This document shows positions 1 to 64,000 of a DNA stretch of 64,000 nt, piece after piece. A program made the translations under genes and the position numbers. A model generated the notes under the pieces. It did not search any database. It was not told where the DNA came from and worked only from the letters and a program-made list of their open reading frames with translations. Numbering within the stretch: the stretch's first letter is position 1; every line of letters starts with the position of its first letter. Origin of the DNA: Tubiluchus corallicola (Eukaryota; Animalia; Priapulida); contig JAQGDQ010000342.1 of NCBI GenBank assembly GCA_030141605.1, positions 1 through 64,000 of the forward strand. Direction: 5' to 3'.

Positions 1-1507
1 CGGAACTCAGAGGCGCAGCGTGCCTAGGCTGACTCTACATTAAAAGAATTAAAGCTTCTAAATCGGTCTGTAGTTAAAGAACTTAACAAATTCAATAGCC
101 TGTACATTGAAAAACATGAATTGTAATAATACTTGAACATAGTTTTGGTGAGTCACATAAAAGTTTTAACACAATGAAACGCCTCCGAGTTTTACTGTTC
201 TTTTGACCTTGTATCAGAGATCGATTACATGCATTTATGTCCTTACTCATTGTATCACAAATTCACAGCAGAGCCAAATCGTTCTGCTGTGCGGATCATT
301 TGCGGCTTAATTTCACAGGAAAGGGAAATTTTCTGTAGAAAAATCAACGGAGAAACTCCACTTGCTTCAATTAACAACCAGTCATTTTGCATGTGGCTCA
401 ATTGCGACCAATCATATGTAATCGTCTATTACTTGGCAATAATAGGAACGTCTCCATTAAAGCATTTTAATAGTTTATTACCAGTTGACTTCGAAGCATT
501 TAGATTTGGCGGGGGAGTTGGAGCGGGCTAAATCTCACAGTATAATTAGGTTTTTGCCTTATAACTAATTTTCTGGTAATCGATGGCAACGTTGAAATGC
601 GTTGTGTTGTCTGGCTTCTAAACTATAACTTGGTCTTAAAAATACGTACCTTAATTATTTTTGGCTTATTCGCGCAGGTATGGCGAGTTTTTGTACTACC
701 CAGTTAGTCTGTCAGTCAAACAACCAATCTGTTAATTAAACCACCAGCGAGTCAGGTTAGCGAGTAACGCCGTGGGAGGTTGAAGGGAGCAAAGAAAAAA
801 GCAGAAAGATAGAAAAGTTGATTATACAACAAACAAAGAAAGAATGTTGAACAGACTGATGGTTAAACGAACAAGAGAAATTAAGTTAAAAAAATGGAGA
901 AAAATATAACTAAGAACCGACCAAGAAACAGTAAATCGAATGAGGAAAGAAAAAAGAACAGGGAAAGTCCAAGAAACTTGGTCAAAGTCTCTTAAAAAGT
1001 TTTTGAAATAACTCTACAATAAAAGAGAAAAAATTGAAATCAAGACAGAAATGTTTGAACTGGGTCCTAACAATAATCAAAACTTTCATATCATTTGATA
1101 AAGTTACGAACAAATTTAAGAATATTTTTAGGAAGACTAACTTAGTGAATCCGTGCGTAGCACTAGAAAGTTTGTACCCACAAACTTACAAAGAAAATCG
1201 TCCCAAAGAACTTTAATGAATCCGGTCCCTGTTTCCGAATTTGATACGTGCTGTATGTGTGCGTGCCTGTATAGTAAGTGACTTTTGTTAATGCTCTGAA
1301 TCGATGAATCTGTAAACACATGTTTACATAATAAATCTGTGTGATTATTGTGATATTATTTATGGCTAGTTAAAATTGGAAGAAGGGCAGGTGTGGCAGT
1401 TTAGATGAATTGCAAAATGATCACAAATAATTTGTGATCTAACTGATATATCTTAATTACAAAAAATAAGTTTGAGAAATGATTTAAAATTTTCTTTTCT
1501 TTTTCAG

Positions 1508-1585
1508 TTGTCTTCAAGCGCTACGTTGGTGACATTGCACGTGGACCCAAAAGGACATGTTTTATTTTGGAAAGACCAAAACAAG
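1508..1585 (+). CDS. PLCB: Isolated 78-nt phase-0 exon of a phospholipase C-beta gene (N-terminal PH domain)
   Basis: Polypyrimidine tract + CAG acceptor and GTAAGG donor. Translates LSSSATLVTLHVDPKGHVLFWKDQNK, resembling from memory the PLC-beta segment [26 protein letters not shown]. No neighbouring PLCB exon was found in the window. Confidence 0.72.
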
Positions 1586-2184
1586 GTAAGGATCAGACAT
1601 TATTTGAAGCTGCACTAGTGTAATTCAGTGCAAGCTACTCAATATATGAGCTAAAATGCAATCATCCCAGCGTGGCGCATTTCCGTAACATGTCTGAAAC
1701 AATGTAGCTTGTGTAGAAGAGGCACCAAAGTGACCAAACGCCATATGTACCTTACTGACCCGCAAAAAGAAGGCGTGTATATTGTAGGCGTACAACAGAA
1801 GTACAACAAAACTTGTGGTGTATGAAATTTTGCTTTCATAAGAAGTGTTATAGTTTTCTAACTCATAATCGCGAATCTTGTTTTTTCTGCAATTGTCTAT
1901 GCTAGAAAGCTTCTTTAGCTTCTGGCCGAGAAGCTGTGTATAGATAAAGTGAGATATGTCACAGTGAACAGAACCGTGCTATTTTAGCCATTTACGCTAC
2001 CTCTTGCAACCAGGGCTCGAAACCCAGTTTTATAAATTTTTAAGCGCCTTTTGGGCTCCTTGTGAGTATACTGTTCTAATCCCAATTATCTGATGGCATT
2101 GTTTGATTGTGTGCCTCGTTGAAAACACACTGACTTGCAGTGATCAACTTTTATTCCATCTCTCACTTGCTTGGCAGCAGCAGC

Positions 2185-2915
<731 letters not shown>

Positions 2916-3134
2916 GTCGTAGTACATGAATGCAAGTGCAGTGAACTGTCGTAGTACATGAATGCAAGTGCAGTGAACTGTCGTAGTACATGAATGCAAG
3001 TAGAGTGAACTGTCGTAGTACATGAATGCAAGTGCAGTGAACTGTCGTAGTACATGAATGCAAGTGCAGTGAACTGTCGTAGTACATGAATGCAAGTGCA
3101 GTGAACTGTCGTAGTACATGAATGCAAGTGCAGT
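2916..3134. repeat. 32-bp minisatellite, about 6.8 copies
   Basis: Unit GTCGTAGTACATGAATGCAAGTGCAGTGAACT starts at 2916, 2948, 2980 and onward. Confidence 0.95.
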
Positions 3135-3899
3135 ACAATCGGCTGTTGAATAAAACAGGAAAGCATTCAATCGTAAAACTAAATGCGCTACTTTTGAAGA
3201 CTTCAGTAGCTCTGTTGGGAAACACATCAGGGGATGCGTTGCGTGCTAGTAAAAAAAAACACGCCAGAGTTCTAAAAGAAAACGAATCTGATTTAACGAC
3301 GTCAAACATCCATTCTTTATAGTTCGCCACGCCACCTTGGGACCATTATTTCTTCCAGAGATTTAGAGATTAGTCTTTAAATGCCAAAAAACGCATCACG
3401 ATGACTTAATGGAAGAAAACTTGAAATCGGTGCAATTTCTCTGGCTGTAAGCTCAATAAAATGGTGATTCCCTCTCGCTAGAGGAAAATCAGGCTATGAG
3501 AATTCTTAGCACCTTCGTTAACGATTTCGTATGCAACGTTCGTGCGTTAAAGCACACGAAAACACGCAAGTAAAGCTTAATCATTCCTCTTGAAAATTTA
3601 TATCACTTACATTGCATATCGGGCTTGCGTTAACAGTAACGCTGTATGACACTTGTAAATTTAAACTCCCGCGACGACCGTTGGGTGGAGCCATTTTAAA
3701 AACTGTAACTCCTTAACTGAAACAAGTTTAGATAACACTGCAAAATAATCAGAACGCTCGTAGCGCACTCTTGGCTAAGTAAGCAAAAGCTTAAGTTACT
3801 TTACTTTGTCATAAGATCAATAATGTGTTTTTAGATGACAATGTTAGTGGCGTGATGATGGCGAAATTGAACTTAACCTGTATAAATCTGCCACTAATG

Positions 3900-4010
3900 T
3901 TGATGATAATGATGATAGCAGCAGCATCATTGCTGCTGCCACTGCTGCTGCTACTGCTGTTGTTGTTGCTGCTGTTGTTGGTGATGATGATAATGATAAT
4001 GATAATAATA

Positions 4011-4095
<85 letters not shown>

Positions 4096-4132
4096 CGACG
4101 ACGACGACGACGACGACGATGACAATGATGAC
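3900..4132. repeat. Compound trinucleotide microsatellite (GCT/GTT/GAT/GAC)
   Basis: Direct reading. Confidence 0.95.
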
Positions 4133-4185
4133 AAAAGACGTTTGTGACGTATGAGAGTAAAAACATATTGTTGCACTGTACTTAC

Positions 4186-4257
4186 AATTCTTGAAGGTGA
4201 ATTAATTGCGAGAGGACGTATCTTGGAACTTCAGTCAAACTAGTGTTTGAAAGATCA
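4186..4257 (-). CDS. 72-nt phase-2 leucine-rich-repeat exon
   Basis: Minus-strand TTTACAG acceptor and GTAAGT donor. Translates DLSNTSLTEVPRYVLSQLIHLQEL, one 24-aa LRR in the typical 72-nt phase-2 module. Confidence 0.7.
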
Positions 4258-4699
4258 CTGTAAATAAACAAAACTGAATCATTATAATAAAAGATTTGTC
4301 CAATTTTTGCGCGATTTTGAGCAATCGAATAGGAATTTATTGGTCGTTATTAAAAATTATTAATGAAAATTATCAAGATTATCAAAAAAATTCCTATAAT
4401 AAATAGTGTATGATAAATATAAGTTTAATTCAATAGGTTAATAAAATATGTGGGATTAAATTTTATTTGTGTTAATTACGTCACTGGCGGCCAAAGCGTT
4501 CATGGTAACCTTCCTTGGCAGATTCTCCCTAGTAACCCATTATCGTAGCAACCTAAACTTCCTGCTACCAACTCTTCCTGTAAAGGCTTCTTCAAAACGA
4601 ATGTTTCTGCAACCAGTTCTTCCTGCAGTCCCATTACCTACAACCAGTCGCCCAGCAACCCAATACCATTGCAACGAACATGATATATCATTAACCATC

Positions 4700-5120
4700 A
4701 ACTGAGAAAAGCAGATTGACACATTTCATAAAAGTGCTCTTAAGAAAGTTTTAAAGATAAGATGGCCATACATAATCAAAAATGAAGATGTATACACCAG
4801 AACAAAACAAACTTATTGTCAAGATTCAAAAATCAAGATCCGAAGATTAAGATGGCTAGGACATCTTCTAAGATTACCAAATGAAGCACCAGTAAGAATC
4901 GCCTTAAACAAAGCCTTAAAAACTAGCAAAAAACCACCTGGTAAACCTAAAACAACTTGGATAGCTAAGATAAATAAAGATGTTCAACAAGTTCAACCAA
5001 ACGTATCTTTAGGAGTAGAAGAACTTACGCTGTTAACTGCAGATAGAAATGGGTGGCATATCTGATAAATGTTGATACCTCAATGCCTACTACAGGTGGA
5101 ATGAGATTTTGAAGAAGAAA
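4700..5120 (+). mobile_element. Degenerate 3' end of an RTE-like LINE
   Basis: Translation includes KVLKIRWP...RRLRWLGHLLRLP...PGKPKTTW, typical of the C-terminus downstream of the RT; GAA-rich tail. Confidence 0.75.
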
Positions 5121-5181
5121 TAAGCTGAGTACATTTGCCTAGCAACCCGTTGCCCTCGTTACCATGATCTAAAAGTAACTA

Positions 5182-6570
5182 TTGTCATGGCAACCTGATT
5201 CTTTGGCTACCAGCACAGACTCGGTTCGAATAAATGCACTGCTACACTACTGTCAAGAAATACTTACTCCTGACGAAATTCATATGATATCAATATTATT
5301 GCAAGATCTTCTAAGTAGTGTTAGATGTGAAGGCGGAGTGAGTGATTCATTTTCCACGAATAAGGGCATACCTCAAGGAGGCTGCCTAAGTCCTGTTCTC
5401 TTCACTTTTTACCTACATTTTGATTTTCATTTTTTTCATTTTGCTGCAGCATTAATGGACAGGAGCAGTATACCCAGAAAAGAACTTTGTGACTACAATT
5501 CTGGATACAAATCTGGATCCAGAAAAGCTACTATCGGGAATAGAATTAGAAAACAATATGCTAATGAAACGAAATTCCCTACAACCATAGACCTGCAATA
5601 TGCTGATGATAATGCATGGATAGCAAGAACCAAAGATGAAATAGATGAGATCAAAATCAAAATAGAAATAAAATTAAAAGGAATGGATTAAAATTTATGT
5701 TTCATCTTGTTTTGTTTTTAACTAAACAGCCTTAAAAAACGGCAGACGAACCCGTGAAAATACATGTAGTATATTTTCCTGATCATTATATAAAAATTAG
5801 GAATGCAATAGCCCTCAAAACGTTACAATGGTGACAGTAGTTATTTTGTTTTTAACCAAATAACCCTCGGCACGTTACACGCATTTTGAAAATTCACTCA
5901 GATTACTAGCAGATGTAAAAGCTTACACGAATGTACACTTTATCAACTGCATACTAAATAAAGATAAAACAGAAGAGTATCACATAAAATGGAATGGAGA
6001 TGATGCGTGGAGGAAATATAAGTACTTAGGCAGCCTCCTAGCAACAGGTGAAGATATATCAAGAAGAAAAATCGTAGCACTAGCTGCATATTCCAAATTA
6101 AAAAAAATTGAAAGTAAGAGGATCAGTTTAGATGCAAAATTAAGACCCTTTGCTACACTTGTAGAAAGTGTTTCTCTATAACTCAGAATTATGGACAATC
6201 AAAGCACAACACGAATCAGAAATTGATGCATTTCATAGTAAAAACTACAGGAACATTCTAGGAATAAAATGAACAAAGAAAATATCAAACAAGGATTTGT
6301 ACAATAAAGTCAAGGCAGAGGAGTGGACGGTTAAAATCAAAAAGAGAAGATTAAGATGGATAGGACATGTTATGCGACTACCAGGTGACAGGCCATTAAA
6401 ATTAGCTTTCAAAGAAGCACGGCAGAAAGAAAAGAAACACAAAGAGGATAGCTGGTGACTTACGTCAATTTCATCCAAAAGATCTCATCAACACACCATT
6501 AGACATCAAAAATACAGAGACATGGGAGGTTGGAATCAGGAGGATTATGTCAAACGACGTGTGATTCCAG
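5182..6570 (+). mobile_element. Fragmented RTE-like LINE reverse transcriptase
   Basis: GIPQGGCLSPVLF and LQYADD motifs in ORF 5182-5691; YKYLGS and RRLRWIGHVMRLP further on, with stops and frameshifts. Confidence 0.85.
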
Positions 6571-6573
6571 AGC

Positions 6574-6778
<205 letters not shown>

Positions 6779-7790
6779 AGCAAAGGATATATAAGGCCAG
6801 TTGTTCTGGTTTCAGGAAAATAGTTGGAACCAGCGGGCCCAGATTGCTCTGTCAGAAACTAACACAGCAGTTCATGATCATGCTTATCACGGTACCGCCG
6901 TCTATTTGTCGGCCGCGCGAATGTGACAAAAAGGCGTCGCTGCCAATCTTAGTAGATTCACTGAGCCGCGCGTAGGTTTGAAAGTTTAACGAAATTTGAG
7001 TATCTGAGGTAATTATTATTTAATCTGGGCTTTGATTTAAAATAAGCTGTTGTAGTTTTCAATATTTTAGAGCATTCTTTATTCTGAACTCGGGTTTACA
7101 CAATCATCCGGTTTTCCTTTAGTGATTTCACTTGCAAAAAAATTTGAATGAATTTTACACCGGATTTTTTTTTCTTACATCACAAATCATCCCAATTCCT
7201 TAAAGGCAATAATTAAGACCCACATTAATCATTGCTGTTATATGGCTCAGCATGACGGCGAAAATATTACATTTTCCAAAGGCAACAAGTCTAAATTGCT
7301 TTCCCTTGTTTATAAGGGGACGTTACATTATATCTGATTAAGCAGCATGTGCGAATATTGCATAATTTCATTTTACTGCAAATTGGATTAGCTCGGATTT
7401 GAAGAAGAGCATCTGAACACTGACAGCGATTTCTCGTTGAGATGCATTTCACGAAGCGGGGTTTGTTTTGCAACCCACAGTAGGGGATTAGGCGACCCCC
7501 CTAGAGAGATAAGTTTGTTAAACTAACAGAACGAACAACCGTAGATGAGTTTGGGAAAAGGAAGTCCTTGATCCTTGTGGTTAATGCCTGTTGTTTACAA
7601 CTTTGTCAGAACGTCCCAGTATTTTTAGAGACACAGGAGTATTTTATCCTCTATGTTACAGGCTTATTCAAAGTTTTTAGCAATTAGTTGCTTAATACCG
7701 CAAGCTGTTTTAAATAGTTTAAGTTTAAGTTTATTTCACACCAAATAAAAAGTAAACATACATTAAAATACACACACACACACACACATA

Positions 7791-8335
7791 TATTGTTGTT
7801 GCCATCCTTCTGTCTTGGAAGACAATGGAATGTGCGCCGAGAGACTCAGTTATTGATCACATTGATGGCGCTGCAGCGTCGACTGTGGCTGAGCAGTACG
7901 ATCCTTTAATCACTGGAGTGTGGTTCAAAGTGTATGGGCAAAGTGTATGGAGATCCTGTGTTGCTCAGACAACAGGAACCCCCTCTCTTCCTCCCTGGTG
8001 TAGTCCAAAGGAAAGCGGAGCGATACCTTTGGCACCAGGTTGGCTGCGGGAGCTGCCGGAGTCAGTGAACATGCTGCACCGCCTTCGGGCTCCACTCCTG
8101 ATTTGGAAGGTTTACTCCTCTACACATGGCCGTTGGGTCACTTGACCTCCTCCGCCCTCTTGGCTGCTTGTGCAGCTCCTCCGCCTAGTGTCGAGATACA
8201 GTGTGGACATCCCGCAAGTCTACAGCACCTGGTTTTCCTAGGCGGTCACCCATCCAAGTACTAACCGGGCTTTACGTTGCTTAACTTCGGTGATCAGACG
8301 AGAACCGGTGCTTTCAACGCGATTTGGCCGTAAAT
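7791..8335 (-). mobile_element. 5S rRNA-derived SINE (SINE3 type) with an RTE-like body and (CAA)n tail
   Basis: A full-length 5S-like head runs without an oligo-T terminator into about 420 nt of GC-rich body ending CCATTGTCTTCCAAGACAGAAGGATGGCAACAACAA. Confidence 0.75.
8216..8335 (-). pseudogene. 5S rRNA-like sequence (SINE head; probably not a functional rRNA gene)
   Basis: Reverse complement reads TACGGCC...GTTCTCGTCTGATCACCGAAGTTAAGCAACG...GTTAGTACTTGGATGGGTGACCGCCTAGGAAAACCAGGTGCTGTAGACTT. Confidence 0.88.
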
Positions 8336-8709
8336 TTGTATGTCAAGCGATCTGCCAAAAATATTTGCTCATTCAATGCCTAATAGGGTCGTCTCGATTT
8401 GGAGTTTACCAGAAATTGTAAATGATGTGCCATTGGTAAACGTTTGAAATGCAAAGGTTTTTAAACAGCGATTAAATTATGTCGATCTAAATGCTTTCTT
8501 AGTATTTAACCCGTCATTATTATGCTGCTTTATATATATATAAGAAAGCATTTAGATCGACATAATTTAGTCGTCGTTTAAAGACCTTTGCATTTCAAAC
8601 GTTTACCAATGGCACATCATTTACAATTTCTGGTAAACTCCAAATCGGAACAACCCTGTTAGACATTGAATGACCAAATATTTTTGGTAGATCGCTTGAC
8701 ATACAAATT
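8333..8709. repeat. Inverted repeat with about 169-bp arms (8333-8501 and 8541-8709) and a 39-bp spacer
   Basis: The arms are near-perfect reverse complements; the arm sequence resembles a decayed CR1/L2 3' end. Confidence 0.92.
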
Positions 8710-8999
8710 AAGTGAGTTGTTACTTCTTGTCTGACTAGACGTAACTAATGTAAAAAAATTATCTCTATCTATGTGTATATCTTTATGTATGATTTGATAA
8801 CAAAGTACTAAATCTTTACGTAAAAAGGTGCAAATTTTACTGCATTTTCATTTTCATATGTAATTATCCGCTTTCTGGTTGAGCTTATAAATTTGCCCTA
8901 AACGTCTAACTAAAAATCCGATTATAATCATAGTTATTTGTTATCTATAATAATAAATTTTGCTGCTAATTTACCAACCGTATTTCTAGTTATACTTAC

Positions 9000-9062
9000 A
9001 ATATGAGTATGTTCTCTGGGTTGTCAAAAAACTTCTCTTGAGTGCCGTTTACATTCATAAAC
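9000..9062 (-). CDS. 63-nt phase-2 exon upstream of the LRR exon (end of the N-cap, start of the first LRR)
   Basis: TTTTTTCATTTTAG acceptor and GTAAGT donor. Translates FMNVNGTQEKFFDNPENILIL and joins in frame to 4257-4186 as PENILILDLSNTSLTEVP. Confidence 0.6.
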
Positions 9063-9276
9063 CTAAAATGAAAAAATACAGAGTAAAAAATACACGATTT
9101 AAACAGTTTCTTCGAGTAATAAAATTCACACGTATAATATTGTACTACAGGGCTGTGGTGAAATGAAATGTAATGCTGGCTGGGGAATGCAGTAGACTTC
9201 TCTGGTGTGCATGTGAACGTGGCTTTATCTAGCACATAGACTCCTATTCTGACCTTGTGTTAGTAAAAGCCACTAG

Positions 9277-9404
9277 TCACGTGCACACCTGAGCTTATAA
9301 AAAGGGAAGGTCTGCTGTAGACCCTTGTCAGTGGTCTTGTCTTTCATTGCAGCTCTGTTCACATTTCACAGGCTTTGCCACAAACTCCGTTCTTCTAGGT
9401 AAGC
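9277..9404 (+). promoter_or_regulatory. Candidate core promoter and non-coding first exon
   Basis: GTCACGTG E-box (9277), TATAAAAA (9296), TCAGT Inr-like motif (9328) and AG|GTAAGC donor at 9398/9399. Confidence 0.35.
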
Positions 9405-10313
9405 TGTTTGTTCCTTATTGGGGGTGTAAAATTTAGTAATAAATTGTCATTTCGACTCTGTAATTCGGGTTCTGTTTTGGGTGAGGCGTTGAGCGACTTA
9501 ATTGAGACATGCCGCACGGTGTGGGCCGCGGTGCCATCCGTCCTGCATCCGCTAAAAGCGGACAGCAGTCCAATATCAACTAGGTGTCAGGAAAGTACTG
9601 ACCATTTAGCGTGTTGAGTTTGTTTTACTGTAATCACCTAAACTTAGAAAAACATAACAAAGAAATTTGCAAAAAAACTGTCTTTAAACCATAACGTTAA
9701 TTTATACTACCGCAGTAAAGAAATTTTCACACAAGGTGGTAGCCGCCATTTAAATGAAAATTGTGACGCAACTGGAGGACTTCGTGATTTATCGTGCCTT
9801 TCCGTAAGCACACGTTACTTAAACTAATTCAGACTTCTGCAGCTTACCTGAGGTTCATGCAAAAACATCACAAAACTAGCAACCTGATTTTTTGCAAAAA
9901 GTTTCGACGGAAATTGCTAGTGCGCTGCAATTAGAAAATGGTGCCACCCGAAGCGTGAAATGATCGCGACTTTAAAGCGATAACAGTTTTATTGCTAAAT
10001 CCTTTTAACATTTTTCGCGAATATTGAAATAAGGTTAATATCTTAGAAGCCTTGGCCTTTCCTTTAACTTTTTTATCTCGCTAAGCTACTTCATTTCAAT
10101 CTTATTTAACTTTTTATTTGTGAGTTTCACTACCACTAGGACAAAATAGGAAACATCATATTAGCACGTGGTTCGAATCAAAATCTTTTCAAGTATTTCG
10201 TCCAAAATGCGTATGAGTTGCCGAACAACAAGACAGAATAGCATTCCTGTTCGCAATAGCAATGCCTGCGCTTGACTCTCACTGGAATAAAATATTGATA
10301 AAAGTCGTCTAAA

Positions 10314-10442
10314 TTGTTGTCGCTTTCGTTGTCGTTGTCGTTGTCATTGTGTTATTGTTGCTATTGTTGTCACTGTCTTGTCGTTGTTATTGTTGTTGGT
10401 GCTGTTGTTGTTGCTGTTGCTATTGTTGTTGTTGTTACTGCT

Positions 10443-10473
<31 letters not shown>

Positions 10474-10870
10474 TTGTTGTTGTTGCTGTTGTTGCTGCTG
10501 TTGTTGTTGTTGCTGTTGGTGTTAGTGTTGTTGTTGTTGCTGCTTCTGTTGTTGTTGTTGTTGCTGCTGCTGCTAATGCTGCTGTTGTTGTCGCTGTTGC
10601 TACTGCTATTGCTATTGTTGTTGCTGTTACTGCTGTTGTTGTTGTTGCTGCTGCTGTTGTTGTTGTTGCTGCTGCTGCTGCTGCTGCTGTTGTTGTTTCT
10701 GCTGTTGATGTTGTTGCTATTGGTGTTAGTGTTGTTGTTGTTGTTGCTGTTGTTGTTGTTGTTGTTGTTGTTGTGCTGACACTGTTGTTGTTGGTGGTTG
10801 GTGGTGGTCTTGGTGTTGTTGTTGTCGGTGCTGCTGCTGTTGTTCGTGTTGTCGTTGTCGTTGTCGTTAT
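10314..10870. repeat. Imperfect (GTT/GCT)n microsatellite
   Basis: Direct reading. Confidence 0.95.
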
Positions 10871-11008
10871 ACGTCTATTCTAGAACTCATCATTGAAGCA
10901 AACACTTTTTGAGTCGAAAATTGTGACGGATAAAGTGAATGAGCGAAAAAATGAAGGAATCGCCGGATTTTTTCTAGGACCCAAGCTGACTTGGAATGCT
11001 CAACTTAC

Positions 11009-11089
11009 ACATGTAAGAAGCATGCAGTCCAGACAAAACTGCCACTGTGCTGGACAATTACTCAAAGCCAGATGTTGTGCATCACAATA
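11009..11089 (-). CDS. Candidate 81-nt Cys-rich exon, possibly the LRR N-cap of the minus-strand gene
   Basis: TTATTATTTTAG acceptor and GTAAGT donor; translates YCDAQHLALSNCPAQWQFCLDCMLLTC. It is phase 0, so it cannot join the phase-2 exon at 9062 directly. Confidence 0.3.
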
Positions 11090-12850
11090 CTAAAATAATA
11101 ACACATTCTGTTTGGGCTTTCAAAACCAAATTCGAAGCTCGATTAAATTTTGCTCTTTCTTTGCTCTTTATTTGCCAAAACATATCATTCCATCTGAACA
11201 TAAGAAATTAGTGCCAAAAAATAACACTAGCCAAAAGTCAATTTTACATAATTAAGAGTTCTATACTGTACTGTCGTATTACTAGCTGTTATCTTAAAGT
11301 AAATTTAAATTTTATAAAGTAATTAGAGTATATACATACGCTATTAGCCCCAAATCATGAGCAATTGTAAACAGATAACGACAATATCTTATCAACTTAT
11401 GACACGTCTTCACTTCACAGTAGGCCTCTGACCCAGATCAAATTGATCACGTGATTAGGCCAAAAAAACCGTCACAAGGTGGCCAAAGCCGACAACAAGC
11501 GAAGGCCACCAAGCACGCCTATGCAAGATTTCCAGTACACATTCAGCAAAGTGATGCATTAATAACTCTAGTCGTCCAGTTACAGTTAGATCGAAAGAAT
11601 CGTACGTGTGTGTAAGAACCTGTTGACTGGCAATCTATTTTGCGAGAGTTTTTGGCCAATGAAAATTAATTTACCAACTTCCCCGCCTTTCTGCAATGCC
11701 AGTAAATTATAACATTCGTAATAAAACTTAGCTGTTCAACTATAATAGAGATGTTAAAAAAATTTCAAAGCAAGAGTATCGGAAATTTTGCCAACGAGTT
11801 GGATGCGCAGTGAACTAAAGTCAACTGCGTGTCACAGCCTTAATAAGGTACTACTTTTCATGTTTTTTCTCTTTCATATCTTAATTGTCTTTAATCTCGC
11901 GAGCTGCGAACCGACCTTCGTTTCCATGGCTTTACTGTGAAGCCGACAGGAGAGATTAATGCTTGTAATAATCACTACACAAACACCTTGCCATTTTGTA
12001 CCACCGTGATTAATATTTGTAACAGGAAACTTCCAGAAACCAACTGAATGCGGCGATAATTAGGAAAAACTAAAAGCCAGTGAAAATTGTTTTCGTGGGT
12101 TTGTGTTACGATGTAATAATAATGATCGTCAAAAGTCATCTCGACAGATCAAATTTTTCCCAGGTAATAACTGAGGTTTTAATGAAGGAGCGTAGTGTTT
12201 TCGCTGAGCAAATTACTATAATCTGCTAGCGGTTACGACAAACATTTCCATTTTTCTTAATTAGCGAGTTTGGCGTTGAAAGGGATAAGCGAAATACTAT
12301 TAGCTAAATCATGTACACAAAGCTTACAAAGCTTGTCAAAAGGTAGATTGAGAAAGCCATGTCGTGGTCGCTAGACGTTGGATCTTGGGAGTGACATAAT
12401 CGTTATTACTACTTGTTTCGAAATTGTACTACAATTTTCAATTTGTCAGTAACATAGAAAAATCAAAATATTTACACACTATAAAATAAAAAAGGACAAT
12501 AAATAATATGGTAGTTAGTCAAGGGGATTACAATAAAAACACGTTACTTAAGTTAATTTTGACATGTCCATTCTATTATCAGGTTAAGTTCATTTCTGTT
12601 CAAAAATTCAAACATTCAGAAATTCAGAAATCTGCTCGATTGCATTTACAATATCTTTCACAAATAATATATGATGATTCTGACATACAAATAATACATA
12701 ATAATCAATCAGTTGAGATTATTATGTAGTAGAATCGTCAGCATTTGTGATGATGGAGAGGCGCTACATTCGTTGCATGTGTTTAACCCCATCGCACAGC
12801 TACTTGTGTCCCGATACATTAGGACTGGTCACCTGTCAGAAAATTACACT

Positions 12851-14331
12851 GGCGAATCAAATTGTATAATTATGTAATGCCCACATTGGTTGACCCCTGA
12901 CCCTGCTACTGAAAAAACTGAAACTGAGGATCATGGTGATACTATTAATGGTAAAATCAATTATCTTGTAACTTTCTGAAACTGCTTAATAGCTTGTGAA
13001 GAACTTGCCTGAGTGGCCACGTTGAGTGCCTGCTTACAAAGAAAAGCAACACAAGATTTAGTTAATAATTAGACTGGTGACTCGTCACCTGCCAGAAAAT
13101 TACCCTTTCCATTTTACTAATACGAAACGAATTCCTAAGTTCTGAAACATGGCGAATTTAACGCAAGCCCTTATTATGCCCTTCACAGCCCCTTCAGTTA
13201 GGGACCACTGGTGAAGAAGTGGCAAGTTCGGAATACACAACAGTACTTCCATACATGATGTTAACTATTTTGAAAAACAAAAGATCTCACATAAACCATC
13301 TCCTGTCACAGAAGCAGAATCTTAGCACAGTTTTATACACAGTCAAGAGCGCTCATTTTCCACCAGTGACGTCATTCATCGACTGAAAAACAGCAGCGCA
13401 CTGTCAATTTACATCAAAAGTACAAGTTTTTGCAAAAAAAAATAGATGGTCCAAAAATCATGCAACTATTATGATCTAAATGAAATTGAGGACGGGAAAC
13501 ATATTAATCGGATGTAACTCTTTCACAATGATGTTCCAATAAAGGTAAGGACAAGTCACTTACCAGATTAAATTTATTTTTCTGTTATCACTTAAACTTA
13601 GAAAAATATCATGCAGAAATTTGCAAAAAAACTGTCAGTAAAGCGTAAAGTTGATTTGTAAACTGCGCCTGCGTGAAAATTTTCAGGCGCGAAAATATCA
13701 CGAAATTAGCCATCTAATTGTTTTTTGCAAAAACTTGTACTTTTGATGTAAATTGACAGTGCGCTGTTGTTCTTTAGTCGATGAATGACGTCACTGGTGG
13801 AAAAATGAGCGCTCTTGACTGTGTCTAAAACTGTGCTAAGTTTCTGCTTCTGTGACAGGAGATGCTTTATGTGAGATCTTTTGTTTTTCAAAATAGTTAA
13901 CATCATGTATGGAAGTACTGTTGTGCTTGACATTACAAGCTTCAGTGTATTCCGAAGTTGCCACTTCTTCACCAGTGGTCCCTAACTGAAGGGGCTGTGA
14001 AGGGCATAATAAGGGCTTCCGTTAAATTCGCCTTAATGTTTCAGAACTTAGGAATTCGTTTCGTATTAGTAAAATGGACAGTGTAATTTTCTGACAGGTG
14101 ACGAGTCACCAGTCTAATTATTAACTAAATCTTGTGTTGCTTCTCTTTGTAAGCAGGCACTCAACGTGGCCACTCAGGCAAGTTCCTCACACTCTATTAA
14201 GCAGTTTCAGAAAGTTACAAGATAATTGATTTTACCATTAATAGTATCACCATGACCCTCAGTTTCAGTTTTTTCAGTAGCAGGGTCAGGGCTCAACCAA
14301 TGTGGACATTACTCATACAATTTGATTCGCC
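12851..14331. repeat. Long inverted repeat (foldback) with about 600-bp arms (12851-13449 and 13710-14331) and a 260-bp spacer
   Basis: The arms are collinear reverse complements with a few indels. Confidence 0.92.
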
Positions 14332-14842
14332 TCATCAAGACCTTACATTAGACGCACTTCGAGCCACTGTTAGGCAACACTGGAAGCATTGGTGTCTCCA
14401 CTTCCCAATTTTGGTTTTTGTCCACTAGCTGTGTCAGGGGTCAACCAATCTGGGAGAACGCATACCCTTCAATTCATCTCACCAGGAACTTTCATTTAAT
14501 CTACTACAATTCACTCTAACTCGACAACGGAAGCATTAGTGTTCCCGCCCCAATTTCGGTTTTTTTTGTAAATTTTCCCATACGCAAACAGTCCATATTC
14601 AGTCCTGCGCTACACCTCGACCCGGCCTAGCCACATACCAAAAATTATGTCCCTAGCTCAAAAACTGTAGGAGGAGGTCCAGCCTAACGGAAAAAAGAAG
14701 CCCCGCTCGCTCCACAACCTTTGAGCCAAGGGTGATGGATCACATATGAGCAGAAATCCCTTTGCCTGGGGAGTATGTCCTGTGAGTTTAGTTACCTTAA
14801 TCCAGTACATGTGCAAGTTATTAGCAAAACAAAAAGGCGTAA

Positions 14843-16047
<1,205 letters not shown>

Positions 16048-16908
16048 GCGGGGGTAAATCAAGAAGATTCCGCTGTAAGCACAATCTTAATAATAAAATC
16101 AGTAACTAAAACTTATGGTCTAGGAAAACCTAATGAAAGAGTCGTGTTTATATTGAGGGATATTATACATACTCAAATTAGAAAGTGCTTTTCTTTGCTG
16201 ACATTCAGTTTCTTAGTGTTTGTACGTTTTTGCCCCAATAAATTACATCATTAACCATAACAGTTTGAATTGAAAAGCTTTCCACGGACTGTTAGCATTA
16301 AACAAACACTTTCGCTTTTCGTCAAAACAACCGTTACAGACTTTGGCTGTTAGCTGCGCCTTATGACAAATGAATGATGTAAATGAAGCAGTTGAAGGGT
16401 TAACGAAAATAATCAGGTAATCCTAAGCAATTAAGTTTGGGATCAGTTTAGTTATATTAATGTCTTGTAAGAAGGGTCTCACTTTACTTTGAGTCCTAAA
16501 TCCAAAATAGTCTTTGTCGGTTAAAAAAGATCTTATACTATTGCTTATAATGCTTGCAATGAAAACTGTTTCTTCAATCAATTACATTCAATTTCATACT
16601 TAATTAGTGTTTTCTATGTTAATATTGTTAATTATTGTCATTTTCTACGACACATGTTATCATAATTCATGAACTTTAGAGAAGGGATTCCTCGAAGCTC
16701 TTTATAATCATGAAACTACCCTCACGCTTAAGAAACCATTTTCGTCAGCGTTGTGTTTTACACTTTGTTGATTTGCATATGTGTGAAATATCTCTTGAAA
16801 TATCTCGTGAAATAATTACTCTTGTGTCATTTATCTTATGACACCTCGTCAAACTCGCGTGAGCCTTGCCAACGCCGTGCGAACGTCGTCAAAGCTATGC
16901 AAAAGTTT

Positions 16909-17193
16909 TCAAGGTCATGTGAATCTCGACAAACCCGTGTGGTGCCTCATCAAAGTCATGTGAATTTCGACAATCCTGTGTGGTGCCTCATCAAGGTCAT
17001 GTGAATCTCGACAATCCCGTGTGGTGCCTCATCAAGGTCATGTGAATCTCGACAATCCCGTGTGGTGCCTCATCAAGGTCATGTGAATCTCGACAATCCG
17101 GTGTGGTGCCTCATCAAGGTCATGTGAATCTCGACAATCACGTGTGGTGCCTCATCAAGGTCATGTGAATCTCGACAATCCCGTGTGGTACCT
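16909..17193. repeat. 41-bp minisatellite, about 7 copies
   Basis: Unit CAAGGTCATGTGAATCTCGACAATCCCGTGTGGTGCCTCAT. Confidence 0.95.
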
Positions 17194-18439
17194 CGAAAGT
17201 GTGTCACGAAAGTACCTCATTATCAGTAAAAGAGATTAGGCTGGTTTAATTAGCTTTGTCACTTTCACCAATTAGAATAGTGTTCTAACGTTCATACCTA
17301 GTAGCCTAATTACTCCGTGACCGGGAACTTGTCATCAGTTGATAACAACCATTAATATCAAAGTTTATGCTTGCAGAGGAATTAATGAATGTTCTGAACT
17401 GCGCTGGTGACTGTTTAGAGCACTCAAATAACTGAAGTTTGCTCCTGGGTATTGAAGGTTATACTCATTTATGTTCTTAGGTTTTAGCTGGAGCGTGCAC
17501 AAGTGGCTGTAGGCCTGCTTGGAAAGAAATGGTCAAGTTGAACAAAAATAGCAGTAACATTATGGATATCCATAAAATAAGACCAAAAATCCATAAAATA
17601 AAATTTGAAAAATCCATAAAATAAGGAATGCATAAAGTAAAAAATATTTTTTTGTGATTTTTTGTACAAAGTAACGAGTTGTAAGCATTGGCAACACTGA
17701 AAACGAACGTTAGAAGGAGAGAAAGAGAAAGAAAACAAACCAACAAAAGCGCATTTCCGGATTGCTATCAAGATGGTGAAGTTTCAACCAAAGCATGAGC
17801 TGGAGTTCGGTCTGAAAATAACTGAGAGAGACCCAGCCATTGTTTCGTAAAATCTGATTAAATTTGAAGTGATATGAAACCGATAAAATTAAAACGAAAC
17901 CGATAAAATTAAAACTAAGTCCTGCGTGTTTAAAAACACGTTTCAAGCACTCCTGTTTTTACTTTTTAATTGATTTCCCCTGGGCATCTCGTTCCAGATA
18001 TAGTCTATTTCTTATTTTATTGATATCCATAAAATAAAATTTCAAAAATCCATAAAATAAGCTATTTTATTTATTTTACACATATCCATAATCTTATGCA
18101 CCCTGGATATCACCCGTAAACGCAGGTTCGTTAGTGACGAGCTTATTCTTCTCGCAAGCCAAGCGGCCTCAAAATGTTTCCAATGGTCAACTAAGCAAAA
18201 CTATTTCGTAATTTCCATTGTGGGGAAACATTGTTTTATTTACAACATCTGTTTCTGTACTTCCAGATCTTCCGAATACCTGAACTAGCTTTGCTAATCT
18301 TCATAGAATTAATTTTAGTTTGACAAAAAGCAAATGTCTAAATCTCTTACCATCACGTCTAAAACACGTTGTGCCTGGTAAAGTATTCCCTGGGTTTTCG
18401 CTGCATTGCCTGTGAGTGTTCAGGAGAAATATCTTCTTT

Positions 18440-18840
18440 TTAATTTGCTAATCGTCATATAATCGTCATATTCCTCAAAACCAGATAAGTCTTTTTACGG
18501 ATTAACTCTTCAATAAGAACATTTTCTATGTGCTCAGATGATCTTAGAATCATGTCATTTAAGAATTACTGCTGGTGTGCTAAAGAGACTGCGTGTTTCC
18601 TATAACAATGGTATCAGAAAGCTGTTTCGCTTAAACTATACGACGCAGTGCTTCTGGCATGTATGTAAACCTATCTCTACCCCATTTTAGTCACATTAGC
18701 AGAAGATCGTGTTATAGCGTTCACAACAGGTTATTACTGCGTACTGACGATAGTATTATAAGTGCTATTGCTGCTACTGTTAACTAATACAGGCTTGTTT
18801 GTTCGTGAAATGGAATGAATTATTACATAATTAGTTTCCT
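18440..18840 (+). mobile_element. Decayed non-LTR retrotransposon C-terminal fragment
   Basis: IRTFSMCSDDLRIMSFKNYC and LKRLRVSYNNGIRKLF, similar in type to the fragment at 32981-33331. Confidence 0.5.
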
Positions 18841-18887
18841 AAAATTTATTTAGCTTTTCATTTATTAACCCTGTATATATACAGGGT

Positions 18888-18957
<70 letters not shown>

Positions 18958-19289
18958 CGTGCGTGCGTGTGTGTGTTATATATATATATTTATTTATATA
19001 TATATATATGTATTTGTATTTTATTTGGTCTTAGCTAGCAGAATAAAATTTGAATTGAAATGAATTCAATTGACATTGTTGCTAGTATTTCCAAAAGCTC
19101 AATATCGACACTATAACGACACTGTTCATCAAAGCAACAACATACACTCACTAAAAGTACACTGTTGAAATAAGTAACAAGAGCCTCTCCGTTATAAACA
19201 GATTGCAGACAGAAGCAACAGAAAGTCTCTACTATTACAGGCACGTGCCTTGTTGGCAGAAGAAACATCTTCACGAAAAACACATTTCT

Positions 19290-20080
19290 GGTGAAAACAA
19301 CAAGGAACATCTGCACTATGAGACATGGAAACAACTATAAGCACATTGCTGATGGAAATGAGAAGAAACATACAACAAGGAACATCTCCACTATAAGCAC
19401 ATTGCTGATGGAAATGACAAGGAACATACAACAAGGAACATCTCCACTATAAGACATGGAAACAACAAGGAACATCTCCACTATAAGCACATTGCTAGTG
19501 GAAACGACAAGAAACATACAACAAGGAACATCTCCACTATAAGACATGGAAACAACAAGGAACATCTCCACTATAAGCACATTGCTAGTGGAAACAACAA
19601 GAAGCATACAACAAGGAACATCTCCACTATAAGACATGGAAACAACAAGGAACATCTCCACTATAAGCACATTGCTAGTGGAAATGACAAGGAGCATACA
19701 ACAAGGAACATCTCCACTATAAGACATGGAAACAACAAGGAACATCTCCACTATAAGCACATTGCTAGTGGAAACGACAAGAAACATACAACAAGGAACA
19801 TCTCCACTATAAGACATGGAAACAACAAGGAACATCTCCACTATAAGCACATTGCTAGTGGAAACGACAAGAAACATACAACAAGGAACATCTCCACTAT
19901 AAGACATGCAAACAACAAGGAACATCTCCACTATAAGACATGGAAACAACAAGGAACATCTCCACTATAAGCACATTGCTAGTGGAAATGACAAGGAACA
20001 TACAACAAGGAACATCTCCACTATAAGACATGGAAACAACAAGGAACATCTCCACTATAAACACATTGCTAGTGGAACAC
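19290..20080. repeat. Higher-order minisatellite with a 90-bp period built of 34-bp and 56-bp subunits
   Basis: The core AACAAGGAACATCTCCACTATAAG is followed alternately by ACATGGAAAC or CACATTGCTAGTGGAAACGACAAGAAACATAC. Confidence 0.93.
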
Positions 20081-20959
20081 ATGTATTGACAGAAGCAACA
20101 ACAACTATAAACACACTGATGACGAAGGCACAACAAGCACCCCCCCCCCCCACACACACACACCCCCACCCCCCCCACACACACACAAAGACTCCACTAC
20201 AAACACATTACAGACAGAAACAGCAACAGACATTTCCACATTAGGACTACACTACACTATGACACATTACTGACAAATGCACAACAAATATCTACACTAT
20301 AAACAAACCACTAACAAAAGCAGCAAAAACATCTCTACTAAGTAAACATATTATTGACAACATCAGTGTAACACAGTGAATCGGGTGACAAACCTTATTA
20401 AAGAAACAAAAACACAATAATTGAGTCATCACGTCAGCAGACAATTATATAATTGACCATCGCTCTTTTGTTGATCAAACTTGAAATGCGAGACTAGTAG
20501 AAAAGTGCCAAGCCATTAATGATTGGACACATTCATTCTATAAACCTAAAAGCTGTTTTCAACGTGCTTCTCTTCTCATGTTTTCGGAAAAACCGTTTCG
20601 ATGGCTTCAGTGATGATGATGACAGTCGAGTGTGACATAATGACATGATGACTCTCTCATTACAGCGAGCAAGGACAGTGCAAAATCCAGGGAATAACCG
20701 AGACCTTTAAAGGATAATAACGATTCTTACCAGAAACAACTCTTGACTTCCTATGGCTTCAGAATAAGGGTGCCAAGAAGTGATATCCTTAAAGGGGGAG
20801 AAGAGGGGGAATTTTAAACTACGTTCATGCAAAGGTATATTGCTTAGCACTACGCTTAGCTGTTTTAAAGACTTATGTAGTTGAAAAGAAATGTTTAATA
20901 ATTTAAAATGTTCGTGCCAACTGGTAAAACGGCATTGCATTACAATCCCAGTTCGCACA

Positions 20960-21300
20960 ACTCTTCTTCTTCTTCTTCTTCTTCTTCTTCTTCTTCTTCT
21001 TCTTCTTCCCTATTCGGGGTCGCCGTTGTGAATGAGTCTTCTCCACGCATTCCTGTTGTTGACCGTCTCTTCATTTTATGTCTTCCCTTCCCACATGATC
21101 TTCACCGACTCTTCTTTTCAGGTGTCCATACCATCGCAATCTTGCGAGGCTTCCACTACTTTTACTGTTCCTCTGATATTATTATTTCTAATTTTATCTC
21201 TTTTTGTTATTCCCACCATCCATCTCAACATCCTCATCTCCACCACACCCATTTTCTTCTCTTCGGTCTTCTTTAGAGAAGCTGCTTCCAGCCCATAGAT
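20960..21300 (-). mobile_element. 5'-truncated copy of an internally deleted RTE element with a (GAA)n tail
   Basis: Near-identical to 21977-22292 and to the reverse complement of 53258-53569. Confidence 0.9.
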
Positions 21301-21547
21301 TTTACTATTTAATAATCAATTATTAGAGGATGTTCTGTTGCATCTGAAGTGTCATCAAGTTAAAGTGGAGTATAGCATACTTGATAATTAGACATTATTT
21401 TCACCTTGACACTCTAAACTTCTACTGCAGTGATTAGTTTGTGCCTCTAGCCTGGTATGTAACGAGTACTCTAGGAGAGAAAGTCAATTTGTCATATGTT
21501 GCTAATTTGGCTTCTGGCATCGCTAGTTTTCACTTTGATGGCAGACT

Positions 21548-21765
21548 CAAAAGTGTAAACTGCTTTGTGAATTACTCTCTTTGACCAGCAAACTCACAAG
21601 TATGAACTGCTTTGTGAGTTATTCTCTTTGACCAGCACACTCACAAGTGTAAACTGCTTTGTGAGTTACTCTCTTTGACCAGCAAACTCACAAGTGTAAA
21701 CTGCTTTGTGAATTACTCTCTTTGACCAGCAAACTCACAAGTTTAAACTGCTTTGAGAGTTACTG
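21548..21765. repeat. 47-bp minisatellite, about 4.5 copies
   Basis: Unit AAACTGCTTTGTGAATTACTCTCTTTGACCAGCAAACTCACAAGTGT. Confidence 0.9.
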
Positions 21766-21976
21766 TCCACAAGTTATTGCAAACTATCCAACAGTTGTTG
21801 CGAGTTGATTTCCTGCAAGTTACTGTCTACAATTCTCGCAGTGAATAGCAAAGTGGTTGTCAGCTTGCGCTTATTGTCGGAGAATAACTTGTAGCAAGTC
21901 TTGCTTTCTTAATCTAAACATGCTTGCGAGTTACTTGGCAAAAAAACTCTTTAGTTCATGATTGCTAGAACTGATC

Positions 21977-22475
21977 ATTCTTCTTCTTCTTCCCAGCTTT
22001 TCCCTATTCGGGGTCGCCGTTGTGAATGAGTCTTCTCCACGCATTCCTGTTGTTGCCCATCTCTTCATTTATGTCTTCCCTTCCCACATGATCTTCACCG
22101 ACTCTTCTTTTCAGGTGTCCATACCATCGCAATCTTGCGAGGCTTCCACTACTTTTACTGTTCCTCTGATATTATTATTTCTAATTTTATCTCTTCTTGT
22201 TAATTCCACCATCCATCTCAACATCCTCATCTCCACCACACCCATTTTCTTCTCTTCGGTCTTCTTTAGAGAAGCTGCTTCCAGCCCATAGATTAGAGCG
22301 GGTCTAACCACTATCTTCGTGGACTTTCCCTTTAAGTCTCACCGACTCATTCATAGAAGGTTTTGGCGCAGTTTTTACAGGCGGATGCCCTTCCTGACCC
22401 TAACCCTCCCTATTTATCCGGGCTTGGGACCGGCACTGAGTTGTGTTGGCTTGCCCCCCCCCCCAGTGGCTAGGT
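21977..22475 (-). mobile_element. Full-length (about 500 bp) bipartite non-autonomous RTE element
   Basis: An RTE-type 5' UTR (CAGTGCCGGTCCCAAGCCCGGATAAAT...GGAAGGGCATCCG) is fused to the ORF C-terminus [33 protein letters not shown]...RRDKIRN and a (GAA)n tail. Confidence 0.88.
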
Positions 22476-25123
22476 TCCCAGTTCGCACACACTGACTCAC
22501 CAAAAGATACTTTTGCTCAGCTAGTCAAGTGTGTGCTGTGAATTATCAGGTTATTTTTTCAAACTGGTATTGTTATTTAACTTTGTTTCAAGTTAAATGC
22601 TTGTAAAATGGCTGCAAGGAATTTAAATTTATGAGACGTATGTTACTGCTAATGTAAAGCTTTGTATTCAACAGGACTTGTAGTAAGCGATATAAAATTC
22701 AAGATGATTTTTCAAGGTTTATTTAAGAAGAGTGTTTTCATGTGCGAGCAAAAGTCTGGCTTTAAAAGTCTTCACAAATAAGTAAATAAAATGCGTTTTT
22801 AAATTGATTAATTCACATTGCAAACGTAGCTATGTCTGACAACTTCAAACTCTCATCTCAAAAGTTTGTCTCACAAGTTTCTGGAGGTGCCTGAACCGTG
22901 TTGCATTCCGATTTAACAATGTGCCGAATTGCAAAAATCAAATGCAGTCAAACCTCGTTATAACGCCAGGCGTGGGACACTAGTAAATATAGCACTATAG
23001 CGCGGTTGGCTGTAAAGCGAGGTTCATTAAAATTTATGAAAGCGATTCTACTGTGTAACCTCTATTTCGTTTCCTATATTAATTTTAATAAATGATAAAT
23101 AGTATAATAATATTATACCGACAACAATACATGTGTCATACTGTACAATTTTGCTGCATTAGCAATGCAGGTGTAGCTCCTGGGGGTACGTTGCAAAACT
23201 TTTGCTTAAATGCACAACGCTCTGACTTAATGAAAAAAAACTGCTCGAGTTGTTTTCCTGTCAAAATATTGTGATTCATTCACGCTAACTATAAGCACTC
23301 TTCCCTTAGGATAACACTTTCGCTTTTGCTTTACTGGGTTTCTGCGATTACGTCATTGCATGCACACTCTTTCTCGAGTACTGACCGCGTTACCTTGTTT
23401 TTGCCTAGTTTATCCTGTATTAAGAGAGCAGCAGACACAGTAAGGACTGTTTTTTATTTATTAAAAAGAATTATAATCAACAATGCACGAAGATTCCACA
23501 TAGTGTTTTTCTACATTTCTGTAGCCTCTTGGCGATGATACTAAACTGACAAATTATTTGCAAACAAAATCATCTTTTCAGCTTTACATTATAAACATTA
23601 TATACATTTACACAATATACATAATACATTATAAAAATAAACGCAGCTTCTATCAAAAAATAAATAAATAAAAATATGCGAACGTTAGTGACAGCGTCAC
23701 GCTGTTTTCCAAGCGAAACAAAACGTGGCACCAACTCGTCCTCGTTTGTCCTGAGGGAGACAATAAAAGAGGATTACCCTTACTTGTTGCCAAACCGTCT
23801 CTCTTCCAAAGAGCTATGACGCTTCCTCTGAGACCTCCACGAAGTGCTTCAAGAATGTCTTTTGTACGTGTGTCGTCTGGTCAAGTTTTGTGAAAGAAAA
23901 ATGGACGAAAAACGCCAGTGATGGCAGTTTACAACCTCTCCCCCTATCCAGCAATCCAGCAATCTACGCCAAAATGCATCATTCTTGACCCCTCCCCCCC
24001 CCCCCAACCAACCTCCTCAAAACAGTTTCCTGGAAATCTGCTAAGCAGATTTGCCTAATAGGCTTATTGTCATATAGATAACAGACAGACAAAAAGTAAC
24101 TAAATAAACAAACAGTGTTGAAGCTTAACTAGCTTGCCAGAGATAAAAATAGCTAAAATAAATACCCCCCCACACACACACAATAACCCCAAACTCTCAT
24201 ACTCTCATAAGTGTGCCATTTTTCCTACTTTTCCATTTGTGCTCTTTTCCCGTTCCGTTCTTCCTGTGCCGTTTTATACGTATGCCATTTTTACCACGCA
24301 TCGCCCGTGGCATTTTCTTGTTAGTACGCCAAGACAAATGTCAGCTGAGCAAATGACTGACTAAAGAAATTAATGAATCGAAATTTATGACAAAATCGCG
24401 CGGAAAAATCTCGCCGTGAAAAGAGAAGAAATTCCAGAAGGCATAATAAAATGAGAGCGCCGATATATGTACTAGTATAGATGTACATAATTTATTGTTG
24501 ACAATAAGTGGTGCAAATGAATTTACGGCGGAGTTTATAGCTGAGTGGGCACGGTGTTTGCTTGGATACGGCGTTAAAGAACAAACGAATATGCGATCAC
24601 CTCGTTTCGAAGTTTTGGTCAGTAATAATAATTTGTTATTAGCGGGTGGTTGGTTTGCAGGGATGAAAAAAGAAAGATAGGTCTCTCTCTTTGTATCTCC
24701 AATCATTAGTGTAACATTATGACAAGTAGCTACTCAAAATCTGAAAGTTAACGTATTACGCTTGAGCATACAAAATATACAATGCGCGCAATGTCTCGCT
24801 TTGAAACAGTGCAAAATAAAGCAAATAAAATTTCTGACCAGTTACTTGGCTTCCTTGATTACCCCACCACAAACGGTTACTTCACGATATGACATTTTTC
24901 TTGCAAAACAGTTAAAATTTAATATGTTAAATGATTGTACGTATAATTGTATTTTAAGTTATGATGTACACTGTCTTGTAATAAACAACTTATGCTAGAA
25001 TCAACTATATGTCTGCTGTAGTAACTGTTATTACTGCTTTAATAATTGTAATACTACACTAAATGAATTAATTCCACATGTATTGGATTTCTGAATTAAG
25101 TAGCAACATTGTATATTACAATG

Positions 25124-25652
25124 TACAGGTTTTACATGTCAAATGTAGACCTGCGTTAACTCAAATGTAGATTTAGGTAATTCAAATGTGTCTTGGTAAC
25201 TCAAATGTAGACTTAGGTAATTCAAATGTGTCTTGGTAACTCAAATGTAGATTTCGGTAATTCAAATGTGTCTTGGTAACTCAAATGTAGACTTAGGTAG
25301 TTCAAATGTGCTAGCAATGGTTTTCAACAAATCTTAATAGGCTGAAATAAAGCGTCTTCTTGCAGATATTAGAGAAAATCTTCTAGTGCAGAATCACGGT
25401 CAGAGTATGGCAATATTAGCTCAGTTGGCAGAACAGTCTGTTAATATCATAAGGGCCGCAGATGCAGGCCATTTTGTAATTTGCACTTAAATGAGTTAAT
25501 TATCGATTTATTCAAAATAATGCATCTACATTTGACTTATCTAAGTCACATTTGAGTTACCAAAACACATTCGAAATTCCTATGTCTACATTTGACTTAC
25601 CTAAGTCACATTTGAACTTTGCTGTGTCTACATTTGATGTGTAAAACCTATA
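25124..25652. mobile_element. Foldback/MITE-like element with tandem subterminal repeats
   Basis: Ends TACAGGTTTTACATGTCAAATG and CATTTGATGTGTAAAACCTATA; TCAAATGT-core repeats are inverted across the centre. A second copy lies at 61965-62553. Confidence 0.8.
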
Positions 25653-27174
25653 CAACTTATTGTATGAGCTTATAGGCTTATGTACATCGAGAATCGTTTC
25701 TGTTATCGTATCTATTGTGCGGGTTTTGTAAATTTCGATTAAGTATTAACTAATGAACTAATCGTGTTTTTGAATTAACTATTACGAGTTGTTACATAGT
25801 CGAACTAACTAATTGTATGTTTCATCCCTGCACATAGTGGAAATACTGTGATCAGTAATAGTTACTGTGTTGTAAATCCACTCAAAATAAATAAATAAAT
25901 AATATATAACATAATGAGACAAGGTATAAAATGCAATCCTTTCGTATGCATTCCATATGAGCATGATTTGACTATATTGTTTAGATTTTCTATATTTTTT
26001 AACAAAATATATTACTAACTTTTGAAAATTCACACTCAAAAGAACTAAAACCTTTAGGCAACATTCAAATTGGTCTTGTAATTCGTAACTCGTTTATTCA
26101 AGCAAAAAACACATGATGTACATGTGCAACCATTTATGGACCTTATGAACAGGTGCATGAGAGGCTTATGAGAAGTACCGCAGCAGTAAACTTTGCTATT
26201 TTCGCTACCTTGCTCAGGAAATTCAAGAGTTTCAGAGACCAAGCCAATGGATAATCGACTATCTTGCATTCAGAAAGTCTCTCAGAGCCCGCGGAGTTAG
26301 TGAGGAGGGGCAGCATCGTATTGAAAAACTACATTGCTGAGAAGGATGTGGTCCATGTGGTGCTCTGAATTTCCGTTTAACTCCGGTTGGTGATCGAAGG
26401 ACCTTACGTCAGGCTGATTACGCACCTCATTTCCAAACTTATTGTCATCGCCATAGCAACAGGGTCCAGCAAAAAATAGATAAAAAAGAATGCCAAAGGC
26501 CCCTTTCTGATTTCTGTAAGACCTTGCTGCGATTAAAGAAAACTGGAAAATAATCAGTGTTCATAATGACTCTTAAGACTGTGCATTATTGTTTACATAA
26601 TTATTATTTGTTTGTTGTTTGCTTGTTGTTTGCAGCAACAAGCTTCAAACTCTAGAGAAAAAACGTCAAACGTCATTTAAGTGGCTAATTAGTAATTAGA
26701 CTAATAAGTAAGATACACTGACACAGCTAGCGAAAACCCATAAAAGTAGTAATTATTAATATTCAGTTTTATAATGTAACTTTCTACTTACCCAAAACAT
26801 TCGCGAAATAGCATAACTTGGGCTGTCATAAAAAACGAGACGAACCAAAACGAAACGCTGTGGTATTTTTTCATTGATTAGCGTCGAGTATTATTGATGA
26901 GATCATGAGACACGCACTTTATGAAACAGTTCCTTTCTTCTACAGTAACTGTTCTTGCTCCTCCTCCTCTCTCTTATTTTATTGTTTTCTTTCACTCAAA
27001 TCGTCTATTGTCTGAAATTGCTAGCATTTCAATTAACGCCTGCACACGGCAACAAGGTTATATTGATTACATTTTAGTAGTAACACGTGTATAAAAATAA
27101 TGTCAGAAAGTTTCAGAAATCTTTTCGAAATCTAACTGACCATTTAGATAAATGAATTGAATTTTTAAATGCAG

Positions 27175-27418
27175 TCTAGACGGTGAACGGGTTATGAACT
27201 CAAGCGTATTGTAAGTACCGTATGTTTTCTTGACGAAATCACATTACAAACACCTGCGAGAGCACGTCGCACACCTGAACTGCATTTTAAATTACCTGCC
27301 TTCTCGTTTCCGCAGTGACAATAAAGGCTTCGAATTGCAGTACGAGAAAAACCTGCGCAACAAGTATTGCTCCCCGGAGTCTGAGGAACGACTCGTAGAC
27401 TGCAAAGGATGTGATTAA
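27175..27418 (+). CDS. Candidate two-exon 3' end of an unidentified gene (27175-27210 and 27316-27418)
   Basis: Phase-compatible TGCAG/GTAAGT and TTCTCGTTTCCGCAG sites give LDGERVMNSSVFDNKGFELQYEKNLRNKYCSPESEERLVDCKGCD*. No family was recognised. Confidence 0.35.
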
Positions 27419-27479
27419 TTAATAGAAGTCGCTGCGTGAATCCATGCATGATAAAAGTAGGACGTGATATAAACAGATT

Positions 27480-28030
27480 AGCTAATTATAGTCTGTAATT
27501 ATAAGTGGCACAAATTTTGTCTCTTTGTATCATACTTATGCAGTTATGTAAAGATGCACGCACAAAGGGATACAAATATTTAGACAATGTTATGTCTACA
27601 ACGGATCATGTAGACATATAGACAGATGTAGAGAGACGAAAGACTCATGTCCGAGTTTCTGATCGTACAAAATGCAAGATTTATTTGGAAATAAATCCCA
27701 ATTTGTATGGGAATGTATGGGAATTTGCTTCCAATGTATGGGAACACAGAGTTACCTGAGCACAAACGTATAATCATCACAAGAATAAGGGTCTCATCAC
27801 ACAATCTAGCTATAGAAACAGGTCGTTGGGTAAATGTAGCTCGTGAGCGCAGGCTGTGTCTTTGTGGAGAAATTCAGACAGAAGAGCATTTTTTGTGCGA
27901 GTGCCATGAAAATGCACTTTATAGATCACTGTACGCGTTAAATTATAGTAATATTTCAAATTTGTTTGATAGAGAATTAATGTCAATCGGAAATTTCATT
28001 TACGACTGTATGCATAGATTTTTGAATTAG
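27480..28030 (+). mobile_element. Non-LTR retrotransposon 3' fragment with a C-terminal Cys/His knuckle
   Basis: ITRIRVSSHNLAIETGRW...RERRLCLCGEIQTEEHFLCEC. Confidence 0.8.
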
Positions 28031-28319
28031 ATAGTATAGCCTTTATTAACGGACATATAACCGCATCACTGTGATTATCATATAGGTAAAATATTTGTTT
28101 ATCACATATGTACAAATGCTTTGTTAATAGTTTTTTATCGCTTCATGGAGTTTGCAACTAAATTTGTACAGCTGTGTATATACCTTGTGCAGCTGTGTTT
28201 GGGTCAAATGGTTAGCATAATTTGAAAATCATTACCCGAGTTCTGCCCGCTGATAAAACCATCGGGTATGCGTCGAGTTTGTAGTTTTCGTGTTGGAAAT
28301 TTGATTTTCAGAGATAAAA

Positions 28320-28470
<151 letters not shown>

Positions 28471-28487
28471 ACTGGCGGCTTACGGCA

Positions 28488-28648
28488 GGTTCAGACTGGC
28501 GAGTTTTCTCTCTCACATCGATCTCGCAAGCGTGTACTGCTTTGTGAGTTACTGTTGGCAAGTTATTGCAAACTCTTTGGCACTAATTAAGCACGCTTGC
28601 GAGTTACTTGGCGAGTTAATATAGCGAGAAAACTTGCTAGTCTGAACG
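28488..28648. mobile_element. Short MITE-like element
   Basis: Inverted ends GTTCAGACTGGCGAGTTTTCTC and GAGAAAACTTGCTAGTCTGAAC; the interior resembles 21745-21945. Confidence 0.55.
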
Positions 28649-29931
28649 CGTCGACGCAATCCATGTGTGTCCGTCGTTGTCCTGAATTCAATTAGTTTAC
28701 AAAATGTTGCAAAATGTTTACAATTTAATTTACATTAATCATAATGTCAACAACCGTTGGTTATGTGAAATATTCTACTGTTATAGTCTGCCAACACGTA
28801 TTCTACGGTTCACACTGCCAACACTGATTAAACGGTCAGGCGCCAGGCAGGTGCACAACAAACTTTGCAGGTCGTCAATCTTTCTTTTTAATCTTTATTT
28901 ATTTTCTGCTTGCATGCGCATTAATGATATTGCGCAATTAATACACAATGGCTATTGCCGTTGCAACTCATGCTGCGGATGTTGCCGTTGTTGCCACCGC
29001 CGTTGTAACTGATGCTACGGATGTTGCCGTTGTTGTCTTTGTTTCGGTAACAGCTGGTGCGTGAATTGGGCATTTAATGTGTGTATGTACAAAGACATAT
29101 AAAACTGTAATAGTTAAGAAATAATAAGACTATTACAATTACAGATATATTACAATTACAAATCTGTCTGTCTGCTTGTCTGCCTCCCTGTCTGTCTGCC
29201 TGCCTGCCTGCCTGCATATCTGTCTGCCTGCCTGCGTTCTGTTTGTCTGTCAGCCCATCCATCTGTCTGTCTGTCTTTCTGTCTGCCCGCACAATAGACT
29301 CAAAATGAACGAAGCTGTAACCACAAGCTTGGCACAGGAATAGGACTGGGTAAGACCTGGAAACCTATTACTGTTTTGTTCAACGATCAGGTCTAAGATC
29401 AGGTCAATTAGTCAAAAAATTTGAACAAACTTGAACAAGCTGACTGTCATATAAATCGGCACTATTACCCAGTACACGTTATTTTTACTTCAGTAAGGAC
29501 ATGGAGCTTGCAACCTGTAAACCATCGGAGTGCCCTCCAGTTCTTGATTTTTGTCTTTCTGCTTGGGTGACAGCGTAGGCAATAACCACTCGTGGAGTGA
29601 GGCCACAAAACTCAACTGCAATCACATTAAAATTATAACATCATTATAACAGTATCACTGCCGCCACTAAAAATAAAATAAATATCTTTTAGATAAAATT
29701 ACTGGTATTGTTGGTAAGGTCTGTGGTACTCCAGTACCTATACTGGAATACCTTTTTGTGAAAAAAAAAACAACCAAAAGTCAAAGTGTATTATAAATGA
29801 CCCAACTCACCCTCTTGCATCAAATTTTGAAAAACCGATATCTGGCAGGTATAAAAGTTTTATTTATGAAACAAGTAGATATCTGAACTTTCTTTCCAAG
29901 TGCAGTAAAACAAAAATCACTGTTTGTTTTA

Positions 29932-30073
29932 CTATCCTATTATCCTATCCTATCCTATCCTATCCTATCCTATCCTATCCTATCCTATCCTATCCTATCC
30001 TATCCTATCCTATCCTATCCTATCCTATCTTATCCTATCCTATCCTATCCTATCCTATCCTATCCTATCCTAT

Positions 30074-30105
<32 letters not shown>

Positions 30106-30322
30106 TATCTTATCTTATCTTATCTTATCTTATCTTATCTTATCTTATCTTATCTTATCTTATCTTATCCTATCCTATCCTACCTATCCTATCCTATCCT
30201 ATCTTATCCTATCCTATCCTATCCTATCTTATCCTATCCTATCCTATCCTATCCTATCCTATCCTATCCTATCCTATCCTATCCTATCCTATCCTTTTAA
30301 TCCTATCCTATCTTATCTTATC
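29932..30322. repeat. (TATCC/TATCT)n pentanucleotide microsatellite
   Basis: Direct reading. Confidence 0.97.
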
Positions 30323-30898
30323 GTGAAAATGGCCACAACGTTCTTCATTTCCCTAATATAATATTGTGTCTGCTTGTGATCGGTCTTCAGGCAACTTCTT
30401 AGTATCTTCAAATACAGACAGTTATTTCTTAATTACTATACCAGCTTCGTTTCACCCAAGGTACACTACAATAACTGGCTTCATTTGTATTATGGCAAGA
30501 AGCATAAAAGCTCCTCTGGTTGCATTAGTGCCTTTAAGTCAAAACCTATTAGATGCATTTCTATTTTAGGGGACTGCTGCGAATCACGAAGACATACAAA
30601 GACATTATTTATCCAGAACCTTGAATGTATTAATATAATGAAAAGACAACGGAGAAGCTGATGGTGATGACAATGATGATGATGATAGTTTAGTTTTAAA
30701 GGTGGTACATTCTGGCAAATTGAATACTATAAATTTCACATGCAAATTTCTGTTTAACACATTATTAATTAGTGTTTAGCATCAGTAGGTGTTTACTGAA
30801 TTATTAAAAGGAAGCCGAACCCATTCTTAAACTATAGCACGAAACCATCTATTCCATAAAATAGTGAAGCTTGGCATATTATTTTTAAGGAATGACTG

Positions 30899-31548
30899 AG
30901 GCTACAACTTCATGTGTACGTAATGCGTGATCCGTAATGCGTGATGCGTAATCCTCATCATTTGAACTTGATCGCTTTCGTCCGAATACGCATCACGCAG
31001 CAATACGCAGCCGGGAAACCGCCGTTGCCTAGGTGATTATAGCGAGTTTCAAGTTTCCGGTGGCCATTTTTGCTGTTTAGTTTTCTGAAAATTCTAGTTA
31101 GATAGGTTTTGGTTACTTTAGGACCTGTAAATAATAAAATTTTTTCTATAATTATGAGTTTTTGTGAGATAGAAGAAGCATGCAGTTATGTGTTGCTCAT
31201 CTAACAGCAGTTCTTTCACTAAAAGATGATACGCGCCATATTGTTCTCTCCCCTGCAAAATATTGTGCACCCAAAACCTGTGCTTTCTTTTCCGTCTTAC
31301 AGTACAACAATAGGCTAATGCCACAGCTGTAATTATCATGCTTAAATTTTGACAGAGACACGGCTTCCAAAAATTATTGCTTGCAATTTTCGCGAATAGC
31401 GATCAAAAATGGCAGAAAGAGCGCCGTGAGCTTTGTTAGTACGCATATCATTTATGGACACATGGAAACAGTCAATGCGCATCATGCCTCACACATTGCG
31501 GATCACAGATTGCGCATTACGCATTACGTGCACGTGGAGCCGTAGCTT
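30899..31548 (-). mobile_element. Non-autonomous PIF/Harbinger element with a transposase N-terminal remnant
   Basis: Imperfect TIRs GCTACAACTTCATGTGTACGTAATGCG and CGCATTACGTGCACGTGGAGCCGTAGC; ORF 31118-31339 encodes RRKRKHRFWVHNILQGREQYGAYHLLVKEL. Confidence 0.72.
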
Positions 31549-32664
31549 TACGCGAAAAAATTATTTGTGCAGGTTGTTCTTAGCTGTTGCAAGCATTTCG
31601 CCATTTGCTAATTAAATGGGCACTAGCGCATGCATCATGTGTAGCATAAAAAACAGGTGCTGTACCTCTCAATTCAAATGTAATTCAGTTGTGATGTGGC
31701 GCACACTTTTACGAGCTCACGTGTGAGTACAGAGGTAAACTCAAAATGTAAATTTTTACGCATACAATTTGCAGAGATTTGTGTATCACACCAAATGTTG
31801 TACACAAGCACTGTACTTCAATTTTTGTTGTGGTATAGACATGGAATATTTGTGCTGCCCTGTTGAAAATTATGCTCACTGATGACGTCATCGTCAATAG
31901 TTAAATAAGTTCTTAATCTATTATTAAGTTACTTGAAGCATTTTGGTACTATCATATATGTTATAAAAGTACTTTTTACGGTCCTTCTAAATGAGTAATA
32001 TACGAAAACTCATTCTGTGTTCCTTTAACTTATAGTACTGGTCTTCTGTTTTCACTGTGACGAACACGTGGAATGTTTGTGGTGTTGAAAATTATATTCA
32101 CTTACGACGTCATAACTAACTGGGATTAAGTTTTAACCTATTGTTTAATTATTAGATACATTTTGGCATTATTGTGAGTGTTAAAAGTATAGTTCTGCCG
32201 TCCATCAAAATGGGTAGTATATGAAAAGTTTCCTGTTTGCCTTTACTTAACTTTTATTCTTAACTTCTAAAAAAATTCTTAACTTTTAAAGTGAAAATTA
32301 ACATGACATATATAATAATCTTTATTTGCCATTAAAATACATTGATAATCACTGATAAAAACTTTACAGAGATAATCAATTAGTGTTAGTTAATAAAAAC
32401 TTACACTGCTCATGACATAACAAGGGTGTCTTCACTGAACTTAGTTATGTAATAAACACAGTTGTATAATTTACGGGTAAAAAATTTAATGTTGAAAATT
32501 ATTATTCTTTAAATGAGGATTAACACGCAACATATAATTGTGCTACAGTCAGTGGCTACTGGTTATTGACATTAAGACTATTGAGCAGCTGTAGGCAATA
32601 GTTAGACTGGAAAAACAAGCCTGAGTTCACTTATATTTCACGCAAAATATTATTATTTTGGGAG

Positions 32665-32706
<42 letters not shown>

Positions 32707-32899
32707 GATTAATATATATATATATATATTTATAATATAATATAAATATATATATATATGATTTTTTTAGATTATAGATTTATAGATATTTTATTTCAAA
32801 CTTCACAAAGTTCATATACACATCACAAATTAATACAAATAATACAATAAATCGTGAAACGCAACAATAACACAAATAACAATTAACTATATAACAAAC

Positions 32900-33331
32900 T
32901 ACGCCAATGACGTCTAATTACAGAAGTAAAGTTTGCATCACTGTTTAAAATGTTCTTGCATATAAAATTTTCACTCTTATTCAGCCTGACGTATAAACTG
33001 TATGCACATTTTCTGTGAATAACATCAAAATAAATAATATTAAGTCTAGTAGAAATATATTTGGCGCTCGTATCATATGAAAAGTTAAACAGCTTCCGTG
33101 TTGATACACATATGCAAACTTCAGTTTGCTAAGATTGTAAGAATAAAAATGTCTCCAAGTGGACATACAATAAAAAGTAGTACAGTAAGCATTAAACAAT
33201 TGTCTCTTCACGTTAACTGAACAGTGAATAAATTTCATGAGTAATTTATTTGCTCTACCATAGTAAATTGAACATTGTCGTAATATATCTAAATCATCTC
33301 TATTGTCATCTGATAAAATGTGACCTAGCAT
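32900..33331 (-). mobile_element. Non-LTR retrotransposon fragment, C-terminal to the RT
   Basis: LGHILSDD..DDLDILRQ...YGRANKLLMKFIHCSVNVKRQLFNAYC. Confidence 0.75.
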
Positions 33332-33334
33332 ATG

Positions 33335-33401
<67 letters not shown>

Positions 33402-33960
33402 AAGTGAGTTAGCCAGCATGTACTTTCCTCCGTTTACTAGGGTAAATGAAAAACTGAGACTGAATAAAAAGTCCACCCTCCAGAAAAGCTTTAAACAAAA
33501 AATGTAGTAGTGATAAACTCAGTGTAAACTCATTAATAAAATTTCAGCGTTTATTGAATTATCAACCTGTTCAAAAGTGCCATAAAAATTATGCTCGATT
33601 TAAACTGGATTAAGGTAGCCTACTCCACTGGATGTTGAATGCAGTGTAGGGTGTGGTGCCCTTAATTATCTTTAGGAGCGTAGGGATAATTCTACCTCTT
33701 TTATTTTGCATCACTGTAAATTGTTTTATTTGTACTCGATGAAGTATCACACTATAAAAAATGCTATTATAATAAAACACTATAATTATTATATATAAAT
33801 AATATACTATTATATAAAAACATTATTGGATCACACTACTTATAATTACACGATAAAAAACTGGCATGGCATTCACAAAGCCGAGAACAGCCATGTGTTA
33901 TTGAGTTCAAATCGATGAAGTTAACTCATTATTAGCCTACGAAAAAGAAATAATAATGGA

Positions 33961-34903
33961 TGTCACGGTCGTGTTTAGCAGATTAAAACGAATAGCCATT
34001 TAACTGTAATACATTTACGTGGCATTTGAAGAAAACTATTAGCTATATCTGAATGTATTGTATTGAACCTGTCATTAATAACTAATTAACCGAATTTGGT
34101 AAACGTTATAAACTGGTGGCTCCACCTATCGGATGTTCAACAAAGAAATGTTACAGTTCAACTTTTTGGACTAAATTCTGGCTTCATGATCTCATACCTA
34201 TAGTACCGCTGTGATTGGATGATTAACTGGGTCACGATAGGTATGACTGGAGAGGTGCAGATTATACGACAAGGTTAGGGAGATTGTGGTTTAATGGCCG
34301 ACTCAGCTAAAAGGCCAATTGTTTTTGTCTTTGTCGGGGCGTTGGCCGACAAGACGTCACTTCGGATACTTTTATAATCAACTTCATGACTTACAATAGC
34401 TACGTGAATTGAATTGTTCACACTACCATTCATTTATCTTGAGTAGACAGAACGTGAGCAAAGTGATTCCAGCCACCTAAGTGTGTGAAACCCGGAACTT
34501 TACGGGAGACGTCCCGCTACGTGAAACGCTAGCAGACTGTTATTAAATGAGGGGTACCCCGCTGCTCTGGTGCAAGTTGTGAGTTCTTTTTGTTTATTGT
34601 TTTGAATTAATTAATTAATTATGCCAATTAAAATGTTAAACCTATGGCAAACAGTTTGTTTATTTATACTTTGTTGTGTTCCCTGTTTCCGTTCACACTG
34701 TATCACCATTGGCCCATTCTCTGTACTTTAGGACGGACCGACCCCTCCTGCGCTTGTAACTGCCTTAGAATTCAAATAAACATTGCTGCTCTTTAACATT
34801 TGGAGTCACCAACCCGTTCAGCAATCCATCTTGACCTAAGTTGCCCGACCCAAGTTCGAGGCCCAGTTGAGCTAACAAAGAATTTCGTGACCCGAATGTT
34901 ACA
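33961..34903 (+). mobile_element. Solo LTR, 943 bp
   Basis: TGTCAC...GTTACA termini with an exact 5-bp TSD ATGGA (33956-33960 and 34904-34908); AATAAA near 34775 gives the tentative orientation. Confidence 0.72.
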
Positions 34904-35334
34904 ATGGATAAACTGCAAATTTCAACATGAATTCCAAATTATCATCAAGCAAAGAATGGAGTTTCTTCTATAGTTTATTATTGGAAGCGCATTTTTATAA
35001 GTGGTACTGAATTGTCATGTGTCGATCGTAGCCAATCGGCAAAAGTTATGCACTATGCACCGGGCACTGGCCGCATTGCACGCAGAGTTTGACTTTAAAA
35101 TAAAACAAAATTGAATTCTAGGGAACGACAAGATACGCAATCTGGCATTTTTGCCGTATCAATCACGTGCAGCATGTTAACCAAACTTACCAAATTACTT
35201 AGTTAGTTTGTTACTTGTATACAGTTTCTGACTGCGTCAGAAATATCGTTCAGCTAGTATATTTAATTTTTATATTTCTGCATAGATAGCTGATAAAATG
35301 TTGTAGATAGCTGGACCTGTTGTGATAAGGAAAG

Positions 35335-35448
35335 ATGAAGTTTCACGTTTACACTCTATCGTTCTTTACATGGTGGCTTCTGGGAACATCTGCTGAACGA
35401 AAGCAGAGTGAGAAACCGCACATTGTTTTCATATTGGCGGACGACTTC
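35335..35448 (+). CDS. ARSB: Arylsulfatase exon 1 (signal peptide and metal-binding DD)
   Basis: [38 protein letters not shown]|GTAAGT. Confidence 0.92.
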
Positions 35449-38400
35449 GTAAGTCACCGTTTCGTATAATGTATTCATTTAAGTTCTTTTTCTGATATAT
35501 TCATTTCAGTAATGAGTTAATGCTAACTTAATAGTGAAAATATTCTCCAGTTATTTGCCCCAGTCGTTGTTCTCTCCCATGAGCTCTTATCTGTTGATGA
35601 TCTTGGCAATGCTTAACTTTTCGCATTAAAAAGTATTTCTCTGAACATTGACTTGTTTGTGGTTCCCGTAAAAAGCTTAAGCTTGTCGGCAGTGGAGTAA
35701 GACAATTGCCGTACATGGGCTAGCCCAAGTAGGACGCATCGTACATGGTTAGCTCAAGTAGGGCGCGTTGTACATGAGCTGCCCAAGTAGGACGTCAGAG
35801 ACAGGTTACAAAGTGAGTCGTTAACCGTAGTGGCAGCATCGGTTGTCCTTGTTTATTTAATAATAATAATCAGTGAAGCTGTCAGTATACTTGGAATAAT
35901 TTATTATACATCTGATAAAATAAAAAATCCTATTCTGAGCTAGTCGAGCAAGCAATATTAAATTTGGCTTCAAGGTTAATCTTGTTGAAATAAGCCCACT
36001 TTTTAGGCGATTTCGCTTTTTGGTTAAAGTACATCACTTTTTATTTTGTCTTGCTTCACAGACAGGTGATCCGTTTCACTACCTCTTCATAAAATAATTG
36101 TTTTCTCCTAAATAAACTGGCTAGCAAGCTATGTGCCCTACATGGGCTAGCGAGCCATGTACAGCAGTGCCGTAGTCGGGCTAGTATGCCATGTACTGAC
36201 GTGTGGTAATAGTAATCGTTGATCGGTGGAAAAGAAGAAATTTATGTGTAAAAAGTGAACAAAATACATGTTTTTGAAGTACATGCAAACTAGCACTTTA
36301 TATTGATGTCAGTTTGCTCGCCGATTTGATAAAGAAAATCGTGTGTATCCACGGTATGATGCCAAACTGATGACAACTTAGTCAGCATGCAAAATTTTTA
36401 ACAAAATAAAGAAACTTTCACAGAATTTTTAAAAATTTCAAAATTCTCAATGTAATAAAGTTAAAAGAGTGAGAAAAATCGCCAGTGTCCTACTTGGGCT
36501 GCCCATGTACATCACTGGTTTTCCACAAATTTAGTACATGCGCTTTAGCTCACGTGTCCTACTTCGGCTAGTGGCACACTGTGTTCCCTACTTAAAAGTG
36601 AAATTGTTGAAGCATCAAATCTGGCTCAATTTCGGAAATCATCGAGGAGAGACCGTCTAAAACCGTGTTGTGGTTAGGTGTATTCTCTGGCATCTGTATG
36701 GGTGTATTTCATAGCTCCAAAATCCTTGACCAGTCGGCTGTTGAAGACATTGAAAGATGGTACCTCCACCACCTGTTCTGATAACGTATTCTGTAACTCT
36801 GATGTTCTCACTAAAAATCATTTCCGTATGTTTAACTTGAATCTTCTCATTGTACCCTTAATTTATTTAGCTTTCCAGCTACCCTGTTCTTAAGTAGTTG
36901 TACCTAGTTGTCTTTCACATATGGATAGCCTTGATGTGTAAAGGCTTATAGGCTTCAAGGCTATATTGTACACGCTTCTATATTGCAATTTTATTTGTGG
37001 TGCTAGCACAACACATAAAAACATAAATGATTTAACGTATTTACATGTACAGTGGGCGCCATTTATTAAACTCACAGTGAAAAAAATCAGTCACCTAGTT
37101 GACTCAAAAGCGTCTGTCATGGGTCGTTCCTATTCAAATACATATAAAAACTGTTGGTAATTGACTCAAATAACTCCACATAATTGACTCAGTATTTTTC
37201 CTTCATGTACTTAAAATAAGACAGTTATGTTACCAAAGAGCTTTTACTGCTGTTATGTCATCTTTATGTCAATTTTGTGTACACAAATATGCCTAGAAAT
37301 ACTCATGTTAGGTACAACTTTGTTTAGAAGCAGGTGCAGCATGTTTATCATATGCACTGATTAGCGTAGCGGCTTTCCCTTTGAATCTGTCACCCGCTCG
37401 CCCACTGCTGTTAACTTCGTTGTTTCTGGAATTAAACATTTACCGTATTTTCCCATGTATAAGAGACCCTTGTGTATAAGAGACCCCTTCAATTTTTAGG
37501 CAAAAATTCTGGAAAAAAGTTTTTTGGTAATGAATAACTTTATTCATCATAGAAATCATTAAATTCCTCATCACTCTCATCAAAAATATCAACTGGAGTC
37601 AGACCTTCAGCAATTCCAGCCAGTTCATCATCAGAGGAGTCACTCTGCTCAAAAATGGCATTGTCCTCTGTGCCGTCCATGGCATTGGAGATGCCACACT
37701 TCTTGAAAGATTTAATAATGACCTCTGGCTTTACACCATTCCATGCCTTGAGGACCCAGCTGCAGACTTCTCCAAGGGTTGGCTTTCTTACCTTGCCAGT
37801 TGGTGTCAGATTGGAGTCGGCATCTTGCATCCACTTCGTCCACTCCTCTCGCAATTTATGCATCTTATTGAAAAGACTTACTCCCATGTATAAGAGACCC
37901 CCTATTTTTAAAGTGAAAATTCTGAGCAAAAAAGGGTCTCTTATACATGGGAAAATACGGTAATCACTTTCCCAGTAATTTGTTTTTGAAATTCCCGCTG
38001 CTTTTCACAGGGAAAACAAGCTCATCATCAACTGCAGCTCAAGCACTACCTGACCAGGTGTTTTGCTTGAACATGTGCTGTATACAGCAACAGATTTCTA
38101 ATGTTTTTATCAGTATGAGAATTTTAAAAACCAACTTCTTTGTGAAGAAGTGAAGCAACCAACTTCTCTTGAATTTTTGTAATTTTTACTGATAATATTC
38201 AGATTTGTGCAATTTTTTATTTCTTTATATTAATTCACTTATGTAACTTACTATTCTTGAATAATTGCGCATAGGTATTTCTGACATTAATTCGTTACTA
38301 AAATTCATTTAAAGCCTCTGCAGTGCATACTAAGCTGGTGAGTGATAACTCATACTTCTTAGTAGTAATAGGCTACACCGGTTGGCTAATTGACTCAGTT

Positions 38401-41400
38401 GGTTAATTGGGTCAGAACACTTCTACCACAAAGTGAGTCTATTAAGTGGCACCTACTGTATATGTCAGAGCTGACTGTTGATTTATGGGCCGAGTTATTA
38501 GAGCAAAATGGTGACTTTCAGCATACAGTTTACAAAAAGCCTTCTCATGTAGCTTTTGCAAGATTTTCTGTTCCAACTATATACACTCGACCCTCGTTAA
38601 ACCGGACCCCGTTAGCCCGGATATCGGATAAGACGGACGTCATCTGTGGTAAAGGAAACTGACCGATTGATGTTATCCGTGGTAAAGGAAACTGACCGAT
38701 TTCCATCCGAGCCGGAGCGCTAAACATAACACGGCCTATCAACTGTACAATAATTTCTGTATCCTCACAGTTAACTATTTTAAAGTAATATACAGTAATA
38801 AATCGGACAATCGGCTAAACCAGACCCCCCCCCCATTAGGACCCCTTTAAGGAGGGTTGACTGTAATCTGTTTACATAACCTTGAATAGCACCTTTGAAT
38901 CTGTTAACTGTAGATGTTTGGAGAAGCTCATTCCAGACATTTACGATTCGCTGACTAAAAAGGAATTTTCTCAGATCCAGATCAGGTCGTCTCTTATATA
39001 TCTGCATACTGTCCCAACCAAAACACACCACAACAAACCCACTTGAAGACGTGGATTAAATCAACACGAGTTCTTCCAGTGATGAGCATTTGTAATTTTA
39101 GTTGACGTAAATGCTGTCAATACGGCAAGACTCTCATTCCCCAACACCATTCACTCTTTTCTGGACAGCTTCACTCAAGAAATATCTACTACGTAGTGGG
39201 GTTCCAAACTGGACTTCCGTATTCTAGGATTGAGCGAAGTTTAGATTTGTGTAGTGACTTTACCATGCTTGTATGCCTGTTACGAAGGTCCTATGAATCA
39301 TTCCTAAAATGGCATTTGCTTTTTTAACTTTGTTTGAAACGTGTGATGCAGGTTTCAGATCAGACCAGATGTGAATGTTATGCCTCAGTCTGTTTCCTGC
39401 TGTATCTCTGTCAAAATTGTATTAAGTAAGAAATGATCCCGTTTTGGGTTTGGATGGCCCAAATGGACCAATTTGCATTTATTTTCATGAAAAAGCATTT
39501 GCCATTCTTGTGACTAGCTAAATAATTCATTTAATGATTGTCGTACAATGTCTTGATATAACTACCTACACATCCACGCAGCTTATAATCGTCAACAAAT
39601 TTCGACAACTATTTAAACAGCAATATCATTGTTATAAAGTAAGGGTCCGAGGATGGACCCCTGCATAACCCACTGCCAGCATTCAATCCATTGCAGTAAT
39701 TTTGCATGCCCGGCTATGTGAGAGGGTACAGCATATGGTCGTCTCTCTTCTCTTCCTTCGAGTTTTATTGGTGTGCCGTAGTAGTCGTGCATGGTCTTGT
39801 ATACTTCTAGAATATCATCTCTGAACCTACCGTATATTAAACTAGGTACTTTTAGTGTCAGCAGTTTGTCTTCTTACTGATTTCATAATCTCACATTATT
39901 TTTAAATGTTTTCAGATGTGCGTCTTAGTATGTTTTTCTGTATTTGTGCTGATTCTTTCAGGGTTGGAATGACGCCAGCTTTCATGGCTCAGAACAGATA
40001 CCGACACCAAACATTGATGCAATGGCTTACGATGGTATCATCCTCAACAATTACTACGTGTCTCCAATTTGCTCGCCAACTCGTAGTGCAATCTTGACAG
40101 GAAGATATCCTATACACACTGGTAATTGACTTTGGTGCAGATGCACTACACATTTAATTATTTTCGCTAATGGAATGAACCCACATTTCTTGAATTCTGA
40201 ATTCAGATTTGTCCGAAATGTATGAAATGTGAAGAATTAATTTGTTACAAAAAGTTAAAGGAAAACAGAATGATTTTTCTTATCCTACTCCATTTTGAAG
40301 TACGGTGAAAAGTATATATTTTAAGATCTATAATAAGCATTTGTGGTAATTAAATAATAGGTTAAAACGTTAATTAACAGCAAGCGAGGCTAACTAATGA
40401 TGTCATCACAACTGAACATAATTTTTAACGGCACTAACATTCCACGAGTGTGTTGCACATGTTTGCGAAGGCCATAATTGAAGTATAGTGCCACTATGCG
40501 ACATTTAATGTGATTTACAAAAACTCAGTTAATTTTAAGTTTAAAATTTAAATTTTTCGTTTACCGTTGTGCTCCTACATGAGCTTTTGAACGTGTATAG
40601 CTGAACTCCTCTGAACTGAGAAGTACGGCACCTGCTTTTTTTGTGCAACGCATTTCCGAGGTGTAAGAGCTAGTGCTCATCTGACTAAGGAATAGTGAAG
40701 TGCACGTGACCGCAGAGAACTAGCAACTCGAATGAGAAATTACGTTTCTGTGGTAATAATGCTTTCACCTAGGTCAGGGGTGTGCAAATTATCTGACTAG
40801 CCGGGCCACATTAAACATTCCCACAATTCCTATGGGCCACATGCAGTTTGGTCAAGAAACCAAGTACAGTAGGACTTAATACGATTTTTTTGCATCCGAT
40901 TTGCACACATCATTACTACTACACTCAAGAAACTATTTTAGAAGTTATTAAAATTTATATTACAAACCATATATTTCGTCATGTCCCACAGTGACATTAA
41001 GTGACAACGGTCTTGTAAGGGTTATGCCATCCGATTTAGAGGAAAAAACTACCTGCACTATCTTTGCGATATTGGCGCAGACTTTAGCTGGATTGCGTGG
41101 GCCGCACTTTCATTCACTTTGACAAATCTCTTCGCGGGCCGCACAAGATCTCACGGCGGGCCGCAGTTTGCATACCCCTGACCTAGGTCATTCTCGAAAA
41201 ATTATATGTTCCCTTTCAATATTTTATTGGGTACAAAGTTTAAGATTGGATCCAGTTTTTCTTTAAGCAGAGTAAGTAGTAAATTAACTGACACTTAGAA
41301 ATGCTGAATTAGTTGGTGAATCCAGGCCTCCCATAATCACTCAGGCAGTGTAGTCTACTGGTCAAGGCATTTGATGTTACCTAAATGTCCCTGTTTCATA

Positions 41401-44400
41401 TACAGGCTGCTTCACATTTATTTCCTTTTGGACAACTTTGTGTTTGAAATTCAATAAATGTGGATTCATTTTGCCAAATTGCAATATTTCACATCTTTGT
41501 TTAGCTTGGCACTTAGTGTTTCTAAATATAAATGAATAGTATATTTAATTTATTTATAATTATATCGAAAGCTACTTTCTTTTGTGTTCTTTTCTGCAGA
41601 AATATAGAATTAGAACAGATCGATTATCAGAAAAACAACTTTTAAGTGAACTCTTTCAGTGGGAGAACATTTGTCCGATTTTAAGCGATTTTCAATTTTT
41701 TTCATTTAAGTACGCAACTCTGGTTCACCCAACTACTCAGCAGTGGTTTCGGACCAGGAAGTAGTCTGTATTTATTACATGTGGTCAAGCAATCTGTACA
41801 ACATAGAGGGACAAATTTTCCAAATTAGCAAAAGCAGTTTAATTTGTGTAAACTCTTTGCTGTGGGAGATAAGTACTCTAGGAATGAGTTTCCATTTAGC
41901 TTTTACCACTCCCTCTTTATGCAGAGTTTTGTACCACGATGTTGAAAGTGCTGTCATTGTTATAATTTCAAAACCTGGACTCACTTTTGCTAAGGATTCT
42001 TTTAGTCTAATCTGAAATATTTTACTTATTCTAACAGTAGGAGTGAGTGTCAAATGCTCGAGCTCGAACAAGTGTTTTAGTTTGAATTTGATTTGAACTA
42101 TGAATTTATTTTCACACATCAAAATACAATATTGTACACATAAATAAACAAATAAAATGATTTGAGTAGTGTGAGGTGAGTGTATGACCATACGGTCATT
42201 AACACGCTCACCTTACTTAAATGAAAATGAAAAATATGTTAAAGTTATGCGTGCTTTTGTAGAGACTTAATGAAATTGATGTAATAAAGTAAATGATGTA
42301 ATAATAACAAGGAAACATAAGGAAAACATAATATGTAATTACGATTTTGATATAGGCTGCGATGAATGAATAATTTCATTTAAATTGATTTATACCTTTT
42401 ACTAATAAAGTAACAAAGAAGTTATACCTGAAGTTATAGTTTCGAATAATTCAGCAATTCAGCGACACTAGCATGTTCTCTATCATTAAAACATTTGAAG
42501 CAGAATGCAATCAGTTCAATTTTGCTGCGATTCCATGCGCAATTTTATTATTAGTGTTCTTACTGCAGAACTAATCTAGTAATGTGCATGATGTTTCTGA
42601 GAGCCCTTTTTATTAATAATCTGAAAATGTTTAAAACTGAAACCGGATTCGATGATGCTGAAATTCGGTTTGATTCGATTTCAAAAGTCACAGATTCAAT
42701 TCGATTAGAATTTGATTTCTGGCTGAGAATGCTCATCCTGTCCAGTTGTGTGATGTAGCGCAAAACATGTTTTTTCTCGGCTTTTTGCAATGATATTACT
42801 TACCACAACTTTTGCAACAAATTTGGAATCATATTTTCCGCATTAAAAGCTGTGCTAAAAATAGAAACTGTTCGGTTAGAAGTATATTTTTACAAAGAAG
42901 CTTTCAAAATGAAGTATAAATTTATACTAAGATTGGTGTATGACTATGTGAAAGTCATTTTTTGAAGTTGTTGTTCACTCTCTTTGTTATGATTGAGTTT
43001 AGGCACAGAAGTATGAACAAGAATAAAAAAAATCTATAATACATATTTGCACTGCACACAACAGAAAAAGTGTTTATTAAAACTACAGAGACATGAGTAG
43101 CATGTCTGCTGCACTGAACACTGAGAGTGAGAGTCTACAGAAACGTGAGTAGCACAACTGCTGCACTGACCACTGAGAGTGAGAGTCTACAGAAACATGA
43201 GTAGCACAACTGCTGCACTGACCACTGAGAGTGAGAGTCTACAGAAACGTGAGTAGCACAACTGCTGCACTGACCACTGAGAGTGAGAGTCTACAGAAAC
43301 ATGAGTAGCACAACTGCTGCACTGACCACTGAGAGTGAGAGTCTACAGAAACATGAGTAGCACAACTGCTGCACTGACCACTGAGAGTGAGAGTCTACAG
43401 AAACATGAGTAGCACAACTGCTGTACTGACCACTGAGAGTGAGAGTCTACAGAAACGTGAGTAGCACAACTGCTGCACTGACCACTGAGAGTGAGAGTCT
43501 ACAGAAACATGAGTAGCACAACTGCTGCACTGACCACTGAGAGTGAGAGTGACTAGAAAGCAAAAACAGTCAGTATATATAGGTTTAGAACTTGACCTAT
43601 GCAGACTTGTACAGGCTTCACAACAACCATTACTTTAAAATAGGGAGAGAACCAGGACAACACCAACAAAACAAACACAAAAACAAACCAAACACACCAA
43701 AAATGACAATTCCAACTCCACAGACCAGATAGCCAGGGTTGCATTTCTCAATTTCTAGTAGGCAAGTACCCTTTAAATGAGTAAAACAACACCAAATGCT
43801 GGCGTAGGCCCATGCAGGTCTAGGACAATGGTCAAGTGATAGACACTGACACTCCTTACCAGATGTAGTAGCCACGATTATCGGGAAATTGATTTTTTTA
43901 TGAACTTCAGAAAAATTCGAAGAACTTAAAAGAAGTATAGTAAAATTGATACCCAAACTATTTCACATCGAGGTGGTACAATAAATGTGTTTCTGATGTT
44001 TATTCTTATCAAAAACAGGTAGCGAGCTTTTTTCGCTAATTTCACAATGAAGCAAATTCGAGTGGTTAAGGATAGTTTGTTTTGTTTCTATGTTCTCTGA
44101 ATGTCTGCTGCCACAGCAACCTCCATCCTAGCAAAATAATTTGTCCTCCTTGTATTGACAAAGCCACAGATTTCTGTGAAAATAGTTATTACTTTTGTTC
44201 AACAGGTCAGCAAGTTAGCACCATTTTAGGCTGCTGCCCTTACGGACTGCCTCTTAATGAAACCATTATGCCGCAGTACCTGAAGAAACTTGGATACACT
44301 TCTCACATAGTGGGGAAGGTACATATGCTTATTCATGCTTATTTTTAATGTTAGATGCTTTCAGTGGTGACGTCATATCTTTAGCACAATAGTCAATGCA

Positions 44401-47400
44401 AGGGATAGTTAACCACTTTTGACTGAAATGGTATAATTTCTCTTTGAAATGGACTATCACTTTTTTTTCTTCTTTCGAAATGCTTTAGAAATGACCTCTT
44501 TATCTTACGTTGTTAGACAGTTGTCTTTTTATGCAATGAATGCTGAAGTTTTTCTTGATTTTTTATTGCACAGTTATTGTCGTAGGTGTTGGGGTAGATT
44601 TCGAATCCTCAATTCGTGTATTTCTACTAACGACCATACTGTAGTGCAGGGGTGTGCAAATTTCGGCCCGCGGGCCACTTGCGGCCCGCCGAGAGAATTT
44701 GTGCGGCCCGCGAAGAGATTTGTCAACCTAATGAAAGTGCGGCCCGGGCGATTAATTGAGTGTATCCAGCTGAAGTCCGTGCCACGATCCCAAAGATAGT
44801 GCGGGTAGTTTTTTCTACTAGATCGGATGCCATTAACCCTTACAAGATGGTTGTAGCTTAATGTCACTGTACTACACAGACTGTGTGATACACATTACTA
44901 ATATGTATTGTAATGAAATTACCACTATCTGTCCTGAAAGTAGAAATATAAATTTTAATAACTTCTAAAATAGTTTCTTGAGTGTAGTACTAATGATGTA
45001 CGCAGGTCGGATGCAAAAAAAATCGTTATTAGGCCTTTCTGTACTTGGCTCCTTGATCAAACTGCCTGTGGCCCACAGGAATTGTGAGAAAGTTTAATGT
45101 GGCCCGGCTAGTCAGATAATTTGCACACCCCTGCTGTAGTGCTTAGAATTTTTGTAGTGGAACTTAACTTATAATAATAATAATAATAATTTTGCTTAGG
45201 TTATAATCCAGAAATAGCACCTTATTTCCAACATGGTGTTCATTACTTATGTCCAAGGTGGTCAGGATTATTATTACCCGCATGTTACTTCAATAAACCT
45301 GCATGCTTGATCAAACATCCAACTGTACCATTTTTTTGTCTTTGGTATGATTCAGTTAGGAGTTGAACCTGCGACCTCGCGGGTGGCAAGTGAACACGCT
45401 ACCATTGAGCTATACTTCCAGTTCAAAGTTGTGTCTTGCTGGCAGCTGTAATAGTGTAATTAATTTCGGGTATCGTCATCAGATAAAAGATTCGGGGATG
45501 TGTGTCTTTACCCGGCCTACAACTGTTGTCTGCAAAAGCGGTCTGCAGTTCAAAATTCTTTAAATCGGACAAATGTTCTCCCCAAGTTGGGCACTCTCTA
45601 CAAAAGTCTTAGTTGGTTTGCAGCATTCCAAAAATTAGCAAAAGTACTTATTTTTAGAAAAGATGTCGAGGTTCTGGTCATACCCATAAATGTGTAATAT
45701 CTATTTTTTTAAATTTCAATTTTCTTTTTTCTCCGCACTGCGATGTTTTTGCTGCCAAATGAAGTGCATGCGTCTATAGTCTGCATATATGTCTCAACGG
45801 GGAGTAGTAAAGGTGTAACCAAACTGCTTTCCGAAAAATCATTCTCTGTTTCTAAGGCCAAATTCTGTGATTTTCAAGAAGTCTGCCTGACTCGGTTATT
45901 GTTCCTTTTAAATAAAAACAGGATGATTTTTCGTATCCTGTTCTGTCTCTAAGTGTGGTGCTTTAACACCTGTAATAATGCCGGATAATTTTTGATGATT
46001 AAGTTATAGCTTTAAAAAACTTATTTAACGGCCAATGAGTTACGATGAAGTCAGAACTCAGCATGACTGATGTAGCTGACGGAATGTCCCAAAACAAAAA
46101 CTTCTAATTCCGCATTGGCTTGCTAACGGTTATTTGTTCTGGGGAAAAAAATAAATCAAAATAGGTGTGAATATCCTTATTAAATTTAGGTGTGAAAAAT
46201 CATTACACATCATTAGATCATTACAAAATGAATTACAAAAACATTACAGATTACAACAAATAGTAAATGTAGTGTTGCAGAGTAGAAATGTTGCATCAAA
46301 TAGAAATTAAACTGTGAACTCACGTATATTGGCCAGCTCTGGCATTTAAATCTTAAAAGCATCAACAAACTGCAAGTCACAAGTCACATTTACCAAATGA
46401 TCAAATCAGGCTATATTAAGCAGAATCTAGACAGTGTGACACTTTACTGTCCTATTGCCTTCTGTGTAAAGAAAGATGAATCACCTGAGTATTAGTATAC
46501 AGTCCAAATTTATAGCAAGTAATTCATTCAAGGCCAAGGCCTAAAAGGTGGCAGCACATGACAGTATCATAATCCCCAACAACTGTGATGCACAAAAACT
46601 GGGCAAATTTATATTTAAAAATTTAAATTCTAAGATTACCACTTCGTCATCGTGTGATTTCGCCACAAATGTGTTCTACGTTAGAAACGAACTGAGTTGT
46701 GCAGTTCAGAGATGCAGGTGCTAGTGTCCATCTAACTAGCGAATGGTGAAATACTTGCAGCAGGGCACGAACATGAAATTAATTTTCTTTGGTAATAATT
46801 CCTTTGCGTTAAAAACAGTCGTGTTCTCTGTGTGTGATACATTAGATTGAGCTATAGTTTAAAATTGGGTTCTGTTTCCCATTAAATGAAAATCGACCAA
46901 TCACGAAGCTTGTCTGTTTCTCTCAGGTCAGCAAGTCGACACTATCTTAGGTTGTGAGCCCTACGGACTGCCTCTTAACGAAACAATTATGCCACAGTAC
47001 CTGAAGAAACTAGGATACGCGTCTCACATAGTGGGAAAGGTAGTTGTCCAGTTAGTTTTTCTGCTTATGTAACTTTTATGCTTTTAGGAATGCAGTGGAG
47101 AATCATAATGGGTTGTGAACCGTATGGCCTGCCTTTAAATGAGACTCTTATGCCCCAATATTTTTCCAAGCTTGGCTTTACGTCCTACATGATCGGCAAG
47201 GTATCACTTGTTGCAATGCCGTCGAGAATCGCTTTATTGTCGTGCAGATGTGGAAGATCTCGTCGGCTTGATTTCTGTGTACTGTTTGTGATTATAGCTA
47301 GCTTGTTGCTGGGAGGTTTTATTTGTTTTGGTGGAAGATTGTTACATTTCTTAGCTCAACGTGGGTTTTGTTTTTCAAAATCTCTATTTATTTATGATTA

Positions 47401-50400
47401 ACTGTACTTTTCAATGTGTGGTTTCTGTTTTTAGGCAGTTTGTCATAGTTTCTGTGTGTATGCTGTTGTGTTAGATTCGGATACAGTAAATTTCTGTGTA
47501 TACAGTAATTGTGTATTATACGCTTTATGCATGGAACCACTCTGGCACCACTTTCCCATGTGTAGGTTACTCAGACTTTGCCTTAACAATGTTGAGCTAC
47601 CCGTTTGTTATACACTTGTGTGATTAATTTTTACCCAAGAAGTTCTGCTTTGCTTTAGAAAACATGTTGCACTAAATGTGAAACTGCAAAAGAGAAGAAA
47701 ACGAGTTTTAAAGAGAACCCCGAATAACCTTTCATACAAAGTTATATTGCTTAGCATCGTGCGCACCTATTTGAAAAGCTTATGTAACTGGAAAAGAAAT
47801 TACTTAGTAATTTAAGGTATTTACTCCACCCGGTAAAATGCCACTGACTCACTGTCCCAGTGCGCATTACTGGCTCACCAAAAAGCGTGGTTTTTGGTTT
47901 TACTGAAACGAAAAATGGAAATCACTTATGTACTCAACTACTCGTAGTGTAAATGGTGTTAACATTTAAGGTTTACCTGTGTTTGATCAGCACAAATCAG
48001 ATTAGCATATGGCTTCTTTCTCCTTGATTTCCAAACATGGCTTCATTTACTAAAGTCAGCCGTTAGTAATCACCATTTTTAATTGTCTATTCGTTACAAA
48101 GATTTTTGCTTTCCACTTAGCAAAGAGCGCGTGTAAATTTGTGTTTACGTGCTGTACTTTAATTTTACCTGTTGATTGTAGCTAACACCTGTTTTACTTT
48201 ATGACCAGTGGCACCTAGGTTTTTACACGCAAGAGCACACGCCCATGTTTCGAGGCTTTCACTCGCACTATGGCTACTATTGCGGACACCAGGATTATTA
48301 CGATCATCGGGCTGAAGAGGGGGTATGTACACGCATTTCAACAGCTGTTTATTTACTGTGTTTCAGTGGCATTTGGGTTTCTTTAAGCGAGAGTACTCCC
48401 CCATGTATAGAGGTTTTGATTCGCACTATGGTTATCTGACTGGACACCAAGACTATTATGATCATAAGACCCAAGGCGGGGTACGTACCTTTTTTTGCAA
48501 ACACTAATTTCGTGTCTTATGTAACTCGATACCCGATATGTGAGACAGAAATGATGGCATTGATAGAGATTGCAGGCACTGTTGAGAATCTATCAAGAAG
48601 CACCTCAAATGAAAATGCACTATCCGTGTAGAACTGCACATGGGATGGAAGCGTGTCGCTGGTTGTTGCAAGCACTGTTGAGAATCTATTTTGAAGCGTC
48701 TCAAATGAAAATGCAGTATCTGTGTAGAACTGCACAGGGGATGGAAGCGTGTCGTTGGTTGTTGCAAGCACTGCTGAGAATCTATCATGAAGCGCCTCAA
48801 ATGAAAATGCAGTATCTGTGTAGAACTGCACAGGGGATGGAAGCTTGTTGCTGGTTTTATACTAACTGCTTATGATATTTTTATTTAATTAACTGCTTGT
48901 GATGTACTGATGTAGATGCAAACATTTCTCTGAAGTGCTTGTAGTGTCTTAGTATATAATTTGCCATATGTACTCGAAATTAATTACCCCATGTTAGTTT
49001 TTCTTCAGATAGGAAAATAATAAAATGGCTCGATCTTTCATGATTTTTGGAACGAGGAGAAGAACTAGTTTATCAACTTTTCTTGGTCCAAGTTTGTTCC
49101 ATGGTCCAAAATTTCTCATAGTAGAAAAAAATAATAAAGGATTCACGAAATTGATGGAGTAGTTTTTACTTGCTAGATAAAAAGGGACTTTTTTGTAACT
49201 TTCTTTTTACAGTTAAATGTACTGCGAGATATGCCAAGCACGCACTGGGCGGGTGTACTTGTTGTGTGGGTGGGTGTGGCAGAGTCTTAATCTAGCTTTG
49301 TATAAGTCTTTGTAGGAAATCTGAATCAATCTTGTGGGGGAGTGTGGAGGGACTGAAACCTTGATATTACATCAGAACCAACGTGCTTCCTCTGCAGAGT
49401 TCTGTGTTAATTATTTTTCAAATTTTTGTAGCGAGGGTACTGGGGCTACGACATGCGGCGTAACCTCTCCGTGGATTTTGACGCGTCAAACAAGTACACT
49501 ACCGATGTGTTTACGGAGGAGGCAATTGATGTGATAAACAATCATGATAAGGCAAAGGTAAGGGATTGTGATATTTTGCTGTGCAAATGCGCCAAACAAA
49601 TGTGTATTAGTATGAGCAGCTGCGTTTATTGGAAACCGAGTTTTGAAATGATGATCAGTTTGGGGGATTTAAAAATTTGCAGTTGTGCTTCAGTGATGAA
49701 CAAAAAATGAAGTGATCGTCACATTCCTGTGTCATTTGACTACTATGTTCTTTTACGCAAGGAAACTTTATTTATTTATTCACCATTTTTCGTGTGTGTT
49801 TTACAAACAATACAATCGCGGTAGTGAATTAGTAAACCAAAGAACACAACATTAGTCTTATTATACCTCACTCACACAACAAATGCATGAAATTTACTAG
49901 TACATAGAAATCAAACAGTAGTTATAGAAATCAAATCGTACAGTTCTACATAATTTAAAAAACTGAAATTTGAAACTCCACGTAATTTGAAAAGCTCGCT
50001 ACAAAAATTTATATCGCACGGGATACGTAGAAGTTATTCGTGTCTTACAAAGCTGCAGCTGCACATTTTCTCATCGCATTTCCACTAGAGGAATTTACGT
50101 TGGACATTTTACTCGGGAACTGGGAAATCCTGGCTGATGACTGACTTTTTGACGTCTCTGTTCCCCAGAATGCTTTGCAAATATTTAACTGACCAAACTG
50201 TAAAATTTCGTTGTATAATTTTGTTACTTCGTTTAAGATTGCTAATCGCTTGTCTTGTGAAATAGTTTTATCTGAATTGAATCACGCACTGTGCCACCGC
50301 TGTTTTTACCTTTCAGTTTCCCGTTCGCAGCTGCTGCTAATCTACAGTAAAGGTGTTGGTTTTCTATTTTCATTTTCAAAAACTTCCCCTCTTGTATAAT

Positions 50401-53400
50401 AATATTTTTATTACTTCCCACCCGTATTTATATTTGTATATATTGTAATATTGTATCTGTATATATTGTAATTTTTTTCGTAACTAATTCTAGTGGCCTA
50501 CCATAAGCCAGCTTCTTAGGTCTCTAGTGCAGAATTCATGAATTGTATCATAATTTTGTTTTAACAAAAACTGATTATCGATGCACATGTAATGTATATG
50601 TTTATTGCGAAATAAATATATTAAATCTAAAAATCTATTAAAGGGAAAGGATAATTTTTCATATCCCGCTCTGTTCTGAAGTACAGTAAAAGTATACATT
50701 TTAACACCTATAATGCCAAAGTGCTTCTGATAATTAAATAATAAGTTAAAAACTTAGTTAAGTTTAGGCAAGCCGCCCAACTAGTGACGACACTGGGCAT
50801 AATTTTTAACATTACAAACGTTTCATGACCTTGTTACAAAAGTGTTTGCAAAAGTGGAAATTGAAGTACAGTACTACTGTACAACATTCAGTATGATATT
50901 AAAAAACTTGACAACATTCAAATCTCGAGTTTACTAATGTGCTCTGATGTATGAGCTCTCAAATGTGTGCACTCCATCACAACTGAACATCTCTGAACTG
51001 AGTGGGGCACAGTACCTGTTTTTTGTGCAATGCATTTTCGAGACGCAGGCGCTAGTGTCCAACTAAAGTTCTTGTGATTGGCGAAATGCCTGTAACAGCG
51101 AAGAACTAATCTTATGAATGTTGAATTATCATTCTGTGGTAATAAATCTTTCGTGCAAGCCATTCTTGAAAAAATTGTATGTTCCTTTTCAATATTTTAT
51201 TGGATACATTGTTTGAGCTATAGTTAAATTGAGACCTGGTTTCCACCTGGTGAATGCGAAGACCATTTCCCTCCACCGTCTCTGGCTTCGGTTAACGCTG
51301 GCTAACCTTATCGTGAAAGTCATGTTTGAGGTTGTAGATGAATCACTTTGTAGAAAAAGAATAAAACACTATACTACATATCTGCACAAAACTGTTTATT
51401 AAACTACATACACATAATGTAGAACGACTGCTACACTGAACACTGAGGACAAGAGTGTCCTGCATTGATCGCTGAGAGTTAGACAGCAAGTAAAATGAGG
51501 ATCACGACTGCTGCACTGCACTGAGAGTGAGAGTGTCTAGAAAGTAAATCCAGTCAGTATATATAGGTATAGGTGATTATGCAAACTTGGCTTCACAAAA
51601 ACCATTACTGAAAAATAGGGAGAGATCCAGTGAATGCATCTAGGGGTGAGTGTAGCTAGAAAATGTAAAAGGATTAGTTCATAGATGGCAGCACCTAAAA
51701 ATATACAGTTACAATTTCCACACTTATGGTTTGATACGAAAACGTAACTGGTATTCCAGTTTTGAAAAATCTACTGCATTAATGCAGATCTACCTTGCCA
51801 TGGAATTTATGTTTTATTTTTTTGCAGCCGATGTTTCTATATTTGGCTCACCTTGCTACGCACAGTGCCAATTCTTACACGCCTCTGCAAGCTCCGCAAA
51901 AATACTTGGACAAAGTGGCTCATATCAAACACGAGAAACGGCGACTATTTGGAGGTCAGTTTGATTAACTAACAGCTGTGTGATTATTGTGTGTTGACAG
52001 TTAATTGTAGCATTAGAAACTTATAGTCACTTTCAGCATAAAATTTTTTTCACTTGTATTCATGCTGTTTCACTTTACTCTGCTTTTTAGCAAATGCAGG
52101 TACTTTTTTCTGCTTTGGTGATACAGTCAGACTCCATTATAACTCCTCTCTCAGTCTGGGTACATAGTAAAAACAAATACTTTTTAAAAAAACAATTTTA
52201 TTCAATTTTGATGTTGATAAATAATATTTTCAACACGATTTCCATCATTTTCAATGCATAATTTTATGCGTTTTACAAAATTCACGTGAATTTGATGGAA
52301 TAGATCCGCATTGCCGTCGATTTCAGCACACTGACTGGTAATGCGTTCTCTTAAATGGTTTAAATCTGTATTCTTCATCGAATACACTTTCTCTTTTAGC
52401 ACGCCCCAGAAAAAGAAGATTCTTTTTTCTTTCTGAGGAGAAAAAATAAAAACAAATAAATAAATAGTAAAATCCCCCCATGTACCCAGACTTTATGGAC
52501 ACCCTGTACAGCAAAACTTGCTTAACGTCCAAATTTTTGGAAAAACAAAATGTCTATATTTGTATAGTTATACAGTTTCTTAAAATGTGCCAAATTTGCT
52601 TAATGCCAAGTTTTCTCGAGTTCCAAAGTGGGTTTGATTGTAATTCTTACCTGAAGTTTTTCCCATTTCTGATCATACACTGCCAGTTTGTCACCATTAA
52701 AAGCTCTGAGATCCGAGTCACCAACCTGAGAGCCAAGATTTCAATGATTTCAGTAAAAAATTGATGTGTCAATTAATTCATTTAAGCTCGTTTGCTATGG
52801 AGAACTATGTTTTTCTGACTTCGTTTCATATTTGCTAAGTAATTTCACTGAACATCGCCGTGTCTTGCATTTTCTTCTCTAGGCATGGCAGTTGGCTTGG
52901 ATGAATCCGTAGGTCAGGTCGTGCAAGCATTGAACGCAAACGGGATGCTCGACAACACCATCATCGTTTTTTCTACCGATAATGGCGGACCCTCATCCGG
53001 TAAAATGTGTTCAATTTTTTCACTTTATTAACATATCAAATGGTTTCGTGTTGCTGTTGGTATTTTTGTATAAAACCTAGCCACGAGGGGGGGGGGGCAA
53101 GCCAGCCCAACTCAGTGCCGGTCCCAAGCCCGGATAAATAGGGAGGGTTAGGGTCAGGAAGGGCATCCGCCTGTAAAAACTGCGCCAAAACCTTCTATGA
53201 ATGAGTCGGTGAGACTTAAAGGTAAAGTCTGCAAAGCAGTGGTCAAACCCGCTCTAATCTATGGGCTGGAAGCAGCTTCTCTAAAGAAGACCGAAGAGAA
53301 GAAAATGGGTGTGGTGGAGATGAGGATGCTGAGATGAATGGTGGGATTAACAAGAAGAGATAAAATTAGAAATAATAATATCAGAGGAACAGTAAAAGTA

Positions 53401-56400
53401 GTGGAAGCCTCGCAAGACTGCGATGGTATGGACACCTGAAAAGAAGAGTCGGTGAAGATCATGTGGGAAGGGAAGACATAAATGAAGAGATGGTCAACAA
53501 CAGGAATGCGTGGAGAAGACTCATTCAGAACGGCAACCCCGCATAGGGAAAAGCTGGGAAGAAGAAGAAGTTGATATTTTTGTCTAAGCGTTTTGAAAAG
53601 TGAAACCTTGGTTAGGGCAGTGTTTTAGTGCACTGTGTACGGCTGTGTGAATTTTTATCCCAACATGTGCTGTTGTTTTACCATTAGTAAGGAAAAACCA
53701 AATAGATTTTCAGTTTTATGCAATGATACTGTAGCTGGAATGCATTAAGCTTGTAGGTAATGGAGTTGCTACCATTTTTGCAACTGCTCTTTTTACTTGT
53801 TTGTATTGTGTCAGGAATAAGATTTTCAGCCAGAAACTGAACATTTCTTGCATTGCAGGCTTTGATATGAATTATGCGAACAATTGGCCGCTGAGGGGAG
53901 TTAAAGACACCCTCTGGGAGGGAGGGATCCGAGGAAATGGCTTCATCTGGAGTCGTCTGTTGAAGCAGACGCATCGAGTGTCTGATCAAATGATGCACGT
54001 TACTGATTGGCTTCCTACGCTGTACCATGCTGCAGGAGGTATTTTGCACTAATTCAAGCGTTTAATTAGATTATAGAAACAATTTTACATTGTAGGCAAT
54101 TCACTTATGGAAAATTGTAACAGGTAACATTTGAAAAATGCTGGCCCTTTCTCTGTCAGCTTTCTAAACGCTAAATATTGTGCTTGAAAACATGTGAAAA
54201 CTTCTTTTTGCAGGTCTACGAAGAAACTTCTATTTAATTTTATAATTTATTAGACATAATGACGCACCTAAAGTTAACACAAATAAAAATGAACAGCAAA
54301 AGAGATGATTTGATTTTTTAAATTATGTTGATAGCCATTCATTTTTGTTCATCTTTATTTTATTTCATCCTCTGCTTCAAAAAATGCATTGTACAGCACT
54401 AAGTAAAACAAACAGTATTATTGTTTGTTGTGCATATTTTGCAAATATAAGTGCAGTTTGGCACCTTTGCAAATGGTTTTAAAGCTTTGACTTTTTTACG
54501 TGTACAGTCTAGCTGTCCCTTTTCTATAGTGTTAAATTTTGTTCCTGAAATTGTGTGTAAACATGATACTTTTATAAAAAACTGAACTCTATAGTTGTGT
54601 GACACCGTTCATTGTGAATGATTTTTGCGGGATAGTGGGTGATGCTTATAAATTAAAATGCTGAAACAGGTGAAATGTTAGCATTGAGTGCAGTCTAGTC
54701 TCGTTATCTCGCCCCTCTTTATGCCGCCAAACTCCTCTCTCGCCATAGAAAGTACCAGGACGGATTTCCTGCTTTGATATTTACCTCGTGAAGTCGCCAC
54801 CCTCGCTTCTCGCCCTCGCCACGTCATGCTAGGATGAATGCTTATGTAAACTATATTCGTTATGTCGCCAAACAGACAAACTCAGAGGTGAATCGATCAA
54901 TACATATACCGCGTGTCGATGAATATAACCGCGGTATGTAGACAATGCTGCTGTACTCGATAGACAGACATAATTAATCTAGTGTGTGTCTCACCAGGAT
55001 TAGATTAGGAGTGCTGTGGTTGGTTAATGCGCAGAGAAACTAAAGCGTCACCGATATCCTTACTGTATAACACCAAAGCTTGTGTTTGATTAAACGTCGT
55101 GTTGACTGCTTGCGTGTATCATCAATGAAACAGTTGTCTCTTCTGAATTATATCAGTCGTCAGTAACTCATTTGTGAACATTTCTAAATCTTTTGCTAAG
55201 TTTATTGCATTTAAGTGTATACTCGAAAAAGGTTTTTTAAATAAAAAAGTAACATTCTAAGATTATTTTTATGACATTTTTTCATTTCTGATTTAATGTT
55301 GATTGGTATCATAATGCGAAATATATTTTATATGTATATAGAGGAACACTATGTTAATCAACTATTATGTATATACATATAGACTAACTTCGTTATATTC
55401 CCGTTATCTCGCCATACTCGCCTCTCGCCAAAAATTTGCCCTAGACGGACAGTGGCGAGATAACGAGGCTAGACTGTATTGTTGTTGTTTTAGAAATGAT
55501 CTTTCTCTGGATTTGCTCTAATTGAAGTTAGATAGTATAATAGTTTGTTTATTTGTGGTTTATACAGCTCACTCACAGTAACTAATGCAGGGGTGTGCAA
55601 ATTATCTGACCGGCCGGGCCACATTAAACTTTCCCGCAATTCCTGTTGGTCAAGGAGCCAAGTACAGAAGGGCCTAATAATGATTTTTTTGCATCTGACC
55701 TGCGTACATCATTACTACTACACTCAAGAAACTATTTTAGAAGTTATTAAAATTTATATTACCAACCATATATTTCTACTTTCAGGACAGATAGTGGTAA
55801 TTTCATTACAATGCATATTAGTAATGTGTATCACACAGTCTGTGTAGTACCGTGACATTAAGCTACAACCGTCTTGTAAGGGTTAATGGCATCCGATCTA
55901 GTAGAAAAAACTACCCGCACTATCTTTGGTATCGTGACACGGACTTCAGCTGGATACACTCAATTAATCGCCCGGGCCGCACTTTCATTAGGTTGACAAA
56001 TCTCTTCGCGGGCCGCAATTAGCACACCCCTGAACTAATGTCATGATTATCTCAGGATAAGCATCTAGGATTTTCAATGTCGTAATAACGCCTTTAATGC
56101 AAATTCCTATGACCTAACAATCTTATTCTTACTGTAATGTATACGCTCAAATCAAAGTTGCGTTCCCATATCTATGTTAGTTTATTCTGCAAAATACAAA
56201 TTTTCTGTAGTCTACAATTACTACCTCTACCGAACTACTGAAATAAGTGCTGGAAAATAAGTGCTATAGATTATTACGTTACACTAAAAAGCTAAAATGC
56301 ATACATACATTGTTGGTCAAATATTGAGTCGAGAAAAAGCCAGAATGTCAGTAAAAGGTAGCAGTATAATTATAAGTCAAATTTTAAATGTAAGAAAGAC

Positions 56401-59219
56401 GTGTGTACATGACAAGTTCCACCTATACAATGTCAGAGTAGAAAAAGTAGTCTAGCTTGTTGAGCTACAGTCTAATATATGGTGGCTTCTAATGCATATA
56501 CTACCTTGAGAAGGGATAATGGACCAAAACATTTGCACCTGCAACACTTTCGTTTTTATCATTTTCTTATTGTCCTTATAATGCTCTACAGCCTTTTGAT
56601 ATCTAAGAAATATGTTCACTTATTTACATTGTCTTCAGGGATCGTTGTTCACATCAAAGCAAAAAACCTCATTGGCAACGACTACTCCGATCCCTGGGGA
56701 AGAAGAAAGCAGTATTACTGTAGCAGACTGCTGCCCTCCAGAAAACCTTTAACATTTGTGTTTTTAAGATGGTCATAAGTCATTTATTTCACCTTACACA
56801 TTTACAATGGTTTCATGTACAATATCTAGTGAAAGGGCCTACAATGGATATAATACAAATAAGAAATACTGCACAGGAAAAGCCTCAAACACACTCATTT
56901 ATACACGAACGTAAATGTGTTGCGGGCAATTAAAAAGCAGGGCTTGTTCGATTGTCCCACACAGTGATAGAAAAAAAAGTAATGGAGATAATCTGAAAAT
57001 TTAAAGTGAATCGTGATAAAAAAACATTAGTGCTTAAAATGGAATGATGGAATGAATGAAACTCATATATGGTGGCTAAAAACACCAGTAAGATTGGCAC
57101 CGGTAATGTTAGGGTAAAAATGACACAACTAGTTCCAAACTGGTACTGTTCTTGGCGAAGCTTGAGTCTGGTACGTTTGTTGAAAAGTTGGAAATTTCTT
57201 CCCCCGGTATGGCTTACCGTCGCCCGACTGAAAATATCGTCAAAACTGAGAATGAAATTTCCATGAAAGATGTTATATACCATAACTAAATCAGCATGTA
57301 GGCGACTTTCTTCCAGATGATATGTGGAGTTCTTACAATAGCTGTGTGAAAGTCATGTTTAAAGTTGTAGATCACTCACTTTGTAGAACAAGTATAAAAA
57401 ACTATACTACATATTTGCAGTGTTTATTAAACTACATACACATAAGTAGAATGACTGCTGCACTGAACACTGAGAATGAGAGTGTAATGCACTGAACACT
57501 GAGCGTTAGACAGTGACTAGAAATTAAATCCAGTCAGTATATATAGGTATAGGTGATAATGCAAACTTGACTTTACAAAAACCATTACTGTAAAATAGGG
57601 AGAGATCCAGTGAATGCATCGTACAATTATACTGGGGGTGAGTTTAGCTAGTAAAATGTAAAAGGATTAGTTCATAGATGGCAGCACCTAAAAAATATAC
57701 AATTACAACTTCCACAAGCTGTCAATAAGTGAGATCTGGCAGTAGAATGATTCGTTGTCAATAAGTTTTATTCCCACGACTGTTGTTTGCTGGTTGCAAC
57801 ATTCAGCGTTATCGTAAAGTCGTTAAATTTTCTGCACATTTCTATTCTATTGCATATTTTAGGAAATGTGGAAGATCTGATTGACCAGGACGGAGTCAGC
57901 ATGTGGGAATCTCTATCTCAGGACATCCCTTCTCCCCGTAAGGAGATTCTGCACAACATCGACGACGTACGACACATCGCTGCCTTGCGGTACGGCGATT
58001 ATAAGCTCAAGGTTGGACACACATACGGTGGAAGCTGGGATGGATGGTATGATTTACCACAGGTACAACAAAATATTTTATTCTCTGTTTGAAGTACAAG
58101 CCTCTAAAGGAACAGAAGGGCAAGTAGTTAGTGTTATTGAGTGCGTTTTAGCATAGCTGCCTTGAAAGCATAAGACCTGGGTTCGAGTCCAAATGGAGGT
58201 TCAAAACTTTTTCCGACTTAATAATTTAGTATCACTTTTGTTAATTTGAAAAATTTTGCACCACCGGTGGGATTTGAACCCAGGACTTCTGCTTCTGCTT
58301 TCTAATTTAATATTGCTTTTGTGAGTTTATTAGGTTGCAGTAAAATAAAGAAATTTACTTTTGTTTGGAAACTTCTATAAACTTTGTTTACAAAACTACT
58401 TAATTACAGTCGAACCTCGATAACTACCCCCCCCCCCCCCCCTTTATAATGCCAACTTTGCTTAATGCCCAAATTTTTGGCAAAACAAAATGTCTATATT
58501 TGCATTGACATGTTTGTGTTAAATCACTTTGTTATAATGGCAAACTCGCTTAACACCATCTCTTTCTGGAGTCCCAAAGCAGGCGGTATAAAGATGTTTG
58601 ACTGCACGCTCAGTGTCCATCTCTGCTGCGCCTTTACTTGGTTTAGCATAACCGAAAATGTAATTGCAAAGCTTAAACGCATAAAATTAGATCAGTGCGA
58701 AAGGTGCCTCCCGACAAATTTCAAATACAAGCAAGTGCATTCATTGATGTGCTGTTTCAGGCAAAGCGGAGAGACAGCCCCGCTCCTATACATCTTTTCC
58801 GAAGCCATCTTCACGACATCCTTCCCAATGCGACGAAACCGCCAAACTGGGAGGCCGTGGTGATCAAATGTGGACCAAAACCTGCTAATGCCAGCACCAA
58901 CTGTAAGCCAACTAAAGCGCCCTGCTTGTACAACATTCGCGAGGATCCCTGTGAGTACAACAACATAGCGGACTTTCATCCTGACATGCTGAAATTCCTC
59001 TTACAACGCCTCGCTTATTATAATGCCACCCAAGTGCCACCAGCAAACAAACCTGCCGACCCGAAGGCAAATCCCAAATATTACGGTTATATATGGACAT
59101 GGTGGCAAAGTATTGATGGCGTGTTAAATGTGGACGACGACGACGTCTTGGAATCAGACGAGCGGTTTGTCTTCAGCGAAGCAAATCGAGCTTATCGTCC
59201 GTCTCGCAATGAAGTCTGA
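35335..59219 (+). CDS. ARSB: Arylsulfatase B/I/J-like sulfatase, whole gene span (10 exon positions, about 569 aa per isoform)
   Basis: Exons join in frame with GT-AG introns: 114+160+113+114+126+127+117+180+200+459 = 1710 nt. Motifs [43 protein letters not shown] and CLYNI..DP.E. Exact orthology (ARSB vs ARSI/J) is not established. Confidence 0.95.
37443..37960 (-). mobile_element. Non-autonomous pogo/Tigger-like element with a DDE transposase C-terminal remnant
   Basis: Perfect TIRs CCGTATTTTCCCATGTATAAGAGACCC with TA TSD; encodes [11 protein letters not shown]...WVLKAW...[19 protein letters not shown]. Confidence 0.92.
38584..38863. mobile_element. Tc1/pogo-type MITE
   Basis: TA-flanked imperfect TIRs CACTCGACCCTCGTTAAA and TTTAAGGAGGGTTGACTG. 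Confidence 0.6.
38870..39900 (-). mobile_element. Decayed CR1-like LINE fragments
   Basis: The minus strand gives [17 protein letters not shown] and remnants of QGSILGP and NKCKLVHLG. Confidence 0.65.
39962..40121 (+). CDS. ARSB: Arylsulfatase exon 2 (catalytic Cys to formylglycine motif)
   Basis: [53 protein letters not shown](G); TTTCAG acceptor, GTAATT donor, ends in phase 1. Confidence 0.96.
40775..41180 (+). mobile_element. hAT-family MITE, copy 1
   Basis: TIR CAGGGGTGTGCAAA; 8-bp TSD ACCTAGGT. Confidence 0.92.
42947..43650 (-). mobile_element. LTR-like repeat related to the solo LTRs at 51312 and 57345; right end unresolved
   Basis: Starts TGTGAAAGTCA and shares the collinear blocks GTTTATTAAA, CAGTCAGTATATATAGGT and AAAATAGGGAGAGA. 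No TSD found. Confidence 0.6.
43083..43551. repeat. 52-bp minisatellite, about 9 copies, expanded inside the LTR-like repeat
   Basis: Unit CTACAGAAACRTGAGTAGCACAACTGCTGCACTGACCACTGAGAGTGAGAGT. Confidence 0.95.
44206..44318 (+). CDS. ARSB: Arylsulfatase alternative exon 3a
   Basis: 113 nt, phase 1 to 0; (G)[37 protein letters not shown]; AACAG acceptor, GTACAT donor. Confidence 0.88.
44647..45133 (-). mobile_element. hAT-family MITE, copy 2 (inverted relative to copies 1 and 3)
   Basis: Same TIRs; 8-bp TSD CTGTAGTG. Confidence 0.92.
45171..45418 (-). mobile_element. tRNA-derived SINE
   Basis: Minus-strand A box TAGCTCAATGG and B box GGTTCAACTCC, followed by a body and an (ATT)n tail. Confidence 0.65.
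46927..47039 (+). CDS. ARSB: Arylsulfatase alternative exon 3b
   Basis: 113 nt; (G)[37 protein letters not shown]; TTTCTCTCAG acceptor, GTAGTT donor. Confidence 0.9.
47088..47200 (+). CDS. ARSB: Arylsulfatase alternative exon 3c
   Basis: 113 nt; (G)[37 protein letters not shown]; CTTTTAG acceptor, GTATCA donor; lies 48 nt after 3b. Confidence 0.88.
48209..48322 (+). CDS. ARSB: Arylsulfatase alternative exon 4a
   Basis: 114 nt, phase 0-0; [38 protein letters not shown]; CTAAC branch motif at 48182, CCAG acceptor, GTATGT donor. Confidence 0.9.
48367..48480 (+). CDS. ARSB: Arylsulfatase alternative exon 4b
   Basis: 114 nt; [38 protein letters not shown]; TTTCAG acceptor, GTACGT donor; lies 44 nt after 4a. 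Confidence 0.9.
48570..48855. repeat. 96-bp tandem repeat, about 3 copies
   Basis: GCACTGYTGAGAATCTAT recurs at 48576, 48672 and 48768. Confidence 0.9.
49432..49557 (+). CDS. ARSB: Arylsulfatase exon 5
   Basis: [42 protein letters not shown]|GTAAGG. Confidence 0.92.
51312..51722 (-). mobile_element. Solo LTR, 411 bp
   Basis: CGTGAAAG...TTTCCACA ends (left TG mutated), 5-bp TSD CTTAT; TATA then AATAAA on the minus strand. Confidence 0.78.
51828..51954 (+). CDS. ARSB: Arylsulfatase exon 6
   Basis: [42 protein letters not shown](G). Confidence 0.94.
52195..52508 (-). mobile_element. Tc1/mariner transposase C-terminal remnant with one TIR, apparently nested in a MITE starting at about 52123
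   Basis: [21 protein letters not shown]...[15 protein letters not shown]; end TACAGGGTGTCCATAAAG on the minus strand. Confidence 0.7.
52883..52999 (+). CDS. ARSB: Arylsulfatase exon 7
   Basis: [38 protein letters not shown](G). Confidence 0.95.
53074..53569 (+). mobile_element. Full-length bipartite non-autonomous RTE element, third copy
   Basis: Reverse complement of 21977-22475; 18-bp TSD GTTGGTATTTTTGTATAA / GTTGATATTTTTGTCTAA with 2 mismatches. Confidence 0.9.
53859..54038 (+). CDS. ARSB: Arylsulfatase exon 8
   Basis: [59 protein letters not shown](G). Confidence 0.96.
54691..55476. mobile_element. pogo/Tigger-type MITE
   Basis: TIRs CAGTCTAGTCTCGTTATCTCGCC and GGCGAGATAACGAGGCTAGACTG; TA on the right, TG on the left. 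Confidence 0.85.
55588..56032 (+). mobile_element. hAT-family MITE, copy 3
   Basis: Same TIRs; 8-bp TSD AACTAATG. Confidence 0.92.
57100..57325 (-). mobile_element. CR1-like LINE 3' fragment
   Basis: [17 protein letters not shown]...FDDIFS...[20 protein letters not shown]. Confidence 0.6.
57345..57716 (-). mobile_element. Solo LTR, 372 bp, same family as 51312-51722
   Basis: TGTGAAAG...CTTCCACA termini with an exact 5-bp TSD AGCTG. Confidence 0.85.
57863..58062 (+). CDS. ARSB: Arylsulfatase exon 9
   Basis: [66 protein letters not shown]. Confidence 0.95.
58761..59219 (+). CDS. ARSB: Arylsulfatase exon 10 (terminal coding exon)
   Basis: GTTTCAG acceptor; AKRRDS...[23 protein letters not shown]...[16 protein letters not shown]...RPSRNEV*. 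Confidence 0.93.
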   Translation, partial: AKRRDSPAPIHLFRSHLHDILPNATKPPNWEAVVIKCGPKPANASTNCKPTKAPCLYNIREDPCEYNNIADFHPDMLKFLLQRLAYYNATQVPPANKPADPKANPKYYGYIWTWWQSIDGVLNVDDDDVLESDERFVFSEANRAYRPSRNEV

Positions 59220-59863
59220 ATGTGTCATCCGTCTCGCAATTAAGTCTGAATGTATCATCTGTCTCGCAATGAAGTCTGAATGTACTGTCCGTGTCGCAAT
59301 GAAGTCTGAATGTATCATCTGTCTTGCAATGAAGTCTGATTGTATCATCTGTCTTGCAATGAAGTCTGAATGTATTGTCCGTCTCGCAATGAAGTCTGAA
59401 TGTATCATCTGTCTCGCAATGAAGTCTGAATGTATTGTCCGTCTCGCAATGAAGTCTGAATGTGTCATCCGTCTCGCAATGAAGTCTGAATGTATCGTCC
59501 GTCTTGCAATGAAGTCTGAATGTATCATCTGTCTTGCAATGAAGTCTGAATGTATCATCTGTCTTGCAATGAAGTCTGAATGTATTGTCCGTCTCGCAAT
59601 GAAGTCTGAATGTATCATCTGTCTCGCAATGAAGTCTGAATGTATTGTCCGTCTCGCAATGAAGTCTGAATGTGTCATCCGTCTCGCAATGAAGTCTGAA
59701 TGTATCGTCCGTCTTGCAATGAAGTCTGAATGTATCATCTGTCTTGCAATGAAGTCTGAATGTATCGTCCCTCTTGCAATGAAGTCTGAATGTATCGTGC
59801 GTCTTGCAATGAAGTCTGAATGTATTGTCCGTCTCGCAATAAAGTGTGAACGTATCATCTGTT
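59191..59863. repeat. 30-bp minisatellite, about 22 copies, overlapping the stop codon
   Basis: Unit TGTATCATCTGTCTCGCAATGAAGTCTGAA and variants. Confidence 0.97.
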
Positions 59864-61964
59864 TAACATAGAGGTGTGAGTCACCAGTCTGAGTGTGGTT
59901 TCCCTCTGATAGTGAAGTTTAATTGTGCCATTCTTGAGTGTTCTTTAGTTCTCTCCTAGTAAAATCTGAATGTGTCATATAACTAATGAGGTAATCTGGA
60001 CTTGTGTGTGATTAGTGTGATAAAGAAGTGTTTTTGTTGTCTGTCTAACAATAAGTATGGTTTGCCATGCGTCACATCAAGTGGCCATCCACTTATAACG
60101 ATATCAAGTTTTTGGCCGATTTTGAGGACCTACTTGTCTTGCGTTATAATGGCATTATCATGTCTCCTGCCACCTACCTACTCTAAACTTGATATCATTC
60201 TATTCATTATCATTTGTCTGATAATGCAGCCTGTTTTATGTTCAGTGACAATCTATTGAAGTTGATCGTGGTGCCGAACTTAATCGGGTAACTTAAGTAT
60301 GTCTTTAATCAGGTAACAAAGTCCAAGTGTATCATCCATCTAATAAAATAAAGCGTAATAATTTTGGTAATGATATCCAAGTGTATCATCTGTATGATAA
60401 AATTAAGTGTGAACTAATAATCTGATAATGAAGTCAAGTGTATCATTCATCTAATAAAATGTGTATGAAATGTATAAATGTGTCATTAATCTGATAATCT
60501 GCTACAGACTGACTTCTAAGTGTATCATCTGTCTGATAAAATGAACTTTAATGTATCGTTAATATCAGAATGACATCAAAGTTTGTCATCCATCTAATAA
60601 AGTGAAGGATAACTTGTCATTAAACTGATGCTAAAGTCTAAATATAGATTTACTTTGATAATAAAGTGTGAATATTCCAGCAAAGCTCAATGCGTCAGTT
60701 TTGTGCACTCCTGCCTGTAGCGAAGCGAATAGCTAAGTAGTCACAGCATGTGCTCAGCAGTTGCAGTTAAGTGGCGCTGGGTTGCTTAAAAAGTGGGTGA
60801 GCAACTGCTAGAAACACCCGGGCAGTTTCATCCTGTCTAGCTATTCATCTCGAGAGAGGATGTATGCATCCAATACCATCTGTCATTTCATAATCTTATC
60901 TTTCTTACCTTTGATGATTTTTACTGCTATTTAATACTTGATAGGACGTCCTGCCAGAGTCATCGACTTACGGTTATAGGGCTGTGAATTAGACAAAAAC
61001 ATCTAACACTGCACGAGTGCATAATATTGAGTTATGTTCTTGTGTTTACAATGCTCATATGATTGTTTGCATATTTTTACTGATAACAATGTCAGTTTTT
61101 TTCGTAAGACAATGTGAAGCCTGTTGTTTCTTTCATGTGAAACTTTCCGGTTTTCATTTCGTTAAAAAAGAGACAGCATTGTTTGCTCTCTGAAGAAGAT
61201 TTCCTCAAAATCCTTTTATGAATATATTAAAGAATATATGACGACATCAATTATTGATAAATGTGCTTGTACCATAACAAAGTTTATGCATATTGTCACA
61301 TTGCATTATGTTAAATAGACATGTTAATTTTTTTATATCCATGTACATATATTGTCAAAAAATAATCGTAGATTTAGCATTTATTATTATTAGCAATGAT
61401 AACTATATCTTTTATAGGGGACGTTAATATTTATAGCTGTACAAATATTATCCAAAGAGAATCGTATATCTGACATTTCTTATTAGTAATGGTAACAGAA
61501 TTGTCTGTGAATAATCTTGGTGTCTGTGATACATATATGGGGCCTTTTATATTTGTACTTGTATGTGATTTACTTGTTGTCAATAAACTCATTTTTAATA
61601 AACAAATAAACAATTTATTTTGTTAACAGTCTTTGAGTTATTGTAAACTGATATAAGAATTGATTCACTGAGACATCTGCGAGCATTAGAAAGTGGGCTG
61701 TGTTCTTGACTGCTGACAGGTATAAAAAACTGTGTCAGTAAGCCACAATTTTAATGTCATTGTCACTGCCAGAAAGCAAGTGACAAACTACCGATGAAAT
61801 TAGTACAGGGAGGGTTCATTGTCGCTCGAGAAGCTTGTTTTCATTCATGCCTAGTGGGCATACTTACTGACTGCTAGTGAAAGTACCCCAGATTCATTGT
61901 TGGCTAATTGGTATCTCTTGCCTGAGGCTGTCGTCTGGGTTTGTGGGCTGTTTTGCACATATTG

Positions 61965-62553
61965 TATAGGTTTTACATGTCAAATGTAGACTTAGGTAGT
62001 TCAAATGTGTATTGGTAACTCAAATGTAGACTTAGGTAGTTCAAATGTGTTAACAATGGTTTTCAACAAATCTTAAGCATTTTTGGTAAGTCAAATGTAG
62101 ACACATGTCAAGTCAAATGTGACATTGGTATCTCAAATGTGGATAGGTGGTAAAGTTTAAGGATGTTAAATTTAATCTTCTTTAATTTCAATTTAATAAT
62201 TGCTCCTAAGTTAAAATAACAACGTTGTAGGCCTACTAATAGATGCACTATCTTTGGTTTATCTTTTTCTAATTTGCACTTAAATAACTTAATTACCGAT
62301 TTATTCAAAGTAGTGCATCTACATTTGACTTACCTAAGTCACATTTGAGTTACCAAAACACATTCGAAATTTCTATGTCTACATTTGACTTACCTAAGTC
62401 ACATTTGAGTTACCAAAACACATTTGAAATTCTTATGTCTACATTTGACTTACCTAAGTCACATTTGAGTTACCAAAGTCACATTTGAACTTTCCTGTGT
62501 CTACATTTGACATTTGAGCTTCCCTGTGTAACATTTGACGTGTAAAACCTATA
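61965..62553. mobile_element. Foldback/MITE-like element, second copy
   Basis: Same termini and subterminal repeats as 25124-25652 but a different central segment. Confidence 0.8.
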
Positions 62554-63152
62554 ATTTATAAAAATAATGTATGTCGTTTACGGGGTTTCTTGGTCTGTCC
62601 TTTTATATTTTCATTATTTATCTGATTTTGCTAACCGTATGATAACATTTAACATTATGGGATCAAAATATAGTTATTTTTTAGTATCCAATAACTTTAT
62701 ACACCATTTATATACCTAAGATGCTAAACAGATGGGTTATATCTTCACTTACTGCCCATTTTGTTTGTTATTTCATAAACATTTCCTTCTGTTGGTTTTT
62801 TAACATGCTAATTTCAACTTCTGCACTTTTGTGGAATCCTTTTGCAACGACTGAATTTCAAACAGTCATCGCGGGTTTTGTAGAAGCAACGCTCTTTAAA
62901 AGTGGCAGTATATCAACTTGAGAATTTCAAAATTCGATATACTGTTGTCACATCACATACAATAGTAGAAGTATTGGACAGCACAATAATAGTAATAATA
63001 ATAATAATAATAGTAATAATGATAACAACAACAATAACATCATCAACAGCAGCAGCAACAACAAAACACGTTGTACACTCGTCACCACGTATGCCATGTT
63101 TCAAGACAATTCAGTTACAGAACGTGATGGGACAAGGATTGCATACAATAGT

Positions 63153-63550
63153 TAGGGGTGAGCATTCTCTACCAGAAAGCGAATTCGAATTGAACCGAAT
63201 TTTTGTGACTTTCGAATTCGAATCGAACCGAACTTCAGTGTTTCGTATTCGAATTGAGATTGAACGATTTTCGAACAAGTTTTCGAACAACTAGTAAAAA
63301 TTAGTCTTACAAAGATCATGCATATCACTAGATTTTGTTCTGCAGTAAAACGACTAGTAATTTGTTTAAAGTTGAGTGCAGAAATCACAGCTAAATTATG
63401 CTAAATGCGTGATGTTTCAATCGTTTTAGTGATCAGGAACATATGCGATTGAAGTACAAAATTATTCGAATCTATAGTTTTGGATTCGAATCGAGTTTGA
63501 ACTAAAAAAACTCGTTCGAATCGAATTCGAGCGTTCGAGGCTCACCCCTA
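63153..63550. mobile_element. hAT-like MITE rich in TTCGAAT motifs
   Basis: TIR TAGGGGTGAGC / GCTCACCCCTA; 8-bp TSD ACAATAGT / ATAATAGT. A related fragment lies near 42640-42740. Confidence 0.75.
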
Positions 63551-64000
63551 ATAATAGTAGATGTATTGCTAAGTGCTGACTTGCACAGCACGGTAATAGT
63601 AATAATAATAATAATAACAATAATAATAATAGTACCAGTAATAGCAAAAAAATTTGCAAATTAAAAGTAACTAGTAAATAAAAGTTTTGATAATATCAAT
63701 AGTAAAAGTAAATACTAGAATAATAAAAGTAGCAGTAACACTGCAACAGTAATAGTAAATGTAATAGTACAGTAAATGTTTTAATAATACTAATAGTAAA
63801 AGTAATAGTCATATTACTATTAATCATGTTACTGCAATAGTAATAAAAATAGTAGTAGTAATAATAAAACCAGTAGTAATACTGCAATAATAACGATAGC
63901 AATGGCAACAGTACTATGGTGACCAAGTCAGCACTCTAAGCAATTTTTGATCGAAAGTGAAGAGTTGTGATTTTGACAATTGTTTTATTAGAAAAAAAAG

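Follow-up and report, generated by a model that had tools for sequence, protein, structure and literature searches.

Can one arylsulfatase gene build several enzymes by choosing among copies of the exons that surround its active site? The question is raised by a locus in the 64-kb window (the whole stretch of DNA analysed here), in which exon 3 of an ARSB/I/J-like sulfatase gene occurs three times and exon 4 twice. The reading that we regard as probable is that a single gene uses these copies by exclusive splicing to produce up to six enzymes, whose variable loops would tune preference among sulfated glycans.

The gene and its duplicated exons

The window holds one 10-exon ARSB/I/J-like gene (Table 1), the closest named relative of which is found in Priapulus caudatus. 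The hydrophobic leader encoded by exon 1 is likely a signal peptide, as judged by eye. A CxPxR motif is present (CSPTR at residue 75, exon 2) and ten catalytic or metal-binding residues are kept in the window model (D36, D37, C75, R79, K129, H131, H221, D284, N285, and K306), corresponding to D53, D54, C91, R95, K145, H147, H242, D300, N301, and K318 of ARSB in the residue table of PMC7404199 and in the alignment with 1FSU. A relative's protein, P0001 (571 aa, from a transcript-sized Logan contig of 1896 nt), scored 187.6 bits against PF00884 (Pfam Sulfatase; cut-off 25) and matched human ARSB (1FSU) in Foldseek with E 2.9e-54; the AlphaFold model (pLDDT 91) likewise had 1FSU as its top structural match (TM 0.75/0.90), and the best sequence match was again 1FSU (E 7e-110). 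By motif, residues, domain, and fold, the gene is predicted to encode an active S1 formylglycine-dependent sulfatase. The ARSB/ARSI/ARSJ group is presumably SulfAtlas S1_2, and the database names of relatives alternate freely between ARSB-, ARSI-, and ARSJ-like; the sulfatase tree was built without any vertebrate sequence.

Table 1. Positions in the window of the sulfatase exons, the short spacers and the repeat element flanking exon 3a
Feature	Position	Strand	Remarks
Repeat element, first copy	40775..41180		Short inverted-repeat element, MITE-like, high-copy; one arm of inverted pair around exon 3a
Repeat element, second copy	44646..45134		Opposite orientation to first copy; 76% across 455 columns, 83-94% in the arms
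Exon 1	35335..35448	+	Start codon, hydrophobic leader, metal-binding DD (D36, D37)
Exon 2	39962..40121	+	CSPTR formylglycine motif (C75, R79); phase-1 donor
Exon 3a	44206..44318	+	113 nt, phase 1-0; catalytic Lys at its end (...GK)
Exon 3b	46927..47039	+	113 nt, phase 1-0; nearest to Priapulus caudatus exon, 31/37 aa
3b-3c spacer	47040..47087	+	48 nt; likely too short to splice
Exon 3c	47088..47200	+	113 nt, phase 1-0; diverged variant, 24/37 aa vs 3b
Exon 4a	48209..48322	+	114 nt, phase 0-0; WHLG start with catalytic His
4a-4b spacer	48323..48366	+	44 nt; likely too short to splice
Exon 4b	48367..48480	+	114 nt, phase 0-0; 25/38 aa vs 4a, 30/38 vs Priapulus isoform X2
Exon 5	49432..49557	+	Constitutive
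Exon 6	51828..51954	+	Second catalytic His (H221)
Exon 7	52883..52999	+	DN metal ligands (D284, N285)
Exon 8	53859..54038	+	Second catalytic Lys (K306)
Exon 9	57863..58062	+	
Exon 10	58761..59219	+	Ends at stop codon; C-terminal domain

A preliminary description of this DNA had proposed five open, AG/GT-bounded copies among otherwise single-copy exons, and its coordinates, lengths, phases, and splice sites all proved exact. In tblastn comparisons of every exon with the window, paralogous copies were found for exons 3 and 4 only (E 1e-15 to 1e-20; best other match E 0.011), and family HMMs applied to 35000-59300 recovered exactly three exon-3 and two exon-4 copies. All six combinations, translated with the eight other exons in place, yield 569 aa with a terminal stop only.

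Purifying selection acts on the copies, with a pN/pS between them of 0.16-0.28 (Fisher p 3e-5 to 7e-9), and third codon positions hold most of the differences. At the DNA level 3a and 3b share 95/113 positions, 3a and 3c 69/113, 3b and 3c 68/113, and 4a and 4b 80/114, whereas their 40-nt flanks are unalignable (10-15/40). Because of this selection and the unalignable flanks, the copies are neither artefacts nor dead. That the extra copies might be haplotypes or paralogs collapsed in tandem during assembly, or decayed leftovers, is therefore largely refuted and retains only a negligible probability, given copies that are 60-84% identical and the presence of 3b-, 3c-, 4a-, and 4b-type exons in relatives. 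A contig from run X1, which may be the assembly's own source, also runs through 4a and the spacer into 4b, of which it covers 44 nt, and agrees at every position. This run covers introns and repeats in the way that DNA does, and the depth in it of the element flanking exon 3a reaches hundreds to thousands.

How the copies could exclude each other

Joining two exon-3 copies, or skipping exon 3, brings a stop by codon 126-136; co-inclusion of 4a and 4b and skipping of exon 4 both keep the frame. The survey in bioRxiv 10.1101/133215 takes a distance of <50 bp from donor to branch point as the mark of steric exclusion; here the whole spacers measure 48 and 44 nt and exon-3 pairs frameshift, and the copies are neighbours of similar sequence, with the same length and frame and no stop, as in the exon clusters of that survey. 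Because such spacers leave <50 nt from donor to branch point, 3b/3c and 4a/4b likely exclude each other sterically, and 3a is likely prevented from pairing with 3b or 3c by the frameshift. Nematode introns of ∼45-50 nt are spliced, which counts against the spacers being too short. In view of Dscam-type docking/selector pairing, the inverted repeats near the copies are short and weak only.

Each mRNA would carry one exon 3 and one exon 4, chosen by mutually exclusive splicing, and any message joining 3a to 3b or 3c would be frameshifted and then cleared by nonsense-mediated decay. The 3 × 2 choice would give up to six enzymes with common catalytic residues and different predicted substrate-contacting loops.

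It is very improbable that the copies are instead independent cassette exons, co-included or skipped at will. Such use would be compatible with the in-frame outcomes for exon 4 and with the Mercenaria X1/X2 models, which hold both exon-4 copies, but two exon-4 copies would double a core strand and the catalytic His, and a single WH[LQM]G was found in 26/26 full-length Logan proteins checked. The 44-nt spacer also argues against it, as does metagenome locus L044, from another, unplaced animal, where both tandem exon-4 copies are in frame across 36 nt, although that short spacer was selected by a search pattern that fixed copy spacing (62/64 metagenome loci matched by the pattern were not related to sulfatases). 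In Branchiostoma, models X1-X3 hold two exon-3 copies via a retained spacer.

P0001 carries the exon order 2-3c-4a-5, one of each, and is identical to the window at 33/37 residues of the 3c segment and 38/38 of the 4a segment. In the Priapulus models a 3b-like exon is paired with each of the two exon-4 forms, and the 11 residues that differ between X1 and X2 all lie within the exon-4 segment. Exons 3a, 3b, and 4b were not found in any transcript-derived protein of the window's species or that of P0001, and no short priapulid fragment with any of them occurred in the best 120 of 340 matches. None of the variant exons is covered in run X2, taken as RNA by guess, whose single relevant contig matches 53983-54039, departs at the end of exon 8, and fits a splice. 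Exclusive use nevertheless appears well supported by selection, spacer lengths, frame logic, and the one-of-each transcripts and isoforms of relatives. The original proposal is partly supported; its six enzymes are an upper bound, and the combinations seen in relatives are 3c with 4a and a 3b-like exon with either exon-4 form.

Loops beside the catalytic pair

K145 and H147 are active-site residues of ARSB (PMC6282714 and PMC7404199), and K129 and H131 are their equivalents here, so the duplicated segment does supply the catalytic Lys and His of GKWH, as first suggested. Both residues are invariant across all exon-3 and exon-4 variants; the variants change the loops around the pair, not the pair itself, and substrate tuning is what we infer from this arrangement. 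The variable stretches align with substrate- or sugar-contacting loops of solved sulfatases, that after the exon-2/3 junction with GALNS Y108 and with S1_19B F103, the residue that holds the sugar in position in the 6PSM complex. The loops (equivalents of human ARSB 109-120 and 150-155/169-173) would give the pocket its form where the sugar binds, and on these alignments we lean slightly towards their tuning preference among sulfated glycans.

The ARSB-112 and -115 equivalents differ in 7/8 of the closest variant pairs. Against family-wide variability, however, a hot-spot test gave P 0.04-0.05 at the single sites and 0.32 for all sites of exon 3 together, and exon 4 was also not significant; the concentration of differences was dropped as evidence for tuning. 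A search of the ARSB literature found no paper placing pocket residues at 112/115/169/172.

The same two exons in other animals

Annotated database isoforms differing only in the exon-3 or exon-4 segments occur in 10/18 species groups compared and, beyond these, in Branchiostoma (amphioxus; 3 × 3) and Trichonephila clavipes; they are found in Priapulus, chelicerates, crustaceans, bivalves (2 × 2), and amphioxus. These isoforms suggest that the two segments have also been duplicated in horseshoe crabs, spiders, shrimps, clams, and amphioxus. No variant isoforms were found by isoform comparison in Ptychodera, Aethina, Cryptotermes, and Mizuhopecten, and the Lingula and Haliotis 'isoforms', which differ outside both exons, were treated as paralogs.

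Three architectures are seen across animals: exon 3 only, 3 × 4 combinatorial, and linked 3+4 blocks. The last bears on a rival reading, in which splicing is exclusive and what the variants tune is not substrate choice but a property such as pH optimum, stability, trafficking, or conversion to formylglycine, or in which the gene makes just a few coupled combinations and leaves the 3 × 2 repertoire unrealised. Its appeal lies in decapods and copepods, where exon-3 variants invariably occur tied to their exon-4 partners and are not combined, in the 3-4-3-4 order of P0050, P0061, and P0096, in the mere 3/37 residues separating 3a from 3b, and in the non-significant hot-spot test. Yet all four 2 × 2 combinations are seen in Mercenaria models and many of nine in those of Branchiostoma, the order 3a-3b-3c-4a-4b in the window imposes no linkage, and the variable stretches align with sugar-contacting loops, all of which make this rival unlikely.

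Since variants mostly cluster by lineage, the same two exons may have been duplicated repeatedly in the invertebrate ARSB-like lineage. Quartets gave no clear pairing of window 4a/4b with Priapulus X1/X2 or of Limulus with spider variants, and a support of 99.9 for 3c with P0001 and Solemya was discarded, its label probably having been moved by re-rooting. We tentatively entertain, at somewhat under even chances, a broader reading in which the exon pair around the catalytic K/xH is a duplication hot spot used in at least five independent lineages (priapulids, chelicerates, pancrustaceans, bivalves, and amphioxus, plus the unplaced animal), giving partly combinatorial, splice-built glycan sulfatases with different pockets and with parallel changes, among them Tyr/Leu at the equivalent of ARSB-169, across three phyla.

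If so, a reader of the sulfation code would have diversified through splicing and not gene number, animal sulfatases usually being viewed as one gene, one specificity, and gene counts would underestimate sulfatase diversity in invertebrates handling sulfated glycans. A hydrolase would also join the short list of genes in which the same exons were re-duplicated across phyla. Specificity determinants in the ARSB/I/J group are poorly mapped, and isoforms identical but for two predicted pocket loops would offer ready-made swaps for locating them, in tractable hosts such as clam, shrimp, horseshoe crab, and amphioxus.

OGDH 4a/4b (PMC7969005), PKM, and Dscam are examples of tandem duplicated exon substitution. 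The preliminary description knew of no such arrangement in arylsulfatases, and the literature searched holds no description of a two-cluster sulfatase, nor was a hydrolase found described in which two adjacent clusters split a catalytic K/xH motif; the arrangement is not, however, peculiar to this animal, and public annotations for several phyla contain it without comment. Sulfatases go unmentioned in the main texts of three surveys of such substitutions (PMC9741552, PMC7954323, and bioRxiv 10.1101/133215) and in six text supplements of PMC7954323. The systems described in these surveys resemble the window gene in their homologous, equal-length exons, variable residues near functional sites, exclusion by steric means or frameshift, and convergent duplication in orthologues.

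The exon structure of vertebrate ARSB is not matched by the window gene: in human ARSB, a gene of 8 exons, GKWH is not split by an intron (PMC6282714), whereas introns lie at the G108 and K145 equivalents here. Because human exon 2 holds His111-Gly167 unsplit, GKWH could not be swapped in this way. The glucosinolate sulfatases GSS1-3 of Plutella xylostella are likewise arylsulfatases, of an insect, with a diversified substrate range, but arose by whole-gene duplication, and according to the review (PMC10375594) alternative splicing has not been reported in them. A closer parallel is offered by coq-2, as described in PMC7434440 and PMC12403961, in which equal-length, tandem, mutually exclusive exons 6a/6e also remodel an enzyme core; as with the sulfatase, they occur in several phyla of invertebrates and may be of either ancestral or independent origin (PMC7434440). 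In coq-2 there is a single cluster of two exons and the switch in substrate has been demonstrated, whereas the window sulfatase, known from sequence, has two consecutive and potentially combinatorial clusters.

Gene structure and integrity of the exon copies

The five alternative exon copies lie exactly where the preliminary description had placed them, all with AG/GT ends, and the reported lengths and phases hold, exon-3 copies being 113 nt (phase 1-0) and exon-4 copies 114 nt (phase 0-0). The remaining eight exons were placed within 35335-59219 of the window, and all six 3 x 4 combinations translate to 569 residues with no internal stops. The peptides of all 13 exons served as tblastn queries over the whole window, and 35000-59300 was scanned with profiles; these searches detected three copies of exon 3 and two of exon 4, and bore out the claim that every other exon is single-copy. 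Copies 3a and 3b are 2.6 kb apart, but just 48 nt separate 3b from 3c and 44 nt separate 4a from 4b; after these, the shortest intron in the gene measures 698 nt. Elsewhere in the window, ORFs of at least 110 aa represent repeats and retro-element fragments only, with no further recognisable genes among the long ORFs of 1-35000, a region containing microsatellites and LINE/reverse-transcriptase fragments.

The closest sequence is P0001, a relative's protein of 571 aa encoded on a Logan contig of 1896 nt; the closest named relative is the Priapulus caudatus arylsulfatase B-like protein (71%), followed by full-length proteins at ∼55%. In a tree of the constitutive part of the protein (50 rows, quick method), P0001 and Priapulus are joined at SH-aLRT 100 and the remainder roughly follows animal phylogeny, so the window gene is probably priapulid. 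It possesses 10/10 human ARSB catalytic and metal residues, and the best structural match to an AlphaFold model of P0001 (pLDDT 91) is human arylsulfatase B (1FSU).

Synonymous divergence greatly exceeds non-synonymous divergence in all four copy pairs (Fisher p = 3e-5 to 7e-9), with pN/pS of 0.16 for 3a/3b, which differ at 18 bases and 3 residues, 0.28 for both other exon-3 pairs and 0.27 for 4a/4b. Identity in the 40-nt flanks is at chance level. Because of these low ratios and dissimilar flanks, collapsed haplotypes and decayed duplicates were both ruled out, and by sequence comparison the exon-3 and exon-4 copies are real. A contig from run X1, possibly the assembly's own source, runs through 4a and the spacer into the beginning of 4b without differences.

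Features of the window and of the related metagenome gene
Feature	Source	Position	Strand	Remark
Exon 3a	window	44206-44318
Exon 3b	window	46927-47039
Exon 3c	window	47088-47200
Exon 4a	window	48209-48322
Exon 4b	window	48367-48480
LINE/reverse-transcriptase fragments (examples)	window	4706-5691, 15600-15913, 27695-28030
Element with terminal inverted repeats, ∼400-480 nt	window	40775-41180, 44646-45134, 55588-56032		three copies
52-nt tandem repeat	window	43083-43560		intronic, ∼9 copies, upstream of 3a
96-nt tandem repeat	window	48570-48857		intronic, 3 copies, just downstream of 4b
∼30-nt tandem repeat	window	59195-59860		∼650 nt into 3′ region
ARSB-like gene of unplaced animal	L044	5489-305	minus	long branch, ≤58% to stored proteins
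Tandem exon 4	L044	3167-3048, 3011-2898	minus	36-nt spacer, both copies in frame

The middle copy of the terminal-repeat element is oriented opposite to the other two. One inverted pair of this high-copy element encloses exon 3a and another 3b to exon 8; speculatively, the former might promote looping-out of 3a. The ∼30-nt tandem repeat starts within the final codons of exon 10 and is apparently the source of the sulfatase stop codon.

Isoforms and the probable basis of exclusion

At the transcript level, the support is indirect and comes from relatives. In P0001, segments of the 3c type (33/37 vs 3c, 25/37 vs 3a and 3b) and the 4a type (38/38 vs 4a, 25/38 vs 4b) connect directly with exons 2 and 5. 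The exon-4 segment accounts for all 11 residue differences between Priapulus isoforms X1 and X2, whose exon 3 is of the 3b kind (31/37 vs 3b, 20/37 vs 3c). Since 3a, 3b and the Priapulus exon form one group (SH-aLRT 99) with 3c outside, the split between the 3a/3b and 3c types likely predates divergence of the two species.

Candidate branch points are located 12-21 nt upstream of the acceptors which, given the 48- and 44-nt spacers, places donor-branch point distances in 3b-3c and 4a-4b well below 50 bp, the steric criterion for human mutually exclusive exons in available text of one survey (bioRxiv 10.1101/133215). Such short distances would probably prevent, for steric reasons, splicing of 3b to 3c and of 4a to 4b. 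The spacer matters most for exon 4, because its co-inclusion and skipping both preserve the frame. Any two, all three or zero exon-3 copies lead to a stop by codon 126-136, and decay would remove all such transcripts. It is likely that the copies are used mutually exclusively. Annotated models of other animals speak against strict exclusion: Mercenaria X1/X2 contain both exon-4 copies, and in Branchiostoma X1-X3 two exon-3 copies flank a retained 25-residue spacer.

Recurrence and origin

Evidence for recurrence outside the window consists mostly of annotations, whose exon bounds are deduced from where differences end, together with direct genomic evidence from one metagenome gene. From 20 clusters, partly selected for 'isoform' names, 18 species groups were compared: differences were confined to the exon-3 and/or exon-4 segment in 10, such variants were absent in four, three contained apparent paralogs rather than exon variants, and Procambarus has a 3-4-3-4 model. 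Variation affects exon 4 in Priapulus and exon 3 in Limulus, Tachypleus and Larinioides (15-17 residues) and in Pecten and Ylistrum (2 residues); Mercenaria has 2 x 2 forms, all four annotated. Beyond these groups, Trichonephila clavipes has an exon-3 pair, and Branchiostoma lanceolatum combines three forms of exon 3 with three of exon 4 in numerous ways. The scallop pairs (P0085/P0167, P0165/P0162) differ only at the equivalents of ARSB-112 and -115, conserved between Ylistrum and Pecten, and represent a minimal natural test for pocket function.

Among 154 proteins scanned, two copies occur within single-gene models of Petrolisthes, Tigriopus, Polyplax, Mya and Mactra. Also among the 10 groups, two Macrobrachium species and Eurytemora have three linked 3+4 forms, and single models of Petrolisthes (P0050), Tigriopus (P0061) and Procambarus (P0096) show the order 3-4-3-4; the pancrustacean duplicated unit appears to be an exon 3+4 block, its variants linked and not combinatorial. 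The direct genomic evidence is from a pattern scan of metagenome contigs, where 2/64 loci (L001 and L044, the same gene, 99.8%) carry an intron-containing ARSB-like gene with two in-frame exon-4 copies separated by 36 nt; its exon 3 is single, and the intron 5′ of it lies 7 codons earlier.

Within a class, species share variants (Mercenaria-Mya, informative sites 8 to 0; Macrobrachium-Procambarus, 4 to 0 and 4 to 1). In comparisons that span phyla or subphyla, grouping by gene was obtained in 9/10 quartets for exon 3 (one tie) and in 3/6 for exon 4 (two ties, one across). These quartets and three differing architectures favour repeated duplication; with segments of only 33-37 residues, the copies may instead be ancient and have since undergone turnover or conversion. 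At the ARSB-169 equivalent, the window, Mercenaria and Branchiostoma share an alternation between Tyr and Leu.

Variable loops and relation to known systems

The equivalents of G144, K145, W146, H147 and G149 do not vary within any gene examined. The variable positions occupy the initial third of exon 3 and the exon-4 equivalents of 150-155, 159 and 169-173, a concentration not above expectation from family-wide variability. Carrageenan sulfatase S1_19B F103, described as positioning the sugar in a solved complex (PMC6923384, available text), aligns within the exon-3 loop. So does GALNS Y108, an active-site residue reported alongside docking contacts Q111 and C165 (PMC5926073, available text), its position worked out by counting residues from C79, K140 and H142. 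Because of these alignments, the swapped loops likely border the pocket on its sugar side.

The preliminary description was aware of no earlier account of this arrangement in arylsulfatases, and full-text searches for sulfatases with mutually exclusive or duplicated exons yielded no paper reporting it, subscription journals lying outside their scope; one promising match concerned COQ2, not a sulfatase. Sulfatases go unmentioned in available main text of three exon surveys (bioRxiv 10.1101/133215, PMC9741552, PMC7954323) and in six text supplements of PMC7954323; large tables, the bioRxiv supplements and the 2013 Drosophila survey could list one. The two-cluster arrangement is visible in public annotations. 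The mechanism itself is already known; what appears undescribed is two consecutive clusters splitting the sulfatase catalytic motif, recurrent across invertebrate phyla. The exons of human ARSB are arranged differently from those of the window gene, GKWH lying within exon 2 (PMC6282714, available text). By analogy with coq-2, as presented in available text of PMC7434440, substrate tuning is the most likely reading of what the variants are for, held at slightly better than even confidence.
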